Assembly: GCA_035291665.1 (NCBI GenBank)
Contig: DATDRP010000001.1
Location: forward strand, 146,952-210,951
DNA from: Patescibacteria group bacterium
Lineage (GTDB): Bacteria; Patescibacteriota; Microgenomatia; UBA8517
DNA: 64,000 bases
Direction: 5' to 3'
Shown here: in pieces, positions 1 through 64,000 of the stretch
How the letters are laid out: each line of letters starts with the position of its first letter
Position numbering within the stretch: the stretch's first letter is position 1
The notes under the pieces: model-generated
What the model was told of the DNA's origin: nothing
Databases searched by the model: none
The model's input: only the letters and a program-made list of their open reading frames with translations
Translations under genes and position numbers: made by a program

Positions 1-669
1 GTACGGCAGGAGTCCCGCGATGAATAAGAATATAGATTTTAAGATGGTTTTAAAGTTGAGAAATAGTGACTTATCCCCCATAAAGATGGTTAGTAATATA
101 GAAGGAGCCAAAAGAATTGAGGTTAAATTGTTGCTTAACGCCAAACCAAATAATAATGCTATCAAATAAATGTATTTTTTCTTTTTTGTTTCCAAGAACT
201 TAATTTCTGAAAGAATTACCAAAAGTAATAAAAAAATATGGAGAGCAAAAACTTCAGCTACTTCGGCGAATAACCAGACCGGGTAGGATGTGGCTAAAAT
301 TAATGTCGACAAAAAAGAAAGAAATGAGTTCTTACATAATAATTTAATGATTAGAAAAGCAATTACTGCCGATAATGAAGAGAGAATACTTGATAATAGA
401 CCTATTTTCCAGGCAATCGGGATGTCAAAAGGGATATTTGAAAATATTATCCCCAATATCGTATAAAGCGGGTAGCCGGATGGGTGCGGCACACCCCTTG
501 TAATAATAGCTGAAATTAAGTCTCCTGAATCGCCGGCGTAAACGCTGGGTGATAAGTTTTTTATGTAAATAACTAATGTTACCCCGAAGATTAAAAGGCT
601 CCCGATGTTTTTACTATCTGAAATCTTTTTACCTAGTAATCTGATGGTTTTAAGTATATTAATTTTCAT
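1..669 (-). CDS. DUF2723/TMEM260-like integral membrane protein (N-terminal part; runs off window start)
   Basis: Minus-strand ATG at 669..667 overlaps the stop of the downstream GT2 gene (ATGA). Translation MKINILKTIRLLGKKISDSKNIGSLLIFGVTLVIYIKNLSPSVYAGDSGDLISAIITRGVPHPSGYPLYTIL... is open to position 1. The GDSGxLI...HPxGYPLY motif is typical of DUF2723. Absent from the ORF track because it is truncated. Confidence 0.4.
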   Translation of the reverse strand, partial: MKINILKTIRLLGKKISDSKNIGSLLIFGVTLVIYIKNLSPSVYAGDSGDLISAIITRGVPHPSGYPLYTILGIIFSNIPFDIPIAWKIGLLSSILSSLSAVIAFLIIKLLCKNSFLSFLSTLILATSYPVWLFAEVAEVFALHIFLLLLVILSEIKFLETKKKKYIYLIALLFGLALSNNLTSILLAPSILLTIFMGDKSLFLNFKTILKSIFLFIAGLLPY

Positions 670-1637
670 GAGTCAAGATGCCTGATTGGAGATGTAATTT
701 TTTTGTCTAGCATAAACTTAACACCGTCATAGACTCCTTGTATATAGGAAAGACCCGATTGGAAATTTTCAACTTTAAATAAAAGATAAAGAGGCAACTT
801 GAGGATTATTTGCATAACAATATAATAGCTTCTTTCGAACCCCTGAAGATTTATTGATCCGAAGAGTATTCCGTTTCTTGCAATCAAATAGCTTTGCAAT
901 TTTCCCATTTTTCTTAAACTTTTGCTATTTGTACTCCTGGAAACTTTATGAAAAACTACGCTTTCGGGAATTGCCCGGATAGTTATACCTAATTTCCTAG
1001 CCCGGGAACAGTAATCGAGATCTTCATAATATGCAAAATAAATTTCATTCAACAATCCTGATTTCTTAAAAACAGATACGGGAGCAAAAAAAACGCACCC
1101 GGGTGCATAATCCGGAATAATAACTTTCTTAAATTCGGTAGCCTTTTGGCCTTGGCCTATCATTCTGGGTATGCCCGAAATTTTTGATAACACTCCACCC
1201 ATTGACCATATTAAATTTGTACCGAAATAGAAAATTTTTGATGTAAGTATTCCTTCAAATTTATTCTTTACAGCATATGCAATTAAGAACTTCAGGAAAT
1301 TTTTATCAACTACCGTATCGTTATTAAGAAGTAAAATATAATCCGCTTTATGCCTGATTGCGTATTTAATCCCCTGGTTATTTGCTTTACAGTAGCCTTG
1401 ATTTTTATTATTTGAAAGGTAAATATTTTTCGGGAAATGTTTTTTTAATTTTTTAATTTCGTTATCCTTTGACCCGTTATCGATTATAATGACCTTGAAA
1501 TTTTTATAATTTATTTTATTAAGCGATTGCAGACAGTCAGTGGTATCTTTGATGCCGTTCCAATTAAGAACTATCACGAAAACAAACGGAGTCCCGTTAT
1601 TCAATTCAGTTTTTTTGTAGTTTTTGCTATTTTCCAT
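666..1637 (-). CDS. glycosyltransferase family 2
   Basis: 323 aa; N-terminal GT-A motif FVFVIVLNWNG...IIIDNGSKD (DxD-like). Translationally coupled to the upstream GT2. Confidence 0.8.
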   Translation of the reverse strand: MENSKNYKKTELNNGTPFVFVIVLNWNGIKDTTDCLQSLNKINYKNFKVIIIDNGSKDNEIKKLKKHFPKNIYLSNNKNQGYCKANNQGIKYAIRHKADYILLLNNDTVVDKNFLKFLIAYAVKNKFEGILTSKIFYFGTNLIWSMGGVLSKISGIPRMIGQGQKATEFKKVIIPDYAPGCVFFAPVSVFKKSGLLNEIYFAYYEDLDYCSRARKLGITIRAIPESVVFHKVSRSTNSKSLRKMGKLQSYLIARNGILFGSINLQGFERSYYIVMQIILKLPLYLLFKVENFQSGLSYIQGVYDGVKFMLDKKITSPIRHLDS

Positions 1638-2518
1638 ATACTCTGGTCGCGGATTTTGTACTTTATATCCAAATAACCGAAAATTCTGGCTGTTAATTCA
1701 ACAAAAGCTGATAGGAGTGCGTAATACAATTCTTTTGGACGGCCCGGTATTGCAGATAGAAATACAGGTATAACCGTAAAAGTGCTGAAAGTGATAACTT
1801 CATAACCGTAATTAACTTTCTCTAGATAATGCCCCGCGTAAATACTCCTCCGGCGGCTCAAAAGCTCCCGTAAGTTACTTGGTCCCATATTGAAAACAAT
1901 AGCATCAGGAACATATCTGACTTGATAATCCTGTAGTTTAATCAAAGGTTCTATGCTTGCTTCATCGGCTGCGGTTTTTGGAGGTATACGGGAAAACAAT
2001 TTTTTGAAAGCCACAAGCTCCCCGACCTTTGGCCGTTCAGGATATTTAATATTTATAAGGTGATGGAGCTTCCATCTGAATATATTTGAATAACCGCAGA
2101 ATGTATCTTCATCATCCATTGGGACAATCCGGGCACCAACCATTCCGACATGCGGTTTTGACAACTCAACAAGTACTTTTTTATAGCAGTCTTTCCCGGG
2201 AAGCGTATCCGCACTTTGTAAGATTATCAGTTTAGTATTTATTTTTTTCAAAAGTATATTCACCGCAGATGCCTTGCCTTCCCTATTCTTTTGACTAATA
2301 AGTTTTATGATTTTATATTTACGCATCAGATTCTCGACTATCGGAATTGTGTTGTCAGTACACCCGGAAGCCACGATTATTATTTCTTTGAGTATAAAAT
2401 TCGGAGAAGTTTTTTGGCTAATGACGGAAGTTATAAATTTCTTTATATTATTTTCTTCGTTATATACTGCAGTACCGACTGTATATAAATATTTTTTTGA
2501 TTGGTATGCCATACTCAA
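1601..2518 (-). CDS. glycosyltransferase family 2
   Basis: 305 aa; YLYTVGTAVYNEENNI GT2 N-terminal signature; 37-nt overlap with the downstream GT2. Confidence 0.8.
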   Translation of the reverse strand: MSMAYQSKKYLYTVGTAVYNEENNIKKFITSVISQKTSPNFILKEIIIVASGCTDNTIPIVENLMRKYKIIKLISQKNREGKASAVNILLKKINTKLIILQSADTLPGKDCYKKVLVELSKPHVGMVGARIVPMDDEDTFCGYSNIFRWKLHHLINIKYPERPKVGELVAFKKLFSRIPPKTAADEASIEPLIKLQDYQVRYVPDAIVFNMGPSNLRELLSRRRSIYAGHYLEKVNYGYEVITFSTFTVIPVFLSAIPGRPKELYYALLSAFVELTARIFGYLDIKYKIRDQSIWKIAKTTKKLN

Positions 2519-2568
2519 AGATAATTATTTAATATTAGTTATTATATATTAGCAATCTGATTATAATT

Positions 2569-3276
2569 ATGATTTGCATCGTTTGCGGTAAAAGTGTCAG
2601 AAAGTTCGATCAAATGGATATAATTGGTGATGATCTTTCTGATAAATGGAAATTAACAACAAAAGAAAGATTTCTGTTTGACCAGAGAGAGACCACGTTT
2701 TGTCCTTATTGCCGTTCAAGCCTTAGGGATCGGATTTTAGCTGAGGCAATTATCAAAACCCCTAAACCGGAAGCGAACTTAATCGAGTGGGTGAAAAATA
2801 ACCAAAACCTTAAAGTGGCTGAAATAAACTCCTGCGGATCATTGCATAAATATTTCAAACGACTATCATGCCTGAGTTACAGTGAATTTAAAAGTAAGGA
2901 TTTGTTAAGGAATTTATATAACAAATATATTTTACGGGTGCGGTGCGAAAACATTATGGATCTCAATTACCCCGATAATTATTTTGATTTAGTATTGCAT
3001 AGCGAAACACTGGAACACGTTTCTGATCCTGTTAAGGCTCTTGGAGAATGCCAGAGAGTCTTAAAGAAGGGGGGATGTTGTATTTTTACAATACCCGTGA
3101 TTAAAAGAAGAACTACAAAATATGTCTGTGACAATAATTCATATCACGGAAATCGTAACAGTAAGGATTACTTGGTTTTTTGGGAATTCGGTGGTGATTT
3201 TTTGAGCAGGAATAAAATAAGATATGCTGCAGGTGATGAAAAAAGATTGTGCTCTTCCTATTTAATTAAAAAATGA
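2569..3276 (+). CDS. class I SAM-dependent methyltransferase with N-terminal CxxC Zn-ribbon
   Basis: CIVCGK...CPYCRS Zn-ribbon; Methyltransf_11-like core LVLHSETLEHVSDPVKALGECQRVLKKGGCCIFTIP. Confidence 0.7.
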   Translation: MICIVCGKSVRKFDQMDIIGDDLSDKWKLTTKERFLFDQRETTFCPYCRSSLRDRILAEAIIKTPKPEANLIEWVKNNQNLKVAEINSCGSLHKYFKRLSCLSYSEFKSKDLLRNLYNKYILRVRCENIMDLNYPDNYFDLVLHSETLEHVSDPVKALGECQRVLKKGGCCIFTIPVIKRRTTKYVCDNNSYHGNRNSKDYLVFWEFGGDFLSRNKIRYAAGDEKRLCSSYLIKK

Positions 3277-4004
3277 CAAAAAAACAATTTTTGGTTCACG
3301 AGAGATTGGTACCCGACCGAATCCCTTGGTTTCAAATACAAATGCTTTGGGATCACGTTGACAGATACAAATTTGTCGTACCGTATATCAAAAGTAAAAC
3401 AGTCCTGGACATCGCTTGCGGAAGCGGCTATGGAACCTTATATCTTGCCGAAAACGGGGCAAAGAATGTACTCGGGATGGATCTTTCAACGTCTGCTATT
3501 ACATATGCAAAAAAACATTATTCCCATAAAAATGTACTTTATTCTGTGGGAAACGCAGAATCCATACCATTAAAAAATAATTCTATCGATGTTTTGGTTT
3601 CGTTCGAAACAATCGAACACCTCAATAATTATAAAAATTTTATAAAAGAGATCCAGAGAGTATTAAAAAAGAATGGCTTATTAATCATTTCTACACCGAA
3701 CAATATTACCGGTACGGGATCAAAGAATCCTTATCATAAAAAAGAATTTACTTTTAAGGAATTCCGACAATTAATTGAAAAACAATTCGTAAACATCAAT
3801 GTTTACGGACAAAAACCGGTATTAGTAAAATATATAAAGTTTATTAATGAAGTTACAAAAATGATTAAGAATGAAAAACTTAGATGGATGGCGGATACAA
3901 TCGGAAGAATAATTTTCCGTGGAAGCAAGGTTATGCCTATTGGTCACATCAGGAACGGATTTGAACCTTTATATGTAATCATCGTAGGAAAAAACAATAA
4001 ATAA
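3273..4004 (+). CDS. class I SAM-dependent methyltransferase
   Basis: VLDIACGSGYGTLYLAENGAKNVLGMDLS (motif I) ... LLIISTPN; 4-nt overlap with the previous methyltransferase. Confidence 0.8.
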   Translation: MTKKQFLVHERLVPDRIPWFQIQMLWDHVDRYKFVVPYIKSKTVLDIACGSGYGTLYLAENGAKNVLGMDLSTSAITYAKKHYSHKNVLYSVGNAESIPLKNNSIDVLVSFETIEHLNNYKNFIKEIQRVLKKNGLLIISTPNNITGTGSKNPYHKKEFTFKEFRQLIEKQFVNINVYGQKPVLVKYIKFINEVTKMIKNEKLRWMADTIGRIIFRGSKVMPIGHIRNGFEPLYVIIVGKNNK

Positions 4005-4034
4005 TTTTTTCATTTAATTATTCAAACAAAACCA

Positions 4035-4063
4035 TTGACTAGCCATTTTGAATAAATTATGCT
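4035..4063 (+). promoter_or_regulatory. sigma70-like promoter of the pilin operon (TTGACT-17-TATGCT)
   Basis: TTGACT at 4035-4040, 17-nt spacer, TATGCT at 4058-4063; strong SD GAAGGAGGTG precedes the first pilin ATG at 4104. Confidence 0.45.
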
Positions 4064-4103
4064 GAATAATGAAGGTTTTTGAAGGAGGTGAAAGATTTAA
4101 GTT

Positions 4104-4658
4104 ATGAAAAAATCATATGGTTTTACATTAATTGAACTGTTGATTGTAATGGCGATCTTGGGAGTGTTGGCTGTTGTTGTACTCGTTGCAATAAATCCTG
4201 TTCAACAATTGGCAAGAACCCGAGATGCGGGGAGAAAATCAGCCGTTACCCAAATCGGGCACGCATTGGAGGCCTTCGCAACTGTACATGAAGGTCAATA
4301 CCTGACGGATACGACTTGCGACTTGAATGGTGATTCTGCACTTGACAATGATTGGCAGAATTGTCTGGTCAATGCCGGTGAGCTTTCGACAGCTCCGGCT
4401 TTAATTACTTATTCTCTGACTACGGCTTGTTCAGGTGTAACAACAGCTCAAAATGGTGTTTGTTATGTTGTTAATGGTCCCGGTACTGAAGCAACCATTT
4501 ATGCCACCCTTGAATCAGATTCAGAAGGATCAAAATGCGATGTTCCTGGTGATACTCCGTATTTTGCATGGTCAACGGCAGACGGACGCGGAGGTTTGAT
4601 TTGTATCTCTACAGGCGAGCCGGGTTCCGGTTCTCTCGGATGGAATACAGTTCAGTAA
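4104..4658 (+). CDS. type IV pilin / pseudopilin (class III signal peptide)
   Basis: N-terminus MKKSYGFTLIELLIVMAILGVLAVVV: G-1/F+1/E+5 prepilin cleavage-methylation motif plus hydrophobic helix. Confidence 0.85.
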   Translation: MKKSYGFTLIELLIVMAILGVLAVVVLVAINPVQQLARTRDAGRKSAVTQIGHALEAFATVHEGQYLTDTTCDLNGDSALDNDWQNCLVNAGELSTAPALITYSLTTACSGVTTAQNGVCYVVNGPGTEATIYATLESDSEGSKCDVPGDTPYFAWSTADGRGGLICISTGEPGSGSLGWNTVQ

Positions 4659-4698
4659 AATAGTTTTTTCAAATTCGGACGCGGAGGTTTGGTATTCG

Positions 4699-5238
4699 TT
4701 GGATATGGTTAAGATTCGTAGTGGATTTACACTCATAGAGTTACTTATTGTTATTGCAATCCTGGGCGTGCTTGCGGTTGTTGTCTTTGTGGCAATAAAC
4801 CCCGCTGAACGGCAAGCGCAAGCTAGGGATACCGGAAGAATCTCTTCGGTCACACAAATCGGACACTCATTGCAGGGGTTTTATACGGTAGGAACAGCTT
4901 ACCCCAATGTCGCTACGTGGGCGCAGGAACTGATTGACCACGGCGAACTCAGCACATTCCCAGCCGGAATAAATTACAACATAAACGGGATTACTGCATG
5001 CACTGAATATGTTCAGCCGGCTCTTGATGGAACATATTGTTATAATGAAGACCAGGCTAACGGTAATGGAGCAATTGTTTATTCCAAAGCTGAAGCAACA
5101 GCGAACAGAGATGATTGTACATCTCCCGAGGAGGCATATTTCGTTTTCTCAACTGTAGATGGTCGCGGGGGTACAATCTGTAGTGACGGAGATCCCTTTC
5201 CCTGGACGGCCGGGACCCAAACATACGTAAATAATTAA
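4699..5238 (+). CDS. type IV pilin / pseudopilin
   Basis: SGFTLIELLIVIAILGVLAVVVFVAINP prepilin motif; C-terminal Cys pair. Confidence 0.85.
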   Translation: MDMVKIRSGFTLIELLIVIAILGVLAVVVFVAINPAERQAQARDTGRISSVTQIGHSLQGFYTVGTAYPNVATWAQELIDHGELSTFPAGINYNINGITACTEYVQPALDGTYCYNEDQANGNGAIVYSKAEATANRDDCTSPEEAYFVFSTVDGRGGTICSDGDPFPWTAGTQTYVNN

Positions 5239-5291
5239 CACTTCTCTCAAAACGATTTACTTTCAGGAAAGATTATATATATACTTAATTT

Positions 5292-6101
5292 ATGCCTGAT
5301 TTCTTTATTTACTTTGTGGTCATACTTTTTGGACTTGTGATAGGTTCATTCATCAGCGCATATACTTACCGCTTACCCAAAGGATTAAGCATTGTGAAAG
5401 GCAGATCTTTTTGCCCCAAGTGTCACAACAAAATATCCTGGTTTGACAACATTCCGATACTATCGTTTTATTTACTTCGGGGTAAATGCCGGAATTGCGG
5501 GAAGCCAATATCACTAAGATATTCGATGATTGAATTTTTTACGATGTCGGTGTTTTTATTGATAACAATCAGATATCTTCATTGTTCAAAATTGGATATC
5601 ACCATAACCGATTTTGTTTGTTCATGGAACAATATCATCGGAAGTTTTAATCTTTTTTACCAATTATTTATAGCTGCAATTTTAGTTTCAATATTTGTAA
5701 TTGATTTGGAAAAAAAGATAATTCCTGATCGATTATCATTAGGACTTTTTGCAATCGTCCTTTTAATGTTTATCTTTTTTAATCCTGACTACACATATAA
5801 AAATATATTTACAGGTTTTACCGCAGCTTCCTTTTTGCTGCTGGTGAACTTTGTGACAAAAGGTAAAGGGATGGGATTTGGCGATGTAAAGCTCGCACTA
5901 CCGCTTGGATTAATGCTTGGCTGGCCGCTTACAATCTCATGGTTCCTTCTTTCATTTGTAATAGGAGCCTTGGTCGGAGTGGCTTTAATTTTGGCAAAAA
6001 AAACTACTTTGGGAAAAGAAATCCCTTTTGGTCCATTCCTGGTGATAGGCTATTTCCTGACAATCATATGGGGCGATCTTATTATTTTGAGATTCTTTTA
6101 A
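5292..6101 (+). CDS. pilD: prepilin peptidase (A24 family)
   Basis: Tetracysteine Zn motif FCPKCHNKISWFDNIPILSFYLLRGKCRNCGKPISLRY plus catalytic-region GFGDVKL; multi-TM. Confidence 0.9.
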   Translation: MPDFFIYFVVILFGLVIGSFISAYTYRLPKGLSIVKGRSFCPKCHNKISWFDNIPILSFYLLRGKCRNCGKPISLRYSMIEFFTMSVFLLITIRYLHCSKLDITITDFVCSWNNIIGSFNLFYQLFIAAILVSIFVIDLEKKIIPDRLSLGLFAIVLLMFIFFNPDYTYKNIFTGFTAASFLLLVNFVTKGKGMGFGDVKLALPLGLMLGWPLTISWFLLSFVIGALVGVALILAKKTTLGKEIPFGPFLVIGYFLTIIWGDLIILRFF

Positions 6102-6108
6102 ATTAGTT

Positions 6109-6714
6109 ATGTTTGTCTATACGAAAAAAGAGACAAGAGGAATAATATTAATCTTTATGGTTCTTTCTTTATTAACTTTTGCAAACCTTCAAACATCAAT
6201 CAGAAAGTCCCGTGATGCACAAAGAAGAGCAGATATTAATTCTATTTTTGATGCCCTTTCGAAATATCAAAATGAATTCGGTTTTTTTCCACCTTCATCC
6301 GAATACGGAAAGATTATCGCATGCCGCAGTGGTGAGACTACCCCCCCATCGGAAAATCTGACTGAAGCGGAATATCAGCAATATTTTATTTCGACCTTAA
6401 AAGAGTGTGAATGGGGGCGGGATTCCCTTCGTGACGTTGAAGATCTTTCGTATCAACCATACCTTACGTCAATTCCTCCTGATCCATATCACAATCGCGG
6501 AATTGATTATTATTACCTTTCAAATATGCACCGATTTCAATTATTTGCCTATCTGGAGGGCGGATCGAGAGAGGATGGCTTCAGGGAAGAAGTTGTTTTA
6601 CGCAATATTAAATGCGGTAATAAAACGTGTAATTTCGGAAGAGCGTTTGCTGATGAAAACATCGGGAAAAATCTTGAAGAAATTGAAACAGAATTAAGAG
6701 ATAAAAATAGGTAA
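6109..6714 (+). CDS. atypical pseudopilin-like protein (GspG/GspK-like, lacks Glu+5)
   Basis: Hydrophobic N-term TRGIILIFMVLSLL without E+5; SRDAQRRADINSIFDAL and DPYHNRGIDYYYL resemble the GspG C-terminal region (DPWGNPY). Confidence 0.5.
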   Translation: MFVYTKKETRGIILIFMVLSLLTFANLQTSIRKSRDAQRRADINSIFDALSKYQNEFGFFPPSSEYGKIIACRSGETTPPSENLTEAEYQQYFISTLKECEWGRDSLRDVEDLSYQPYLTSIPPDPYHNRGIDYYYLSNMHRFQLFAYLEGGSREDGFREEVVLRNIKCGNKTCNFGRAFADENIGKNLEEIETELRDKNR

Positions 6715-6727
6715 TATAAAAAATAAT

Positions 6728-7162
6728 ATGAATAGAAATTTGGGAGGATTTACAATAGTTGAGGTGATGATTGTTCTTGTAGTGATCGGCGGTTTGGCAA
6801 CATTTGCAGCATTTACTTATCACAGTTCAACATCCCGTACCCGCGATGCTCAACGGCAGTCTGACCTTCGGAATTATCAGAATGCTTTGGAAATTTACAA
6901 TACGGTAAATAATACATATCCGGTTCAGGATACTGCAGCCGTTGATGTCACTACTTTATGTACAACTCTTAATATGACAACAGCTGAATGCAAAACCGAT
7001 CCTCAAAGCGGAGTTTACAGATACAGAAGCGACAGCAATGGCTTATCATATAATTTATGGGTATTTCTTGAGGGCTCGACAAATTACTTTATTTTATGTT
7101 CTAATGGAGAGGCGGGGTTTGTGACCGCAGAGCCTCCAAACGGAGCGTGTCCTGATTTTTAA
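6728..7162 (+). CDS. type IV pilin / GspG-like pseudopilin
   Basis: GGFTIVEVMIVLVVIGGLA...SRTRDAQRQSDLRNYQNALEIY. Confidence 0.85.
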   Translation: MNRNLGGFTIVEVMIVLVVIGGLATFAAFTYHSSTSRTRDAQRQSDLRNYQNALEIYNTVNNTYPVQDTAAVDVTTLCTTLNMTTAECKTDPQSGVYRYRSDSNGLSYNLWVFLEGSTNYFILCSNGEAGFVTAEPPNGACPDF

Positions 7163-7170
7163 TTTTTTAT

Positions 7171-7692
7171 ATGAAAATTTTTAAAGAGAGACTGATAAAT
7201 AATACTAAAGGTTTTACTTTTTTGGAACTTTTAATTGTGATGGGCATCATTTCACTTTTGTTTACATTTACGCTTATATCATATAAGGGTGTTCAGGCAA
7301 ATGCCCGGGATACACAAAGGAAAAATGATTTGAAGCAATATCAGACACTTTTGGAAACTCAGGCTAACGCAAACGGTGGTTTTTACCCCGGAAGATCAAC
7401 AACTGCCAGGGCTTCGGATGTTGGCACTCCTCCAATAAGTTTATGTGCTGATCTTGGTATTTCTGATTGTCCTTACGACCCCGCTGACGGAGTAAACAAT
7501 TGCAAAAGCGGTTTATGCCGGTATTTTTACCAATCTAACGGCACCTGTGATAACGGTACGGATTGCGGAAGCCGATTCGTTCTTTATTCAAGATTGGAGA
7601 AAGTTAATAATTATTTTATTGTCTGTTCAAGTGGAATTTCCGGAGAAAAGGTTAATACAACTACTTTCACCGCGGGTGCCTGTCCATTATAA
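7171..7692 (+). CDS. type IV pilin / pseudopilin
   Basis: KGFTFLELLIVMGIISLL...ARDTQRKNDLKQYQTLLE. Confidence 0.85.
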   Translation: MKIFKERLINNTKGFTFLELLIVMGIISLLFTFTLISYKGVQANARDTQRKNDLKQYQTLLETQANANGGFYPGRSTTARASDVGTPPISLCADLGISDCPYDPADGVNNCKSGLCRYFYQSNGTCDNGTDCGSRFVLYSRLEKVNNYFIVCSSGISGEKVNTTTFTAGACPL

Positions 7693-7754
7693 GGGCTTTC
7701 GGAGAAATCAAGTTTTGACCCATGCGATAGATGTTATAATTATTTAGTAATCTT

Positions 7755-8216
7755 ATGAAGAAGCCGCAGATGAATTTTGGTTTTACTCTTATCGAACTGA
7801 TGGTTGTTTTGGCAATTATCGGAATTTTGGCCACACTCAGCGCTTTCGGACTTCAGCAAGCAAGGGAATCTTCCCGCGACGCTCAAAGAAAATCAGATCT
7901 TCAGACAATCAGACTGGCATTGGAACAATATAGGACTGATTGTAATGCATATCCGGTTGAATCCGGCATATTTTCAACTTTGCATTCAAGCTTTTCCACC
8001 CCGGCGAGCTGCACGGGTACAGCTGTAAATTTTATAGCAAAATCACCCAATGATCCTATTTCCGGTAGAAATTACTACTATATTGGGACTGCGTTTTCGT
8101 TTACGTTATGTGCCAGTCTGGAAGGCGGAGGTACGTCGGGAGATACCTCTGCCTGTTCGACAGCCGGTGCAAATTGCGGGGGTGCGGCTTGCAATTACAG
8201 AGTAACCAATCCATGA
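7755..8216 (+). CDS. type IV pilin / pseudopilin
   Basis: FGFTLIELMVVLAIIGILATL...SRDAQRKSDLQTIRLALEQY. Confidence 0.85.
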   Translation: MKKPQMNFGFTLIELMVVLAIIGILATLSAFGLQQARESSRDAQRKSDLQTIRLALEQYRTDCNAYPVESGIFSTLHSSFSTPASCTGTAVNFIAKSPNDPISGRNYYYIGTAFSFTLCASLEGGGTSGDTSACSTAGANCGGAACNYRVTNP

Positions 8217-8219
8217 AAA

Positions 8220-8726
8220 ATGAAAATTCTCCGAACAAACTCAGCGAAAAATTATTCAGGATACTCACTGATTGAGGTTTTGGTTGCAATGTTTATTCTT
8301 GTAATAATATTTTCCGTTACTCAGGCAAATCTTCGGGGATATTCGCAAAATAAGTCTTTGGAACAGGCTGTCAAACAGGTCAGATCTGACTTAAAACTTC
8401 TACAGGAATATTCAATAGCCGGAAAATTAATGCCCGGTTGTTCGGGTTTGAATGGGTACATCTTCAGCTATAACACTTCGACGAATCTTTATTCGTTAAT
8501 TGCCGATTGTACTACCGATGTAAATGTTCCTAATAAAACCAGTCTTTCCCTTCCTCAAGGGATAAGCCTTAACAGTTTTCGTCCGCCCAATAACACCATT
8601 TTGTTCAAAGTTCTCGGAAAAGGAACGGACATACCAAACGGTACAAGCATAAACATTATATTAACCCAGCAAACATCCGGAAGTACTGCAACAATAAATA
8701 TTAATCCGGCCGGATTAATAAATTAA
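8220..8726 (+). CDS. minor pilin-like protein
   Basis: SGYSLIEVLVAMFILVIIF prepilin-type N-terminus. Confidence 0.7.
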   Translation: MKILRTNSAKNYSGYSLIEVLVAMFILVIIFSVTQANLRGYSQNKSLEQAVKQVRSDLKLLQEYSIAGKLMPGCSGLNGYIFSYNTSTNLYSLIADCTTDVNVPNKTSLSLPQGISLNSFRPPNNTILFKVLGKGTDIPNGTSINIILTQQTSGSTATININPAGLIN

Positions 8727-8737
8727 ATATTTGAGGT

Positions 8738-9190
8738 ATGACGAATTCATTTTCAAAAAAAGGCCAATCAATATTTGAGGTTGTGATTGCTATTGCGATT
8801 GCTGCCATTGTTATGACAGTTATCGTTTCACTGTCTGCGGATTCTTTGTCCAATTCAATCTACTCGAAAAATAAAACATTGGCCAATAGATATACCAGTG
8901 AAACGATTGAGTGGCTGCGATGGCAAAGGGAAAGTATGGGATGGCAAAGTTTTTCAACCCAAATTACTGCATCTGCCAATTGGTGTTTCGCAACACTTGC
9001 CCTTAGCGCTTCTTATCGGCATACCTGCGTTATTACGAATGCAGCCGACGCGATATCAGGTACTTCTTATTTCAGAAACGTATCAGTATCCAATACCGGC
9101 GGCCGGCTTGATGTTACTATTAATGTTTCCTGGCGCGAATCTGATGGTTGGCATGAAACCGAAACTTCCACATCTTTAGTAAATATATGA
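8738..9190 (+). CDS. minor pilin-like protein
   Basis: GQSIFEVVIAIAIAAIVM prepilin-type N-terminus. Confidence 0.65.
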   Translation: MTNSFSKKGQSIFEVVIAIAIAAIVMTVIVSLSADSLSNSIYSKNKTLANRYTSETIEWLRWQRESMGWQSFSTQITASANWCFATLALSASYRHTCVITNAADAISGTSYFRNVSVSNTGGRLDVTINVSWRESDGWHETETSTSLVNI

Positions 9191-9191
9191 T

Positions 9192-9764
9192 ATGAGAAAA
9201 ATAAAAGGCTATTCGGTAATAGAAGTCCTGGTGGTAATCGGTGTTTTTGCAATCCTATCAGTTATTGCAGCGCAATCCATTATCATTACCCTTCGCTCGC
9301 AAAAGAAAAACGATTCTTTGATAAATGTCAAAGGTGAAATTGATTTTGCAGCAAATATAATCGAAAGGAATCTTCAAACCGCGTCGTATATCATTGTTAA
9401 TCCGGTAACGGTTTGCGATGGCGCTACTGCCACACCGTCAATCGGCTTCTCTACTCCGTACGGCGGAAGGGGGGATTTTGCCTGTTTGGATATTTCCACA
9501 ATCGGAGGCGGAACGAATTTTTATAATTTGACAACACCCGATATCAGAGTTGCGTCTTCATCCGGAATTCCCATCAGATTCAGCCAAAGACTGACGACAA
9601 ATAATTTGGAAATTACTTCATGTTCTTTTACCTGTTTAACATTGGATGAAAAGTCATATGTAACTTTTACAATTTCAGCAAGTGCAAAAAATATTCCTGC
9701 AAGCGACGATAATATTGTCTCAACGTCTCGGCAGGTATTTATACGGTCTTCAAAAAGAGAATGA
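9192..9764 (+). CDS. minor pilin-like protein
   Basis: KGYSVIEVLVVIGVFAILS prepilin-type N-terminus. Confidence 0.7.
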   Translation: MRKIKGYSVIEVLVVIGVFAILSVIAAQSIIITLRSQKKNDSLINVKGEIDFAANIIERNLQTASYIIVNPVTVCDGATATPSIGFSTPYGGRGDFACLDISTIGGGTNFYNLTTPDIRVASSSGIPIRFSQRLTTNNLEITSCSFTCLTLDEKSYVTFTISASAKNIPASDDNIVSTSRQVFIRSSKRE

Positions 9765-9842
9765 ATAATGTGTTTTTTTTGATTTTCCTTCAAAGGAGGA
9801 TGACATACCGTGCCCGCCGGCAGGCAGGTCAGAGTTCAATTC

Positions 9843-9872
9843 ATCCCCGATTAAATCGGGGTTTTCTTGAAC
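9843..9872 (+). terminator. intrinsic terminator after the pilin gene block
   Basis: CATCCCCGATTAAATCGGGGTTTTCTT: GC stem (CCCCGA/TCGGGG) followed by a U-tract. Confidence 0.5.
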
Positions 9873-9933
9873 GCTGTTATAAATGCAATTGACCTTGTAG
9901 ACTTGTTCTTGCTACACTTGAAAATAAGTAATT

Positions 9934-10875
9934 ATGGCAAGACTGCCCTATAAAAAACTCAAACAAAGTGGTCAGGCAGTATTAATGATCGTACTTGTTT
10001 TATCCGTTGTATTAACGCTTGTTGTTTCGGCTGTAACAAGATCTGTAGTTGACCTTGATATTACAAAATATGACGATAACGCAATACGAGCATTTGATGC
10101 CGCACAAGCAGGTATTGAGCGAGTTTTAATCGGCGAAACGGTTCCACCCGGAACAACTCTTCAAAGCGGGGCAACGGTTACTGCTGCATCTACGGATTCA
10201 ACAACTGTTGCCAATATGTACTTATACCCGCTGGAACTTTATTCGGGAGAGTCGGCAGTATTCTGGTTTGTTAACCATAAATTAACCGCTTCCGGCGACT
10301 TGATTGTGGATTGCCTTATGGGTGGTTGTGTTACACCTGCTCAAGTCAGGTTTTGCTGGGGGACGCTTGGTACGGCCGGAGACGGCAACAGCAAAGCCCC
10401 GGCAATAGAAATTGAAACATATTATTCAACTTCCAGTCCCAGCCCTCAGTCTAAATATAATGATATGTATGACTGGTCGACAATTCAGACGAAAAAATTA
10501 AGTATAGATCCGAATACGACCCGGAGATTATCAAACAATTTCTCCGCTCCGGCAGTTGCGGGTGGAATCGGATGCGCTAACCCCATAAACTTTCAGTTTT
10601 CAACCAGGCATGATGACGACCTTGGTGACCTGGGGTACGAATCGCTGCCTAATGGAAGTTTGATATTAATAAGAGTAACAATGCTTTACAATGATGATAA
10701 AACTCATCCAATCGGAATCAGATCGTCCGGAAGCATTCCCCCTCAGGGAAGAGTAATAACATCCACCGGAGTGTCAGGTGACGCAACGCGAAAGTTAAGT
10801 CTTTACCAGGGTTTCCCTGAATTTCCGTTTGAATTTGGTTCGGTAATATTTTCTAAAGGTTCAATAACAAAATAA
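9934..10875 (+). CDS. PilX-like large minor pilin / pilus assembly protein
   Basis: N-terminal hydrophobic anchor QAVLMIVLVLSVVLTLVVS followed by a large secreted domain; sits immediately upstream of pilMNO. Confidence 0.45.
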   Translation: MARLPYKKLKQSGQAVLMIVLVLSVVLTLVVSAVTRSVVDLDITKYDDNAIRAFDAAQAGIERVLIGETVPPGTTLQSGATVTAASTDSTTVANMYLYPLELYSGESAVFWFVNHKLTASGDLIVDCLMGGCVTPAQVRFCWGTLGTAGDGNSKAPAIEIETYYSTSSPSPQSKYNDMYDWSTIQTKKLSIDPNTTRRLSNNFSAPAVAGGIGCANPINFQFSTRHDDDLGDLGYESLPNGSLILIRVTMLYNDDKTHPIGIRSSGSIPPQGRVITSTGVSGDATRKLSLYQGFPEFPFEFGSVIFSKGSITK

Positions 10876-10878
10876 AAT

Positions 10879-11889
10879 ATGATTGGTCTGGATATTGGTT
10901 CCAAAACAATAAAAATAGTCGAACTGGAAAAAGATCATGATGGATATGCTCTTAAAGCCAGCGGTATTATCGGATATAAAAGCACTTCTCCCGAACACCT
11001 GGCAGATGACCGCGAAATTGCAGTTTTATCAGATGTGGTCCGAAAGCTCGTACATGAGGCAAAAATAAGCTCAAACGATGTTATTGTTTCGCTTCCCGAA
11101 ACGCAGGTTTATACCCGGCTTGTAAGATACCCGCTTCTTACTGATTCCGAAATTGCATCAGCAATAAAGTGGGAGGCTGAACAATATATCCCTTTTCCAA
11201 TCGAAGAAGCGGAAATTGATCATCAGATTATAGATAAAAACGAAACCACAACTCCCCCGCAGGTTTTTGTCCTTTTAATCGCAGCTCCCAAAATACTGAT
11301 AAAGCGCTATGTAAAACTGATAGAAATGTCAAAATTGAATTTGGTAGCGATTGAAACTGAACTTATGGCAATGTCCCGGTCGATTTGTCCTCCTGATGCT
11401 ACGGTTATGGTTGCCGATTTTGGTGCAAGATCAACAAATATCGCGATAGTCAGGAATATGAACTTAATGATGAGCAGGTCAATTCCGACAGCGGGTGATG
11501 CACTAACACGGGCTGTAGCACAGGGATTGGGCATTGAAGCTCAGCAAGCTGAGGAATATAAAAAAACCTACGGCGTGGCATCTAATGAGCTTGAAGGACG
11601 CATTAAAGAAATCATGTACCCGGTGCTTCGTGTTGTTGCCGATGAAATGAAAAAAGCGATTCATTACTATCAGGCAGAAGGTGAAGGAAATCCTCCAAAA
11701 ACAATCGTTTTGTCCGGAGGAAGTTCCGGTATGCCTGAAGTCGTGTCTATCATGACAGAGCTTTTAGGTTTGGAAGTTGTAATAGGAAACCCTTTCAGCA
11801 GATTAAAAATAGATCCGTCAGTAACAAAATCCCTAACCGGTTATGCTCCTTTTTATTCAATAGCAGTAGGCCTTGCGATGAGGTCGTAA
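10879..11889 (+). CDS. pilM: type IV pilus assembly protein PilM (actin-like ATPase fold)
   Basis: MIGLDIGSKTIKIVELEK ... VLSGGSSGMPEV: FtsA/PilM family. Confidence 0.85.
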   Translation: MIGLDIGSKTIKIVELEKDHDGYALKASGIIGYKSTSPEHLADDREIAVLSDVVRKLVHEAKISSNDVIVSLPETQVYTRLVRYPLLTDSEIASAIKWEAEQYIPFPIEEAEIDHQIIDKNETTTPPQVFVLLIAAPKILIKRYVKLIEMSKLNLVAIETELMAMSRSICPPDATVMVADFGARSTNIAIVRNMNLMMSRSIPTAGDALTRAVAQGLGIEAQQAEEYKKTYGVASNELEGRIKEIMYPVLRVVADEMKKAIHYYQAEGEGNPPKTIVLSGGSSGMPEVVSIMTELLGLEVVIGNPFSRLKIDPSVTKSLTGYAPFYSIAVGLAMRS

Positions 11890-11890
11890 T

Positions 11891-12430
11891 ATGAATCAGA
11901 TCAATTTATTACCAAAAGAAGAGCGGAAAACCCAAGGTGTAACGGATTTAAAGAGAAAATTAGAAATAATCCTTATTTTGTTGGTCGCGGTATTTGTTAT
12001 ATCAGTTTCTTCTGCATTCGGCGCCACTCTCTATTTAAACAACAAATTAAAAGGACTTGTTTCAGAAAAAGATAAACTTGAAGCGGAAGTTAAGTCTTTA
12101 AGTCAGGCAGAAACAAAAACTATATATTTAAGAAATAGAGTTGAAAAATATAATTTAATAAAAACAGAAAATAACGAAATAGACGCGTTTACAACATTTG
12201 AGAATTTGGCTAAAGATTTTCCTGCAGATTCCGAATTCGGTCAATTAATAATTACTTCATCATCAATTAGTTTTGAGATTAAAATTCGGTCATTGGAATC
12301 GCTTGCCTACATGATTGACCTGATATTAAAAAGCGATAAATACGATCATGTGTTTATTAATAACTTGATTATTCAGGATAAAGATTTTCGATATGTTTTA
12401 GTATTGAGCTTAAATACGAAACAGGTATGA
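11891..12430 (+). CDS. pilN: type IV pilus assembly protein PilN
   Basis: MNQINLLPKEERK start typical of PilN; single TM plus coiled coil; coupled to pilM and pilO. Confidence 0.75.
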   Translation: MNQINLLPKEERKTQGVTDLKRKLEIILILLVAVFVISVSSAFGATLYLNNKLKGLVSEKDKLEAEVKSLSQAETKTIYLRNRVEKYNLIKTENNEIDAFTTFENLAKDFPADSEFGQLIITSSSISFEIKIRSLESLAYMIDLILKSDKYDHVFINNLIIQDKDFRYVLVLSLNTKQV

Positions 12431-13164
12431 AGGATATAAAATTTAATTTAAATAGTTTAGGTAAAGATGCAAGAGCCGTTGGAATTATCGTTTTCGGATA
12501 TGTTATCTTATTGGTGATGTTTATTGCGGGTTTTAATAATTTTTATCGGAATATCACTTCAATTCTTAGTAATATAAAAACCTCTGAGAATGATATTAAA
12601 GCTTTTTCAGCAAAAGCCGAGTCACTAACCGTTATCGAAGAAAAGCTTCCCAGCAATATGCTTGATATACAAATTGCCGTACCCGATGATGAACCGATAT
12701 TATTTTTATATACAAATATCAAAAGATTAGTTTCGGAAAATAATCTTGTTCCGGTATCGGTAGATCTGATACTTGCCGATAAAAGTGAAGCCGAGATGTC
12801 CGTTTCAAAGTTGAATATAATTTTGAATGGCAGTAAAAAAGATATGCTGAATCTGGTGACGCAAATTAAAACGATTGCACCCGCAACAACTATCGACACC
12901 ATAGATTTTGAGAAGTACGCAAACGATGTGAGCATCGGGGCTACGATTAATCTCCAAACATATTCATCACCTCTTCCCAAAGTAATTCCTTCGGGTAAGT
13001 CAAGTATTCAAAAATTAACCCCAACCGAGGAGGAAGTTATTCAGGACTTGCTCTCTTTGACAAAACCGCCAGTAAAATCATATGAAGCTCAAGAAAAAAA
13101 ATCCGGTCAAATTGATCCGTTTAATATATTTTTCGAAAATCCGACACCGACACCTACTCCATAA
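12427..13164 (+). CDS. pilO: type IV pilus assembly protein PilO-like
   Basis: Position after pilN, N-terminal TM, overlapping start; Pro/Thr tail PTPTPTP. Confidence 0.55.
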   Translation: MKDIKFNLNSLGKDARAVGIIVFGYVILLVMFIAGFNNFYRNITSILSNIKTSENDIKAFSAKAESLTVIEEKLPSNMLDIQIAVPDDEPILFLYTNIKRLVSENNLVPVSVDLILADKSEAEMSVSKLNIILNGSKKDMLNLVTQIKTIAPATTIDTIDFEKYANDVSIGATINLQTYSSPLPKVIPSGKSSIQKLTPTEEEVIQDLLSLTKPPVKSYEAQEKKSGQIDPFNIFFENPTPTPTP

Positions 13165-13217
13165 AAGTAAATTGAATGTAAATCAACTGAAGTTCAAATT
13201 GACCGAAATTGATGGAG

Positions 13218-13454
13218 TTACTCTTTTTCCTGAACTTCAAGAGTGAAACCCTTTTTATCGAGTGTTGCTTTTGATCTAAGGATTGCTCTTATGGCATTAA
13301 TAGTTTTTCCCTCTTTCCCGATTACTAATCCGATAAGTTCTTTTGGAAGCTTAGCCGTCAACTTAATAAAACCGTCATCCGAAGTTTCTTCAACAACCTC
13401 AAAGGTTTCAACCCCGGTTAAGTTTTTCAATAAGTAGGAAAGTAAATCTTTCAT
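13218..13454 (-). CDS. KH-domain RNA-binding protein (YlqC/UPF0109 family)
   Basis: KH GXXG motif LIGLVIGKEGKTINAIRAIL; conserved position next to rpsP. Confidence 0.8.
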   Translation of the reverse strand: MKDLLSYLLKNLTGVETFEVVEETSDDGFIKLTAKLPKELIGLVIGKEGKTINAIRAILRSKATLDKKGFTLEVQEKE

Positions 13455-13459
13455 TTATT

Positions 13460-13675
13460 TTAAATTAGCTTTTTAACAGCCGGCGTAACAACTGCTCCTT
13501 TTGCGACCCAATAATCAACTTTCTTCAAATCTATCTTTTTTATTTTTTTTATTGGATCCCAAGTTCCGACAATGTCTACCGCTTTACCGCCGCGTTTTTT
13601 CATTTCGTCAATTGCGATAATTCTATAGAACAATACGTTTTTTGCTCCTTTTCTTGATAATCTGATTTTTAACAT
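13460..13675 (-). CDS. rpsP: 30S ribosomal protein S16
   Basis: MLKIRLSRKGAKNVLFYRIIAIDEMKKRGGKAVDIVGTWDP. Confidence 0.95.
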   Translation of the reverse strand: MLKIRLSRKGAKNVLFYRIIAIDEMKKRGGKAVDIVGTWDPIKKIKKIDLKKVDYWVAKGAVVTPAVKKLI

Positions 13676-13737
13676 ATGCTTATAATTAACCCTAATTTTT
13701 AAGGCAATAGTGTGATTTTACTGATTTTTAGTTGAAT

Positions 13738-14406
13738 TTACAAGAATTTAGCCAATGCAGCTTCTGCAGCACTTTGTGCAGCTTCACTTTTATTTTTTCC
13801 TGTTCCTTTCGCAATTGCTTTATTGTCGACGACAACTTCAATCGTGAACTGTTTTGCATGATCTGGACCCTCCTCTTTTACGACCTGATATTTTGGAGCC
13901 GGCAATCCTTTGGATTGGACAATTTCTTGGAATGCGCTTTTGGAATCTTTAAGCGGAAGTTTTTCGATATCAGCCATTTTTGAGAGAATGTTGGCATTTA
14001 TAAATTCCCCGGCTTTCTCTACACCCCCGTCGATGAACAAAGAACCGATTATGGCCTCTATTGTATCGGCCAATAAAGATTGGTTGCTTCTTCCCCCGCC
14101 GTCTTCTTCCCCTTTGGAAAGATATATATATTTACCGACATTCAGGGATTCCGCAACTTTTGATAAACTGACTGTATTTACCAGTTTTGCCCTGAAAGCC
14201 GTCAGATAACCCTCCTCTTCATTCGGGAATTTATTATATAAATAGGAGGAGACCACATATTCCAAAATAGCATCTCCGAGAAATTCCAACCTTTCGTTGG
14301 ATCGTCTTATGCCTTTGTGTTCATTCACCCACGATTTGTGAGTTAAGGCAAGCTCCATAAGCTCAGTATTTTTATATAGTGTTTTTAATATTTCTATATC
14401 GTCCAT
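13738..14406 (-). CDS. rnc: ribonuclease III
   Basis: RNase III signature ERLEFLGDAILEYVVS plus C-terminal dsRBD. Confidence 0.95.
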   Translation of the reverse strand: MDDIEILKTLYKNTELMELALTHKSWVNEHKGIRRSNERLEFLGDAILEYVVSSYLYNKFPNEEEGYLTAFRAKLVNTVSLSKVAESLNVGKYIYLSKGEEDGGGRSNQSLLADTIEAIIGSLFIDGGVEKAGEFINANILSKMADIEKLPLKDSKSAFQEIVQSKGLPAPKYQVVKEEGPDHAKQFTIEVVVDNKAIAKGTGKNKSEAAQSAAEAALAKFL

Positions 14407-14421
14407 ATTTTGATTGAATAA

Positions 14422-14685
14422 TTAAAGTTCGTCATCGATTAATTGTTCAAAAAGCTCCTGCAAAGTTTCAATTGATTGAAGATTTACAGAATGAGTCGGA
14501 AATCCGTTTTCGTCAAGGATTTCCAGAAAATCAGTAATTTGCGCGGGGTCCATATGAAGATCGTCTTTGATGCTGTCATCAAGATTAATATCATCTTTCG
14601 AAACACCAAGAAATTCAGACAATAATATTTTTACCTGATTAAGTTTCTTGGGGTCAAGTGCTATAGCAACGTTATCGTCATCCAT
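14422..14685 (-). CDS. acyl carrier protein-like small acidic protein
   Basis: 87 aa, highly acidic; LGVSKDDINLDDSIKDDLHMD resembles the ACP phosphopantetheine-attachment region (LGxDSLD). Confidence 0.45.
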   Translation of the reverse strand: MDDDNVAIALDPKKLNQVKILLSEFLGVSKDDINLDDSIKDDLHMDPAQITDFLEILDENGFPTHSVNLQSIETLQELFEQLIDDEL

Positions 14686-14687
14686 TT

Positions 14688-15038
14688 TTATTCCTCCTTA
14701 TATATTGTACCCAAAACTCCGTTTATAAATGAAGGTGAATTTTCTGAACCGTATTCTTTAGCTAATTCCACGGCCTCATCAATCACAACCTTAGGGGGTA
14801 TCTTATCATATTTCAGCTCGTATATAGCAAGACGTAAAATTGCCAGATCGATGCGGTTCAGGTTGTTCACCGGCCAGGCAGGTGCCGAATTTTTAATAAT
14901 TTCGTCGATAACTTTAAGTTTTGTTTTAATTCTTACGACAATCTCAGGAAGACGTTTTTGTTTTGCAAAACTTTCAGCAAATAGCGCTTTGACTGCATTC
15001 TTTCTGTAAACATGTCTCGGATCTTTTGCCGTTTTCAT
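14688..15038 (-). CDS. nusB: transcription antitermination factor NusB
   Basis: [13 protein letters not shown] ... [12 protein letters not shown] NusB signature. Confidence 0.85.
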
Positions 15039-15085
15039 TGTAAGAAAAAAATAAAAACACGAGGTTTTTTGGCGAACCGCCTTTT

Positions 15086-15241
15086 TTACTTATAAAATCC
15101 GCAATAAGGGCATGCCTTATGGGGAAGTTTGAGTTTTTTGCACGACGGACATTTTGTCAATTGGGGTAAAATTGCTCTTTTATTGCCCCTCCTTTTACCT
15201 GAGCGTGAACGTGTATGTCTGCGTTTGGGTAGTGGTGTCAT
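15086..15241 (-). CDS. rpmF: 50S ribosomal protein L32
   Basis: Unannotated 51-aa [54 protein letters not shown]: basic N-terminus plus CxxC...CxxC zinc ribbon typical of L32. ATG at 15241..15239, stop TAA at 15088..15086. Confidence 0.75.
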
Positions 15242-15264
15242 AAAAAAATTTCTGAAATAATTTC

Positions 15265-15292
15265 AGAACTTTTTGATTTTAGCTTAAAAAGT
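15265..15292 (-). terminator. hairpin + U-tract after recG, immediately 5' of the rpmF start codon
   Basis: Minus strand: GTTCTGAAATTATTTCAGAAATTTTTTTATG (9-bp AT-rich stem, U7) abutting the L32 ATG. Confidence 0.45.
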
Positions 15293-15329
15293 AAAATAAC
15301 TCAATGGTTGTAAAAATACGTTTACTATT

Positions 15330-17345
15330 CTAATTTAATACGTAATCTTTAGGTTTAAATTTCTTTAATATTTTATTATATCTTTTGGGATATTTGACGA
15401 TTTCTTCAGCGAAAATTCTTGTCTTTTCAATCAGTTCGAAATCACTCCAGGATGCAATTTTCAGCTCATCAAATCCATGCTGTAATGTTCCATAAATTTG
15501 GCCTGGACCTCTCAGTTTGAGATCCAATTCGGCAAGTTCAAATCCTGACAATGATTTCTGAAGAGCCAAAAGCCGGTTTTTGACTTTTTCAGAGTTAGAA
15601 TTTGAGAAAAGCATGCAATAGGATTTTTTTGTACCTCTTCCGATCCTACCCCGCAATTGATGCAATTGGGCAAGACCGAACCTTTCAGCAGCCTCGATGA
15701 TCATAATGTTTGCATTTGCAACATCAATTCCAACTTCAACTACAGGTGTTGTTACCAGGATATCGGTAAATCCCTGCTTAAAATTATTAATAACTTTTTC
15801 CTTCTCGTTTAGTTTTAATCTTCCATGAAGAAGTCCGACTTTGAAACTCTTAAAAACATTTTTAATATTTTCAAATTCAACCGTAGCGGCTTTAATCTGC
15901 GACATCGTATCAATTTCGGATTCTTCGATGAGAGGGCAAACAATATATGCCTGAGTTTTTTGTCTTTTTAATTCTTTACCAATCCAGGAATATGCATTCT
16001 CTCTTTTTCGTGAAGGAACTATCCATGTTGAGATCGGGACTCTTCCTTTTGGAAGTTCATGGAGGATTGAAAGAGTAAGATCACCATAAATAGTTAGTGC
16101 AATGGTACGCGGAATCGGTGTAGCCGTCATGGTCAAAATGTGCGGACTTTTGCTTTGTAGTCCGATTTTCCTCACCAGATGGTTTCTTTGCTCAACGCCG
16201 AAACGGTGCTGTTCATCGATAACCACTAATGCGACGTTTTGGCTATCAATAACGCGGTGAATTAATGCATGTGTGCCTATATATATGTCGGACGATCCCA
16301 AATCGCCTTTTTCTCCGGCGGATGTAATCAGTTTCGCTCTTATTTTGTAGGGTTCAAAGAGTTTTGTAATTGTTTCAAAATGTTGCGATGCTAATATTTG
16401 GGTTGGCGCCATAATAACTGATTGATATCCGTTTAAAAATGCCGTAAAAGCAGCTGTTGCCGCAACGACTGTTTTTCCGCTTCCTACGTCGCCCTCCAGA
16501 AGCCTGTTCATAGGGACATTTTTTTTCATATCATTGAGAATTTCTTCGCAGGCGTTGATTTGAGAAATTGTTAATTTGAAGGGAAGGTTTTTGATAAATT
16601 GATCTATTTTTTCATCATCAATCTTAAGCTTGAATAAAGTTGCATTTTTTTCCCAATAGCGTTTTCGGTAAAGACTTTTGAGGTGTAAAAATAGCATTTC
16701 GTCAAAAGCAAACCTTTTTCTTGCTGTTTGTGCTTCGGCGATATTATCAGGAAAATGAATTTTTTTGATTGTCTTATTAATTTCCCAAAGATGATATTTG
16801 GATCTATCCTCACCAGATATATACTCATCATAGAAACTGTTATTTTCCAGAAGAAAATGAATTCTGCCTCTTAGCCATTTTGAAGAAAGACCCTTGGTTT
16901 GGGGATAAACTGGCACGATCCTTCCGGTATTAATACTGTCGCCACTGACCATTTCATATTCGGGAGATACCATTGACAATATACTTCCGAAGTAACCGAC
17001 CTCTCCCGAGAAAGAAAAACGCATTCCCTTTTTAATTGTCATAATCAAATATGGTTGGTTGAACCATATAACTTTTAATTTTCCTGTATCGTCTTCCACT
17101 TCGCTAAGCTGCATTTTTTTACCGCTTTTCGTATATTGGTTCTTAATAAATTTTATTTCACCGGTTATTGTAATCTGATCTCCGGGATGCACATGGCCAA
17201 TTTTTGTAATTTTTGAATAATCGATATACCTGAAGGGAATGTGCTTCAAAAGATCGTCAATTTTATTGATACCAACGCTTTTCAGTCGATTAACGTATAC
17301 CGGTCCGACTTTGACAAGTTTGGAAACAGGATCGTTTAGCTTCAT
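15330..17345 (-). CDS. recG: ATP-dependent DNA helicase RecG
   Basis: N-terminal wedge/OB domain; helicase motifs GDVGSGKT, DEQHRFGV, QLRGRIGRG. Confidence 0.95.
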   Translation of the reverse strand: MKLNDPVSKLVKVGPVYVNRLKSVGINKIDDLLKHIPFRYIDYSKITKIGHVHPGDQITITGEIKFIKNQYTKSGKKMQLSEVEDDTGKLKVIWFNQPYLIMTIKKGMRFSFSGEVGYFGSILSMVSPEYEMVSGDSINTGRIVPVYPQTKGLSSKWLRGRIHFLLENNSFYDEYISGEDRSKYHLWEINKTIKKIHFPDNIAEAQTARKRFAFDEMLFLHLKSLYRKRYWEKNATLFKLKIDDEKIDQFIKNLPFKLTISQINACEEILNDMKKNVPMNRLLEGDVGSGKTVVAATAAFTAFLNGYQSVIMAPTQILASQHFETITKLFEPYKIRAKLITSAGEKGDLGSSDIYIGTHALIHRVIDSQNVALVVIDEQHRFGVEQRNHLVRKIGLQSKSPHILTMTATPIPRTIALTIYGDLTLSILHELPKGRVPISTWIVPSRKRENAYSWIGKELKRQKTQAYIVCPLIEESEIDTMSQIKAATVEFENIKNVFKSFKVGLLHGRLKLNEKEKVINNFKQGFTDILVTTPVVEVGIDVANANIMIIEAAERFGLAQLHQLRGRIGRGTKKSYCMLFSNSNSEKVKNRLLALQKSLSGFELAELDLKLRGPGQIYGTLQHGFDELKIASWSDFELIEKTRIFAEEIVKYPKRYNKILKKFKPKDYVLN

Positions 17346-17412
17346 ATTTACATGATACCACCAAATAGATAAAGGAGCGGATTATGATAGGGTTAGTGAA
17401 TCTAAACTGAAT

Positions 17413-17517
17413 CTAAAGATAAAAAAGAAACGGTATAAAGGTCGTCAAAAGAAGTGCAACGGTCGCAATTATGACCACGATTTTAACAATTTTTTTTTGC
17501 CTTTTTGATCGAAGCAT
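17413..17517 (-). CDS. small hydrophobic protein (34 aa), translationally coupled to tyrS
   Basis: ATG 2 nt after the tyrS stop; MLRSKRQKKIVKIVVIIATVALLLTTFIPFLFYL: basic N-terminus plus one TM helix. Not in the ORF track (<60 aa). Confidence 0.3.
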   Translation of the reverse strand: MLRSKRQKKIVKIVVIIATVALLLTTFIPFLFYL

Positions 17518-17518
17518 T

Positions 17519-18667
17519 TTATTTTATTTTTAAAAATACTTTCTCGCCGACTTTGACTTCATCGCCAGATTTAAGTTTATGTCCGGGATTTGTAATCGTC
17601 TCGCCATTCACATCTACTGCCTGTTGCGAAATTAAACGCTTCGCATCAGTGGTGCTTTTTAACGAAGTGTACGGTGCAATTGTTGAGGCTAAATTTTCAA
17701 GTGCGTTTACCATTTGATCAAAGACAGGAGTATTGTCCTGAAAAGTTTTTTCAAAAGACTCCTGTGCCAGGTCAGCCTTTTCATTCCCCCAAATATTTTT
17801 GACTATTTCCCAAGCGAGTGCTTTTTTTTGTCCCATTGGATCTTTTTTTATCGCCTGCTCAAGACCTTTCAAGTCAATATTAGTAAGGAGCTCATACGTA
17901 AGATAAATACCCTCATCAGGAAACGACATAACTCCGCCGTAAAATTTTTCGGGTCCGGAACTTAAGAACAAAGCATTACCCGTAGTTTTTCCGATTTTTT
18001 CACCGTTATCGTCAACAAGAAGTTTTGTTCCAAGAACATATTTATCAATGTTTTTTAAGGCTTTTGAAAGCGATCGCCCGATTAGCATGTTGAAAATCTG
18101 ATCAGTTCCCCCTATTTCAAGATCCACGCCCATTTCTGCGCTGTCATATCCTTGAGCGACCGGATATAAAAACTCATGAAGATAGATCGGCTTTCCGTCT
18201 TTTAGACGTTTTTGGAACATATCTCTCTCAATCAGCTGCTGTACAGTCAGGTTTGAAGTGATATCGATTAGATCTTTGAAATTTATCTTATCGCTCCATT
18301 CTGAATTATATTTAAGTTCAGCAGCATTTTCTCCCTCGAAGTTTAATATGTTATTAATTTGGTCTTTCCAGAGTGATGAATTTTTTAAGACTTCATCGCG
18401 GGTCAATTTTTTTCTGACCGCCAGCTTATCGGTTGGATCACCGATCATACCGGTGAAGTCGCCGACCAAAAAAATTATCTTGTGTCCGAGTTTTTGGAAT
18501 TGAGCCAATTTCATTATCCCAACAAGATTCCCTAAATGAAGAGAATCGGAGGACGGGTCAAACCCCTGGTACAAAGTAATTTTTTTAGCTTCCATCAAAT
18601 TTTTTAATGACTCTTTTGACGGAAGAATTTTTTCTACACCTCTTGTTAACACCTCATCAATATCCAT
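17519..18667 (-). CDS. tyrS: tyrosine--tRNA ligase
   Basis: HIGH-region variant SLHLGNLVGI, KMSKS-like KIGKT, C-terminal S4 domain. Confidence 0.95.
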   Translation of the reverse strand: MDIDEVLTRGVEKILPSKESLKNLMEAKKITLYQGFDPSSDSLHLGNLVGIMKLAQFQKLGHKIIFLVGDFTGMIGDPTDKLAVRKKLTRDEVLKNSSLWKDQINNILNFEGENAAELKYNSEWSDKINFKDLIDITSNLTVQQLIERDMFQKRLKDGKPIYLHEFLYPVAQGYDSAEMGVDLEIGGTDQIFNMLIGRSLSKALKNIDKYVLGTKLLVDDNGEKIGKTTGNALFLSSGPEKFYGGVMSFPDEGIYLTYELLTNIDLKGLEQAIKKDPMGQKKALAWEIVKNIWGNEKADLAQESFEKTFQDNTPVFDQMVNALENLASTIAPYTSLKSTTDAKRLISQQAVDVNGETITNPGHKLKSGDEVKVGEKVFLKIK

Positions 18668-18721
18668 AAGATAATTTTAAATCAGTTTGGCATGAATATA
18701 AAGGTGTATTAAAATAAGAGT

Positions 18722-21517
18722 ATGGTTGAAAATAGTCAGGAATTGTCCAATAATGAAAATTTTGAAATCGATAAGATCATACCGGATAGGAAAAAGATTT
18801 CGTTCAGAAGATATTTTAATTTCATTAAACATTGGTTAAGTAATAAGGTCATAATATTAATCAATTTTCTAGTAATCAAATTTGTTAAAATTAAATCCGT
18901 TTTAAATAATCTCAAATTAAATATGTTTAAAAATAAAAAAAACCGCATGTTTAGGGGATCCCCTGACGGAAGACATAAAAGCATTTCCTCAAAAATTTAT
19001 TTTTTAACAAAACTTGCTTTTGTCGGCGTAATAATAGGTATTCTTATATTGGTAATCTCATTTCCACTGATTGCTTTGGATTTGCCTTCTCCGGAAAAAA
19101 TCATTCGCCATGAAGGTTTTTCAACGAAGATTGTCGATAGGAATGGTAAAGTTTTATATGATATTTATACTAATGAAAAAAGGATTCCGGTAAAAGTTGA
19201 AGATATTCCTGAATACCTAAAGCTGGCGACTGTTTCTATCGAAGATAAAAATTTCTATCAGCATCAGGGATTTGATCCGATCGGTATAATTCGCGGTCTT
19301 TCAAGGGCAATCACAAGAGGACGTGCTCAAGGCGGTTCAACGCTTACTCAACAGCTGGTAAAAAACGTACTTTTAACTTCCGAAAGAAGCGTTTTAAGGA
19401 AATTGAAAGAGTTTGTATTGGCTGTGCAAATAGAACGCAAATACACAAAGGATGAAATACTCTTAATGTACCTCAACGAAGCTCCGTATGGCGGAACTGC
19501 ATGGGGTGTGGAGGCAGCCTCCGAAACATATTTTGGTAAGAACGTTAGAGATTTGAATCTGATTGAATCAGCAATACTGGCGGGTCTTCCGCAGCGTCCA
19601 TCATACTACACACCGTATGGAACCACACCTGATGCCTACAAAGGCAGAACTGAGGATGTCCTGCGAAGAATGCGTGAGGACGGCCATATCAGTAAAGTTC
19701 AGGAAGACGAAGCTTTGAAAATGCTCGAATCTATTGAATTCGTCGGGAAAGGGGCAAATTTCGAAGCACCGCATTTTGTCCAATATGTTCAAAATATTCT
19801 TGAAGACAAGTACGGCTCAGACATTATCGAAAGGGGGGGGTTAAAAGTAACAACAACGCTTGACTTGGATCTTCAGAATGAAGCCCAAAAAGTAGTTACT
19901 GAAGAGATTCAAAAAGTTGAGAATTTTCATATAACAAATGGTGCAGCAGTTGTATTGAATCCCCAAACCGGTGAAATTCTTGCAATGGTAGGGTCAAAGG
20001 ACTTTCTGGCAAAAGATTATGATGGCCAGGTAAATGTCACTTTATCACTTCGTCAACCCGGTTCGGCAATTAAGCCGATAACATATATTACCGCTTTGAT
20101 GGAAAATTACACCGCCTCTACCCTGTTAATGGATGTTGCAACTGAATTCCCGGGAGGTGTGAATCAACCGAACTATAAACCTGTGAACTATGACGGAAAA
20201 TTCAAAGGTCCGATTCAAGTAAGATATGCACTCGCAAATTCCATAAATGTTCCGGCTGTAAAAATGCTGGCGATGGTGGGAATTAAAGATGCTCTCAAAA
20301 CAGCTTATGAACTCGGAATAAAGTCTTTGGAACCGACCGACGAGACGCTTTCCCGTGTCGGGCTATCTTTGACTCTTGGTGGCGGTGAAGTAAGACTTCT
20401 GGATTTAACAGGAGCATACAGCGCTTTCATGAATAAGGGTTACCGAATCGATCCGGTAGCAATTCTTAAAGTTGAAGACAGAGATGGTAAGGTTCTTGAG
20501 AAAATTGATCCTAAAAAAGGCAATCGGGTTTTGGAGGAATCGGAAGCATTCATTATTGCAAGTATTTTATCTGATAATGAAGCCAGATCAGCCGTTTTCG
20601 GATTGAATTCTCTATTAAACTTACCGGGAAAAAATGTTGCAGTAAAAACAGGAACAACAAATGACAAAAAAGATAATTGGACAATCGGGGGCAATTCAAA
20701 TGTGATTGTGGGTGTATGGGTGGGAAATAACGACAACACCTCAATGAAACAAGTGGCATCTGGTATATCCGGTGCATCACCTATTTGGCATCGAATTATC
20801 CTGAAAGCGCTTGAGGGTAAACCCAATGTATCCTTTGAAGTTCCTTCTGATATTGTGACTGCTGCAGTTGATAAAATATCCGGGTACAAGGAACATGATG
20901 GATTTCCCTCGAGGATTGAATATTTCAAAAAAGGAACAGTTCCCGGTGAAGATTCTGTGCATGTCAAGCTGAAAGTTTGTAAAAATGACGGTAAGTTGGC
21001 AACACCTTCTGATATTGCAGGCGGTAATTATGATGAAAAGGAATACCTATCCTTCAAGGAAGAGGATGCTACTGGCGGTATTGACGGTATAAACAAATGG
21101 CAGGAAGGAATTTTAGCCTGGATTGCCGGGCAGAATAACCCTATGTACAATCCGCCTACTGAATATTGCGGTTCCGGTAATCCTGTTAATGTTCAAATAG
21201 TAAGTCCTGAAGACCACTCAAATAACTTGCCGGGAAATTTTAATTTTGAAGCAAAAGCAAGTTCAACATCGAACATTGTTGAAGTAAAATTTGAAGTTGA
21301 CGGATCAAAACTAATCACTTTTGTATCTCCGCCCTACAAGCAGGATGTGAATCTTAATGATGGCATTCATGAATTAAAAGTTGTTGCAAAAGACGAAAAA
21401 GGAAACGAATCGGATAGAACCATAAAGATAGGAGTTGGAGTCCCTTGGGATTATTCACCTACACCGGTACCTACCGCGACCTCAACACCCACTCCATCCC
21501 CTTCCCCCACTCCCTGA
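18722..21517 (+). CDS. penicillin-binding protein 1A (bifunctional glycosyltransferase/transpeptidase)
   Basis: GT51 motifs EDKNFYQHQG, GGSTLTQQLVKN; transpeptidase SAIKP (SxxK), KTGTT; C-terminal beta-rich extension ending in a PTPVPTATSTPTPSPSPTP linker. Confidence 0.95.
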   Translation: MVENSQELSNNENFEIDKIIPDRKKISFRRYFNFIKHWLSNKVIILINFLVIKFVKIKSVLNNLKLNMFKNKKNRMFRGSPDGRHKSISSKIYFLTKLAFVGVIIGILILVISFPLIALDLPSPEKIIRHEGFSTKIVDRNGKVLYDIYTNEKRIPVKVEDIPEYLKLATVSIEDKNFYQHQGFDPIGIIRGLSRAITRGRAQGGSTLTQQLVKNVLLTSERSVLRKLKEFVLAVQIERKYTKDEILLMYLNEAPYGGTAWGVEAASETYFGKNVRDLNLIESAILAGLPQRPSYYTPYGTTPDAYKGRTEDVLRRMREDGHISKVQEDEALKMLESIEFVGKGANFEAPHFVQYVQNILEDKYGSDIIERGGLKVTTTLDLDLQNEAQKVVTEEIQKVENFHITNGAAVVLNPQTGEILAMVGSKDFLAKDYDGQVNVTLSLRQPGSAIKPITYITALMENYTASTLLMDVATEFPGGVNQPNYKPVNYDGKFKGPIQVRYALANSINVPAVKMLAMVGIKDALKTAYELGIKSLEPTDETLSRVGLSLTLGGGEVRLLDLTGAYSAFMNKGYRIDPVAILKVEDRDGKVLEKIDPKKGNRVLEESEAFIIASILSDNEARSAVFGLNSLLNLPGKNVAVKTGTTNDKKDNWTIGGNSNVIVGVWVGNNDNTSMKQVASGISGASPIWHRIILKALEGKPNVSFEVPSDIVTAAVDKISGYKEHDGFPSRIEYFKKGTVPGEDSVHVKLKVCKNDGKLATPSDIAGGNYDEKEYLSFKEEDATGGIDGINKWQEGILAWIAGQNNPMYNPPTEYCGSGNPVNVQIVSPEDHSNNLPGNFNFEAKASSTSNIVEVKFEVDGSKLITFVSPPYKQDVNLNDGIHELKVVAKDEKGNESDRTIKIGVGVPWDYSPTPVPTATSTPTPSPSPTP

Positions 21518-21550
21518 TTTTATGGTACAATTCACAAACTAAAATATAAC

Positions 21551-21796
21551 ATGGAAAAAATAAATGATGGCATCGATTCGGATAAAGTCGCAAAGGAAAA
21601 TTTCCGTAAAAAATTAATTGTCGAAGTTGCATTAAGGCGGCACAGAGGGATTACACAACATGTATTCAGTAAATTGACTAATGAAGAGTTAGAAAATTCT
21701 TCAAAATCAGTTGATAATATAGAACTTATCAAGACTCCCGATGGTGAGGTTGCAGGATTCAGGATTGTTGATCATAAAAGGAACCCTGAAGAGTAG
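21551..21796 (+). CDS. hypothetical small protein
   Basis: 81-aa ORF with ordinary composition in the gap between PBP1A and pheT; no SD. Confidence 0.3.
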   Translation: MEKINDGIDSDKVAKENFRKKLIVEVALRRHRGITQHVFSKLTNEELENSSKSVDNIELIKTPDGEVAGFRIVDHKRNPEE

Positions 21797-21797
21797 G

Positions 21798-23708
21798 TCA
21801 AAGGCTCTTAAGTATTTTCTTTCTAATTTCTTCGATCTCTCCATCTTCCAACGTTTTATTTTCGTCAAGATAATAAATCTTAAGAGTAATATTGTCTTTG
21901 TATTTACCAACATATTCAATGCGGTTTACCCTTTTATCAGATTTTAGGATTTTTGCGACGATATCTTTATAAAGAAAACCAGCCTTTTGAGTTATTGTCA
22001 GATCTTCGATTTGGGGAGGGTGCTTGGAAATTGGATCAAAACTTATATAGTCCTTTTCCAAAGATAGAAGTTCGGGAACGTATAATTCAATAACAATTTT
22101 TCCATCATCCATAATTTCAAAATAGCCCAATATTGCTTTCCCGGCATTAATATTAAATATTTTATAGTTTGACTCCATTTCAATTTCAAATTCAATTTTC
22201 AGCTCTTTTGATAAAAATGTTTCAATGATCCCCTTAACGGAAGTGTACCTATAACCGTCAAAAACCATTCCTAAGGTTAGTTTTTCTTCAGGAAGTTCAT
22301 CTTTCTTTGGTATGTAGACATTTGATAGTTCATATAAAAATATATTATCGTATTGGCCTTTATTCGATTGAACCGCTTCAAGAAGTGAATTTTTCAAATT
22401 ATTACGTAAATATTTTGTATCTGATCCGAGCGGGTTTTTCAATTCCAAACTGCTTTTATTGTCAGTCAGTTTATCCGATACAAGAGATAACGTAAACATT
22501 TCGTTACCTCCTAATGCTTTTAAAATGTTTTTTATTTTCCATTCAAAAGGAAGACCCGATTTGAATAAAGGATCCGGAATCTTTCCTTCCATGAGATTGG
22601 AAGGCAAATTATGATAGCCGTAAATTCTGGCAACTTCTTCGACAATATCTTCAGGAATTTTTACATCGTTAAGCCTGAAAGAAGGAACGGTTACAGAAAG
22701 ACGATTCCCCTTCCACAAGCAACCGAAACCCAAACTGGTTAAATATTTGGTAATATCATCTTTTGCTATAGCAATGCCGAGTCTTTTATTTATGAATTCA
22801 TCAACTAAATCAATTTTAGTGACCTTTGGTTTTACTAAATATTCATCATAGATTTTACTGTCAACTTTAACTTTACAAATATTTTTATAAAGCTCAATTC
22901 CTCTTAACAACGCATCCTCGGAAAGCATCGGGTCAACTCCTTTTTCATTTATCATTGCCGCAACTGTACGTATTCCCAACGTCATTGATGTATTCCGGAT
23001 TCTGACCGGATCATTGTTATCGATAAAGAAAAAAATGCGTTTTGTGTTTCCGTCAACGACTGAATTTTTGGTACCGATAATTCCCGGTAAGTCAATAATT
23101 TCACCATCTCCGTCGTCAAAAACAATATCACCCCCCGGAAGGGAATAGGTTTTACCATCGAAACTGGTTACTTTTTCACCCTTAGACGATTCTCTTATGA
23201 CAAATTTTGCGTTTTTTATTTTATCGTAATCGAAAGCATGCGATGGTTGACCGAGTTCGAGCATAATATAGTTTGTAACGTCTACGAGTGCGTTCAGAGA
23301 CCTTAGACCGGACACTTCTAGACGTTTCTTCATCCATTCAGGAGTTTGGCGGTTTTTTATATCCGACAAAACTACTCCCATTGCCCGATAAACAAGTTTT
23401 TCTTTATTTATAATTGTGAACGGAAGCTTATTTCCGACCGTTTGAGGCTTTTTTGTGTTTTGCTTTTTCAGTTTTGCACTGATTCCGAAACGGGGTAGAA
23501 TAGCTGCGCATTCTCTGGCAAATCCATATATCCCCACCGTATCAATTCTATTTGTTGTAATTTCAACATGATATACAAAATCACTTCCGATTTTTTCTAC
23601 TTTTTCTATGGAAGGACCACACAATGAAATGTATTTTTCAATTTGCTTCGGTGTCGCCTTTGTAATAAGGAATTCCCTGAGCCAATTATCTGAGATTAAT
23701 ATATCCAT
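21798..23708 (-). CDS. pheT: phenylalanine--tRNA ligase beta subunit (short form)
   Basis: MDILISDNWLREF start typical of PheT; B3/4 and B5 regions; 636 aa, so lacks some accessory domains of the ~800-aa bacterial form. Confidence 0.9.
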   Translation of the reverse strand: MDILISDNWLREFLITKATPKQIEKYISLCGPSIEKVEKIGSDFVYHVEITTNRIDTVGIYGFARECAAILPRFGISAKLKKQNTKKPQTVGNKLPFTIINKEKLVYRAMGVVLSDIKNRQTPEWMKKRLEVSGLRSLNALVDVTNYIMLELGQPSHAFDYDKIKNAKFVIRESSKGEKVTSFDGKTYSLPGGDIVFDDGDGEIIDLPGIIGTKNSVVDGNTKRIFFFIDNNDPVRIRNTSMTLGIRTVAAMINEKGVDPMLSEDALLRGIELYKNICKVKVDSKIYDEYLVKPKVTKIDLVDEFINKRLGIAIAKDDITKYLTSLGFGCLWKGNRLSVTVPSFRLNDVKIPEDIVEEVARIYGYHNLPSNLMEGKIPDPLFKSGLPFEWKIKNILKALGGNEMFTLSLVSDKLTDNKSSLELKNPLGSDTKYLRNNLKNSLLEAVQSNKGQYDNIFLYELSNVYIPKKDELPEEKLTLGMVFDGYRYTSVKGIIETFLSKELKIEFEIEMESNYKIFNINAGKAILGYFEIMDDGKIVIELYVPELLSLEKDYISFDPISKHPPQIEDLTITQKAGFLYKDIVAKILKSDKRVNRIEYVGKYKDNITLKIYYLDENKTLEDGEIEEIRKKILKSL

Positions 23709-23743
23709 ATACGAAAATATTTAATTACTAATTTCATATTCTT

Positions 23744-24772
23744 TTAGAATTGTCTTAGGTATCGTAAATCTGTACTATAAAGCTGACGTAAATCAGGAAT
23801 ATTAAGATTCGGTTTCATCATCAAAACGCGCTCAACTCCCCAACCAAAGGCGTAACCTGTGTATTTTTGAGGATCGATTCCCCCCTCTTTTAGGACATTG
23901 GGGTGCACCATTCCGGATCCGCCCACTTCCAGCCAGCCAGCTTTACAAAGTTTACAACCGGCTCCCTTGCAAACAGTACAGGAGAAATCGACTTCAAAAG
24001 ATGGTTCCGTGAATTGAAAATGATATGGCCTGATCCTGGTCTTTACATCGGGACCGTAGAATGATTTTGCGAAATAATCAAGAGTCCCTTTAAGATGTGT
24101 TATATTTATACCTTCATCAATAACAAGACCTTCAAATTGATGAAACATCGGATAATGTGAGATGTCAGATTGTCTTCGGTAGCATTTGGCAATATTTACC
24201 ATTCTAACTGGAGGAGTTTTAACTCGCCACATTTCCCGGACTTGTCCTGATGAAGTGTGCGGAGTCAAAAGCATTGCCCCGTACTTAGGATTTGGTTTTT
24301 CGTCGATAAAAAAAGTTTCCCATTCATCCCGTGCCGGATGTTTTTGCGGGAAATTTAAAGATCCGAAGGCAAAATAATCCCATTCAACTTCCGGGTATCG
24401 CATACGGGTAAAGCCTATCCGTTCAAAAATATTCGTAATTTCTTCTATAGTCTTGCTTATTAAGTGAATTGTACCCAAGTTTTTCTTTTTTCCCGGAATT
24501 GAATAATCAAATGGTTGTCTGGCTTTCGTTTCTTTTAAATCGGAGAGTTTATTTTCAATTGTATTTTCAATTGTATTTTTTGTTTCATTAATTAAGATAC
24601 CGATTTCCTTTTTTTCATCCGGTAATAGATTTTTGAGAACTGTAAGAAGCGAGTTAACTTTACCGTTCCTGCCGAGATAGTTAATTCGTAATTCCTCTAA
24701 TGTATCCGTTGAATCGGCATCCAAAATTCTTGAAATTGCTTCATTTTTAATACCGATAATATCTTCTCTCAT
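23744..24772 (-). CDS. pheS: phenylalanine--tRNA ligase alpha subunit
   Basis: Class II motifs: FRPSY-like ...FTEPSFEVDF..., GWLEVGGSGMVHPNVL, GFAFGWGVERV. Confidence 0.95.
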   Translation of the reverse strand: MREDIIGIKNEAISRILDADSTDTLEELRINYLGRNGKVNSLLTVLKNLLPDEKKEIGILINETKNTIENTIENKLSDLKETKARQPFDYSIPGKKKNLGTIHLISKTIEEITNIFERIGFTRMRYPEVEWDYFAFGSLNFPQKHPARDEWETFFIDEKPNPKYGAMLLTPHTSSGQVREMWRVKTPPVRMVNIAKCYRRQSDISHYPMFHQFEGLVIDEGINITHLKGTLDYFAKSFYGPDVKTRIRPYHFQFTEPSFEVDFSCTVCKGAGCKLCKAGWLEVGGSGMVHPNVLKEGGIDPQKYTGYAFGWGVERVLMMKPNLNIPDLRQLYSTDLRYLRQF

Positions 24773-24877
24773 ATAAAAAACTCTCCTAACTAATATTAGC
24801 TGGAGAGTTTGGGAAATACAAAAAACCCCGTCCAGCTTATCAAATATTAAAGCTAAAGCCGAGGAGAATTATAATCA
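24773..24877 (-). promoter_or_regulatory. pheS leader with alternative hairpins (SD-sequestering or terminator-like)
   Basis: Minus strand: ...AGCTGGACGGGGTTTTTTGTATTTCCCAAACTCTCCAGCTAATATTAGTTAGGAGAGTTTTTTATATG. CTCTCC/GGAGAG hairpin + U6 contains the only SD (GGAGAG). AGCTGGA can pair alternatively with TCCAGCT, which overlaps the 5' arm. Confidence 0.4.
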
Positions 24878-25222
24878 TTATTTTTCTTTTACGGAAGAAA
24901 CAATCTTTTCGAATGTTGTTGGATCTTTGATTGCAATTTCTGATAATATTTTTCTGTCTAAACCGATTTTTTTATCACCTAAGGCTTTAACGAATTTTGA
25001 ATAATTCATACCATGTTCTCGGACCGCTGCATTGAGTCTTGTGATCCAGAGTTTCCGTAAATTACGTTTCTTATTTTTTCTTCCGATATAAGCATGTTGT
25101 CCAGCATGAAGAACTGCGTCTTTTGCCGATTGTACACGTTTGCTTCTTGCCTGTTTGTACCCGCGGGCAAGTTTAAGTGTTCTTCTGTGGTTCCTTTGTG
25201 ATGGTGATTTAACTCTGGTCAT
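24878..25222 (-). CDS. rplT: 50S ribosomal protein L20
   Basis: MTRVKSPSQRNHRRTLKLARGYKQARSKRVQSAKDAV... Confidence 0.95.
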   Translation of the reverse strand: MTRVKSPSQRNHRRTLKLARGYKQARSKRVQSAKDAVLHAGQHAYIGRKNKKRNLRKLWITRLNAAVREHGMNYSKFVKALGDKKIGLDRKILSEIAIKDPTTFEKIVSSVKEK

Positions 25223-25226
25223 AGAT

Positions 25227-25421
25227 TTATTTTCCTAATGCTTTTTTTACTTTCTTCGCGAATGTTTTTTTTGAAACAATCATGCCGCTTAACCTTCTTT
25301 TCCGCTTTGAGGATTTTTTTTCATTCAAATGACGTCTGAAGCTCTGACCACGCATAACTTTTCCGTTTTTTGTAATACGCAGGCGTTTTGTCAGAATCTT
25401 TTTTGTTTTTAATTTAGGCAT
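25227..25421 (-). CDS. rpmI: 50S ribosomal protein L35
   Basis: MPKLKTKKILTKRLRITKNGKVMRGQSFRRHL. Confidence 0.95.
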   Translation of the reverse strand: MPKLKTKKILTKRLRITKNGKVMRGQSFRRHLNEKKSSKRKRRLSGMIVSKKTFAKKVKKALGK

Positions 25422-25443
25422 ATGTAAAATCTTAACTCAACAG

Positions 25444-25995
25444 TCACGATTTTACATCGTCTGAGGCTTTTTTGGAAGAAGATGTTGCTGAAATGCTCAT
25501 AATGAGGTGTTTTCCCAAGAATTTGGGTTCCATGTCAACTTTTACCCGCGGCTTTAAATCGGTAAGTAGTTTTTGGAGAAGATCATAGCCGAATTGCTTA
25601 CTGCCTAGCTGTCTGCCTTTAAAAACGACTGCTACGCGTATTTTATTGCGATCGTCGAGAAATTCATTAATTCTTTCAAGCCGGACATTATAGTCATGCG
25701 GCCCAATAAAAGGAGTAAAACGGATTTCTTTAAGTTCTCCGGCTTTACTGCCCTTTTTTTCTTTTCTGGCTTTTTTGTCTTCAAGATATTTGAGCTTTCC
25801 GAGTTCTGTAATTTTTGCAACAGGTGGTTTTGCCATTGGAGCTATTTCTACAAGATCAAACCCTTCTATTTCCGCATGCTTGAGAGCATCCTGCAAACTC
25901 ATGACGCCTAGCTGTTTACCTTCGGAGCTGATGACCCTAAGTTCAGAAGCACGGATCTGATGATTAATTTTCCAGTTGATTTTAGATTTTTTCAA
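25444..25995 (-). CDS. infC: translation initiation factor IF-3
   Basis: INHQIRASELRVISSEGKQLGVMSLQDALKHAEIEGFDLVEIAPMAKPPVAKI; conserved thrS-infC-rpmI-rplT order. Confidence 0.9.
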   Translation of the reverse strand: MKKSKINWKINHQIRASELRVISSEGKQLGVMSLQDALKHAEIEGFDLVEIAPMAKPPVAKITELGKLKYLEDKKARKEKKGSKAGELKEIRFTPFIGPHDYNVRLERINEFLDDRNKIRVAVVFKGRQLGSKQFGYDLLQKLLTDLKPRVKVDMEPKFLGKHLIMSISATSSSKKASDDVKS

Positions 25996-26089
25996 TTTTT
26001 ATTATTTTTTTCGACTTCGGCTGAAAAATACTTCCAATTACAATTATTTTACTAAACTCTTTGTAAATAGCAACAATATCTTTGTAAAT

Positions 26090-27880
26090 TTATCTCTTCA
26101 GGTCTGATTTCCAAATTACTTTATCTTCAATTTCCTTTTTAATATTTTTTATAAAGATATCAAGATCGAACGGACCGTCCACTTCTCCTGACCTGGCTCT
26201 TTCTGTAACTGTCTTATTTTTTACTTCTTTGTCGCCAACAATCAGCATATAGTTTACTTTTTGATTTTGTGCATCACGGATTTTTGCACCCAAAGTTTCA
26301 CTTCTGTCGTCAAGTTCGGTTCGTATATTTTCGGCTTTCAGTCTATTGACTACAGATTCTGCATAAGACAATTGCCTATCGGTAATCGGAAGAACTTTAA
26401 CCTGAACCGGAGCTAGCCAGGTTGGGAAATTGCCTTTGAATTTTTCAATCAAAAATGCCATAGTACGCTCAATACAGCCGATTGCAGCTCGGTGAATAAC
26501 AATCGGTTGAACATCTTTTCCGTTTTTGTCGATATATTTAAGGTCAAATCTTTTTGGCATAACGAAATCATACTGGACCGTGAAGGCTGTTTCTTCCTTT
26601 CCGTTTACTTTTTTAACCTGAACATCAATTTTGGGTCCGTAAAAAGCAGCTTCGTTATCAGCTTCGTAGTAAGGGGCTTTTGTATCAACGAGTACTTTAC
26701 GGAGAATTGCTTCAGCCTCATCCCATTGAGCGTCGTCTTTATAATATTTTTTATTATCTTTCCTGTCACCCAACGACAATCTAAAAAGGTAATCAACACC
26801 TTTTACCAAACCTAAGGTTTGGTTGGCATAATCGATAAGATCCAAGACGGATTTTATCTCATCTATTGCTTTTTCTTTCTGTATGAAGATGTGAGCATCG
26901 TTAAGAGTAAACATTCGTACACGAACTAAACCTGATAGCTCTCCACTTTTCTCATATCGGTGTTGTGAAGCCATTTCTGCATACCTTATGGGTAAATCCT
27001 TATAACTGCGGGTATCTGACTTGAAAAGCATAAAATGATGCGGACAAGTCATTGGCCGAAGGATGAGCTCTTCATCGTCGACTTTCATCACCGGATACAT
27101 TGTGTCTTTGTAATAAGGATAATGACCCGACATCCTGTAAAGATCCGTTTTTGCCAACGGCGGAGTAATAACGTGTTTGTAGCCGCGTTTTATTTCTTCG
27201 TCGACGATAAACCTTTCCAATTCCCGCCTGATTGTTGCGCCTTTATCCGTAAGAAGGGGTAATCCTTTCCCAACAAGATCGGAGAAGGTAAAAAGGCCTA
27301 GTTTTTTACCGATAATTCTGTGATCTGATTCTTTTGCCTCATCAAGAAGTTTGAGGTGGTCATCGAGTTCTTTTTGCGAAAAGAAAGCAGTGCCGTAAAT
27401 ACGGGTCAGCATTTTATTTTTTTCAGACCCCCGCCAATAAGCTCCGGCAATAGAAAGCAGTTTGAAATATTTAAGATTTTTGTCAGGATGTTCGATGTGG
27501 CCTCCTTTGCAAAGATCCCAATAATTCCCGGATTTGTAAAAACTAACTTTCATTTTTCCGTTTTCTGAAAATTCATCTATCATTTCATGTTTGTAAGGGT
27601 TATCAGGGTGTTCTTTTTTTGCATCGTTAGCCGACACAAGATGTTTAACAAATCCTTTCCATGAAGGTTGAATTTTCCGCATTTCGCCTTCAATTTTCGT
27701 AAGGTCTTCATCGGAAATCTTTATATTGTCAAAATCATAATAAAACCCTTCCTCAATTGCAGGTCCGATTGTAGGTTTTGCATTCGGATACAGCTTCAAA
27801 ACCGCAGCAGCCAGGAGGTGGCTTGCGGAATGTCTTAAATGCTCAAGATTTTTATTCTCTTTGTGAACTTTTGTTTTCAT
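26090..27880 (-). CDS. thrS: threonine--tRNA ligase
   Basis: Editing domain LRHSASHLLAAAV, class II core, C-terminal anticodon-binding domain. Confidence 0.95.
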   Translation of the reverse strand: MKTKVHKENKNLEHLRHSASHLLAAAVLKLYPNAKPTIGPAIEEGFYYDFDNIKISDEDLTKIEGEMRKIQPSWKGFVKHLVSANDAKKEHPDNPYKHEMIDEFSENGKMKVSFYKSGNYWDLCKGGHIEHPDKNLKYFKLLSIAGAYWRGSEKNKMLTRIYGTAFFSQKELDDHLKLLDEAKESDHRIIGKKLGLFTFSDLVGKGLPLLTDKGATIRRELERFIVDEEIKRGYKHVITPPLAKTDLYRMSGHYPYYKDTMYPVMKVDDEELILRPMTCPHHFMLFKSDTRSYKDLPIRYAEMASQHRYEKSGELSGLVRVRMFTLNDAHIFIQKEKAIDEIKSVLDLIDYANQTLGLVKGVDYLFRLSLGDRKDNKKYYKDDAQWDEAEAILRKVLVDTKAPYYEADNEAAFYGPKIDVQVKKVNGKEETAFTVQYDFVMPKRFDLKYIDKNGKDVQPIVIHRAAIGCIERTMAFLIEKFKGNFPTWLAPVQVKVLPITDRQLSYAESVVNRLKAENIRTELDDRSETLGAKIRDAQNQKVNYMLIVGDKEVKNKTVTERARSGEVDGPFDLDIFIKNIKKEIEDKVIWKSDLKR

Positions 27881-28094
27881 AATAAAGTTTATAAAATTTT
27901 ATCTTCTTAAAACAAAAAAAGCGTCCTTAAGAAAATTTGCGGGACTCCGCATCTCGGATCAAAACCGACTCTGCGGGGGGTTCCATCCCACTTTCCATAT
28001 AGGACACTTAATTACGTTTAAAGCTTTGAGGTTGGTTGAGTCTCATGCAATCGCTTTATATTCTTAATATATTACGATCTACTACAATTGTCAA
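27881..28094 (-). promoter_or_regulatory. thrS leader: promoter plus structured 5' UTR with terminator-like hairpin (T-box-like candidate)
   Basis: Minus strand TTGACA(28094..28089)-17-TATATT(28071..28066). About 180-nt leader contains GGGATGGAACCCCCCGC (resembles the T-box consensus AGGGTGGNACCGCG) and GCGGAGTCC...GGACGC followed by U7, 30 nt before the ATG. Confidence 0.4.
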
Positions 28095-28099
28095 AAAAG

Positions 28100-28279
28100 T
28101 TATTTAGAATCTTTTCCTTTTTGATTTGTTGTTTCAACTCCCCTGACAACTTTATTAGAGACTTTAAGTCCTTTTAATGCCTCATCTTCGGTAGGTCTGG
28201 TTAAATCCAAACTCCCGCTAGCTGAAGTTTCTACAGTATATTGACTAACTACTGCCTGTTCAGTCGATATTCTTGTCAT
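28100..28279 (-). CDS. hypothetical small protein (59 aa)
   Basis: ATG at 28279 preceded by strong SD AGGGGGTG (10-nt spacer); MTRISTEQAVVSQYTVETSASGSLDLTRPTEDEALKGLKVSNKVVRGVETTNQKGKDSK. Below the ORF-track cutoff. Confidence 0.4.
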   Translation of the reverse strand: MTRISTEQAVVSQYTVETSASGSLDLTRPTEDEALKGLKVSNKVVRGVETTNQKGKDSK

Positions 28280-28523
28280 TATTCTTACACCCCCTAACTA
28301 AATATATATTACGTTTAAACCTATCACCTTCAGTATTATACATAATTTTTATGTAATATGAGGTACCCCGACCGATAAATAGTATAAAGAATGAAGAATA
28401 TAGTAATAGCGTATTTGACAATTTACGTTATTTTCGATACTCCCATGTCACATATAATGATATATGTGACATGATATAGTATACAGGGAGTTATATAGGA
28501 AAAGGGTAAAAGGTGTTGATTAA

Positions 28524-30332
28524 TTACTTAAGGATCTTGTTTTTTCTTCTTTCCTCAACTTCATCAAGAATAATTTTTCTGATTCTGACGCTTTTCGGTG
28601 TAACCTCAACAAGTTCCGTGTTGTCAATGTATTCTAAACTTTCTTCGAGGCTCATAGTTTTAGGGGTATTAAAATGCGCAGTCGGACCATCACCTTTTGA
28701 CCTCATGTTCGATAGTTGTTTTTCTTTACAGACATTGACACTCATGTCGCCGCTTCTTGAGTTTTTCCCGACAACCTCACCTTTATAAACTTTTACGGCA
28801 GGACCATAAAATAGTTCTCCCCTATCCTGAACATTAACAAGTCCGTAAAGACGTGTTTCTCCCGTTTCATGGGCAACAAGCGAACCTTGTTCCCTTGTTC
28901 GTTGGAATCCGTCATCCGGAAGGTAGTCAAAAAATGATGTATTTATGATTCCCAATCCTTTAGTGTCTGTTATAAATTCCGATCTGTAACCGATTAGCTC
29001 TTTTGTGGCAACTGTAAATTCCAGATGAGTTACACCTTCAAAGCTTTGCATGTTGATAAGTTTTGCATGCCGTTTACCCATCTTTTCGATGTTATTTCCG
29101 GTATATTCATCGGGTATTTCAATTTCGACGGTTTCGTAAGGGGTCAGTTTTTTACCGTTAACAATTTTATTAATAACTTGAGGTTGGGAAACCTGGAATT
29201 CAAAGCCTTCCCGTCTCATCCTTTCGATAAAAATAGCTAAATGCAGCTCTCCCCGGCCGGAAACCGTCCATGTACCGTTTTCATTATCTTCCACCCGTAA
29301 AGCCACATCTGTTTCAAGTTCTTTATACAACCGGGCTCTTATTTGGCTAGATGTTTTGAATTCACCTTCATACCCGCCAAAAGGAGAATTATTTACCATA
29401 AAAATCATCTTTACAGTCGGCTCTTCAATATCAAGAAGAGGTAAGGCAGAACCAAGTTTCGGATCGGCAATTGTTTCTCCGATTGTCACGTCGGATATTC
29501 CCGAGACGGCAACAATATCACCCGCGAATGCCTGATTAACATACTCTTTTTCTAAGCCTGTAAAAGTAGCTATTGAAGTTATTGTGCAATTTTTTACAAT
29601 CCCTTTTCGATTAATGTGCGCAATAGTCTGGCCTACGCTTATGGTACCGTTAAAAATTTTTCCGATTGCAATTCTACCTTTATAATCGTCTCTGCCTAGC
29701 GTTGTCACCCTCATCTGAAGTGGTTTGTCGGGATTTGATTGCGGACTCGGGATTGTTTTTATAATTTCATCAAAAACAGGCGTGATGTCTTTCATTGAGG
29801 TCATATCCGGCAGTATTCCCGCCAAACCATTCTTTCCGGAGGCATAGATCACCGGAAAATAAGCAGTTTCTTCATTTGAACCCAAATCAATGAATAAATC
29901 GAAAGTTTTATTTACGATCTGTGACGGGTTGGCGTCTTTCTTATCGATCTTATTGACAACAACGATGATCTTAAGTCCCATTTTTAATGCCTGTTTCAGA
30001 ACAAACCTCGTCTGAGGCATTGGACCTTCTTTTGCATCAACCAAAAGAAGAGCTCCATCAGCCATTGAAAGAACCCGTTCGACTTCTCCCCCAAAGTCAG
30101 CGTGACCCGGTGTGTCAATGATATTAATTTTGTTATTTTTATAAACGACTGAGGCGTTCTTTGAGAAAATTGTTATACCGCGTTCTCTTTCGATCTCATT
30201 TGAGTCCATAATTTGGTTTGTTTCTGAGAGCGTTTTATCCAAGTGTGTATGCGACTGGCGCAAAAGCGCATCCACAAGGGTAGTTTTACCGTGGTCGACA
30301 TGTGCAATAATAGCGACATTTTTTATATCCAT
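28524..30332 (-). CDS. typA: translational GTPase TypA/BipA
   Basis: G1 AIIAHVDHGKTTL, EF-G-like domains; start moved to MDIKNVAII (30332) from the track's 30440, whose N-extension is non-conserved. Confidence 0.9.
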   Translation of the reverse strand: MDIKNVAIIAHVDHGKTTLVDALLRQSHTHLDKTLSETNQIMDSNEIERERGITIFSKNASVVYKNNKINIIDTPGHADFGGEVERVLSMADGALLLVDAKEGPMPQTRFVLKQALKMGLKIIVVVNKIDKKDANPSQIVNKTFDLFIDLGSNEETAYFPVIYASGKNGLAGILPDMTSMKDITPVFDEIIKTIPSPQSNPDKPLQMRVTTLGRDDYKGRIAIGKIFNGTISVGQTIAHINRKGIVKNCTITSIATFTGLEKEYVNQAFAGDIVAVSGISDVTIGETIADPKLGSALPLLDIEEPTVKMIFMVNNSPFGGYEGEFKTSSQIRARLYKELETDVALRVEDNENGTWTVSGRGELHLAIFIERMRREGFEFQVSQPQVINKIVNGKKLTPYETVEIEIPDEYTGNNIEKMGKRHAKLINMQSFEGVTHLEFTVATKELIGYRSEFITDTKGLGIINTSFFDYLPDDGFQRTREQGSLVAHETGETRLYGLVNVQDRGELFYGPAVKVYKGEVVGKNSRSGDMSVNVCKEKQLSNMRSKGDGPTAHFNTPKTMSLEESLEYIDNTELVEVTPKSVRIRKIILDEVEERRKNKILK

Positions 30333-30505
30333 AATTGGAAAAGTATAGTGAAAAATTCGAATCAAAAAAAATGCCGAGCTAATCTCGGCTTGTTTTCTTA
30401 ACCTAAACGATATTTTACTCTTATTTAAGCTAATTAACAATTAAATTGGTTTTTCATAAACTCCTTTTACATATTTCACTTAATCTTGTAAAATATCACT
30501 CACTA

Positions 30506-30579
30506 GGACGGTTAGCTCAGTTGGCTAGAGCGTTTCTTTGACGTAGAAAAGGTCAGGGGTTCGAGTCCCTTACCGTCCA
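30506..30579 (+). tRNA. tRNA-Val (anticodon GAC)
   Basis: Cloverleaf folds: acceptor GGACGGT/ACCGTCC, anticodon loop TTGACGT, T-loop TTCGAGT. Confidence 0.85.
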
Positions 30580-30602
30580 CATCTCACATACGTTCGATGT
30601 GA

Positions 30603-30893
30603 ACTTGGGATTTACTGTATAATGTCAAAGAATGGTTTGTATACATCCTAAAATGCCGAGACAATACATTCTATACAGGATTAACTACAAATCTTAATCG
30701 AAGAGTTCAGCAACATACTTTAGGTGTATTTTTAAATTATACAAAATCAAGAAGACCGATTAAATTAGTATATTTTGAAATTTTTAATGATAAGCATGTT
30801 GCTGCATTACGAGAAAAACAAATAAAAAATTACAGCCAAAAGAAGAAAGGATTATTAATTTCCATGTTTACTTCGAAGATACAAAGTACCTGA
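30603..30893 (+). pseudogene. GIY-YIG nuclease family gene lacking an in-frame start (degenerate or non-canonical start)
   Basis: Open frame between tRNA-Val and tRNA-Ala translates ...EWFVYILKCRDNTFYTGLTTNLNRRVQQHTLGVFLNYTKSRRPIKLVYFEIFNDKHVAALREKQIKNY..., a clear GIY-YIG (UPF0213-like) signature. The only nearby ATG (30632) is out of frame by 1 nt. Confidence 0.55.
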
Positions 30894-30896
30894 GAA

Positions 30897-30970
30897 GGGC
30901 CTGTAGCTCAATTGGCCAGAGCACTTGGCTGGCAGTCAAGGGGTTGGGGGTTCAAATCCCCCCGGGTCCA
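30897..30970 (+). tRNA. tRNA-Ala (anticodon GGC)
   Basis: Acceptor GGGCCTG/CGGGTCC with the G3:U70 alanine identity pair; anticodon loop CTGGCAG; T-arm GGGGG-TTCAAAT-CCCCC. Confidence 0.85.
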
Positions 30971-31000
30971 CCCAGTAAGATTCATTTTAATAAGAAGAGT

Positions 31001-31279
31001 TTAGAGATTGGTGTTTATTTTCACTCTTTTTCGAAGCATATTACCGTCAGCATCAATTACGGGTTCTCCATCTTCATATACATAAGTGATTACTAATGTA
31101 TCTCTCCCATCGTTTCCCGCTCTATTTCCAGTACCATGCCCGGATTTACGGTGGCCTCTGACGTCGATAATTAATTCTGAGTCGGGATTATCTTCAATTT
31201 CTTCCAGTACTATCTTCTCTGCCGATTTAAGATAATGTTTAGCATTAGATTGTGAAAGGATCGATTCTGTTGATGTCAT
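31001..31279 (-). CDS. hypothetical protein (92 aa)
   Basis: No recognised motif; Gly/His-rich stretch RGHRKSGHGTGNRAGNDGRD; downstream of the HNH-like gene. Confidence 0.4.
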   Translation of the reverse strand: MTSTESILSQSNAKHYLKSAEKIVLEEIEDNPDSELIIDVRGHRKSGHGTGNRAGNDGRDTLVITYVYEDGEPVIDADGNMLRKRVKINTNL

Positions 31280-31312
31280 AGGCTTACAATTTTAGCGGAG
31301 AAACTGAAAAAA

Positions 31313-31759
31313 TCAAATTTCTGATAATTTTAAATCTCCGATTTTTACAACCCAATCGTATTTTGATCGTCTTTCGAACATTTTTAAAGCTTTTTGATAG
31401 TCGCTTTTGAAAAATTCTTTCCTACATTTATTGACAGTGCAATAGTGTTTTACTAATACTTCCCAGTCAATATCTCCTCTATCTGACTGGATTTTTGCAA
31501 AACCAATATGCTTGATTGCATGACAAAGCTCGCAAAGAGCGATGAATCCGGTTAAAGTTTGAGTGTGATCTTCGTCATCAAATTTCCAAATTTCATGACA
31601 TTGAAGTTTCCTCTTGGTTTTGCAAATTCCACACTGCAACTTATAAAGTTTGTATACTTTTTTACGAAGCTTATCCCACTCAGATACCCCCATCATGTTT
31701 CTAATATTATTGTTCCAAGTTGTATCAGGAAGTAGGTCGAAAGTTAATTTCATTATCAA
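31313..31759 (-). CDS. HNH-type zinc-finger nuclease-like protein
   Basis: CGICKTKRKLQCHEIW ... LCELCHAIKH: paired CxxC with His residues in HNH-like spacing. Confidence 0.45.
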   Translation of the reverse strand: MIMKLTFDLLPDTTWNNNIRNMMGVSEWDKLRKKVYKLYKLQCGICKTKRKLQCHEIWKFDDEDHTQTLTGFIALCELCHAIKHIGFAKIQSDRGDIDWEVLVKHYCTVNKCRKEFFKSDYQKALKMFERRSKYDWVVKIGDLKLSEI

Positions 31760-31804
31760 GATACTTTTATGCTTGAATTTTTAGCAAAGATTTTTACGGA
31801 AAGA

Positions 31805-32581
31805 TTACCATTTTTCATAATTATCTTCTATGAAATTGAAATGTATATTAAATTTGTTTTGAAGATGATTTCCAAGAGCAATAACTCCCCATTTTTCTGT
31901 ATTATAATGTCCTGCTGCAACGTATACGATTCCCAGTTCATTGCATAATGCGATAACTCCTTCATCAATGTTGCCCGACACATAGCAATCAATATTGTTA
32001 AATTTTGTTTCATAAAAATATTCAGATCTTGCTCCACCCCCGCTTATTACTGAAATATTATTAACACTCCTTACATTTCTTGGCCAGATTATTTCTAAAG
32101 GTTTAATATTAAGACAACTTTTTAAATATTTCTCCAATCCATATTTATCTGAAATAGCTTTGGGTAGCTTGCCGGAATAGCCAATCTTTATTCCATGATA
32201 TTCACCGAATTTTTCAACATGCTTCAGTTTAAGCAATTTAACCAATTGCGTATTATTTCCGTATATTTCATTAACATCGAGCGGAATATGATAGGAAATA
32301 TAAGAGATATTATTTTCATTTAAGAAATTTATTCTGTCTTTAAATGAATATAAAAACGGTTGGGACTCTATTTTCAAAAGTCCATGATGGGCGAGTATTA
32401 AATCTGGTTTATTTTTCAATGCTTTTTGAAATACATTAATATTGGGTGAAACAATTCCGGTTATTTTTGATATTTCACTGTTATTTGATACGAGTTCGAG
32501 ACCATTGACAAAAGATCTTTCAGGGATACTACCTTGATTCAAAATCTTATCCAGATATTTCGTTAATTTAAATATATCCAT
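31805..32581 (-). CDS. Nif3-family dinuclear-metal protein (GTP cyclohydrolase 1 type 2 homolog)
   Basis: LILAHHGLL ... YISYHIPLD ... VAAGHYNTEKWG: conserved His clusters of the NIF3/YqfO family. Confidence 0.75.
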   Translation of the reverse strand: MDIFKLTKYLDKILNQGSIPERSFVNGLELVSNNSEISKITGIVSPNINVFQKALKNKPDLILAHHGLLKIESQPFLYSFKDRINFLNENNISYISYHIPLDVNEIYGNNTQLVKLLKLKHVEKFGEYHGIKIGYSGKLPKAISDKYGLEKYLKSCLNIKPLEIIWPRNVRSVNNISVISGGGARSEYFYETKFNNIDCYVSGNIDEGVIALCNELGIVYVAAGHYNTEKWGVIALGNHLQNKFNIHFNFIEDNYEKW

Positions 32582-33810
32582 TAATTTAATAATAATACTG
32601 ATTGGTCTCTCATTGGATAACTGTTTTCAGGTTTCGCATATACAGCACTAAACTGATCAATTGATATATTACTTTTTCTTATTGCATTATCAAGGGTTCG
32701 GGTTCGATCTTCAAAAGATTGCATTACTAAAGTGCAATTGTCAATCCTTGCTCTTTCAATGATATATGCTAAAACATTTTCTCCGGTGAAATATCTTCGG
32801 TGCCCATTGTGCTTGAATAATTCGCCGACAAACTTTTTGGGCTTTACTGCCTCATCCAGCCTTTTATGATAATTTATTGGAGAAATATTACTTTTTAGTA
32901 TTTCATCAACGCATCTCGAAGTTATTTCAGTGGGTTCGTAGACAGTAAAAATATCCCAGATGTCTTCTTTTTGAATACCTTTTTCGGTTAGTAAGCGATT
33001 GAAAAAAGCATTAGGATCACTTCTTTTAATGGGTTCTTTATTATCCATTCCCAGATCCTTTTTAATAGCTGAGTAGTCTCTGTTTTCCATAGCAGAGCAA
33101 ATCATTTTATTTAATTTATTACCGGCTTCAATTAAGGTTAAAGACCCTTCAGCGTATTCGGTAAGTAACGTGTTTAGTATGTAGGTTTCAAATCTTTTTA
33201 CAATCCTATTCCTTAATTCTTTTGGAAACACTAAATCGAACGCATCTTGGTCAATTTTTTTACCAGCATATAAATTATATTTAATTTCATTTCCCGATGT
33301 ACTGGGTGGAACGGAAACAACTTTAGTTTCAATTGAATTTCTTTTAAAATGTAGATCGAGAACGTGTTGGTCAAATTCTGCAAAAGAATCTGCAAGAGAC
33401 ATTTGAGCCCTGGTTGTATTGTGATTTAGAGAAAAATTCAGATATCCCAGACTATGTATAAATTTATTAAATACCGCAGGTTTAGTCTCCACTTCGTCCG
33501 CAGGTTTTGTAAAATCTACTGAAGCGCTTTCTTCGCCAGTAATTAATTCGCAAAAACTACTTTGAATTGAATTTTGATCGCGCTCAGATAAACCGTTTGT
33601 CAGATTAATAAAATATTTTGATACAGGTACGGCCGGAATCGGAACAACGATGAATTTATTCGGTGTTCCGTAGGCTTTTATAGTGTCTACTGCACTGAAA
33701 ACATTATTAGCTGTAATTGGACCCCTGCGCGATCCAGGCACGAAATATACCGGTTTTCCTTGTATACTTTCTTTACCCCCTTCTTCAGTAAACAAATGTT
33801 CGTGTCCCAT
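32581..33810 (-). CDS. hypothetical protein (409 aa), co-directional with the aromatic operon
   Basis: No recognisable family; start codon directly preceded by a hairpin + U-tract and its own TTGACA-17-TAAAAT promoter. Confidence 0.5.
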   Translation of the reverse strand: MGHEHLFTEEGGKESIQGKPVYFVPGSRRGPITANNVFSAVDTIKAYGTPNKFIVVPIPAVPVSKYFINLTNGLSERDQNSIQSSFCELITGEESASVDFTKPADEVETKPAVFNKFIHSLGYLNFSLNHNTTRAQMSLADSFAEFDQHVLDLHFKRNSIETKVVSVPPSTSGNEIKYNLYAGKKIDQDAFDLVFPKELRNRIVKRFETYILNTLLTEYAEGSLTLIEAGNKLNKMICSAMENRDYSAIKKDLGMDNKEPIKRSDPNAFFNRLLTEKGIQKEDIWDIFTVYEPTEITSRCVDEILKSNISPINYHKRLDEAVKPKKFVGELFKHNGHRRYFTGENVLAYIIERARIDNCTLVMQSFEDRTRTLDNAIRKSNISIDQFSAVYAKPENSYPMRDQSVLLLN

Positions 33811-34001
33811 ATAACTAAAAAACCTCTCGGGTGAGAGGTTTGTTCTTTAAAAAAATGGTTTATAAAATATTTAATCCCTCACCATATTAACCCCTCCTCG
33901 AATGAGGAGGCTAATAATGCTGAGCAAAACTTGCTCAGTGGTGAGAAAAAGATTCTTCATATCTTAGCAAGTATTTTAAGCAAAATTTAGATTACTGTCA
34001 A
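33811..34001 (-). promoter_or_regulatory. promoter plus highly structured leader of the 409-aa gene
   Basis: Minus strand: TTGACA(34001..33996)-17-TAAAAT(33978..33973). Three-way structure CUCACC[CUGAGCAA-guu-UUGCUCAG][CCUCCUC-auuc-GAGGAGG]GGUGAG. Then AAACCUCUC-accc-GAGAGGUUU + U-tract ends 9 nt before the ATG and sequesters the only SD-like GAGAGG. Confidence 0.5.
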
Positions 34002-34016
34002 GAAAATGTTATAGGA

Positions 34017-35336
34017 TTATATTCTTTCTACGACAAGGAAACTGGTGTAATTTTCTTTGGCATCCTGAAGATTATCCTCAACAATTCTTAAATCATAAAT
34101 TTGAGCTAATATTTTACTTCCCATGACAGCTGTATTTTTCCCCAACGTCCTTTCTGATAGTCGTTTTGCCACAAGTGCATGGTCAACTAATTTTCCTTTT
34201 CCTGATATTCTTTTCAGATAAGGATATTTTTCATCTAATGTCCTTTGGCATTGCGCAAAAACCTGAGGATGAGACATGATTGAATCAACTTCTCCAAAAG
34301 TTGCGTCTGATCGAATCATTAGAGCATGAGATATTTTTATTGAAAATTGATCAGTTATATTAAATTTGTATTTTGACATTGCCTCAATACTTTCTCCCAC
34401 CACCCCGCCTAATGAATTATGTATAGCAAACTGACCAAGGTCTATGCTTCCTTCATGTAGTGCCTTGAGGACTGCACCGGATGTATAAAGGAATTTAATT
34501 TTATATTTTTTATCGGTTTCTCTCTCGAAATAATATTTGGCTGCTTCTTCATTAAAACTACCCCTACCTCCTTGTATACCATAAGTGACGAAGTTCTTAT
34601 TGACTGCTTTTGGAAGCAGTTTGTTATAAAGCGAATCATATTTTTCACCTATTTTTATGCGCATTTCTTTTGTATAGGAGTTGTAATTTTGTAAATTTAA
34701 AAATAATTGCATGGTGTCATTACATGTTTGATTTTTGACCTCAAGTAGTTTTTTGGTTCCAAGAGTGTCAATTTCAGAAGGTGATAAACCGAAAGAATCA
34801 AGTAGTCTTCCGATAAAATGTGTTAATCCCTGAGAATTTGCAGCTATTTTGTCGTGTTTTTGCGGAGACATCTCAATCACTTTAAGTCCCTTTTGGGTAA
34901 AGTAATTTTTCCAAAACTTGAAATTATTATTGTTAGATAAAAAACGATTTAAAACGATTGGCAGATTTGAAAATCCACCTTTACTGCTATCTGGACCAAA
35001 CATTGGATGTGTAAGGATTGCCTGTGTTTTTAATCCCTTCAAATGTTTTGTTAAAATTTTAGCCGGATGCATTTTTACAGACAGAACATCTATGAGCAAG
35101 TGATTATCTGAGAAGTATGATTTGTGGGCAGAAATAACATTCTCAAATTCATCTATAGGAACTGCAATAAATATTATTTCCGATTTATATACTTCTTTAA
35201 TATTTTCTGCAATCTTTAAACCATCCTTATGGGCAATCACTTTTTTGTCAAAGACAATTACATCAAAGTCAGATTTCAATAAACGATATAAAACCTGACC
35301 AAATCTTCCATAACCCACAATGCTTATTTTTTTCAT
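34017..35336 (-). CDS. bifunctional prephenate dehydrogenase / prephenate dehydratase (TyrA-PheA fusion, no ACT domain)
   Basis: N-terminal NAD-binding ISIVGYGRFGQ and HPMFGP (prephenate dehydrogenase). C-terminal PDT catalytic domain: TYGIQGGRGSFNEEAA, SHPQVFAQC, TSFLVV. Confidence 0.8.
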   Translation of the reverse strand: MKKISIVGYGRFGQVLYRLLKSDFDVIVFDKKVIAHKDGLKIAENIKEVYKSEIIFIAVPIDEFENVISAHKSYFSDNHLLIDVLSVKMHPAKILTKHLKGLKTQAILTHPMFGPDSSKGGFSNLPIVLNRFLSNNNNFKFWKNYFTQKGLKVIEMSPQKHDKIAANSQGLTHFIGRLLDSFGLSPSEIDTLGTKKLLEVKNQTCNDTMQLFLNLQNYNSYTKEMRIKIGEKYDSLYNKLLPKAVNKNFVTYGIQGGRGSFNEEAAKYYFERETDKKYKIKFLYTSGAVLKALHEGSIDLGQFAIHNSLGGVVGESIEAMSKYKFNITDQFSIKISHALMIRSDATFGEVDSIMSHPQVFAQCQRTLDEKYPYLKRISGKGKLVDHALVAKRLSERTLGKNTAVMGSKILAQIYDLRIVEDNLQDAKENYTSFLVVERI

Positions 35337-35626
35337 AAGTCATTAATTTCTTCTATTATCTGACTTTCAATTGTCAATGATTCCTCATGAAGTCTTTCGA
35401 AAATGTCCAAAATTAATTTCTCAGACAATCCCAATTTTCTACCAATTTCAATTCTATTTTTTATGACCTTATCCCATCTGTTTTGATCCAATGGTATTAT
35501 TTTATTCTCTTTTTTTAAAATCCCAACTTTTTTGACAAGCTCAATACGTTTCGAAATTATAGAAACTAAAGCCACGTCGTTTTCATCAATTTGAATCCGC
35601 AAATCATTTAATATTTCTCTTCCCAT
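35333..35626 (-). CDS. chorismate mutase (AroQ class)
   Basis: 97 aa; LRIQIDENDVALVSIISKRIELVKKVG...RWDKV: AroQ helical CM. Confidence 0.8.
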   Translation of the reverse strand: MGREILNDLRIQIDENDVALVSIISKRIELVKKVGILKKENKIIPLDQNRWDKVIKNRIEIGRKLGLSEKLILDIFERLHEESLTIESQIIEEINDL

Positions 35627-35629
35627 ATT

Positions 35630-36604
35630 TTAAGATAAATTTTTTTGCTCGACAAAATCGGGTGATCTTAAATTTCTGAATCTTGCCAAATCCTGAAGCA
35701 GGCACCTCAACTCGTCATGTGTTATATGTTGTTCGGAATCTGTGATAGATTCTCCGGCTTCGATTAAAAGTCCGTCATAAAGCCAATTATTACCATCTTT
35801 CATTCTCATTACTTTTATTGATTCATCAACGATTTTGTTTCTCATGTTTGGTCCACAGCTGTGGCTGGGGTCAAAAAATAATCGAGCTCCGATTACAGAT
35901 CTTTTTGTATGTCTGGCAATTTCATGGACAGGTGCACTTCGCCATTCACCTTTATCTGGTGAATCGATACCTCTGTGGATAAATATCAATCTTTCATTAT
36001 TTTGCGCAAAACTTGCCTGTCCGCTCCATTGTCTTTGAAGTGCGCTTCCACTATATTTTACAGGATCATTCGACATATCAAGAGAAATATCAAGGTTTTT
36101 AGCGTTTTTCACTCCCTGAAACCAGATGTTTCTCCTTGCATATTCTCCCATCGTAAGTTGAGCATATCCAAGACCCTCAACCGAAGGCTGCCAGATTAAG
36201 AGTTTTTCTGGTTGGATTCTTCCCTCATATTGTGGCAATTGAACACTCGGCATCATTATCTCAGTTGCAATTAGAAGTCCTGTTTCTTTGACTATTTTTA
36301 TTCCTGCCTCAACGCTCGGCGGTGGTGCAGTGGGAAGCGGGTTTTTAAGGACAATGATATTTTCTTTACATTCAAAATAATAATTAAAATCTGCCCCCAT
36401 CGGACTTTTTCCATCTAAATTAGTTCGGGATTTAAGTCCAACTACTCGTGTACCCCACAAACATGTTTGGATTTGACCTTTTATATTTCTAACCTTAATT
36501 TCCGAAAGATCATAGTATCCGGATAGATTTCTCACGAGTTCCAAATCTACCGAACATGGACCGGCTATAACTTCTGTGTCAAATTGATTTAATGATTCTG
36601 ACAT
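35630..36604 (-). CDS. 3-deoxy-7-phosphoheptulonate (DAHP) synthase, class I-beta (KDO8PS-like)
   Basis: VIAGPCSVD and FDPSHS motifs of the I-beta DAHPS/KDO8PS family; first gene of the aromatic operon. Confidence 0.8.
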   Translation of the reverse strand: MSESLNQFDTEVIAGPCSVDLELVRNLSGYYDLSEIKVRNIKGQIQTCLWGTRVVGLKSRTNLDGKSPMGADFNYYFECKENIIVLKNPLPTAPPPSVEAGIKIVKETGLLIATEIMMPSVQLPQYEGRIQPEKLLIWQPSVEGLGYAQLTMGEYARRNIWFQGVKNAKNLDISLDMSNDPVKYSGSALQRQWSGQASFAQNNERLIFIHRGIDSPDKGEWRSAPVHEIARHTKRSVIGARLFFDPSHSCGPNMRNKIVDESIKVMRMKDGNNWLYDGLLIEAGESITDSEQHITHDELRCLLQDLARFRNLRSPDFVEQKNLS

Positions 36605-36615
36605 ATTTATACATT

Positions 36616-36639
36616 AAAAAACCCCGACTATGCGGGGTT
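36616..36639 (-). terminator. attenuator terminator 2
   Basis: AACCCCG-CATAGT-CGGGGTT + T6; its 5' arm CCCCGCAT is also complementary to upstream ATGCGGGG (36670..36663). Confidence 0.7.
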
Positions 36640-36669
36640 GGTATTTTTACATAGAGAATTTTCCCCGCA

Positions 36670-36726
36670 TTAGTTAGGATAAAAATAATAAAAACTAAAC
36701 AGATTGTTTTTGTAAATATTGTTCAT
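36670..36726 (-). CDS. leader peptide 2 (MNNIYKNNLFSFYYFYPN)
   Basis: 18 codons, 7 Phe/Tyr; SD AGGAGGG 13 nt upstream; stop TAA overlaps the 5' strand of the antiterminator (TAATGCGGGG). Confidence 0.6.
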   Translation of the reverse strand: MNNIYKNNLFSFYYFYPN

Positions 36727-36840
36727 ACTTCAATAGCACCCTCCTAATTTTCACACTTGGCTTTTTGGGAACTATTCGTTCACGCCTCGTGCCAAAATTG
36801 GTCGGAGGGTTATGTACTATTTGAAAATTACAAAGTACAT

Positions 36841-36867
36841 AAAAAAACCTCCTAACTCTAGGAGGTT
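36841..36867 (-). terminator. attenuator terminator 1
   Basis: AACCTCCTA-GAGT-TAGGAGGTT followed by T7 (read on the minus strand). Confidence 0.7.
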
Positions 36868-36920
36868 GATTTTCTGGGATTTATTTAATTAAACCAAATA
36901 AACTCGCCCCCTAGGGTTTC

Positions 36921-36965
36921 TTAGGAGGTAAAGTAAAAATAAAATTTTACCGAATTTATTTTCAT
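36921..36965 (-). CDS. leader peptide 1 (MKINSVKFYFYFTS)
   Basis: 14 codons with FYFYF run; stop UAA lies inside segment 1 (ACCUCCUAAG); starts ~10 nt after the -10 box (leaderless-like). Confidence 0.5.
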   Translation of the reverse strand: MKINSVKFYFYFTS

Positions 36966-37029
36966 ATTAGAGGTTATTATAGATATTTATAAAACTATTG
37001 TCAATAATTCAAAAGCTATTCAAAATATA

Positions 37030-37674
37030 CTATCCTGCTGATCTTGTTACGTAATGTTCGCCGGAAAGCAAAAACTTTGCTCCGTGTTTTTTGTATGAGC
37101 TCCAATAATTTTTCTTTTGTGCCCTTTTATTAACTGAAAAGAGCCAATTGGTGGACTCCTGAATGTTCTTTCTGAATGAAATGATAAAACTCAAAAGTTT
37201 TTCAAAAAATACAACGTGATAAATTCCAGGTTCAATTGGTGCTTGCATCGATGCAATTTCAACTTGGGTACCGAGACCTGATGTGGTTTTTGCCAATAAT
37301 ATTACCTCATCAGTAATTGCTTTCAGCTGCATTCGAAGTTCGTTTGTCTTTTTTTGAATCATCAATGATTCTTCCTGATGAAGTCGTCTTTCAAAAGTTA
37401 TTTGTTTTTGTAATTTATCTCTTTCTTCTTTTTGGGCTTTGGCAATGGGATTGAACTCCAATGATTCACCCGGATGCAGTTCGCCGGAATAATTTGGTGC
37501 ACTTTGCGGACCGAATAATTGATCCATAAAATCACCCGGCATCTTGTCAAAAAGGTCTTGTTTGATCGATTTTGCTGTTGATGTGCCCACGTCTTTTAGG
37601 GATTCCAAAACATTCGGTTGATTTTGACTTTTTTGGCCTTTCCCCGATTTGCTCTTAGGATTGTTGTTAGGCAT
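37030..37674 (-). CDS. hypothetical protein with coiled-coil
   Basis: 214 aa; Lys/Gln-rich N-terminus, central coiled coil; no recognised motif. Confidence 0.5.
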   Translation of the reverse strand: MPNNNPKSKSGKGQKSQNQPNVLESLKDVGTSTAKSIKQDLFDKMPGDFMDQLFGPQSAPNYSGELHPGESLEFNPIAKAQKEERDKLQKQITFERRLHQEESLMIQKKTNELRMQLKAITDEVILLAKTTSGLGTQVEIASMQAPIEPGIYHVVFFEKLLSFIISFRKNIQESTNWLFSVNKRAQKKNYWSSYKKHGAKFLLSGEHYVTRSAG

Positions 37675-37754
37675 ATAATTATCCTATAATAACTTCAACG
37701 GTGATGATATTCTACCAAAAAATTATATATTTTACAACCGGACCTAAGTACAAA

Positions 37755-38666
37755 TTATACTAATGAAGTCAGGAAATCAAGCGCTTTTCTTCTTTGCAGT
37801 ATGACTCTGATCACAGATCTTTGTTCGGGAGTTTCTCCACTATTTTTCAGATTGGGGTCTGAATGGCTTGCCTTGATTGCCTCGTCTATGTCTTTATCAT
37901 CAACATTTAATGATTCATTTTTAGCTATTTTTTCCAGTATAAGTTCGAGTCTTATAGCTTTCTCGGATTGATCTTTATAATCACTTCGTATTGATTGTGC
38001 GGTTTTTCCGATTGAATTGAGGTATGAATCTAGTGTTAGACCCAATTTTTCGGTCTGTTCAAGAAGCTTTGATAATCTTGTGTTTACTTCTTCATCAATA
38101 AGAACGGTTGGGACAATAAAATTTATTGTTTTAAGTAAAATATTTATAACTTTTTGTTCTTTTTCCTGACGGGAAAGCCCTTTATCGTCAACGTCCTTAT
38201 TTTTTCCGGGAGTCCATATTTTACCTGAAGCGAGTTCGGTTTTAATGGGATCCTTATAGTTCCCCAATTCAAATTCCGTTATTTGACAAGTTGTCGCACG
38301 GATTTGCCACGTTTCATTTTGTTGTGCGTTAATGAGTTCGAATTTAGGAAAAACAGCCGGTCGGATTTTTTCTGACATAATGACTTCGTTAAACATTTGA
38401 GGCAATAGTCCCGAAAGCGTCTGTTGAATTAATTTATCCCTGGATACCGCCGATTCAATTTTATCAAGCGGGGCTTTTCCTTTTCTGAATCCGGCGATTT
38501 CAAGATCTTTACCCAATTCATGAAGAGCTTTTGTTTTATTTTCTTCAACCGTCTTCCAGGGTATATTGAATGTAATTTGAATCGTTCCGTCATCCTGTTT
38601 GGCTACAATCGGTTTAAAATCCTGATTTACGGACTTTTTCTGATTTTTTATGTTTGTTTTTGCCAT
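37755..38666 (-). CDS. tig: trigger factor (short form)
   Basis: Ribosome-binding signature GFRKGKAP in the N-domain; 303 aa, shorter than canonical ~430 aa. Confidence 0.75.
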   Translation of the reverse strand: MAKTNIKNQKKSVNQDFKPIVAKQDDGTIQITFNIPWKTVEENKTKALHELGKDLEIAGFRKGKAPLDKIESAVSRDKLIQQTLSGLLPQMFNEVIMSEKIRPAVFPKFELINAQQNETWQIRATTCQITEFELGNYKDPIKTELASGKIWTPGKNKDVDDKGLSRQEKEQKVINILLKTINFIVPTVLIDEEVNTRLSKLLEQTEKLGLTLDSYLNSIGKTAQSIRSDYKDQSEKAIRLELILEKIAKNESLNVDDKDIDEAIKASHSDPNLKNSGETPEQRSVIRVILQRRKALDFLTSLV

Positions 38667-38735
38667 AAATTATTACTATATACCGCGCTATAACAGATTT
38701 CAAGAAAACTACGTTCAGTTTACATAAACGTAGAT

Positions 38736-38803
38736 GAATTGAATTCTGATATGTCATCCTCCTTTCGAGGAAACCCCGCTCGCAAGAGTGGGGAGGATGT
38801 CAT
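38736..38803 (+). repeat. structured REP-like repeat, copy 1
   Basis: GAATTGAATTCTGATATGTCATCCTCC-[CCCCGCUC-GCAA-GAGUGGGG hairpin]-GGAGGATGTCAT; arms ATGTCATCCTCC/GGAGGATGTCAT form a ~12-bp outer stem. Confidence 0.7.
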
Positions 38804-39011
38804 TATACATAAATAAAGTCTGATTTGATACAAACAGCTATCCTTTATGCTGTGTTCTGAAGACTCCCGTTGCCGGTTTAAGATTTTTTGCGCTATACGA
38901 CGGGTTTTGAGAACCAAAGCGGCTGAATTGCTGCTTCGGCAAAGGTTGATACGAATTCAACTTTTTTACGGGATCTGAGGATGATTTTTGAGATTGGGTT
39001 ACCATAAAATG

Positions 39012-39350
39012 TTATCCTTTTGAGAGTTTGGAAAGAAAAGTTGAAACCAATGTCAAAACTATAGAAGAAATGACAGCCGTTAGGAAATTGTTGATAGTAA
39101 AACCTGGAACAATATAGGCTACTACCCAGAGCAAGGCAACATTTATCAAAAAAGCTGTAATTCCGAGAGTTACGATTGATAAAGGCAGTAAAAGTATTTG
39201 GATAATAGGACGGATAAATGTATTAACTACACCTATCACGATAGCGGTAACTATTGCTGCCCAAATTGTATCGAAGAGAAATCCGGGAATAAGATACGAA
39301 ACAATCAATAAAGTAAAAACATTGATAATAATTTTCATTAGTAATTTCAT
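39012..39350 (-). CDS. DUF360-family membrane protein (phage holin 4-like superfamily)
   Basis: MKLLMKIIINVFTLLIVSYLIPGF...GVVNTFIRPIIQILLLPLSIVTLG...; start trimmed from the track's 39410 because the extra 20 codons are the translated repeat copy 2. Confidence 0.6.
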   Translation of the reverse strand: MKLLMKIIINVFTLLIVSYLIPGFLFDTIWAAIVTAIVIGVVNTFIRPIIQILLLPLSIVTLGITAFLINVALLWVVAYIVPGFTINNFLTAVISSIVLTLVSTFLSKLSKG

Positions 39351-39389
39351 AGCAATTTCAAGGAAACCGTGGGCTTTCAGCCAACGGAG

Positions 39390-39456
39390 GAATTGAATTT
39401 GATATGTCATCCTCCCTCACGGGAAACCACGGACTATGGTCTGTGGAGGATGTCAT
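39390..39456 (+). repeat. structured REP-like repeat, copy 2
   Basis: GAATTGAATTTGATATGTCATCCTCC-[CCACGGAC-uaug-GUCUGUGG hairpin]-GGAGGATGTCAT. Confidence 0.7.
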
Positions 39457-39515
39457 GATTTTATTATAATAGAAAGGTGTAAGTTTTTAAACTAATGTAT
39501 ATAAATCAGGCTGAA

Positions 39516-40550
39516 TTACTGTTTATTTGCGTTGAAAAATTCCAGCGATCTTTCTGCGACTGTATTCCAGGATGGACGCATGTCATGGTCTGATCCCGGA
39601 TATTTATGGTAATCAACTTCTTTTTCAATTTTCTTAAGTTTTTTTGAAAAAGTATCACTCCAGGCAACAGGGACCGCATCATCTGCCGTTCCCTGATGGA
39701 GCTGGATTTTAGCCTGGATCCGATCAAGATATTTGTCGAGTGAGAATTTATCTGAATCATTCATAGTTTCGAATTTAGATAGTTCAGACCGAATAAGTTT
39801 TCCTCCGTCGGGTGATTCATCTGTGTAATAAAGAACAGAATACGGGAAAGGTTTTGTGACAGGAGCCCACAATACGGTTGGATAGGCTTTTTGCGAGGCT
39901 TCGAGGGCGGTTATAGCAATTTGTCCACCGTTTGAATGTCCCCAGATGAAAATATTTTTACCGTCCCAACTGTCAATCTGACCCTCCTCAATACTTTTTA
40001 AAAGTGAAAGGATTGTGATATATGATTGAAAACGCGATTCAAAAATATTTGAAGATTCGGAATCAGAGTTTGCGTATCCCAAGAAATCCGGTGCAATGGT
40101 TATGAAACCATTGTTGGCAAGGAATGTACCGAAATTATAACTACCCATGCCTGTTTTATATATATTTTGATCAACGTATCCTCGGATCAAAATAACAATC
40201 GGATATTTATTTACTTCATAGTCTGAAGGAAGATTTAGTAGCCCGGAAGTCGTTTTATATTCCCCATCCTTTGCGGGTGAAAACGTAAATTTGAATACAT
40301 ATGGTAGAAACTTTTCTTCAGGGGGCAGTTTATCTGCAATTGAAAAATGGGCTCGTTTCAAATTCTCGTTTAATTTTTCAATTTCATATTTCTCAAAAAT
40401 ATTTTCAGGAGTTACATTTACACTTTTTTTTATTAAGCCTTCTATTTGTGAGGGATTTTTTCTGGAACCAAAATGATAACCAAAAAGAAATATCAATAAA
40501 ATAAATCCGGCCATCAATATCGAAATTAATAATTTATTCACAATTCGCAT
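39516..40550 (-). CDS. alpha/beta-hydrolase (S9 peptidase/esterase-like), membrane-anchored
   Basis: N-terminal TM; nucleophile elbow IWGHSNGGQIA (GxSxG); Asp/His-containing C-terminal region. Confidence 0.7.
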   Translation of the reverse strand: MRIVNKLLISILMAGFILLIFLFGYHFGSRKNPSQIEGLIKKSVNVTPENIFEKYEIEKLNENLKRAHFSIADKLPPEEKFLPYVFKFTFSPAKDGEYKTTSGLLNLPSDYEVNKYPIVILIRGYVDQNIYKTGMGSYNFGTFLANNGFITIAPDFLGYANSDSESSNIFESRFQSYITILSLLKSIEEGQIDSWDGKNIFIWGHSNGGQIAITALEASQKAYPTVLWAPVTKPFPYSVLYYTDESPDGGKLIRSELSKFETMNDSDKFSLDKYLDRIQAKIQLHQGTADDAVPVAWSDTFSKKLKKIEKEVDYHKYPGSDHDMRPSWNTVAERSLEFFNANKQ

Positions 40551-40640
40551 CCTTATTTTAGAACAAAGTTCAAATTACTTCACGAATATCCGGATATCTT
40601 CAAAACTAAGTATAGTAACATTAGAAAAATTTAATTAAAA

Positions 40641-41222
40641 TTGTGGAAAGGTTTTATCATGAAAAAAATTTTAGTATTAACTTTTCTTGCTTTGTTGGTT
40701 TTTGTTATATATTACTTCTTTTTCAGAAATTCTCAGGATTTTGAAGTAAATGTGGGAAATCAGATATTTCCTGTAAGCGAATTTGTATATACCAAAGATA
40801 ATGAAAAAATTCAGCAAATATTATTAACCAATCTGCCGACAAAAATCATTACGACAGACAGAGGAAAAGTATTTTGTTCAACAAAAGTTTTTGATTCTCT
40901 TTATGATAAAAAAACCGATTTAATAAATACCTATATTTGGGCTTATTGTAACGAATTCTTCCTTAACGATACCGATATTATGAAAGGATATTCATACAAC
41001 AACCCGGCTCTGGTAAAGTTATCGCACAATGGCGATGCATATGACATTGCTGAAGTAATTAGAATTGATAACGGCTCTGATCGTAATTTATGGATTATTG
41101 AAAATTTTCCGAAACAACTTTCCGAAAACTTTAGTTTTGATTTCGACTTCAAGAGCTTGAATCCGAGTCCTGAAATTCAGGCTAATAATTATTATAAAGG
41201 TATACTTGAAGCTTATTTTTGA
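40641..41222 (+). CDS. hypothetical secreted/membrane-anchored protein
   Basis: Signal/TM MKKILVLTFLALLVFVIYYFFF; probable true start at 40659. Confidence 0.5.
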   Translation: MWKGFIMKKILVLTFLALLVFVIYYFFFRNSQDFEVNVGNQIFPVSEFVYTKDNEKIQQILLTNLPTKIITTDRGKVFCSTKVFDSLYDKKTDLINTYIWAYCNEFFLNDTDIMKGYSYNNPALVKLSHNGDAYDIAEVIRIDNGSDRNLWIIENFPKQLSENFSFDFDFKSLNPSPEIQANNYYKGILEAYF

Positions 41223-41491
41223 ACCTTTTTACTTTTATCACTTAATAATTTTGTAACCTTTTTCAATTTATCGGAGCTTAAGATTTTAGCGTCCCTGATT
41301 TTTTCTATAATTTCGTCGAGTTCCTTTTTACCGAGTTTTTCAAGACTTTTTACTTTTTTGCTGAGTGCTCTCCTGGTCTTTTTGTTGGATAGCGCAACAC
41401 CTACTCCGACAGCAGCTGCTGAAACCAAAGCTGCAGAAATAGCTTTTTTACCTATTTTAAGTTTTTTCTTTTTTTGAGGCATCTTTCTCAC
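41213..41491 (-). CDS. YtxH-like small membrane protein
   Basis: Basic N-terminus, TM AISAALVSAAAVGVGVAL, charged coiled-coil tail. Confidence 0.4.
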   Translation of the reverse strand: MRKMPQKKKKLKIGKKAISAALVSAAAVGVGVALSNKKTRRALSKKVKSLEKLGKKELDEIIEKIRDAKILSSDKLKKVTKLLSDKSKKVQK

Positions 41492-41729
41492 CCCCCTCTT
41501 CGGCAGATATAAAATTTTTCAGTTTCGTAAAAAATTCTTCAAGAACGTCCAATATTTTAAGTTTAATTTCTTCTTTATCTTTAGATAATAAATCTAATTG
41601 TATATCGATTTTTATTAATAATTTTTTAAGGATAAGGACTGATTGGGTGAGAACAATGATGAAAATAATCATAAAAATTATTACCATCGAAACCCCCAAC
41701 ACTAATAAAATTAATAAAACGTCGTTCAT
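41457..41729 (-). CDS. DUF948-like small membrane protein
   Basis: N-terminal TM LLILLVLGVSMVIIFMIIFIIVL plus coiled coil; adjacent to the YtxH-like gene as in the Firmicute ytxG/ytxH pair. Confidence 0.35.
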   Translation of the reverse strand: MNDVLLILLVLGVSMVIIFMIIFIIVLTQSVLILKKLLIKIDIQLDLLSKDKEEIKLKILDVLEEFFTKLKNFISAEEGGEKDASKKEKT

Positions 41730-41810
41730 AAAAGGTTATCTATCGCCCCGATTAAATTAGGAAGGCAATAATCGAGCATAATTAAACTGGGCAAAAAATT
41801 AATAATAATG

Positions 41811-43205
41811 TTATAAGTTTTTTATCAATGTAAAAAGACTAAAGCCTCCGTATAAAAATATACCTCCTAAAATCATAGCACGTCTAAAAGTTGTTGGCCT
41901 GATTGCATACGGTAGTGATTTTGTATTCAATATGTAAAGCATCACGGAATAGAAAAACATTGTTATAGCATTAAGAACCGCTCCGGTAATCACCAGTTTC
42001 AATGGTTCATTAAATCCCAAAAGCATGATTACTATTCCGGCAAGGATCTGAAACCATAAAAATAAATAGAAATATTTTGATAATTTATTAACGCTGAATT
42101 TTTTCGGAGATGCGAGGACAAGATTTTCCGACATAATTCTTGCAGTAGACGCAAACACGGAAAATTGTGTCCCAAATAGCATCAAAGCTGCAACAAGTAC
42201 AAATGCAGTTCCAACAAATAAAGTCGTTTTTTCAGATATAAAGGAAGATTCACGCAATAAAAAATTAATACCGTTTTCGATACCAGGTGCTTTATAGGCT
42301 GTTGAGTAAGCCAATAGTGAGAGCATGAGCATTGTTAAAAGTCCGGTTCCCCAAAAGACTACAAGATGTTCGAGATTTATTCTTTTCCACCAGAGTCTGA
42401 ATAATTTTAGATTTTCGATACTTTGTCGGAAAAGAGATCCGGTTAAGCTTAATTTTTCAGTCTTTTTGGAAAATAAAGCCGTAATTTTCCCCGAATATTT
42501 TCCCATACCATAACCTTTTTCCTTAACGTAATAAGATTGGGCTAAGTTTAGATTGCCTCCGGCTCCGGCATATGCAAGGGCGCCTAAAAAAGTTGCCATC
42601 ACAATCCCTTCAGGTAGAAAAATAAATCCCTCGCCGATCCCAAAAATACCTTTCCCTAAAGACAGCCAATCAGTTGGTTTTGCCAATATAAATGTCAGAA
42701 GCAAAACAAACGGTATACCGATAAAAATTATTGATTTTTGAAATTTCTCCTGAGTTTTATAAAGGTATGATCCCGAACTTAAGATTGCACCGATTAATAT
42801 AAGCAATATTATCGGGAACGTAATATTATATTTAAGTCCGAATGCGGCTGTAAAAAGCTTTGCCGATGTAGCAATAATTCCCGGCCAAATCCATGGGAGA
42901 AACGTTGATAATAAAAACCAATATGATGATAGTTTCCCGAACTTTCTCCGAAGACCTGTAAAAATGCTTTCACCGGTTGCCAGGGTATATCTTTCTATTT
43001 CCATATTCAGAAAAAATTGCATTGTAATTCCGAGAACTGCTCCCCATATTATGCCCAAACCATAATTTGAAGAAAGGTATGGCCACAAAATAAGCTCCCC
43101 GCTCCCTAATCCCAATCCCAAAAGAATAAAGCTCGGGCCGACTAATTTTGAAAACGGCAGCGGTTTGGGCAAATCGTGTTCGGAGATCTTCAAATCCTTA
43201 TCCAT
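41811..43205 (-). CDS. polytopic membrane transporter, NRAMP-like (divalent metal)
   Basis: ~11 TM segments; GPSFILLGLGLGSGELILWPY resembles the NRAMP TM1 (GPGFLMS...DPGN). Confidence 0.45.
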   Translation of the reverse strand: MDKDLKISEHDLPKPLPFSKLVGPSFILLGLGLGSGELILWPYLSSNYGLGIIWGAVLGITMQFFLNMEIERYTLATGESIFTGLRRKFGKLSSYWFLLSTFLPWIWPGIIATSAKLFTAAFGLKYNITFPIILLILIGAILSSGSYLYKTQEKFQKSIIFIGIPFVLLLTFILAKPTDWLSLGKGIFGIGEGFIFLPEGIVMATFLGALAYAGAGGNLNLAQSYYVKEKGYGMGKYSGKITALFSKKTEKLSLTGSLFRQSIENLKLFRLWWKRINLEHLVVFWGTGLLTMLMLSLLAYSTAYKAPGIENGINFLLRESSFISEKTTLFVGTAFVLVAALMLFGTQFSVFASTARIMSENLVLASPKKFSVNKLSKYFYLFLWFQILAGIVIMLLGFNEPLKLVITGAVLNAITMFFYSVMLYILNTKSLPYAIRPTTFRRAMILGGIFLYGGFSLFTLIKNL

Positions 43206-43287
43206 GAGTAGTTAATATTAGTATATTATTTTGTACTTTTGAAGTAAGTCAAAAAAAGCTTGCAGAGGAGATATAAAAAAACCTAAA

Positions 43288-43938
43288 TTATCTCGAAAAG
43301 ATTATTTGATGCTTGAATCCTGTATTTTGTTTTTCCTGAACTCCAACACCCTTACTCAAAATGTAATAATTACGCTTTTCGTTGGATGCCTGATACAAAG
43401 GTTTAAATTTAGTGCTTCCGATTATTGACAAAAACGTATCCGGATCAAAATGGCTGATATACATTTGGATATTTTCAACAAAAGAAACAACTTGGTCTTT
43501 TGCTCCCATCGGATGGCTAAGAAGAAGTTTACCTCCGTCGTTAAGAGAATTATGAAATAAATCCAAGAGGTTTTTATGATATTCTCTTTGGATATTTTCT
43601 ATACTGTGAAGGCAAACTATTCCGTCGTATTTTTGGTTGTTTTTAAGAATTTCGAGGATGTTGCCTTCCAAAAATAAGGTTGACGGGTAAATTCTTCTGG
43701 CGATTTCCAGTTGGTTTTTCGAAATATCGACTCCTGTTACATTATGGTTTTTATTCAAAAAATATGAAATTACTGGCTGTCCTGTTCCACATCCTGCATC
43801 AAGAATATGGGAATTTCTGCCGAGAAGTTTTTCAAATTTACTAAGATATTCTATTTCTTCAGATAAATCACGATGGCCAAAATTTCTTTTTGCATATTCA
43901 TCCCAACCGATTCTTACCAAGTTTGCCTTATCATACAT
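43288..43938 (-). CDS. class I SAM-dependent methyltransferase
   Basis: ILDAGCGTGQPVISYF...VTGVDISKNQLEIARR. Confidence 0.8.
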   Translation of the reverse strand: MYDKANLVRIGWDEYAKRNFGHRDLSEEIEYLSKFEKLLGRNSHILDAGCGTGQPVISYFLNKNHNVTGVDISKNQLEIARRIYPSTLFLEGNILEILKNNQKYDGIVCLHSIENIQREYHKNLLDLFHNSLNDGGKLLLSHPMGAKDQVVSFVENIQMYISHFDPDTFLSIIGSTKFKPLYQASNEKRNYYILSKGVGVQEKQNTGFKHQIIFSR

Positions 43939-44014
43939 ATTATAGGTTATTATAAACCATTCGGATGTTTATTCAAAGTAAAAGAGTCATGACTCTGGAA
44001 TTAAAAGATCCAAC

Positions 44015-44159
44015 TTGACTTCGGGTAATATTCGGGATAGAGTGAAATAGATTGGAAGAGTGTAAGAGTAGAAGAGTGTAAGCAAAACTTAAGACAAATG
44101 TCAAAAGAAATCTCAACTTTTACTCTCCCCGCTCTTATACTCTTTTACTCTAATTTGCC
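44015..44159 (+). promoter_or_regulatory. R1: promoter/operator element built from AAGAGTNN 8-mer arrays
   Basis: TTGACT(44015-20)...ATTCGGGATAGAGTGAAATAG; direct 8-mers GAAGAGTGTAAGAGTAGAAGAGTGTAAG (44054-44083); spacer with ACTTAAG; inverted copies TTTTACTCTCCCCGCTCTTATACTCTTTTACTCTA (44119-44152) ending 8 nt before the ATG. Homologous to R2. Confidence 0.55.
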
Positions 44160-44420
44160 ATGCTTGATAAAATTTCTCTTCCCGTATCAGTCAGCCTTAT
44201 TTTTGACAGTACCAAGCGCAGTGTCTATCCGAAGTCTCTTGTCTGGAACGGACGAAAGTACCCAATTTTGAAGATTGGCCTGCATCATACATATCGAACC
44301 GGAAAGGTCCTTTTCCATGTGTTTAGTGTAGCCAGCGACACGCTTTTCTTCCGGTTGGTGCTTAACACAGAAACACTGCACTGGCGGCTTGAAGAAATTG
44401 CGGACAGCTTTACCGATTAA
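44160..44420 (+). CDS. hypothetical small protein (86 aa) under the R1 element
   Basis: MLDKISLPVSVSLIFDSTKRSVYPKSLVWNGRKYPILKIGLHHTYRTG...; preferred over the antisense ORF 44187..44426 because of upstream R1 homology to the dinB promoter. Confidence 0.4.
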   Translation: MLDKISLPVSVSLIFDSTKRSVYPKSLVWNGRKYPILKIGLHHTYRTGKVLFHVFSVASDTLFFRLVLNTETLHWRLEEIADSFTD

Positions 44421-44913
44421 ATGCATTTTAATACCCGACCTGCATTCTGATTAAAGCTACAATGGCGGCGAATAGGACTATCACTAAAACGAAATATATT
44501 TTGTTCATCTGAAATAATTTTACAACACAAATCAAGTGTTTATTTTAAAATAGCTATTTATCTATATCTTAGGAGTCTTATGGTTTGAATTAATTCGGAA
44601 TTTTACGCTGATTGAAGTTGCTAATTTTTAATTCATGCTGAATTCTTGCATTCGTACCCGGTTTATCTTTCTGATTCTGCGATAATAGACCTGATGGTTT
44701 TATTCTTATCGTGGATATTCTGAACGGTAATCGGGTTTTTTTCTGCGAAGCTGAAAATTCATATTTCATTTCTGGTGCCATAGTGAAATTACATCAATTG
44801 TTAAGATCGGTTTCAACTCTTGAAAAGTAAACAATATGTAGGTTAGGATGTAAAGTTGGCGGGAGGGTTATAACAGTTTCGAGAAAACCGCGTCTTTTAA
44901 GATAGGGAGGATA

Positions 44914-45705
44914 TCATAGCGTATAAGTATTAATTAGTTTTTTTTCAGTTTCTTTGGCTACAACAGCCTTAACTTCAACAAATTTTTCTATCCTTGATTT
45001 TTTAAGTTTGCTTTTTAAGAGTTCATCTATTTGAAATATTCCGGCAGAATTATTAAGCGTGATGAAAATCTGGATAATTTTTTTTGATCCTTTTTTTATT
45101 TCCACTTTATCAATAGCTGCAGCAGAAATAGCATAAATATCTTTCTCGCCTTTTTCATATGGTATTCGGGATCTGCCTTCGCTCATATCCAGGGCGTCTG
45201 CAACCCGGACTATTCCAGCTTCAATTGTATTGGGAATACCGTTTTTACGATGACTGATGATTGCATGTAAGACTTCTGACGAAATGATGACCCTTTCCCT
45301 TGTTGGTAAAAAGGTGAGAATTTCATGAAGCAAATTGTTTGACAGAAATAAACTATACTCCTCATGACCTTCGCGGTTTATGCTCATTCCAAGATCGTGC
45401 ATGATACTTGTCAAAAAAACGACCAGCTCCGCATGGTGATAAGACAATCCGAAATCTTTTACAATGCTCATTTCTACGTTTGCTTCAGATAGCATTCTGG
45501 ACAACCTTAAAGCAATATTGGAAACAATCTGGAAGTGAACAGGACCGTGATCGCTCATCCCCAACCTGTCAATCGCGTTGACATTAATAACGTCCCAAAG
45601 TGCATATATCTCATCATTTTGATTGATTTTCTCCAAACACATCTCAAGGAGTTTGTTTCCTTTTGTCGGAACATGTATTTTGACTGTACCTTTTTTATTT
45701 TTCAT
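44914..45705 (-). CDS. HD-domain metal-dependent phosphohydrolase
   Basis: His/Asp-containing HD motifs: DHGPVHFQIVSNIALRL ... IMHDLGMSI. Confidence 0.7.
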   Translation of the reverse strand: MKNKKGTVKIHVPTKGNKLLEMCLEKINQNDEIYALWDVINVNAIDRLGMSDHGPVHFQIVSNIALRLSRMLSEANVEMSIVKDFGLSYHHAELVVFLTSIMHDLGMSINREGHEEYSLFLSNNLLHEILTFLPTRERVIISSEVLHAIISHRKNGIPNTIEAGIVRVADALDMSEGRSRIPYEKGEKDIYAISAAAIDKVEIKKGSKKIIQIFITLNNSAGIFQIDELLKSKLKKSRIEKFVEVKAVVAKETEKKLINTYTL

Positions 45706-45864
45706 CTAAAGAATTTTCTTGGATTTTTCTGTTCGGATTTATGCCTTCCATAGAATACGTTTGAGGCGAATGGTATTTTAGCATTTTGGTAGTAATTGCG
45801 CCATAAAAAAGGAAATTTAGCTATAGCAGCGTTCAAGAGAACCCCGGACTTCCAGTCCGGGGGT

Positions 45865-45932
45865 GAATTGAACTCTGATATGTCATCCTCCTCTAAAGGA
45901 AACTCCGTCTTTTAAGGCGGAGAGGATGTCAT
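45865..45932 (+). repeat. structured REP-like repeat, copy 3
   Basis: GAATTGAACTCTGATATGTCATCCTCC-[CUCCGUC-uuuuaa-GGCGGAG hairpin]-GAGGATGTCAT. A degenerate fourth copy (3' half only: ...CCGCGTCTTTTAAGATAGGGAGGATATCAT) is at ~44866-44916. Confidence 0.7.
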
Positions 45933-45935
45933 TGA

Positions 45936-46056
45936 TATTCGGGTAATTTATGGGTAGAGTGAAAGAGTAAAAGAACAGGAGAGTATAAGAGTGTAAGTAT
46001 TTTTTAAACTTAAGCTTTTCTACTCTTACACTCTTCTACTCTTATATTTTAGGTTT
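45936..46056 (+). promoter_or_regulatory. R2: promoter/operator element homologous to R1, upstream of dinB
   Basis: ATTCGGGTAATTTATGGGTAGAGTGAAAGAGTAAAAG...AGAGTATAAGAGTGTAAG, spacer with ACTTAAG, inverted copies TTTTCTACTCTTACACTCTTCTACTCTTATATTTTAGG ending 8 nt before the ATG. Confidence 0.55.
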
Positions 46057-47349
46057 ATGTCTAGTAAATATATTCCGTCCGGACTTTCTTTTAACCCCGC
46101 AGCTCCTGCCATAATGCACATCGATCTTAATTCCTGCTTTGCGACAATTGAGCAGCAGGCAAACCCCTTCCTGCGCGGTAAACCTGTTGCAGTTGCCGCA
46201 TATACAACTCCGTCGGGCTGCATTGTTGCACCTTCGGTTGAAGCCAAGAGACTTGGTATAAAAGTCGGAATGCGCGTTAAGGACGGAAAAGCGATTTTTC
46301 CGAAACTGATTATCCTTCCGCCCGACCCCTGGAAGTACAGAGATGTGCATCTGAAATTAAGGCGTCTCTTGGAAGATTACTCCAGCGAGATTTTACCCAA
46401 ATCAATTGACGAGTTTGTGCTTGATCTTCGGGGAATGCCCGTTTTGAAAAGCGGCTCTTTCGAAAGTGCGGCAAAAGAGATAAAAAAAAGGATCAGGAAC
46501 GAAATAGGAGACTGGCTTATGGTTTCAATCGGCTTTGGCCCCAATAGGTTTTTGGCAAAGCTGGCCTCGTCATTACATAAGCCGGATGGATTGGATATCA
46601 TAAGAAGAGGCAACTTCAAGGATATCTATAAGAATCTGAGCCTCACCGATCTTTGCGGAATAAAGTTTAGAAATACCCTCAGGCTTAACAATTTCGGAGT
46701 GTTTGATGTTTGGGATTTTTATGAAAGCCCCTACTGGAAATTGAAGGCTACTTTTGCATCAATTGCCGGATATTATTGGTATTTGCGTCTCAGGGGGTGG
46801 GAAATTGATGATTTCCCCTACTCCAGGAAAAGCTATGGCAATTCATATGCACTTCCCAAACCTTTGAAAACCGTAGAAGAGCTTTCTCCGATACTTTCCA
46901 AATTAACGGAAAAGATGAGCTTCAGGCTCCGCCGTGCGGGTTATGTTGCCAGAGGAATCCACCTTGCACTGGGATTTCGCGACGGCAGATTCTGGCACAA
47001 GGGAAGCACTTTCTCCAAGGTTATTTTTGACTCGAGGGAGATTTACAAAAAAGCCGTTGGGCTTTTGACGATGTCTCCGCTTGACGGTCCCGTGCGTGAT
47101 ATTGCGGTTTCGGTATTCGATCTTAAGAAAAAAAACATTCTTCAGCTTGATCTTTTTGAAGACGTTGTTAAAAAAAGTGAATTGTCCGATGCGGTGGACC
47201 TTGTAAACGAACGTTGGGGAAATTTTGTCATTACACCAGCCAGAATGGCATTGGCCGAAAAGAACGCTGTTCCCGACCGGATCGCTTTCGGAGGTGTTAA
47301 GGAACTGGAGGAATTTACTATAGAGGACGTTGGTAAATTGGATGCCTAG
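46057..47349 (+). CDS. dinB: Y-family DNA polymerase IV
   Basis: IMHIDLNSCFATIEQQANPFLRGKPVAV (catalytic Asp region), palm/fingers/little-finger organisation. Confidence 0.9.
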   Translation: MSSKYIPSGLSFNPAAPAIMHIDLNSCFATIEQQANPFLRGKPVAVAAYTTPSGCIVAPSVEAKRLGIKVGMRVKDGKAIFPKLIILPPDPWKYRDVHLKLRRLLEDYSSEILPKSIDEFVLDLRGMPVLKSGSFESAAKEIKKRIRNEIGDWLMVSIGFGPNRFLAKLASSLHKPDGLDIIRRGNFKDIYKNLSLTDLCGIKFRNTLRLNNFGVFDVWDFYESPYWKLKATFASIAGYYWYLRLRGWEIDDFPYSRKSYGNSYALPKPLKTVEELSPILSKLTEKMSFRLRRAGYVARGIHLALGFRDGRFWHKGSTFSKVIFDSREIYKKAVGLLTMSPLDGPVRDIAVSVFDLKKKNILQLDLFEDVVKKSELSDAVDLVNERWGNFVITPARMALAEKNAVPDRIAFGGVKELEEFTIEDVGKLDA

Positions 47350-47864
47350 AAATTAATATCAACTTCATTTCCCGGAATAAAACTATATTTATCGGAAAGA
47401 CCGGCATTAATCTCCAATACAAAATCAACAGGCGCTCCGGGTGTGTAAAGTGTCAAATTGTAATCAGGCGTGTTTTTTAAAGGGATCGGAGCATTTTTAG
47501 AAATATAAATAATTTTTAAGTCCTTTATCCATATCAAATCGAGTGGAATCAACATGTCCTTCATCCAAAAAGTTCTAATTGATGGGGGTTCTATCACAAA
47601 AAGCATTCCCCAATCTTCGCCCAAAGATGCTCGGTCTGAAAGTCCCTTGGCAAGTTTTTGGGGAGTATCCGCAATCTCAACTTTAAATTTATGATTATTA
47701 ATAACAACGGAACCTGATTTATAGTTATCCCCTTTTGCAGTTGAGTTAGATTTACTGAATGAGAAACTAAAAGGTGAGAGATTCAATTTTTTGGAAAGAT
47801 AAAAAATTAAGGCTCCAAAGAACATTAAAACAAATAAGATTAAAAAAATATTATTTTTACTCAT
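47346..47864 (-). CDS. DUF192-domain protein
   Basis: N-terminal TM; ADTPQKLAKGLSDRASLGEDWGMLFVI matches the DUF192 (COG1430) core. Confidence 0.6.
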   Translation of the reverse strand: MSKNNIFLILFVLMFFGALIFYLSKKLNLSPFSFSFSKSNSTAKGDNYKSGSVVINNHKFKVEIADTPQKLAKGLSDRASLGEDWGMLFVIEPPSIRTFWMKDMLIPLDLIWIKDLKIIYISKNAPIPLKNTPDYNLTLYTPGAPVDFVLEINAGLSDKYSFIPGNEVDINF

Positions 47865-47875
47865 GAAGATAACCC

Positions 47876-48139
47876 TTAAATAGCGGTATCAAGTTCAGCT
47901 TCAATATTTATTAATTCTTTATCGATATTTTCAACATCGGTGCTGTCGATATCTTTTTTGATTTCACTTACTTCATCCGAGTTTGATTGAGTATTTATTT
48001 TGACAGCGTCAGGATCAACTTCCGTTAGCCTATTGAGTTTTTTATAAATATTTTCTTTTATCAAAAAGAATGAAAGAATTGCAAGAACAGCAAATGCAAA
48101 AAAGAAGAATGTTTTTTTGGGATCTTTTGATATTTCCAT
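47876..48139 (-). CDS. hypothetical small membrane protein
   Basis: 87 aa; N-terminal TM FFFAFAVLAILSFFLI; acidic tail. Confidence 0.4.
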   Translation of the reverse strand: MEISKDPKKTFFFFAFAVLAILSFFLIKENIYKKLNRLTEVDPDAVKINTQSNSDEVSEIKKDIDSTDVENIDKELINIEAELDTAI

Positions 48140-48140
48140 A

Positions 48141-48767
48141 TTAAGCGCTAGTTGGTATTGGTGTTACGGTGACTCCGGGAGTCGGTGTGACATTTTTTGA
48201 TTGTCCGACCCTTAATCCTGCAACTTTACCGATAACCTTAACCAAAATTAAATGCACCTCCTTCAAGTTGTTTTTTATATCTTTAAAATTTTCTCTTACC
48301 ACCAAGAATGCCTGTTTTGGATCAGAAGATTTCAAAACCTCTTCCATCATAGTATTTGATGAATCAAGAAGTGTTTTTGTTTCTTTCAAAAGCGCTTTCG
48401 CTTTATCAAGTTCAACCTGAATCATTGCAACATCCGTAGGTTTATTAAGCTCATCAACTTTGGCCAGTCTTGATTCAATACGCGATGTCAGGGTTTCAAG
48501 TCTTTTTATCATTGCTTCAATCCTTACCGCCATTGACGCATAATATTTTCGAATTATTTTGATTCTTGTTTCTTGGAGCATGGCTGATCTTGAAGCTTTT
48601 CTTTCCTGGAAACGTTCCTCAATCATTTTGAGTTTTTGTTCACGAAGCTCTAATTTTTGCTGAATTTTGTCTTGGACAACAGTCGGCATCTTTGCGTTTG
48701 CAACTGATGAAGAACTAAACGTTAAAGCTGCAAAAAGAACCAAGATAGCCGTAATACCGTTTTTCAT
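48141..48767 (-). CDS. secreted coiled-coil protein
   Basis: Signal peptide MKNGITAILVLFAALTFSSSSVANA; extended heptad-like helices; Thr/Pro tail. Confidence 0.5.
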   Translation of the reverse strand: MKNGITAILVLFAALTFSSSSVANAKMPTVVQDKIQQKLELREQKLKMIEERFQERKASRSAMLQETRIKIIRKYYASMAVRIEAMIKRLETLTSRIESRLAKVDELNKPTDVAMIQVELDKAKALLKETKTLLDSSNTMMEEVLKSSDPKQAFLVVRENFKDIKNNLKEVHLILVKVIGKVAGLRVGQSKNVTPTPGVTVTPIPTSA

Positions 48768-49004
48768 ATAATAGATTTAATAATAAAAACTACCCAAAAG
48801 TCAAATGGATAGGATTAAAAAGAAAAAATATAATAAGAAACCAAAAGTGTCAAGAAAAACAGAATTGCAGGGAAAAAATACAATAGATATAAATTTAATT
48901 TTGAGGAATCTGTTTTTTGAATATGGATATTTTGATTCATATATTAATTATATCAGTTTTGGAAAAATATCACTTTTTGATGCGCGGTAGATGACTAAAT
49001 AAAA

Positions 49005-49220
49005 TTATTTATGTCTTTTTAAAAAGGAAAAAAAGGACTTTTTGGGAGCTAAGGAATCATGAGCCATTTGTAAAGCCAATTCTAATGCTTCACTGTCACC
49101 TTTATCGATTCTTTCAAGTAATGGGCCATAAAGTTCCGACACCATAGGACAATCAGGATTCTCAGATAATTCCTTTTGTATGGCAGAAAAAATTAAAGAT
49201 TTATCGATTTCAGGAATCAT
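49005..49220 (-). CDS. hypothetical small protein
   Basis: 71-aa ORF; no recognised motif. Confidence 0.3.
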   Translation of the reverse strand: MIPEIDKSLIFSAIQKELSENPDCPMVSELYGPLLERIDKGDSEALELALQMAHDSLAPKKSFFSFLKRHK

Positions 49221-49360
49221 ATCTTTTCGTTAATTACTTCATACAGATTGGATTTGTGCCAAATCAAACCCGGTTAAACAAGATTGACTTGGTGCCGGGA
49301 AGAGGACTTGTCATGGCAAAGCAAGATCCTGCTTTGCAGGAAACCTCCAACCAAAAGCTG

Positions 49361-49445
49361 TGCCGAGAGAGGGAGTTGAACCCACACGTCTTATAAAGAC
49401 ACAGGATCCTAAATCCTGCGCGTCTGCCAATTCCGCCATCCCGGC
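49361..49445 (-). tRNA. tRNA-Leu (anticodon TAG), type II
   Basis: Reverse complement folds: acceptor GCCGGGA/TCTCGGC, anticodon stem-loop CAGGA-TTTAGGA-TCCTG, long variable arm, T-loop TTCAACT. Confidence 0.8.
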
Positions 49446-49611
49446 TTATACAACTTCACTATTATATCAATACTAAAGTTTTTCCCAAAAAAAAGAGGCG
49501 CACCTTGGGGTACACCTCATAAAAAAATCCTAACGCCCATCTAATCTATAGGATTAGTAAGCCTCAGAATCTAGAGATACTATAACATAAGACTATAAGT
49601 ATGTCAATATA

Positions 49612-50364
49612 TTACTTCTTGCTTGCTAATATGAATAATGAAGGACCAAATCTTGTTTTAGAAAACATCCTTTGTAGATATTTTTCAAGATACAATAAAA
49701 TCTCAACGGGAAGTAGTTTTTTAAGAATTACGCTTCGTATATTGGACACGGATTTGATGTCAATTATGCGGAAACCGTTATTTTCCAAATGATTAAGGAC
49801 ATCATCCGGATGATAATTAAAAAAATCTATACAACCTGTATTAATAGATTTTTTACTCCGAATGTCTTTTGGAAATATATCAAGTAAAAAAGTCAAATTC
49901 CCATGACGCAATTCATTAAGAGCAGATTTAAAATGAAGTTTATTGGGAAATTCGAGAATCAGATGTCCATTATTTTTTAAAAGCCTGTTGATGATCCTGA
50001 ACGCATTGTCGAGATTTTTGACGTGATGCAACACTCGGATAAATAGAACCAGATCAACACTTGATGGCTTTATTTTTGTTTCTAAATTTTCTATTTTTGA
50101 ATGGATAAATTTAATTTTTTTGTTTTTGTATTTTTCTTTTGCTATGGAGAGTAATTTTGAAGAAGGGTCCGTGAGGTAAATTCGTTTGGCTCGGTGGATG
50201 TATGTGGGAATCAAACGCCCATACCCCGCGCCGATATCGGCAATGGTTCCGATAATTTTTAGTCTTTTGAAAAAATTTTCAAGTACAAAAACTTCTGACT
50301 TGTGTTCGTAGATTCTGGACTCCCAATATGATGGATAATCGAAATTATCGTAATGAGCAGACAT
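49612..50364 (-). CDS. class I SAM-dependent methyltransferase
   Basis: IADIGAGYGRLIPTY...RIYLTDPS; DLVLFIRVLHHV. Confidence 0.8.
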   Translation of the reverse strand: MSAHYDNFDYPSYWESRIYEHKSEVFVLENFFKRLKIIGTIADIGAGYGRLIPTYIHRAKRIYLTDPSSKLLSIAKEKYKNKKIKFIHSKIENLETKIKPSSVDLVLFIRVLHHVKNLDNAFRIINRLLKNNGHLILEFPNKLHFKSALNELRHGNLTFLLDIFPKDIRSKKSINTGCIDFFNYHPDDVLNHLENNGFRIIDIKSVSNIRSVILKKLLPVEILLYLEKYLQRMFSKTRFGPSLFILASKK

Positions 50365-50449
50365 ATTATGTGTATTGTAAGGATATATGATTGATGCAAA
50401 TTATGTCAAAAGTAATCATAGATAAGAAATATATTTGTGGCTGGAATTG

Positions 50450-51076
50450 CTATTCCATTTCAGACATGAAGCTTGAGACGCCCTCCGCCCAGCTCCCATT
50501 TGACAGAGGCGTATATTTTGTCATTATTTCTTCGGGTGTTGTGTAGCCTTCGTCCAAGTAATCATCCCGAATCCCCTTTGTTACAGTATTTATTCCTTCT
50601 TCAAATGAGGAAAAGCCGAGTGTTCCTCGACTGTGGATTCCCCACCCCCAGCAGTTGAATGTTCCTTCCGGATAGGCTTTACAAAGATTTGATTCCTGCT
50701 GGGCAATGGCAGTAACCAGTCTGAAATCTACATCGTATTTATCTGCCGTATTTACAATATAAAAAGAATACGGTTCCAGAATTGAATCATATCTTTGAAG
50801 ATATGATTTAACTATCTCCCCTCTTGCATCCGATTCTACCGGATAGCCATTTATGGTTTGTGCTGATGGAGGAAGTGAAGAAAAAATACGAATATTTTGT
50901 GAATTATCACCCAGTACAGAAGGTTTTTTTTCACTCGAAATGTTTAAAAGGGCGTATAAAGATAAAGCAATAACTACTGGTGTTATGAGAAAAAACATTG
51001 AAGCTGTTATAAGACTATTGATATAAGATAATCCCCTGAGGTGCTTAAAATTAAATATAGGCATTTCAAATATCAT
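50450..51076 (-). CDS. membrane-anchored lytic transglycosylase-like peptidoglycan hydrolase
   Basis: N-terminal TM; LVTAIAQQESNLCKAYPEGTFNCWGWGIHS resembles the SLT-domain catalytic ES motif. Confidence 0.5.
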   Translation of the reverse strand: MIFEMPIFNFKHLRGLSYINSLITASMFFLITPVVIALSLYALLNISSEKKPSVLGDNSQNIRIFSSLPPSAQTINGYPVESDARGEIVKSYLQRYDSILEPYSFYIVNTADKYDVDFRLVTAIAQQESNLCKAYPEGTFNCWGWGIHSRGTLGFSSFEEGINTVTKGIRDDYLDEGYTTPEEIMTKYTPLSNGSWAEGVSSFMSEME

Positions 51077-51301
51077 ATCAAAAATAAATAATTATTAATA
51101 ACGATAATGAAGTGTTGGAGGTTTTCAATTGTTGATATACCGGAAGGAATCGGTGATTTGATGTAAAGAAAATCAGCTTATTACCGAAGCAATCTTCTTT
51201 ATTAAAATATTAAATTATATGTGAGCTTGGAAGGATTCGACCAAGTACAACTTGGGTTCATTCCTGAAATCGCTTCCTGAATTCAATTTTGATTTTTGAG
51301 G

Positions 51302-51373
51302 TGATCCCGGAAGGAATCGAACCTTCGACCATCTCCTTAAGAGGGAGTTGCTCTACCGCTGAGCTACGGGACC
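51302..51373 (-). tRNA. tRNA-Lys (anticodon CTT)
   Basis: Reverse complement: GGTCCCG-TA-GCTC...CTCTTAA anticodon loop...GAAGG-TTCGATT-CCTTC-CGGGATC-A. Confidence 0.75.
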
Positions 51374-51386
51374 ATACTCCTCAGTA

Positions 51387-52640
51387 TTATAATTTCCGAA
51401 ACATTAAAATGCCAATATGACCGGGATCGATCCTCGTAAAGAGCGGGTATCCGATTTCGGCATCGATATCATAGCCTTCTATCTTTACAATATACAGATT
51501 ATCCATTTCCCAAATCATCTGACCGGTATTTTTCAGAATCGAAAGTTGGTAAGTCTTATCGTCTTTTTGAATCAAGTCGGGAGTAAGCTCGGCCACCATA
51601 GTTGCAGAGTTAATTCTTTTGGGATTACCGGATTTTTTTAGCATTTTTTGAATTTCCGAGTAAAAATCATAAAAGCTTCCATCAGCCTTTTTGAATGAGA
51701 AAGTATTGAAAGGTTCACTCTGATAATTCAACATGAATGGGGTTACCGCCACTATATTTGGATCTTTTAACCATTTTTCAAATGCCTGTGTATAGTATTT
51801 TTTCAAAACATCAACAGACAAAAATTTATTTTCACCCCCCACATCGTGCGTCCAGCCTGTTTCGGTTATAAATATGGGTAAATTCTTTTTAACGCTCAAG
51901 GTTTTTATAAATTCAATTTCGTTAATATAACCCGTAATACTAACAATCCCCGTTTTATCGGGGCTTTCGGAAAAATTCGGATTTGGATATGAGTGTGAAG
52001 TCCACCCGTCGATATGGTCAAAAATATCAGGAACTTTATCGTGCATTGACTTAATAAAATTTGTTTCGCTCATATGCGTTTTGTTGTTGGGAGAAGATGC
52101 ATCTAATCCTGCTGGAAGAACAAAAAAATCATCATCTTTTCTTTTAAGTTGTATTGAAAATTCTTTTAAGAATTCAGCATAACCTTGAGGATCAATTACA
52201 CCTCCCCATTCAGCTGCATGATTCGGTTCATTACCAACCACAACATACCTATTTTGAGTGACCCAATTAAGAGAGTCCAGGAAATTTACCCAGCCATCAA
52301 TATCGTCAGTTGTCGGTTTCAACCAGCCTGAACCCTCTTGTTTCGTAGCTATTCTTATAATCGGAATAAGATGAAGTTCCCGCATCCGGTCAAAAACATT
52401 CTGCCACCTGTTTACATCCCTCTCATCTGATCTTAGTACCATAGTCACATACCCCCATTCGCCACCGGAAGAATTCACCAACTTTGCAGCATCGATTAGA
52501 TCGTTTTCATCCTGAATATGGATACCGAAAATGTTATTTTCCGTCGAATGCGGATTAGTTACAGCAAAAGTTGATTTATATGATTTAAAAAATATTAGAG
52601 CAGCTGCAATTAATATTATTAATTTGTAAAATTTTTTCAT
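51387..52640 (-). CDS. secreted glycoside hydrolase (GH5/GH53-like TIM barrel)
   Basis: Signal peptide MKKFYKLIILIAAALIFF; catalytic-like motifs VVGNEPN (acid/base) and ITETGW (nucleophile). The track's 110-codon N-extension to 52970 is antisense to the tRNA-Leu genes and was trimmed. Confidence 0.65.
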   Translation of the reverse strand: MKKFYKLIILIAAALIFFKSYKSTFAVTNPHSTENNIFGIHIQDENDLIDAAKLVNSSGGEWGYVTMVLRSDERDVNRWQNVFDRMRELHLIPIIRIATKQEGSGWLKPTTDDIDGWVNFLDSLNWVTQNRYVVVGNEPNHAAEWGGVIDPQGYAEFLKEFSIQLKRKDDDFFVLPAGLDASSPNNKTHMSETNFIKSMHDKVPDIFDHIDGWTSHSYPNPNFSESPDKTGIVSITGYINEIEFIKTLSVKKNLPIFITETGWTHDVGGENKFLSVDVLKKYYTQAFEKWLKDPNIVAVTPFMLNYQSEPFNTFSFKKADGSFYDFYSEIQKMLKKSGNPKRINSATMVAELTPDLIQKDDKTYQLSILKNTGQMIWEMDNLYIVKIEGYDIDAEIGYPLFTRIDPGHIGILMFRKL

Positions 52641-52745
52641 ATTAACCATTATACAAAATCCAAAAGATATAAGGGCGTTATGTAATAAATTCCAACTGTA
52701 TTTGGTATAATACAGGTGAAGTTTTGCCCTTGTGGCGGAATTGGC

Positions 52746-52830
52746 AGACGCGCAGCGTTCAGAACGCTGTCTCGATTTCCGAGGTAGGGGTTCAAATCCT
52801 CTCAAGGGCACTCGATAAACTCGTGCTCCT
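52746..52830 (+). tRNA. tRNA-Leu (anticodon CAG), type II
   Basis: GCCCTTG...CAGCG-TTCAGAA-CGCTG...long variable arm...TTCAAAT...CAAGGGC-A. Confidence 0.85.
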
Positions 52831-52903
52831 GTTCGGGTTTGATAGTGCGAATTAAGGTAGATATTATGCACACAAATCCTCTCAAGGGCACCGTTATTTA
52901 TAC

Positions 52904-52985
52904 GCGCGGGTGGCGAAATTGGTAGACGCGCAGTCTTGAGGAGGCTGTGGAGTAATCCTTGCAGGTTCAAGTCCTGTCCCGCGCA
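52904..52985 (+). tRNA. tRNA-Leu (anticodon GAG), type II
   Basis: GCGCGGG...CAGTC-TTGAGGA-GGCTG...TTCAAGT...CCCGCGC-A. Confidence 0.85.
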
Positions 52986-53155
52986 CTAATACAAAATGAC
53001 GAAAACTTTCGTTGTTTTGTTTTAACGGATAGGAATTGAACCGAAGGTCATGGGTGAGCGAAAGCGAATCCCTGGATACCCTTGTGGTATTCAAGTCCTG
53101 TCCCGCGCACTAAATCGGTCGCTTGGCTCAGTTGGTCAGAGCATCTCGTTTATAA

Positions 53156-53229
53156 GGATCTATAGCTCAGTTGGTCAGAGCGTTCGGTTTACATCCGAAA
53201 GGTCGTAGGTTCGAACCCTACTAGATCCA
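53156..53229 (+). tRNA. tRNA-Val (anticodon TAC)
   Basis: GGATCTA-TA-GCTC-AGTTGGTCA-GAGC-G-TTCGG-TTTACAT-CCGAA...GTAGG-TTCGAAC-CCTAC-TAGATCC-A. Confidence 0.85.
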
Positions 53230-53372
53230 CATTATTATAGAAAGTCGGGGGAAATGACACCGAGTCTGACTCGGACGAATCCCTCAGCGACTACAAATAT
53301 GATAGAATTTGAAAGAAAATAGCCGAGGTACCCAAGTTTGTTATAAATGTTAAGAATTGGAGGTGACATAAA

Positions 53373-53585
53373 ATGGCAATACCAGAAAACAAGAGCAAAA
53401 TATTAAAAGTTAAGTATATTAGTTTCAGTATACTGCCAGGTCAAGAAATTAAAAGTTTTGAAGAACTTTCAAAATCTGAGCCAGGTACAAGCGTAATAGT
53501 TGAAGGTGGCGGAGATTTGGACTACCTATCTTCAGATTTACAGAATGTTAAAAAAACAAGTGAGGATGATACATCTCAGGGTTAA
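53373..53585 (+). CDS. hypothetical small acidic protein (70 aa) inside a duplicated tRNA-Phe 5' segment
   Basis: Strong SD GGAGGTGA 7 nt upstream; MAIPENKSKILKVKYISFSILPGQEIKSFEELSKSEPGTSVIVEGGGDLDYLSSDLQNVKKTSEDDTSQG; flanked by a tRNA-Phe 5' fragment (53322-53338) and intact tRNA-Phe. Confidence 0.5.
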   Translation: MAIPENKSKILKVKYISFSILPGQEIKSFEELSKSEPGTSVIVEGGGDLDYLSSDLQNVKKTSEDDTSQG

Positions 53586-53594
53586 ATATTATAA

Positions 53595-53667
53595 GCCGAG
53601 GTAGCCAAGTTGGTCACGGCGGGCGCCTGAAGAGCGTCAGATTCGGGTTCGATTCCTGACCTCGGCA
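53595..53667 (+). tRNA. tRNA-Phe (anticodon GAA)
   Basis: GCCGAGG...GGCGC-CTGAAGA-GCGTC...TCGGG-TTCGATT-CCTGA-CCTCGGC-A. Confidence 0.8.
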
Positions 53668-53674
53668 CATTTAC

Positions 53675-53746
<72 letters not shown>

Positions 53747-53751
53747 CAAAA

Positions 53752-54819
53752 TTAATTTATTTTTGTCTCTTCACCTTCGCTAGGAGTTATCGGCAGCCTT
53801 TCTTTACCTACTGCATCACGCATTGTATTAAGCAGCAGCCTTTTCAGAATTTCACTAAATTTGACTCCATACATATCAAGAATTGTTGAAATAGCTACAG
53901 CTGCCTCTTTTGGTGCAAATGCGGGATTACAATTTGAATCGATAAAAAAATATCTCCCCGACTGATCCAACCTGACATCAAATTTTCCGTAATCGTACAT
54001 TTTATTAACATCAAATGCTTTTTTTACATACTCTTTTAATATCGGATCTTCATACTTTTGATAATAGAATGCATCGTAAGATTTACTCATCCATTGGTCC
54101 TCAAATGTAGAAAATATATATTTTTCGTTTTCTTTATTGAATATTTTTTCTGCAAGATAAACTTTTTTGTTAAGTCCTTCAAGAAGCATGCATGTGATTT
54201 CCCTTCCCACAATAAACTCCTCAACGATAACGGATTGTTTGTATGTTGATATCAAAAACTTCAGTCTTTCTCTTAAGTGCTTTTCATTTTCCGATACAGC
54301 ATCTTGTGTAATTTCTACTCCTCCGTGAATTTCATTAAGTTTTGATATCAAAGGAAAACGAAGTGTTGGATCTTTCAAATCATTTGAAGTATTAAACAAT
54401 TGGAAGTTTGGAATAGGGACTCCGTTTTGCTGAAGAAGTTTTTTTATTAAAAATTTATTTGACGTTAAAGAAAGTCCCAGTATATCCCCGCCGGTATAAG
54501 GAATATCAAGAATTTCCAAAACTCCAGGAATTGATGAAGCAAGACTTTCAATTCCTTTAACTGAATCTACAAGATTGATTACCATATTAGGTTTATCTTT
54601 GCGAAGATGAGAGGAAAGATCCGAATTGCCGGGATATAATTTGACTTCAATAAAAAGTTTCTTTAAGTAGTCTGCAACCATTCTTGCATCATCTTCCGCA
54701 TCTTTTTCAGTAATATACTGTTCTTCCGTCGGGAAATATTCTCTTTTTACATCACTAAAAACTATCCCTACCTTTTTAGGTAATTCATAAGTTGAGGACA
54801 ACCCATTTTCTTGAACCAT
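53752..54819 (-). CDS. ATP-grasp enzyme, D-Ala--D-Ala ligase family-like
   Basis: 355 aa; N-domain VGIVFSD...; central ATP-grasp region EEFIVGREITCMLLEG; C-terminal FIDSNCNPAF resembles the Ddl (E/D)xN metal-binding loop. Confidence 0.6.
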   Translation of the reverse strand: MVQENGLSSTYELPKKVGIVFSDVKREYFPTEEQYITEKDAEDDARMVADYLKKLFIEVKLYPGNSDLSSHLRKDKPNMVINLVDSVKGIESLASSIPGVLEILDIPYTGGDILGLSLTSNKFLIKKLLQQNGVPIPNFQLFNTSNDLKDPTLRFPLISKLNEIHGGVEITQDAVSENEKHLRERLKFLISTYKQSVIVEEFIVGREITCMLLEGLNKKVYLAEKIFNKENEKYIFSTFEDQWMSKSYDAFYYQKYEDPILKEYVKKAFDVNKMYDYGKFDVRLDQSGRYFFIDSNCNPAFAPKEAAVAISTILDMYGVKFSEILKRLLLNTMRDAVGKERLPITPSEGEETKIN

Positions 54820-54942
54820 TATAATTTCTTAAACATTACTAAATTATTAGATTATTTGGTAAAATACAATAGCTAGATTATAAAACAAGAAGTGTATTTT
54901 AAGTTAGTAAACAAAAAATACAATAGTTAAATCTTTTCAATT

Positions 54943-55018
54943 GGCCCAGTAGCTCAATGGACAGAGCAGTTCCCTTCTAAGGAAAAGGTTGGTGGTTCAA
55001 CTCCACCCTGGGTCACCA
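54943..55018 (+). tRNA. tRNA-Arg (anticodon TCT), CCA encoded
   Basis: GGCCCAG-TA-GCTC-AATGGAC-AGAGC...GTTCC-CTTCTAA-GGAAA...GGTGG-TTCAACT-CCACC-CTGGGTC-A-CCA. Confidence 0.8.
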
Positions 55019-55125
55019 AGACTGATCGGTTCTTCAGAGGAAAATCAAAAAACATGTTCAACGTATCTAAGCCATTTTCAATTATATTTTGAAGACTAAT
55101 TTTTAAGGATTTGGATAATGTTATT

Positions 55126-56094
55126 TTAAAATAACCCCTCTTTCAGCTCGTTAATTGACAAAACAACTTCGAATGTTGTCATATCACCGACATTAACAAA
55201 AAGAGAAAGCGAATCTTTATTGTCTCTTTTTATTATTCCCCCACAGGAATAAACTACCCGCCGGTTAGAATGTAATTCACTGACCAGTGGCTTACCGTTT
55301 TCTTTGATAAAATTGTCAGGAGTAATAATAGGTTCTTCGGCTACTTTTACTTTAAATTTATTACCTTTACGGGTTAATTTTGCACGACCGATACTATATA
55401 CAAATTTTCTAATGCCGTGAATTTTTTGAATAGTAATACCATGAATAATAAATAAAGCCTCGTTTTCATTAATCCAAATTGGCGGCATAGTTGTACCTAT
55501 CCTCCATTTAGCCCAATATAAATTTTTCGGAAATACTATATCATCAAGTTTTCGCGGAAGCTGATGATGCAATGAAAATGCGAGAATCTTATGGTGATAT
55601 TTGAGACCTTCCGGACGGAAAAAATAAGTAACATCATCGATCGGCGTCGTATTTTTACCGGGTCCGAAAGTGTTGATAATTAAATAAGGAGGCAGTTCTT
55701 CATTCCATGAACTATGAGAGTCGATTTTAATGATTGCAGGGAAGGGAATCGGGCGTCCCTTTTTATCCCGTAATAATGCAGTGACCCCAATAAGAAGATT
55801 TTCATTTGGAAGCTCAATTACTCTGGGGTCTTCCAAATTTACTCCATCGTACACCGGTTTCCATATGAGGCGTTTATGAACTATATTTCCTGAAATATCC
55901 AATTCAAATAATTTTAATACTCCTGTATCGGGTTCTCCCCTGCTGCCCGGTCTTTTTACTTCTCTGCCTATGAAATAAACCGAATCATTATGAAGGTTTT
56001 GCCAGGCTGCCATATTATATCGGGAAACCCTGCTGCCCGGAAATAAATTTTTTATATTTTTAATTTTCATGGTGTTCTTCGACGATTTTATCAA
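55126..56094 (-). CDS. hypothetical protein, possible beta-propeller glycosidase/phosphorylase (GH130/DUF377-like)
   Basis: 322 aa; no firm motif; assignment rests mainly on the overlapping upstream GT4-GH fusion gene. Confidence 0.3.
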   Translation of the reverse strand: MIKSSKNTMKIKNIKNLFPGSRVSRYNMAAWQNLHNDSVYFIGREVKRPGSRGEPDTGVLKLFELDISGNIVHKRLIWKPVYDGVNLEDPRVIELPNENLLIGVTALLRDKKGRPIPFPAIIKIDSHSSWNEELPPYLIINTFGPGKNTTPIDDVTYFFRPEGLKYHHKILAFSLHHQLPRKLDDIVFPKNLYWAKWRIGTTMPPIWINENEALFIIHGITIQKIHGIRKFVYSIGRAKLTRKGNKFKVKVAEEPIITPDNFIKENGKPLVSELHSNRRVVYSCGGIIKRDNKDSLSLFVNVGDMTTFEVVLSINELKEGLF

Positions 56095-58267
56095 TATTGT
56101 TATATAAATTTAATTTGGATATTGCTATACGGGATAATAAATAAGAAACAAGAGATTCCGCTCCTTGATTTAAATTAATTCGGTCAGGATGCAGTCCGTC
56201 ATAACAACCGCCATTCTGATCATTATAAAGCGGGATTTGTAAACTATTATTTCCCAAAAACCAGCTAAAAGATATTCCAATTAGATTAAGATAATTTTCA
56301 TCGTTAGTTATTTTATGAGCAGTCGATAGAGCCATTATCATAGAAGCAGGATCTTCCGGCTGCTGATCAAAATTACTTCTTTTCCGGTTATTTTTATACC
56401 AAAATGAATGACCAATAGGAATATATCTATTTGATGAAAATGTTTTATTTATGAGAAATGTTAGTGAAGCCTTACCTTTTTCAGTATAGATTTTTGAATG
56501 TGTAATATTTCCGGCGATAAGCAAAGATTCAGGTATGATTGCATTATTGTATCCCAAATAATCAGCAAACCAATTCCAGGATTTTATTGAATTTTTTTTG
56601 TATTCCTTAATCAGTAAATCGGCATGCTCTATGATTAAAGCCAGAAGTTCATCCCGATACTCGGAATAAGCAGTTGAAACCATAGCTAAAGATTTAATAA
56701 TAAAAGCAGAAGAGCGTATATGTTTTAGTTTTCGGGTGACCGGAAGTGCTTTTAAAAATATATCTTTAGCGATATTCCGTAATAATTTTGTATTTTTTTT
56801 GTTACTCATAACTTCACTTACTGCCCATATTGCTCGTGCCGACGAATCTTCCAAATCCTCCGAACTGTTTTGAGTCGTGGCTTCTTTGTGTAAATAATCT
56901 AAATAATTTATAAAACTACCATCATCCTGCTGACACCTTTTAATGAATAAAAGATATTTCAATATTTGCGATTCAGAATACTTATAAGAATCAGATGTCA
57001 TCCAACTGCAGATAACCAACGCCCGCGCATTATCGTCCAAAGTGTACCCGAATTCTTTACTTGGTTTATCCAGTTTGGCAAATTGAAAAAGACCAAAATC
57101 ATCAGTCATATTATTTAAGTGTGTAAAGTTTATTGTTGGCAAAATATTTTGTTTTAGAAGCTCCGAATATTTTTGCGCAACATTGCTCCATAGCATCGGT
57201 CGTGTTTGTTTATAGGCATTCAAATGTTTTTTTTCAAGTTCGGATTTATCACTAAGAAGACCCTTTAATGCTCTCGCATATGCATTGGAATCTTTAATAG
57301 GCACAAGGATTCCGGAATCTTTATTTATAATTTCCTTTGCCTGGGCAAATTCAGTACTTACAACCGCTCTCCCTGTTCCCAATGCATAAGATAAAGTTCC
57401 GCTTACAGCCTGGTTGATATTAATTGAAGTGGATATATAAATATCTGTAGCTTTCAAAAATGTAAATAAATCAGATAGCGATAAATATTGATCATAAAAC
57501 CTAACGTGATTTTCTAATTTCAATTCAGTAACAAGTTCAATCAACCCGTTTCTGTAACTTTCACCTTCATCTCTTTTGACTATCGGATGGGTTTGTCCCA
57601 AAATAAGATAAAGTAATTTAGGTTGGGTTTTTATAAGTTCTGGAAGAGCTTTTATAACATATTCAATACCTTTTCCTCTACTCAGTAACCCAAATGTTGA
57701 CAGGATGCTCAAGTCTTCATTTAATTTTAGTTTTTGTTTTGCCTTTTTGGTAGTCGAAAAAGCAGTGAAGTGGATACCGTGAGGAATGACATAAACTTTC
57801 CCTTTTGATTTTGGGTATAGTATTTCTAATATACTTTTCGAACTTTCTGTTAATACAACAATTATGTTAGCCCTATTAATTATCCTTTCTGTTACATCTT
57901 TCATATGGGTAGATGGTGAAGGAAGTACAGTATGGAGTGTAACCAGTAACGGTTTTTTATAAGAATCGATAAATGAAAGAATGTATTTACCATCAATTCC
58001 GCCATAGATTCCGTATTCATGCTGAATCATTACCCCGCTTATTTCGGAGTCAGAATTAAAGCGTAATGCTAGTTTTTTATATTCTTTTTTGTTGTTCTGA
58101 TTAATAATCCATTCCACCTCCGAAGGATAATTGAATAAATCGAGAGGTGAAAAGTTCATCGCCGCAACTTTACATTGAATCTCATTACCCAGAAGCTTTT
58201 GACTTGAGTTTAATAAATCCTGGTTGAATGTTGCTATTCCGCATTCACGGGGAGGATATGTTCCCAT
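56060..58267 (-). CDS. glycosyltransferase family 4 fused to a C-terminal (alpha/alpha)6-barrel glycoside-hydrolase-like domain
   Basis: N-terminal GT4 MGTYPPRECGIATF... with RGKGIEYVIKAL...; C-terminal ~350 aa helical-repeat domain (DDNARALVICSWM...) like amylo-alpha-1,6-glucosidase/GDE_C. Confidence 0.6.
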   Translation of the reverse strand: MGTYPPRECGIATFNQDLLNSSQKLLGNEIQCKVAAMNFSPLDLFNYPSEVEWIINQNNKKEYKKLALRFNSDSEISGVMIQHEYGIYGGIDGKYILSFIDSYKKPLLVTLHTVLPSPSTHMKDVTERIINRANIIVVLTESSKSILEILYPKSKGKVYVIPHGIHFTAFSTTKKAKQKLKLNEDLSILSTFGLLSRGKGIEYVIKALPELIKTQPKLLYLILGQTHPIVKRDEGESYRNGLIELVTELKLENHVRFYDQYLSLSDLFTFLKATDIYISTSININQAVSGTLSYALGTGRAVVSTEFAQAKEIINKDSGILVPIKDSNAYARALKGLLSDKSELEKKHLNAYKQTRPMLWSNVAQKYSELLKQNILPTINFTHLNNMTDDFGLFQFAKLDKPSKEFGYTLDDNARALVICSWMTSDSYKYSESQILKYLLFIKRCQQDDGSFINYLDYLHKEATTQNSSEDLEDSSARAIWAVSEVMSNKKNTKLLRNIAKDIFLKALPVTRKLKHIRSSAFIIKSLAMVSTAYSEYRDELLALIIEHADLLIKEYKKNSIKSWNWFADYLGYNNAIIPESLLIAGNITHSKIYTEKGKASLTFLINKTFSSNRYIPIGHSFWYKNNRKRSNFDQQPEDPASMIMALSTAHKITNDENYLNLIGISFSWFLGNNSLQIPLYNDQNGGCYDGLHPDRINLNQGAESLVSYLLSRIAISKLNLYNNIDKIVEEHHEN

Positions 58268-58437
58268 GAAGACAACAGTAGGTTTTATTGTCAGCGTACT
58301 TATCCATTATACGCTTTTGGATCAAATTAGACTGAAATTAGTGTTTCAAAACCGATGTAATTAATAGAATAATTTACCTGCTGTAACATTATTCTTAAAT
58401 GTTTTTTGGAAATAACGATAGTTACAAATTAGTCAGA

Positions 58438-59580
58438 TCATATAAACCTGATCTTCATTCCGTCTTCAACTTTTGTTTTCAGTGAAACTTCCTGTCCGGG
58501 AAACTTTGACCCGGTTCCCCAAATTTTCGCTTTTATTATATTTTCGGAAAATTCTTCACCAATTTTCTCCAAAATTTTTCCAAGATCATAGCCATTTTTA
58601 ACCACCATTGGTTGATCATCTCCCGGCTCATCATCATGTTTAATCAAGTATATTCGAATAAGACCAAGTGTCTTCAATACCTCATCTTTTAATTCTTCAA
58701 TTCCGATTCCCATTTGAGCACTAACTTTAAAAATCTTCTGCAAATGAATCGATTCATTAGAAGTATCAGTTTGATCAATTGAATCATTGTTTTTTCGAGA
58801 CTCATCCAATAAATCAACTTTGTTCAAAAGATATATTGCCGGAATATAGACACGGTTTCTCGATGTTGCGTCAATTAATTGCTCAAGGTCAACCTTTTCA
58901 TTTATAGTAATTTCAGCATTTTTTATTCCCATTTCAGAAACAACTTCTTTTATCGTTTCCTTTCCGATTTCTTGATGATGATTTGAGTGAATTGTAATTC
59001 CGCCTTTGAGTTTTTTATCGATTAGTATTTGTGGTTTTTTCTTATTAATTCTGATCCCGTGTTTTTCCAAAGAATCCGTTATTTTTTCTAATGCATTCGG
59101 GAATTCGTTATCGGTCATAATTATCAAAAGATCAGCCCCCCGTACAACAGACAAAACTTCCCTGCCACGGCCTTTTCCGATTTCAGCTCCTTCAATAAGC
59201 CCCGGAACATCCAATATTTGAATTCTAGCGTCTTTATATACCATCATTCCGGGAATAACAGTAACGGTCGTAAAGGCATATGGTGCAACTTTACTTCTCG
59301 CATTAGTAAGCTGATTTATCAAAGTTGATTTTCCAACTGAAGGAGGACCAACCAAAACTACTGTAGCATCCCCTTGGTGTTTAACTGAATAACCTCCTCC
59401 GCCTCCGCCTTTTGATTTGATAACGCTCTCAAATTGTTTATCTTTGAGCCTCGAAAGTCTTGCCCGGAGCATCCCGATATGATGTTCAGTCCCTTTGTGA
59501 TAGGGAGTTTCCCTGATTTCTTTTTGAATTGACTCAATTTGTTCTTGAATTGTTGACATTTCAGTGAAATTATACCTCAT
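58438..59580 (-). CDS. DRG-family (developmentally regulated GTP-binding protein-like) GTPase with C-terminal TGS domain
   Basis: N-terminal helix IQKEIRETPYHKGTEHHIGMLRARLSRLK, G1 LVGPPSVGKSTL, G2 FTT, G3 DVPGLIEGA, DRG hallmark GKGRGREV, NKVD (G4), C-terminal TGS. Confidence 0.8.
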   Translation of the reverse strand: MRYNFTEMSTIQEQIESIQKEIRETPYHKGTEHHIGMLRARLSRLKDKQFESVIKSKGGGGGGYSVKHQGDATVVLVGPPSVGKSTLINQLTNARSKVAPYAFTTVTVIPGMMVYKDARIQILDVPGLIEGAEIGKGRGREVLSVVRGADLLIIMTDNEFPNALEKITDSLEKHGIRINKKKPQILIDKKLKGGITIHSNHHQEIGKETIKEVVSEMGIKNAEITINEKVDLEQLIDATSRNRVYIPAIYLLNKVDLLDESRKNNDSIDQTDTSNESIHLQKIFKVSAQMGIGIEELKDEVLKTLGLIRIYLIKHDDEPGDDQPMVVKNGYDLGKILEKIGEEFSENIIKAKIWGTGSKFPGQEVSLKTKVEDGMKIRFI

Positions 59581-59682
59581 ATTGAGTATAATTAGCGGAT
59601 AAGGAAAGTATTTATCTGATTTTAAGGATATTTAGCCACTGTGATGAAATGGATATCACATCGGTCAGATAATCAAAATATA

Positions 59683-59712
59683 TGTGCTCGTAGCTCAATG
59701 GATAAGCAGAGC
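59683..59712 (+). pseudogene. tRNA 5' fragment (resembles the 5' half of the downstream tRNA-Arg)
   Basis: GTGCTCGTAGCTCAATGGATAAGCAGAGC parallels GCCCGTGTAGCTTAACGGATAAAGCAGCGG of tRNA-Arg(TCG), but no T-arm follows. Confidence 0.35.
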
Positions 59713-59772
59713 TTGGCCAAACTACGTTTGGTAGATCATCTGTCTTAGACATTGATGATGACAAGAAAATTA

Positions 59773-59844
59773 GCCCGTGTAGCTTAACGGATAAAGCAGC
59801 GGTCTTCGGAACCGCTGATGAGGGTTCAATTCCCCCCACGGGCA
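59773..59844 (+). tRNA. tRNA-Arg (anticodon TCG)
   Basis: GCCCGTG-TA-GCTT-AACGGATA-AAGC-A-GCGGT-CTTCGGA-ACCGC...TTCAATT...CACGGGC-A. Confidence 0.8.
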
Positions 59845-59897
59845 CATGAATTATTTGGAAAGCAATTGTAGAGTATAGTTAAAAAATTGAATATTAG

Positions 59898-59982
59898 GCC
59901 GAGGTGGCGGAATGGCAGACGCGCAGGACTTAAAATCCTGTTTCTGAAATCAGAAGTGAGGGTTCGAGTCCCTCCCCCGGCA
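59898..59982 (+). tRNA. tRNA-Leu (anticodon TAA), type II
   Basis: GCCGAGG...CAGGA-CTTAAAA-TCCTG...long variable arm...GAGGG-TTCGAGT-CCCTC-CCCCGGC-A. Confidence 0.8.
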
Positions 59983-60011
59983 CACCTGCATAGCAGGTTT
60001 CAGTCTGGCTA

Positions 60012-60272
60012 ATGTACATTGTTTACTTGTTACAAAGCAAAACTAATCCAGAAAAGAGTTACGTCGGTCGAACTATTAAGCCTATTCTTGTAAGATTAGA
60101 TGAACATAATAAAGGTTTAACAAAATCAACCAAACCTTATATTCCATGGAGATTGGTTTATTATGAACAGTTTTATTGTAAACTCTGTTCAGATAAACGA
60201 GAGATTTATTTGAAATCAGGTAGGGGGTTTAGACTAAGAAAATTAATATTGATCAACCAAAATATGTTGTAG
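60012..60272 (+). CDS. GIY-YIG nuclease family protein (UPF0213-like)
   Basis: MYIVYLLQSKTNPEKSYVGRTIKPILVRLDEHNKG...PWRLVYYEQF; begins 30 nt after tRNA-Leu(TAA). Confidence 0.7.
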   Translation: MYIVYLLQSKTNPEKSYVGRTIKPILVRLDEHNKGLTKSTKPYIPWRLVYYEQFYCKLCSDKREIYLKSGRGFRLRKLILINQNML

Positions 60273-60292
60273 TTGAATTCTGCTTTGCAGAA

Positions 60293-60365
60293 CGGAGTGT
60301 GGCTCAGCTGGTAGAGCGCCGCGTTTGGGACGCGGAGGTCCCCGGTTCGAATCCGGGCACTCCGA
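60293..60365 (+). tRNA. tRNA-Pro (anticodon TGG)
   Basis: CGGAGTG-TG-GCTC-AGCTGGTA-GAGC-G-CCGCG-TTTGGGA-CGCGG...CCCGG-TTCGAAT-CCGGG-CACTCCG-A. Confidence 0.85.
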
Positions 60366-60505
60366 CAAGTGAAAATCGATAGTGTCCGGGTTCGATGGTG
60401 CAACTTAAGGAAAAATTATGCACGGCGAATCCCTGTCTGCCGACAGGCAGGCGGGCACTCCGACTGATAGATTTTGTTTTGATATAATATATTTTGACAA
60501 TTTAA

Positions 60506-60576
60506 GCGGGTGTAGTTGATCGGCTCAACACCTCCCTTCCAAGGAGGAAAGACGGGTTCAACTCCCGTCACCCGCT
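60506..60576 (+). tRNA. tRNA-Gly (anticodon TCC)
   Basis: GCGGGTG-TA-GTTG-ATCGGCT-CAAC-A-CCTCC-CTTCCAA-GGAGG...ACGGG-TTCAACT-CCCGT-CACCCGC-T. Confidence 0.85.
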
Positions 60577-60656
60577 CAAAAATCTGAGATTAAATAGAAG
60601 AACAACGTATTATTTTGTTTTAAGTCTTAAGTTTTCTGAAGGTTGCGAAATGAAGA

Positions 60657-61571
60657 TTATTTCCTGACTCCGATAATTACCTGGACGTCAAATGCAGAAT
60701 CTTTATTCAATTCACTTGATTTTGATGCTACTTGGAAAGTATCTGAAAGAGCTTCTTTCAAATCTTCATAAACTGAATCGGGAACTCCATCTTTCAACTT
60801 AATTTCAGCATCTTCATAATTATAATTGTCAGCGTTACCTGCTGTAACAGCGTCAAACTCAAATTCTTTAAGAAGATCCTTTGCAACACCTGCTTCTCCC
60901 GGAACACCTGAACCGTTAAGAATACTTAATTTATACTTTGAATAATCAACTTCACTCGATGTTTCTGCTGGTGTGGGAGTGGCGGTTGGTTCAGTTTCAA
61001 CCGGTTTTGGTTCTTCTTTATTTTCATCAGTTGTTTTTGTAGCAATACTTTTCTGATAGTAAATTACTCCTCCAGCAATTGCGGCAACAAGAGAAAGGAT
61101 CAGTAGAATGATTAAGAATATTTTGAAAAAACTTCTGTCTTTTTTTGGTTGGTTGGTCGGTTCAGATTCATTATAATTCTCGATCCATTTATTTACTTCT
61201 TCAGCCGATGATTTTGGTTTTTCATCAGTAGTTTCAGTAGTCGCCTCTTCGCTTGGAGGGTTTGAAGTGGGATCTTCTTTTTTATCTGAGTCGATTAATG
61301 AAAACGAGGTAACGCCAGTTGGTGAGGAAGTTTCAGTTTTGACATCCGAATCTGAAGATAAAATATCAGTTTCGGGTTTCAGATCAACCTCTTTTACATC
61401 TTTAGATGATTCAGGTTCGACCTTTTTGCTATCAGCTTTTGGAGATTTTGTTGAAGTTTTAACAGTTACAACTTCTTCTTTTACGTCTGATTTATCAACT
61501 ATAACCGAATCTTCATCACCGGGAACTTCAATTTCAACTTCTTCTTTATCTTTTTTGTCAGCAGATACCAT
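60657..61571 (-). CDS. membrane-anchored protein with C-terminal LytR_C domain
   Basis: Acidic low-complexity N-region, one TM (FFKIFLIILLILSLVAAIAGGVIYY), C-terminal LSILNGSGVPGEAGVAKDLLKEFEFDAVTAGNADNYNYE. Confidence 0.6.
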   Translation of the reverse strand: MVSADKKDKEEVEIEVPGDEDSVIVDKSDVKEEVVTVKTSTKSPKADSKKVEPESSKDVKEVDLKPETDILSSDSDVKTETSSPTGVTSFSLIDSDKKEDPTSNPPSEEATTETTDEKPKSSAEEVNKWIENYNESEPTNQPKKDRSFFKIFLIILLILSLVAAIAGGVIYYQKSIATKTTDENKEEPKPVETEPTATPTPAETSSEVDYSKYKLSILNGSGVPGEAGVAKDLLKEFEFDAVTAGNADNYNYEDAEIKLKDGVPDSVYEDLKEALSDTFQVASKSSELNKDSAFDVQVIIGVRK

Positions 61572-61765
61572 GTCTATTGTTTATTTTGTAAGATATAGAA
61601 TGTTTTGTCAACATATAACTGTAGGATCAAATATGTTAAAATATCAATGTAAATAGTTAGAACTTTGAAAAAATTGGAAATTGAACATCATGAATTGATC
61701 ACTTGAAGTTTGTAATTTCATAATTTTATTAGAAATTAAGAATTAAAAATTAGTAATTTGTTTAT

Positions 61766-61839
61766 GGTGGGTGTAGCTTAATGGCTAAAGCGCTTCCCTG
61801 TGGAGGAAGAGACTGCCGGTTCGAGCCCGGTCATCCACC
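61766..61839 (+). tRNA. tRNA-His (anticodon GTG) with encoded G-1
   Basis: G(-1)+GTGGGTG acceptor, C73 discriminator, anticodon stem-loop CTTCC-CTGTGGA-GGAAG, T-loop TTCGAGC. Confidence 0.85.
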
Positions 61840-61843
61840 CCTA

Positions 61844-62893
61844 TTAAACTTCAACCTTTTCTGTTGATTCGATGTAATTTATAAGTTGGTCACCGATGCT
61901 TTGGTCTTCTCCGCTAATTCCGATTTCTGTGGTTAATGCTTTTGAACCAAATTTTGTATGGTTACTGGTCCCCACAAACCACCAGTATTTTCCCTGATTT
62001 TCAGTTAATATGAATTTTGCATGTATTTGTTTACCTGTTGGATTAAATATTTTTAATATTGAATTTTTAGTAGAAGATCTAAATTCGTTATTTGAAAGAA
62101 TTTTAGTAATATTAAAAGGAATCTTTTTTAAACTCTCCCATTCGTACTGTCTATTAACTAATAGATTAATGTTTGAACCTCTGGAACTCGCAAAATTAAC
62201 AGTATCATTTAGTTCATCCGGACACCATGAAGATACAACCCATAGGTTTGAGCTTGCATTGAGATTTTCGTGTAGTTTTTGATCGGCATATCTTGAAAGT
62301 ACACCAGCTGAACTTTTACCAGTATCGAAAACCAATTCTAAATCTCCAGCTTTTTGATTCCAACTCTTTTTTTCTTTACTATAATCCCAAAAACTTACTA
62401 TTTTTAACATTTGCACGATTTCTGGTTGAGTAATTTTCATAAACAGTTCATCACGATTAAATGAAGGTTCTGCAAAATCAAAAGATGATAAATATGCTGT
62501 TTCTCCAAGCATAATAATTCTTACATGGTTTCTTCCGACATACTTATTTATTATTGGTATATTGGAATATTTTTCATGCGTGAAGCGAATTACGAAACCA
62601 TCGCCATTGATACCGTCTGCTGGAAATCCCTTTTCGAACTCTTTTCTTGCACTAGAATCGACATTTACGATAGTTTTACATTTCTTTTCTGATAAATCAT
62701 GATAAAAAGGAGTACATCGAGTTCCGGCTTCAAACTGTCGTGACTGCAATATGATTACCTCTATATCATCTTGTTGTAGCTTTTGGTGAATTTCTTCAAT
62801 AACACTTTTTAAATTCATTAACTCAACCCCGGTTTCCGCTTTTTCCCCAAGAACAGAGTCTGCCTGTTTAAGATTAACTACACTTTCTATCAT
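61844..62893 (-). CDS. phospholipase D-like (HKD motif) domain protein
   Basis: C-terminal HKD motif IHAKFILTENQGKYWWFVGTSNHT; degenerate N-terminal repeat (NHVRIIMLGETAYLSSFDF). Could be a PLD-family nuclease or phosphodiesterase. Confidence 0.55.
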   Translation of the reverse strand: MIESVVNLKQADSVLGEKAETGVELMNLKSVIEEIHQKLQQDDIEVIILQSRQFEAGTRCTPFYHDLSEKKCKTIVNVDSSARKEFEKGFPADGINGDGFVIRFTHEKYSNIPIINKYVGRNHVRIIMLGETAYLSSFDFAEPSFNRDELFMKITQPEIVQMLKIVSFWDYSKEKKSWNQKAGDLELVFDTGKSSAGVLSRYADQKLHENLNASSNLWVVSSWCPDELNDTVNFASSRGSNINLLVNRQYEWESLKKIPFNITKILSNNEFRSSTKNSILKIFNPTGKQIHAKFILTENQGKYWWFVGTSNHTKFGSKALTTEIGISGEDQSIGDQLINYIESTEKVEV

Positions 62894-63069
62894 AATAATA
62901 CCTATAGTATATCATATCTAAAGTTCATAATTAAATATTAAACGTCTATATTTTAACCGAATATTTAAGTTTTTAAGCACAATAAATTTAGACTCAATAT
63001 TTATTAATCATTATCATATAGTACAGATTTGAATCTACATAAATAATATGATAAAATTTACCCTATATT

Positions 63070-63495
63070 ATGAAAAGCGTATTGATTAAAATAATTTTAT
63101 TTGTCGCAGTATTGATCTCGACATCATATTTATTGGGAGATAAACAGATATTAGCCAAACAAAACAACAAGAACGTTCCAATCGTTGATTTTCATTATAA
63201 CTGGCTTGATCTTTATGTTGGTTTCGATATTGAAAATACATCACAATATACCCAAATAGGATACGAAATTAGTTATATTAAAAACGATGATCAGACGATG
63301 GTTGTTAAAGGGATTATTGATAATTCAACCAGACAGTCTTTTATAGAAAGAGAGAAAATAATTTTGGGTAGTTGTTCTACTGGAGGAACGTGTATATATG
63401 ATAACCGTACGTCCCCCGTCACACTTACTCTTAATTTTAGTAGATCTCATAATGGACACCACTTCAATTATTCGGTAACAGAAATCTTAAAATAA
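63070..63495 (+). CDS. hypothetical secreted protein
   Basis: Signal peptide MKSVLIKIILFVAVLISTSYLLG; 141 aa; no motif. Confidence 0.45.
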   Translation: MKSVLIKIILFVAVLISTSYLLGDKQILAKQNNKNVPIVDFHYNWLDLYVGFDIENTSQYTQIGYEISYIKNDDQTMVVKGIIDNSTRQSFIEREKIILGSCSTGGTCIYDNRTSPVTLTLNFSRSHNGHHFNYSVTEILK

Positions 63496-63667
63496 TTAGT
63501 GTTTTCGGTAAGAAGTTATACCCGTATACTCTCAAAATCTTTGGAATCCGGGGCTATTGTAGCTTGAACATCGTTTAAGGTGACCCTCATTTATTTGTAA
63601 ATTACATACCTAAAAAATACCCATTAGTAATCTAACTGATCCTAATTTGGGTTATAATAAGTAAATT

Positions 63668-64000
63668 ATGTTAATTGACAGGGCTGAAATTACCTTATCC
63701 GGTGGGCACGGCGGAGCCGGAATGCTGAAAAAACCCAAAGGACCGGATGGAGGAAACGGAGGAAACGGCGGTGATGTTTATATAGCAGGATCTTCTAATT
63801 TGAATCTATTGAACCAGTTTGGACAAGTAGACTTTTTCTCTGCTGGTAATGGTGGAATGGGAGCACGTAATAATAAAACTGGCAAACGAGGGGATGATAT
63901 TGAAATACTTCTACCGGTCGGAACATCTGTTTACAATAGAAAAACGAGTGAGTTAATTATTGACATAAGAAAGACTGACGATCGCTTTCTTATTTGCAAC
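63668..64000 (+). CDS. obg: GTPase Obg, N-terminal Obg-fold region (partial; continues beyond window)
   Basis: MLIDRAEITLSGGHGGAGMLKKPKGPDGGNGGNGGDVYI: glycine-rich Obg fold. Confidence 0.8.
   Translation, partial: MLIDRAEITLSGGHGGAGMLKKPKGPDGGNGGNGGDVYIAGSSNLNLLNQFGQVDFFSAGNGGMGARNNKTGKRGDDIEILLPVGTSVYNRKTSELIIDIRKTDDRFLICN

Follow-up and report, generated by a model that had tools for sequence, protein, structure and literature searches.

The stretch of DNA analyzed here, hereafter the window, is 64,000 nucleotides (64 kb) long and belongs to the chromosome of a Candidatus Woesebacteria, a groundwater bacterium of the candidate phyla radiation (CPR) with a tiny genome. Its flanking proteins are 80% identical to those of Woesebacteria metagenome-assembled genomes and its gene content is cellular; a phage origin, our first guess in view of the many tRNAs and the GIY-YIG genes, was rejected, as no phage relatives were found apart from tRNA matches. 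Five contigs that stem from other samples and other assemblers match the window with 100.000% identity over positions 43752-64000, or over the part that each contig covers, and its sequence is therefore not an assembly artefact. The window holds 15 tRNAs, several of which are accompanied by pieces of tRNA genes and by inserted DNA (Table 1).

Table 1. Positions of the tRNA genes, tRNA fragments, hairpin elements and GIY-YIG cassettes discussed in the text
Feature	Position	Strand	Content or basis
Second GIY-YIG cassette, tRNA-Val(GAC)/tRNA-Ala(GGC)	30581-30896	+	Open frame 30603-30890; HMM match E = 8e-19
Insert 3' of tRNA-Leu(TAG)	49292-49359	-	Hairpin, then diverged Leu 3' end
Insert 3' of tRNA-Lys(CTT), two Lys 3'-end copies	51140-51299	-	Self-copy scan, allele comparison
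Intact tRNA-Leu(CAG)	52726-52811	+	ARAGORN; Rfam tRNA model, 53.9 bits
Element A: 61-nt insert and 19-nt exact Leu(CAG) 3'-end copy	52812-52891	+	Exact repeat
Intact tRNA-Leu(GAG)	52904-52986	+	ARAGORN; Rfam tRNA model
AT-rich hairpin then T run, terminator-like; start of insert after Leu(GAG)	52992-53023	+	Read from the letters
Element C	53024-53113	+	Exact repeat; fold -32.2 kcal/mol, z = -3.09
Half-tRNA assigned to an old tRNA-Val(TAC), positions 1-36, broken in the anticodon	53117-53152	+	Match to L029
Intact tRNA-Val(TAC), L003-type allele	53156-53230	+	ARAGORN; Rfam tRNA model, 75.8 bits
3' part assigned to the old tRNA-Val(TAC): variable loop, T arm, acceptor 3' strand	53243-53294	+	L029 match
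tRNA-Phe 5' fragment, 16/17 nt	53322-53338	+	Upstream of intact tRNA-Phe
Orphan 70-aa ORF with Shine-Dalgarno, between Phe fragment and tRNA-Phe	53373-53585	+	In inserted DNA
Intact tRNA-Phe(GAA) and tRNA-Gly(GCC)	53595-53747	+	ARAGORN; Rfam tRNA model
tRNA 5' fragment: acceptor strand and D arm	59684-59740	+	D-loop insertion inside
GIY-YIG cassette, tRNA-Leu(TAA)/tRNA-Pro	59984-60292	+	86-aa ORF 60012-60272; terminal hairpins 59985-59997 and 60278-60292
Element B	60367-60464	+	A-type hairpin core; degenerate 20-nt palindrome (60432-60451); 13-nt exact Pro 3'-end copy (60452-60464)

The ends of tRNA genes are duplicated

Four of the 15 tRNAs are followed, within 150 nt, by an exact copy of 13 to 24 nt of their own 3' end. 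The 19 nt CAAATCCTCTCAAGGGCAC that end tRNA-Leu(CAG) (52793-52811) recur at 52873-52891, the 24 nt TTCAAGTCCTGTCCCGCGCACTAA at the end of tRNA-Leu(GAG) (52966-52989) recur at 53090-53113, and 13 nt of tRNA-Pro(TGG), CGGGCACTCCGAC (60354-60366), recur at 60452-60464. These three repeats were part of the original prediction, as were two 5' fragments, that of tRNA-Phe, with one mismatch in 17 nt, and that near 59683; all five are present, with the coordinates of both leucine copies, and the start of the second 5' fragment (59684), corrected here. The duplications are real and far beyond chance: when exact copies of at least 13 nt were sought up to 400 nt downstream and the flanks were shuffled 500 times, a mean of 0.002 tRNAs had a copy of their 3' end, against the 4 observed, and antisense controls gave 0.

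A scan of 148 tRNAs of the window and its relatives revealed a polarity. Copies of a gene's own 3' end were found 10 times downstream (8 distinct events) and 0 times upstream, and those of its own 5' end 5 times upstream and 0 times downstream.

In sister species the tRNAs stand in the same order (Leu-CAG, Leu-GAG, Val-TAC, Phe, Gly-GCC; also Leu-TAA, Pro, Gly-TCC), with spacers of 0 to 32 nt as against 92, 169, 309 and 139 nt in the window, which means that the fragment-bearing DNA of the window was inserted. The site of element A is empty in three related loci (L003, L001 and L002, spacers of 3 to 32 nt), the position of element C is occupied by 8 nt in L003 and 0 nt in L001, the Pro-Gly(TCC) spacer, which is the site of element B, measures 12 nt in L003, and the Val-Phe spacer is 80 nt long in L003 versus 364 nt in the window. 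Overall, inserts at the tRNAs of the window span 61 to 364 nt, and 61 to 124 nt separate the repeats. The comparison with related strains proposed in the original prediction gave a divided answer: presence and absence are seen between species, but the five same-population contigs, all 100% identical, display neither polymorphism nor empty sites.

Some fragments come from older alleles

Fragments of 5' ends are present as well as fragments of 3' ends, their breaks are located in tRNA loops, and some of them are remains of a different, older allele and not copies of the neighboring gene. The clearest case surrounds tRNA-Val(TAC). The half-tRNA that precedes it had been described as fused directly to this gene, with a TAT-like loop; it does adjoin the gene, but it is not a tRNA-Ile(TAT), since it is 94% identical over 36 nt (E = 3e-12) to positions 1-36 of the tRNA-Val(TAC) of L029, and judged by this match it is an older allele of tRNA-Val(TAC). 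The complementary part is found beyond the intact gene: its CGAATCCCTCAGCGAC is identical, 16/16, to positions 57-72 of the same L029 tRNA, its acceptor strand AGCGACT pairs with GGTCGCT of the 5' half, and a hairpin, CCGAGTCTGACTCGG (53260-53274), stands in place of the T-loop TT (fold of the whole 3' part, z = -2.66). The intact tRNA-Val is therefore nested in the anticodon loop of the old gene, whose anticodon stem is destroyed, its 3' strand being absent. This missing strand, and the lack of a group I match, led us to reject a tRNA intron; a bulge-helix-bulge intron was likewise rejected, the internal loops beside the T-loop hairpins being 3x1 or 3x2.

Downstream, the 70-aa ORF is called as a gene in public assemblies; it has no Pfam match, and no homologue other than itself was found in 5.8 billion proteins or in related loci.

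Two tRNAs on the minus strand, absent from the original prediction, also have 3'-end copies, tRNA-Lys two and tRNA-Leu(TAG) one. The first Lys copy (51242-51221) is of a different allele, resembling that of L026, and has the hairpin CCCAAGTTGTACTTGG directly before CGAATCC; the second (51152-51140) is exact over 13 nt. After tRNA-Leu(TAG), a hairpin, CCTGCAAAGCAGG (49340-49328), is followed by a Leu 3' end, CAAGTCCTCTTCCCGGCAC (49310-49292), 89% identical to the tRNA-Leu(TAG) of L020. Among relatives, L002 carries a new tRNA-Arg(TCT) beside an old copy riddled with insertions, and in L059 and L060 whole units are tandemly duplicated.

Hairpins and a palindrome accompany the fragments

The fragments are not the bare end-duplications that had been assumed: in most of them a hairpin has been inserted, or the fragment itself is folded into one. 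Element A is one long hairpin with the Leu(CAG) copy as its 3' strand (-22.7 kcal/mol, z = -2.35), and it belongs to a conserved family, here called A-type, whose core is common to five elements at five different tRNAs; element B is another member (-39.8 kcal/mol, z = -4.08). Among 120 permutations of 5' and 3' arms, the cognate combination pairs best; 79.6% of cells are paired as against 34 to 57% with slid partners, and the helix GGTTYG/CRAATC is 93% paired with two compensated pairs. Compensatory and G-U pairs work on the sense strand only. In two of the five elements the fold is not better than that of shuffled sequence, and decay is visible in element F, which has a substitution, and in element B, into which a 20-nt palindrome is inserted. 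An nhmmer search of about 640 kb with the core found no members beyond the known five, so that the evidence from covariation is thin, and the core pattern had 0 matches in viral contigs.

In element C, the T loop and T stem of Leu(GAG) reappear nearly unchanged in inverted orientation, GGATAGGAATTGAA (53027-53040), together with a T-arm-like piece in which an GCGAAAGC hairpin precedes CGAATCCCT, and with the exact 24-nt Leu(GAG) copy. The hairpin at the start of this insert falls under the G+C threshold of the terminator scan.

Several readings of the hairpins were tried and rejected. The motif "hairpin + CGAA + TCCCT" recalls J4/2-P2 of HDV and suggested an HDV-like or theta ribozyme; no Rfam ribozyme match was obtained over 49000-62500 up to E = 5, and in a double pseudoknot P1-P2-P3-P1-P4-P2, threaded by hand onto 53231-53295, only 7 to 8 nt would lie between the candidate P2 and P4. 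A coding role of the hairpin loop for a short peptide (TTAAGG...ATG in elements A and B) was dismissed, since the reading frame varies from element to element and an ATG is missing from G and F, and so was a promoter in the A-type core, the single 10/12 match in element A being conserved in none of the others. A decayed mini-tRNA as source of the A-type 5' arm would explain part of the outer helix and fails for GGTTYG/CRAATC, because the T loops are not palindromic and the 5' strand of this helix is complementary to them instead of being copied from them.

Other hairpins are inserted within displaced fragments, at the T-stem/T-loop border (before C56) or in the D loop. They occur in at least 10 fragments, differ in sequence, and are present in displaced copies only. 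One of them, AAGCAGAGCTTGGCCAAACTACGTTTGG, lies in the D loop of the 5' fragment at 59684 (about 59705-59731) and belongs to a family that is also found in L026 and L027, where the hairpin is compensated (CCAAAC/GTTTGG versus CCAGGC/GCCTGG).

The palindrome in element B is a degenerate form of a perfect 20-nt palindrome, CCTGCCTGCCGGCAGGCAGG. Exact copies of the latter occur in L060, L061 and 35 unrelated viral-contig stretches, and degenerate ones in the window (two copies), L023 and L059. This palindrome is shared by genomes of 38 to 68% G+C, and once, in the viral-contig stretches, lies at the center of an older degenerate copy of itself. Its insertions in L060, L061, L059 and element B are precise and without a duplicated flank. 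Neither a candidate transposase nor a description of this palindrome in the literature was found.

Small GIY-YIG genes adjoin tRNAs

The original prediction also pointed to GIY-YIG genes in the tRNA clusters and to the lack of an integrase, and both statements are borne out. Tables of Pfam matches to called or long ORFs contain no tyrosine or serine recombinase and no integrase in the 64-kb window. Its two GIY-YIG genes are both flush against tRNAs. The association of these genes with the tRNAs is a strong one. In the related loci scanned, every small GIY-YIG ORF with a tRNA in the locus lies 0 to 11 nt from a tRNA, and most further homologues adjoin a tRNA or tRNA fragment, with the exception of L063. 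In seven related loci (L033, L062, L060, L059, L061, L095 and L023) the ORF is bounded by a tRNA on one side and on the other by a duplicate of an end of this same tRNA, and the sole gene of the longer inserts in relatives is a GIY-YIG gene. We found no description of tRNA-associated GIY-YIG genes of Patescibacteria in the literature.

A GIY-YIG cassette follows tRNA-Leu(TAA) in the window, with tRNA-Pro next, and its orthologues do so in L057, likewise with tRNA-Pro next, and in L058, with tRNA-Arg next; the Leu(TAA)-Pro site is empty (6 nt) in L003 and L026. The 86-aa ORF of this cassette matches Pfam PF01541 (E = 1.3e-10) and is UPF0213/SLX1-like in a profile search. The frame of the second cassette lacks an in-frame start codon (ATG, GTG or TTG) in the vicinity of its beginning. 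More generally, the proteins are single-domain, 80 to 97 aa long, match PF01541 with E = 1.3e-10 to 2e-17, and share invariant Y, Y, G, R, H and E residues in 12 members. Their profile retrieves structures of UPF0213 (E = 1e-17), the structure-specific endonuclease SLX1 (E = 7e-7) and I-TevI (E = 3e-4), and Pfam and profile searches detect the catalytic domain only, without a separate DNA-binding domain.

In the window itself, both cassettes are without flanking tRNA repeats, and the repeat-flanked inserts are without a GIY-YIG ORF. The link between the two hence rests on the relatives and on two marginal similarities: the hairpin of the Leu(TAG) insert agrees at 12/13 positions with the terminal hairpin 59985-59997 of the first cassette (8 of 2000 shuffles scored as high), and the 5' flank of the second cassette resembles the core of element B (22 of 2000). 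Homology of the A-type elements with the cassette flank of L020 was not significant in a shuffle test.

Origin of the fragments

The fragments are probably the remains of repeated, nuclease-driven breakage and replacement of tRNA genes. A tRNA gene would be cut in a loop, that is, in the anticodon loop, the D loop or at the T-stem/T-loop border. The gene being essential and present only once, survival would depend on repair that yields a functional tRNA again. Repair might supply a complete new gene, or else only the 5' or 3' part that is missing, and would leave the displaced old piece on the outer side; 3' fragments would thereby always come to lie downstream, and 5' fragments upstream. Most fragments that are identical to the neighboring gene start exactly where this replacement model predicts. 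The incoming DNA would be a small cassette with a single-domain UPF0213/SLX1-like GIY-YIG nuclease as its sole gene, and elements A and B and the remnant at Leu(TAG), which are the shortest inserts, could be ORF-less derivatives or leftovers of such cassettes. We infer that the GIY-YIG protein makes the cut and that repair copies the cassette; the miniature nuclease genes between tRNAs are the likely culprits of the breakage. The displaced fragment would be free to gain small hairpin or palindrome insertions, and the local hairpin around several fragments may neutralize the scar, by keeping the duplicated 3' strand from competing during folding of the precursor tRNA.

A more ambitious form of this model is a doubtful one in our view. 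It supposes an undescribed two-part system of the CPR, in which hairpin or palindrome elements such as CCTGCCTGCCGGCAGGCAGG enter the apical loops of DNA hairpins (the arms of tRNA genes) precisely and without target duplication, and SLX1-like GIY-YIG nucleases cut the loops and spread with the replacement tRNA, whole or partial. If true, a selfish nuclease would invade an essential RNA gene without an intron.

Cause and effect could also be reversed, with a hairpin insertion killing the tRNA first and duplication rescuing it afterwards. Tiny hairpin or palindromic DNA elements would then enter the apical loops of tRNA-gene arms and inactivate the gene, the duplications and the GIY-YIG genes being a secondary rescue or response. 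Insertion of differing sequences at the same structural sites in the 10 or more fragments, the precise arrival of CCTGCCTGCCGGCAGGCAGG in tRNA fragments of several genomes without target duplication, and its spread through the 35 viral-contig stretches are all compatible with such elements. We nevertheless find this order of events unlikely: restriction of the insertions to displaced copies is equally expected of neutral later additions, a transposase is lacking, and the starting points of most neighbor-identical fragments are those of the replacement model.

Alternatively, the A-type hairpins might be functional RNA of tRNA operon transcripts, for instance a processing or insulator structure or a small ribozyme at the 3' trailer, and their tRNA-like 3' strand would be a function, not a scar. 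They begin directly after the tRNA, where theta ribozymes are also known (PMC10879173), and they combine a conserved core with a structure that is maintained on the sense strand. This reading looks quite improbable, as no Rfam match appears even at E = 5, an HDV-like topology could not be threaded by hand, none of the elements recurs at the orthologous site of another species, the copies are decaying, and two of the five do not surpass shuffled sequence in their folds.

The original prediction saw typical scars of site-specific integration or excision or of homing-endonuclease activity, and empty sites in sister species do make them insertion scars. That these are attL/attR-type scars of integrase-mediated elements or prophages, afterwards almost wholly deleted, is very unlikely. 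Direct repeats of a tRNA 3' end with the intact tRNA on the left are the classical signature of such elements, whose tRNA fragments are common in prokaryotes (PMC9897764), and the repeats begin in the T loop, a usual crossover region. The window, however, has no recombinase in 64 kb and only 61 to 124 nt between repeats, the longer inserts of relatives have GIY-YIG as sole gene, 5' fragments and breaks in the anticodon and D loops also occur, and five different tRNAs would not have ended up with the same core if near-total deletions had occurred independently at each. Finally, plain tandem duplication by replication slippage or unequal crossing-over of similar tRNA genes, followed by decay and with neither mobile element nor nuclease, is hardly credible: tRNA clusters are repeat-rich and whole units stand in tandem in L059 and L060, but several fragments derive from another allele than the adjacent gene, inserts hold foreign DNA (GIY-YIG ORFs, the orphan ORF, the conserved hairpin core), and one Val gene encloses another.

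Homing endonucleases normally reach essential genes inside self-splicing introns or inteins, whereas an integrase brings along the 3' end of its tRNA target and so restores it. A cassette made of a nuclease only seems to merge both ideas, breaking the tRNA gene and surviving via the replacement copy that accompanies it, which would be a third way into essential genes. Breakage and replacement of tRNA genes would explain the unusually dynamic tRNA clusters of streamlined CPR genomes, the movement of tRNA alleles between species, and the presence of small GIY-YIG genes at tRNAs. The fragments are also a risk for annotation, since they can be miscalled, as exemplified by the half-Val that resembles a tRNA-Ile(TAT). 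The conserved hairpins and the 20-nt palindrome are concrete candidate substrates for the UPF0213 nuclease family.

Comparison with known systems

Yeast mitochondrial GC clusters, fungal double-hairpin elements and bacterial REP and PATE sequences are small mobile GC-rich palindromes. Like the present palindrome, they are short, GC-rich and dispersed over AT-rich genomes, frequently in the neighborhood of tRNA and homing-endonuclease genes; unlike them, the palindrome described here is a perfect 20-mer, inserted precisely and without target-site duplication in genomes of 38 to 68% G+C, with no transposase found. Theta (HDV-like) ribozymes 3' of phage tRNAs (PMC10879173) are also structured elements that start immediately after the tRNA 3' end, but the elements studied here have neither a match to an Rfam ribozyme nor a double-pseudoknot topology, and their 3' strand repeats the tRNA end. 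Group I introns interrupt tRNA genes of Patescibacteria at position 35/36 (PMC13011429), and the old tRNA-Val is, in the same phylum, interrupted at about this anticodon position. The interrupting DNA is, in contrast, a complete tRNA-Val gene that matches no group I model, and the anticodon stem is destroyed.

As with integrative elements (PMC9897764), an intact tRNA is followed by inserted DNA and by a direct repeat of its 3' end, exact over 13 to 24 nt here, and the target tRNA is restored by sequence on the incoming DNA. The differences are that no integrase is present, that inserts measure 61 to 364 nt, that fragments of both 5' and 3' ends occur, that breaks are located in the anticodon, D and T loops, and that the fragments have hairpin insertions.

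SegB of phage T4 is a GIY-YIG enzyme encoded in a tRNA cluster that recognizes the T-psi-C motif of tRNA genes, its 27-bp site including an 11-bp T-psi-C motif (PMC2330249). Unlike SegB and I-TevI, the proteins described here consist of the UPF0213/SLX1-like catalytic domain only, without a DNA-binding domain that would give specificity. The host is a bacterial chromosome and not a phage, and insertion is accompanied by nested genes and by a duplication, in part or in full, of the target tRNA. In both systems, a GIY-YIG gene is lodged between tRNAs and is present or absent in relatives with the same tRNA order, neighboring tRNA genes travel with the nuclease gene, and many of the breaks and insertions reported here fall in the T-psi-C region, which is part of the SegB site.

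Copies of tRNA ends beside their own genes

Every repeated tRNA end named in the original prediction is present in the sequence (see table), and such copies far exceed chance: for 4 of the 15 tRNAs of the window, 13 nt or more of the gene's own 3' end is repeated within 400 nt downstream, compared to a mean of 0.002 in 500 shuffles of the flanks. Beyond the repeats already listed, two copies follow tRNA-Lys (minus strand) and a diverged one follows tRNA-Leu(TAG). The 15 genes were detected with ARAGORN; 13 of them lie between 49 and 62 kb, and Rfam confirms all 13 tRNAs in the scanned stretch 49000-62500. Over all overlaps, the window is matched with 100.000% identity by five contigs obtained from other samples and with other assemblers, so that the arrangement is no misassembly; it is fixed in the population sampled. 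Two independent assemblies (L054, L055) end exactly at the start of tRNA-Phe (window 53598 and 53609), probably because of the repeated Phe 5' end, and these breaks could hide population heterogeneity at that position.

A phage origin was first suspected and then rejected, as phage matches are only to the tRNAs themselves. The ATP-grasp protein encoded beside the tRNA cluster is 74-80% identical to Candidatus Woesebacteria proteins, and the remaining genes are cellular (aminoacyl-tRNA synthetases, IF3, L20/L35, RecG, penicillin-binding protein, type IV pilus), which together indicate that the window is chromosome of a CPR/Patescibacteria bacterium. The type IV pilus cluster, with several N_methyl pilins, a prepilin peptidase and PilM, is typical for CPR and unrelated to the finding.

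Locations of the features in the window and in comparison loci (L-numbers: loci from genomes of relatives or, for some, viral-contig stretches)
Feature	Location	Description
tRNA-Leu(CAG) 3' end	52793-52811 and 52873-52891	19 nt
tRNA-Leu(GAG) 3' end	52966-52989 and 53090-53113	24 nt
tRNA-Pro 3' end	60354-60366 and 60452-60464	13 nt
tRNA-Phe 5' end	53322-53338	16/17 nt
Old tRNA-Val(TAC), 5' piece	53117-53152
Old tRNA-Val(TAC), matched part of 3' piece	53276-53291	CGAATCCCTCAGCGAC
Intact tRNA-Val(TAC)	53156-53230
ORF, 70 aa	53373-53585	strong Shine-Dalgarno
ATP-grasp gene	53752-54819
Type IV pilus cluster	~3200-12300
GIY-YIG ORF, Val(GAC) cassette	30603-30890	HMM match, E = 8e-19
GIY-YIG ORF, Leu(TAA) cassette	60012-60272	Pfam PF01541
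Leu(TAA) cassette end hairpins	59985-59997, 60278-60292	CCTGCnnnGCAGG and TTCTGCTTTGCAGAA
Exact 20-nt palindrome	L060 2750-2769; L061 378-397; L095 515-534; L088 2284-2303; also L064-L098	CCTGCCTGCCGGCAGGCAGG
Degenerate 20-nt palindrome	60432-60451 (element B); 9808-9828; L059; L023
D-loop insertion	~59705-59731; L026, about 2305-2331; L027, upstream of both tRNAs
Promoter-like match, element A	52839-52867	TTGATA, 17 nt, TATTAT (10/12)
Old tRNA-Arg(TCT)	L002 7967-8160
~70-nt sequence, two copies	L002 ~2440-2370 (-) and 12760-12830 (+)

Insertion and polarity

The empty sites sought by strain comparison were not seen among the five strain-level contigs, all identical, but they were seen in the sister species represented by L003 and L026, where the same tRNA gene order is found with tight spacers. 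From Leu-CAG to Leu-GAG, Leu-GAG to Val-TAC, Val-TAC to Phe, Phe to Gly-GCC, Leu-TAA to Pro and Pro to Gly-TCC, these measure 3, 8, 80, 1, 6 and 12 nt, respectively, against 92, 169, 364, 6, 309 and 139 nt in the window. Judged by this comparison, the DNA bearing the tRNA fragments is inserted. The insert upstream of tRNA-Phe contains the 70-aa ORF, which matches no Pfam family and, among 5.8 billion proteins, has no homologue but itself.

With all tRNAs masked, we scanned the window and 51 related loci (148 tRNAs) for places, up to 400 nt from a tRNA, where 12 nt or more of either of its own ends is repeated exactly. Copies of 3' ends were all downstream (10 versus 0 upstream; 8 distinct events, one genome having been fetched three times), copies of 5' ends were all upstream (5 versus 0 downstream), and antisense controls gave none. 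This polarity is that expected where a gene is split and incoming DNA supplies the missing part.

Older genes around intact ones

A tRNA 5' half with a TAT-like loop is indeed present beside tRNA-Val(TAC), but its identity as Ile(TAT) is ruled out by a 94% match to positions 1-36 of the tRNA-Val(TAC) of a comparison locus, L029, and by a 3' partner identical (16/16) to positions 57-72 of the same tRNA. The acceptor strands of the two pieces pair (GGTCGCT with AGCGACT), and the intact gene between them is of the allele type found in L003. L029-like halves flanking an L003-type gene indicate that the intact Val interrupts an older Val(TAC), now disrupted, within the anticodon loop at about position 35/36.

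Two other fragments are closer to alleles of other loci than to the gene that they adjoin: Lys fragment 1 (51242-51221, minus strand) to that of L026, and the Leu(TAG) fragment to that of L020. In L002, a new Arg(TCT) gene adjoins an old copy whose D, anticodon and T loops have each received a separate hairpin, that of the anticodon loop following position 37; the old copy has lost its acceptor 5' strand and stands directly after the divergent intact gene. The likeness of fragments to sister-species alleles indicates that some events were whole-gene replacements by a foreign allele; in others, just an end of the resident gene was duplicated.

Hairpins and palindromes in displaced pieces

Five elements, A and B of the window, E and G (L020/L023) and F (L002), share a core, GGTTYGAT-GYGC...GCAC-CRAATCC, followed by the 3' end of the upstream tRNA (Leu-CAG, Pro, Gly-GCC, Leu-GAG and a Leu-like end). 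Each is predicted to fold into a long hairpin whose 3' strand is the tRNA-end copy (z-scores against shuffles: -2.4 for A, -4.1 for B, and -0.2, -2.9 and -1.1 for the others). Cognate pairing of 5' and 3' arms ranks first among 120 permutations, and 79.6% of alignment cells are paired, versus 34-57% with partners slid (the palindrome in B taken out beforehand). The helix GGTTYG/CRAATC is 93% paired, with two compensated positions (TTCG/CGAA, TTTG/CAAA, CTTG/CAAG). Where T loops are not palindromic, the 5' strand complements the loop and does not copy it, so the pairing may be more than tRNA inheritance, which five sequences can only suggest.

Unrelated hairpins stand directly before T-loop C56 in other fragments (element D, Lys fragment 1, the inner part of element C at 53024-53113, the old Arg copy of L002, and L060). 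A second family, AAGCnnAGCTTGGCCA(AAC...GTT or GGC...GCC)TGG, is inserted in the D loop of displaced 5' fragments, and its stem is compensated between species (CCAAAC/GTTTGG versus CCAGGC/GCCTGG). The sigma-70-like promoter match of element A is not kept in the other elements with its core. The repeated sequence of L002, GGATATGCTAAAATAAGCnGCTGGAAnTTyCTTAAnATTGGTTCAATCyTAGGAAAC, combines a promoter-like TGCTAAAAT with a long palindromic stem; one copy lies upstream of a tRNA-like 3' end, followed by element F.

A perfect 20-nt palindrome is found inside displaced tRNA pieces, in the T arm (L060) or D loop (L061, L095), and these pieces lie beside GIY-YIG genes. Its insertion is precise, with no duplicated flank, in L059, L060, L061 and element B, as judged only where tRNA context sets the uninterrupted sequence. 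The exact palindrome also occurs in 35 viral-contig stretches (38-68% G+C), often among short tandem repeats and once in a tRNA-Met variable loop; in L068 (L090 is its reverse complement) it is central in an older degenerate copy. We found no mention of it in the literature searched.

GIY-YIG cassettes

As predicted, GIY-YIG genes reside in the tRNA clusters: two small ORFs, each wedged between two tRNAs. No ATG, GTG or TTG lies in frame close to the N-terminal motif of the Val(GAC) one, which may have decayed into a pseudogene or may start at an unusual codon. When the window and the related genome loci were scanned with an HMM, all hits with a tRNA in the locus were 0-11 nt from one; most homologues fetched later adjoin a tRNA or tRNA fragment, L063 being the exception. 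Orthologues of the Leu(TAA) cassette occur in L057 and L058; L003 and L026 lack it.

In relatives, the ORF is flanked by self-copies of the tRNA. The order is tRNA-Arg(TCT), GIY-YIG and a decayed Arg copy with a terminal 17-nt exact repeat in L033; tRNA 3' end, GIY-YIG and a 14-nt repeat in L062; tRNA-Leu(CAA), terminator, GIY-YIG, T-arm-to-3'-end copy, terminator and a second GIY-YIG in L060; and a tRNA 5' half ending in the anticodon loop, GIY-YIG and an intact tRNA in L059, L061, L095 and L023. Cassette ends are short hairpins or inverted repeats (window, L057, L058, L033, L062; TATCyTTC... terminal inverted repeats in L033 and L062) that recall transposon ends. The proteins, of 80-97 aa, comprise nothing beyond the catalytic domain; a profile built from 12 of them matched UPF0213 structures best (E = 1e-17), then the SLX1 structure-specific endonuclease (E = 7e-7) and I-TevI (E = 3e-4).

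Proposed mechanism and known systems

In what we consider the best reading, a nuclease would cut tRNA genes within their loops, and survival would depend on the installation of a whole or partial replacement copy; the nuclease gene would be carried along with the replacement, displaced old pieces would persist as scars, and the shortest inserts would be ORF-less cassette derivatives or leftovers. This last step is suggested by two likenesses: the terminal hairpin CCTGCATAGCAGG of the Leu(TAA) cassette has a counterpart, CCTGCAAAGCAGG, in the Leu(TAG) remnant (a score reached by 8 of 2000 shuffles), and the Val(GAC) cassette has a 5' flank like the core of B (22 of 2000). We infer that, within the precursor, the hairpin would keep the duplicated 3' strand out of competition with the true one; of hairpin insertion and duplication, either may be the cause of the other.

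The predicted homing-endonuclease origin agrees with GIY-YIG ORFs adjoining tRNAs and their self-copies, both the nuclease activity and its target being putative. The other predicted origin, integrase scars, is less well supported: inserted DNA does stand at tRNAs, but the window has no recombinase gene, in line with the absence of an integrase stated in the original prediction. Breakage by a nuclease is likewise better supported than readings of the hairpins as functional RNA or of the fragments as plain tandem duplications.

It is already known that GIY-YIG genes can stand free in tRNA clusters and that mobile DNA can leave tRNA fragments behind. New are the joint occurrence of both on a CPR chromosome, a nuclease that is SLX1-like with a single domain, the partial or whole tRNA duplication restoring the target, in one case with a gene lying inside the one that it succeeded, and hairpin and palindrome insertions specific to loops. 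The closest described system is T4 SegB, a GIY-YIG homing endonuclease from a tRNA cluster whose site includes the T-psi-C motif (PMC2330249).
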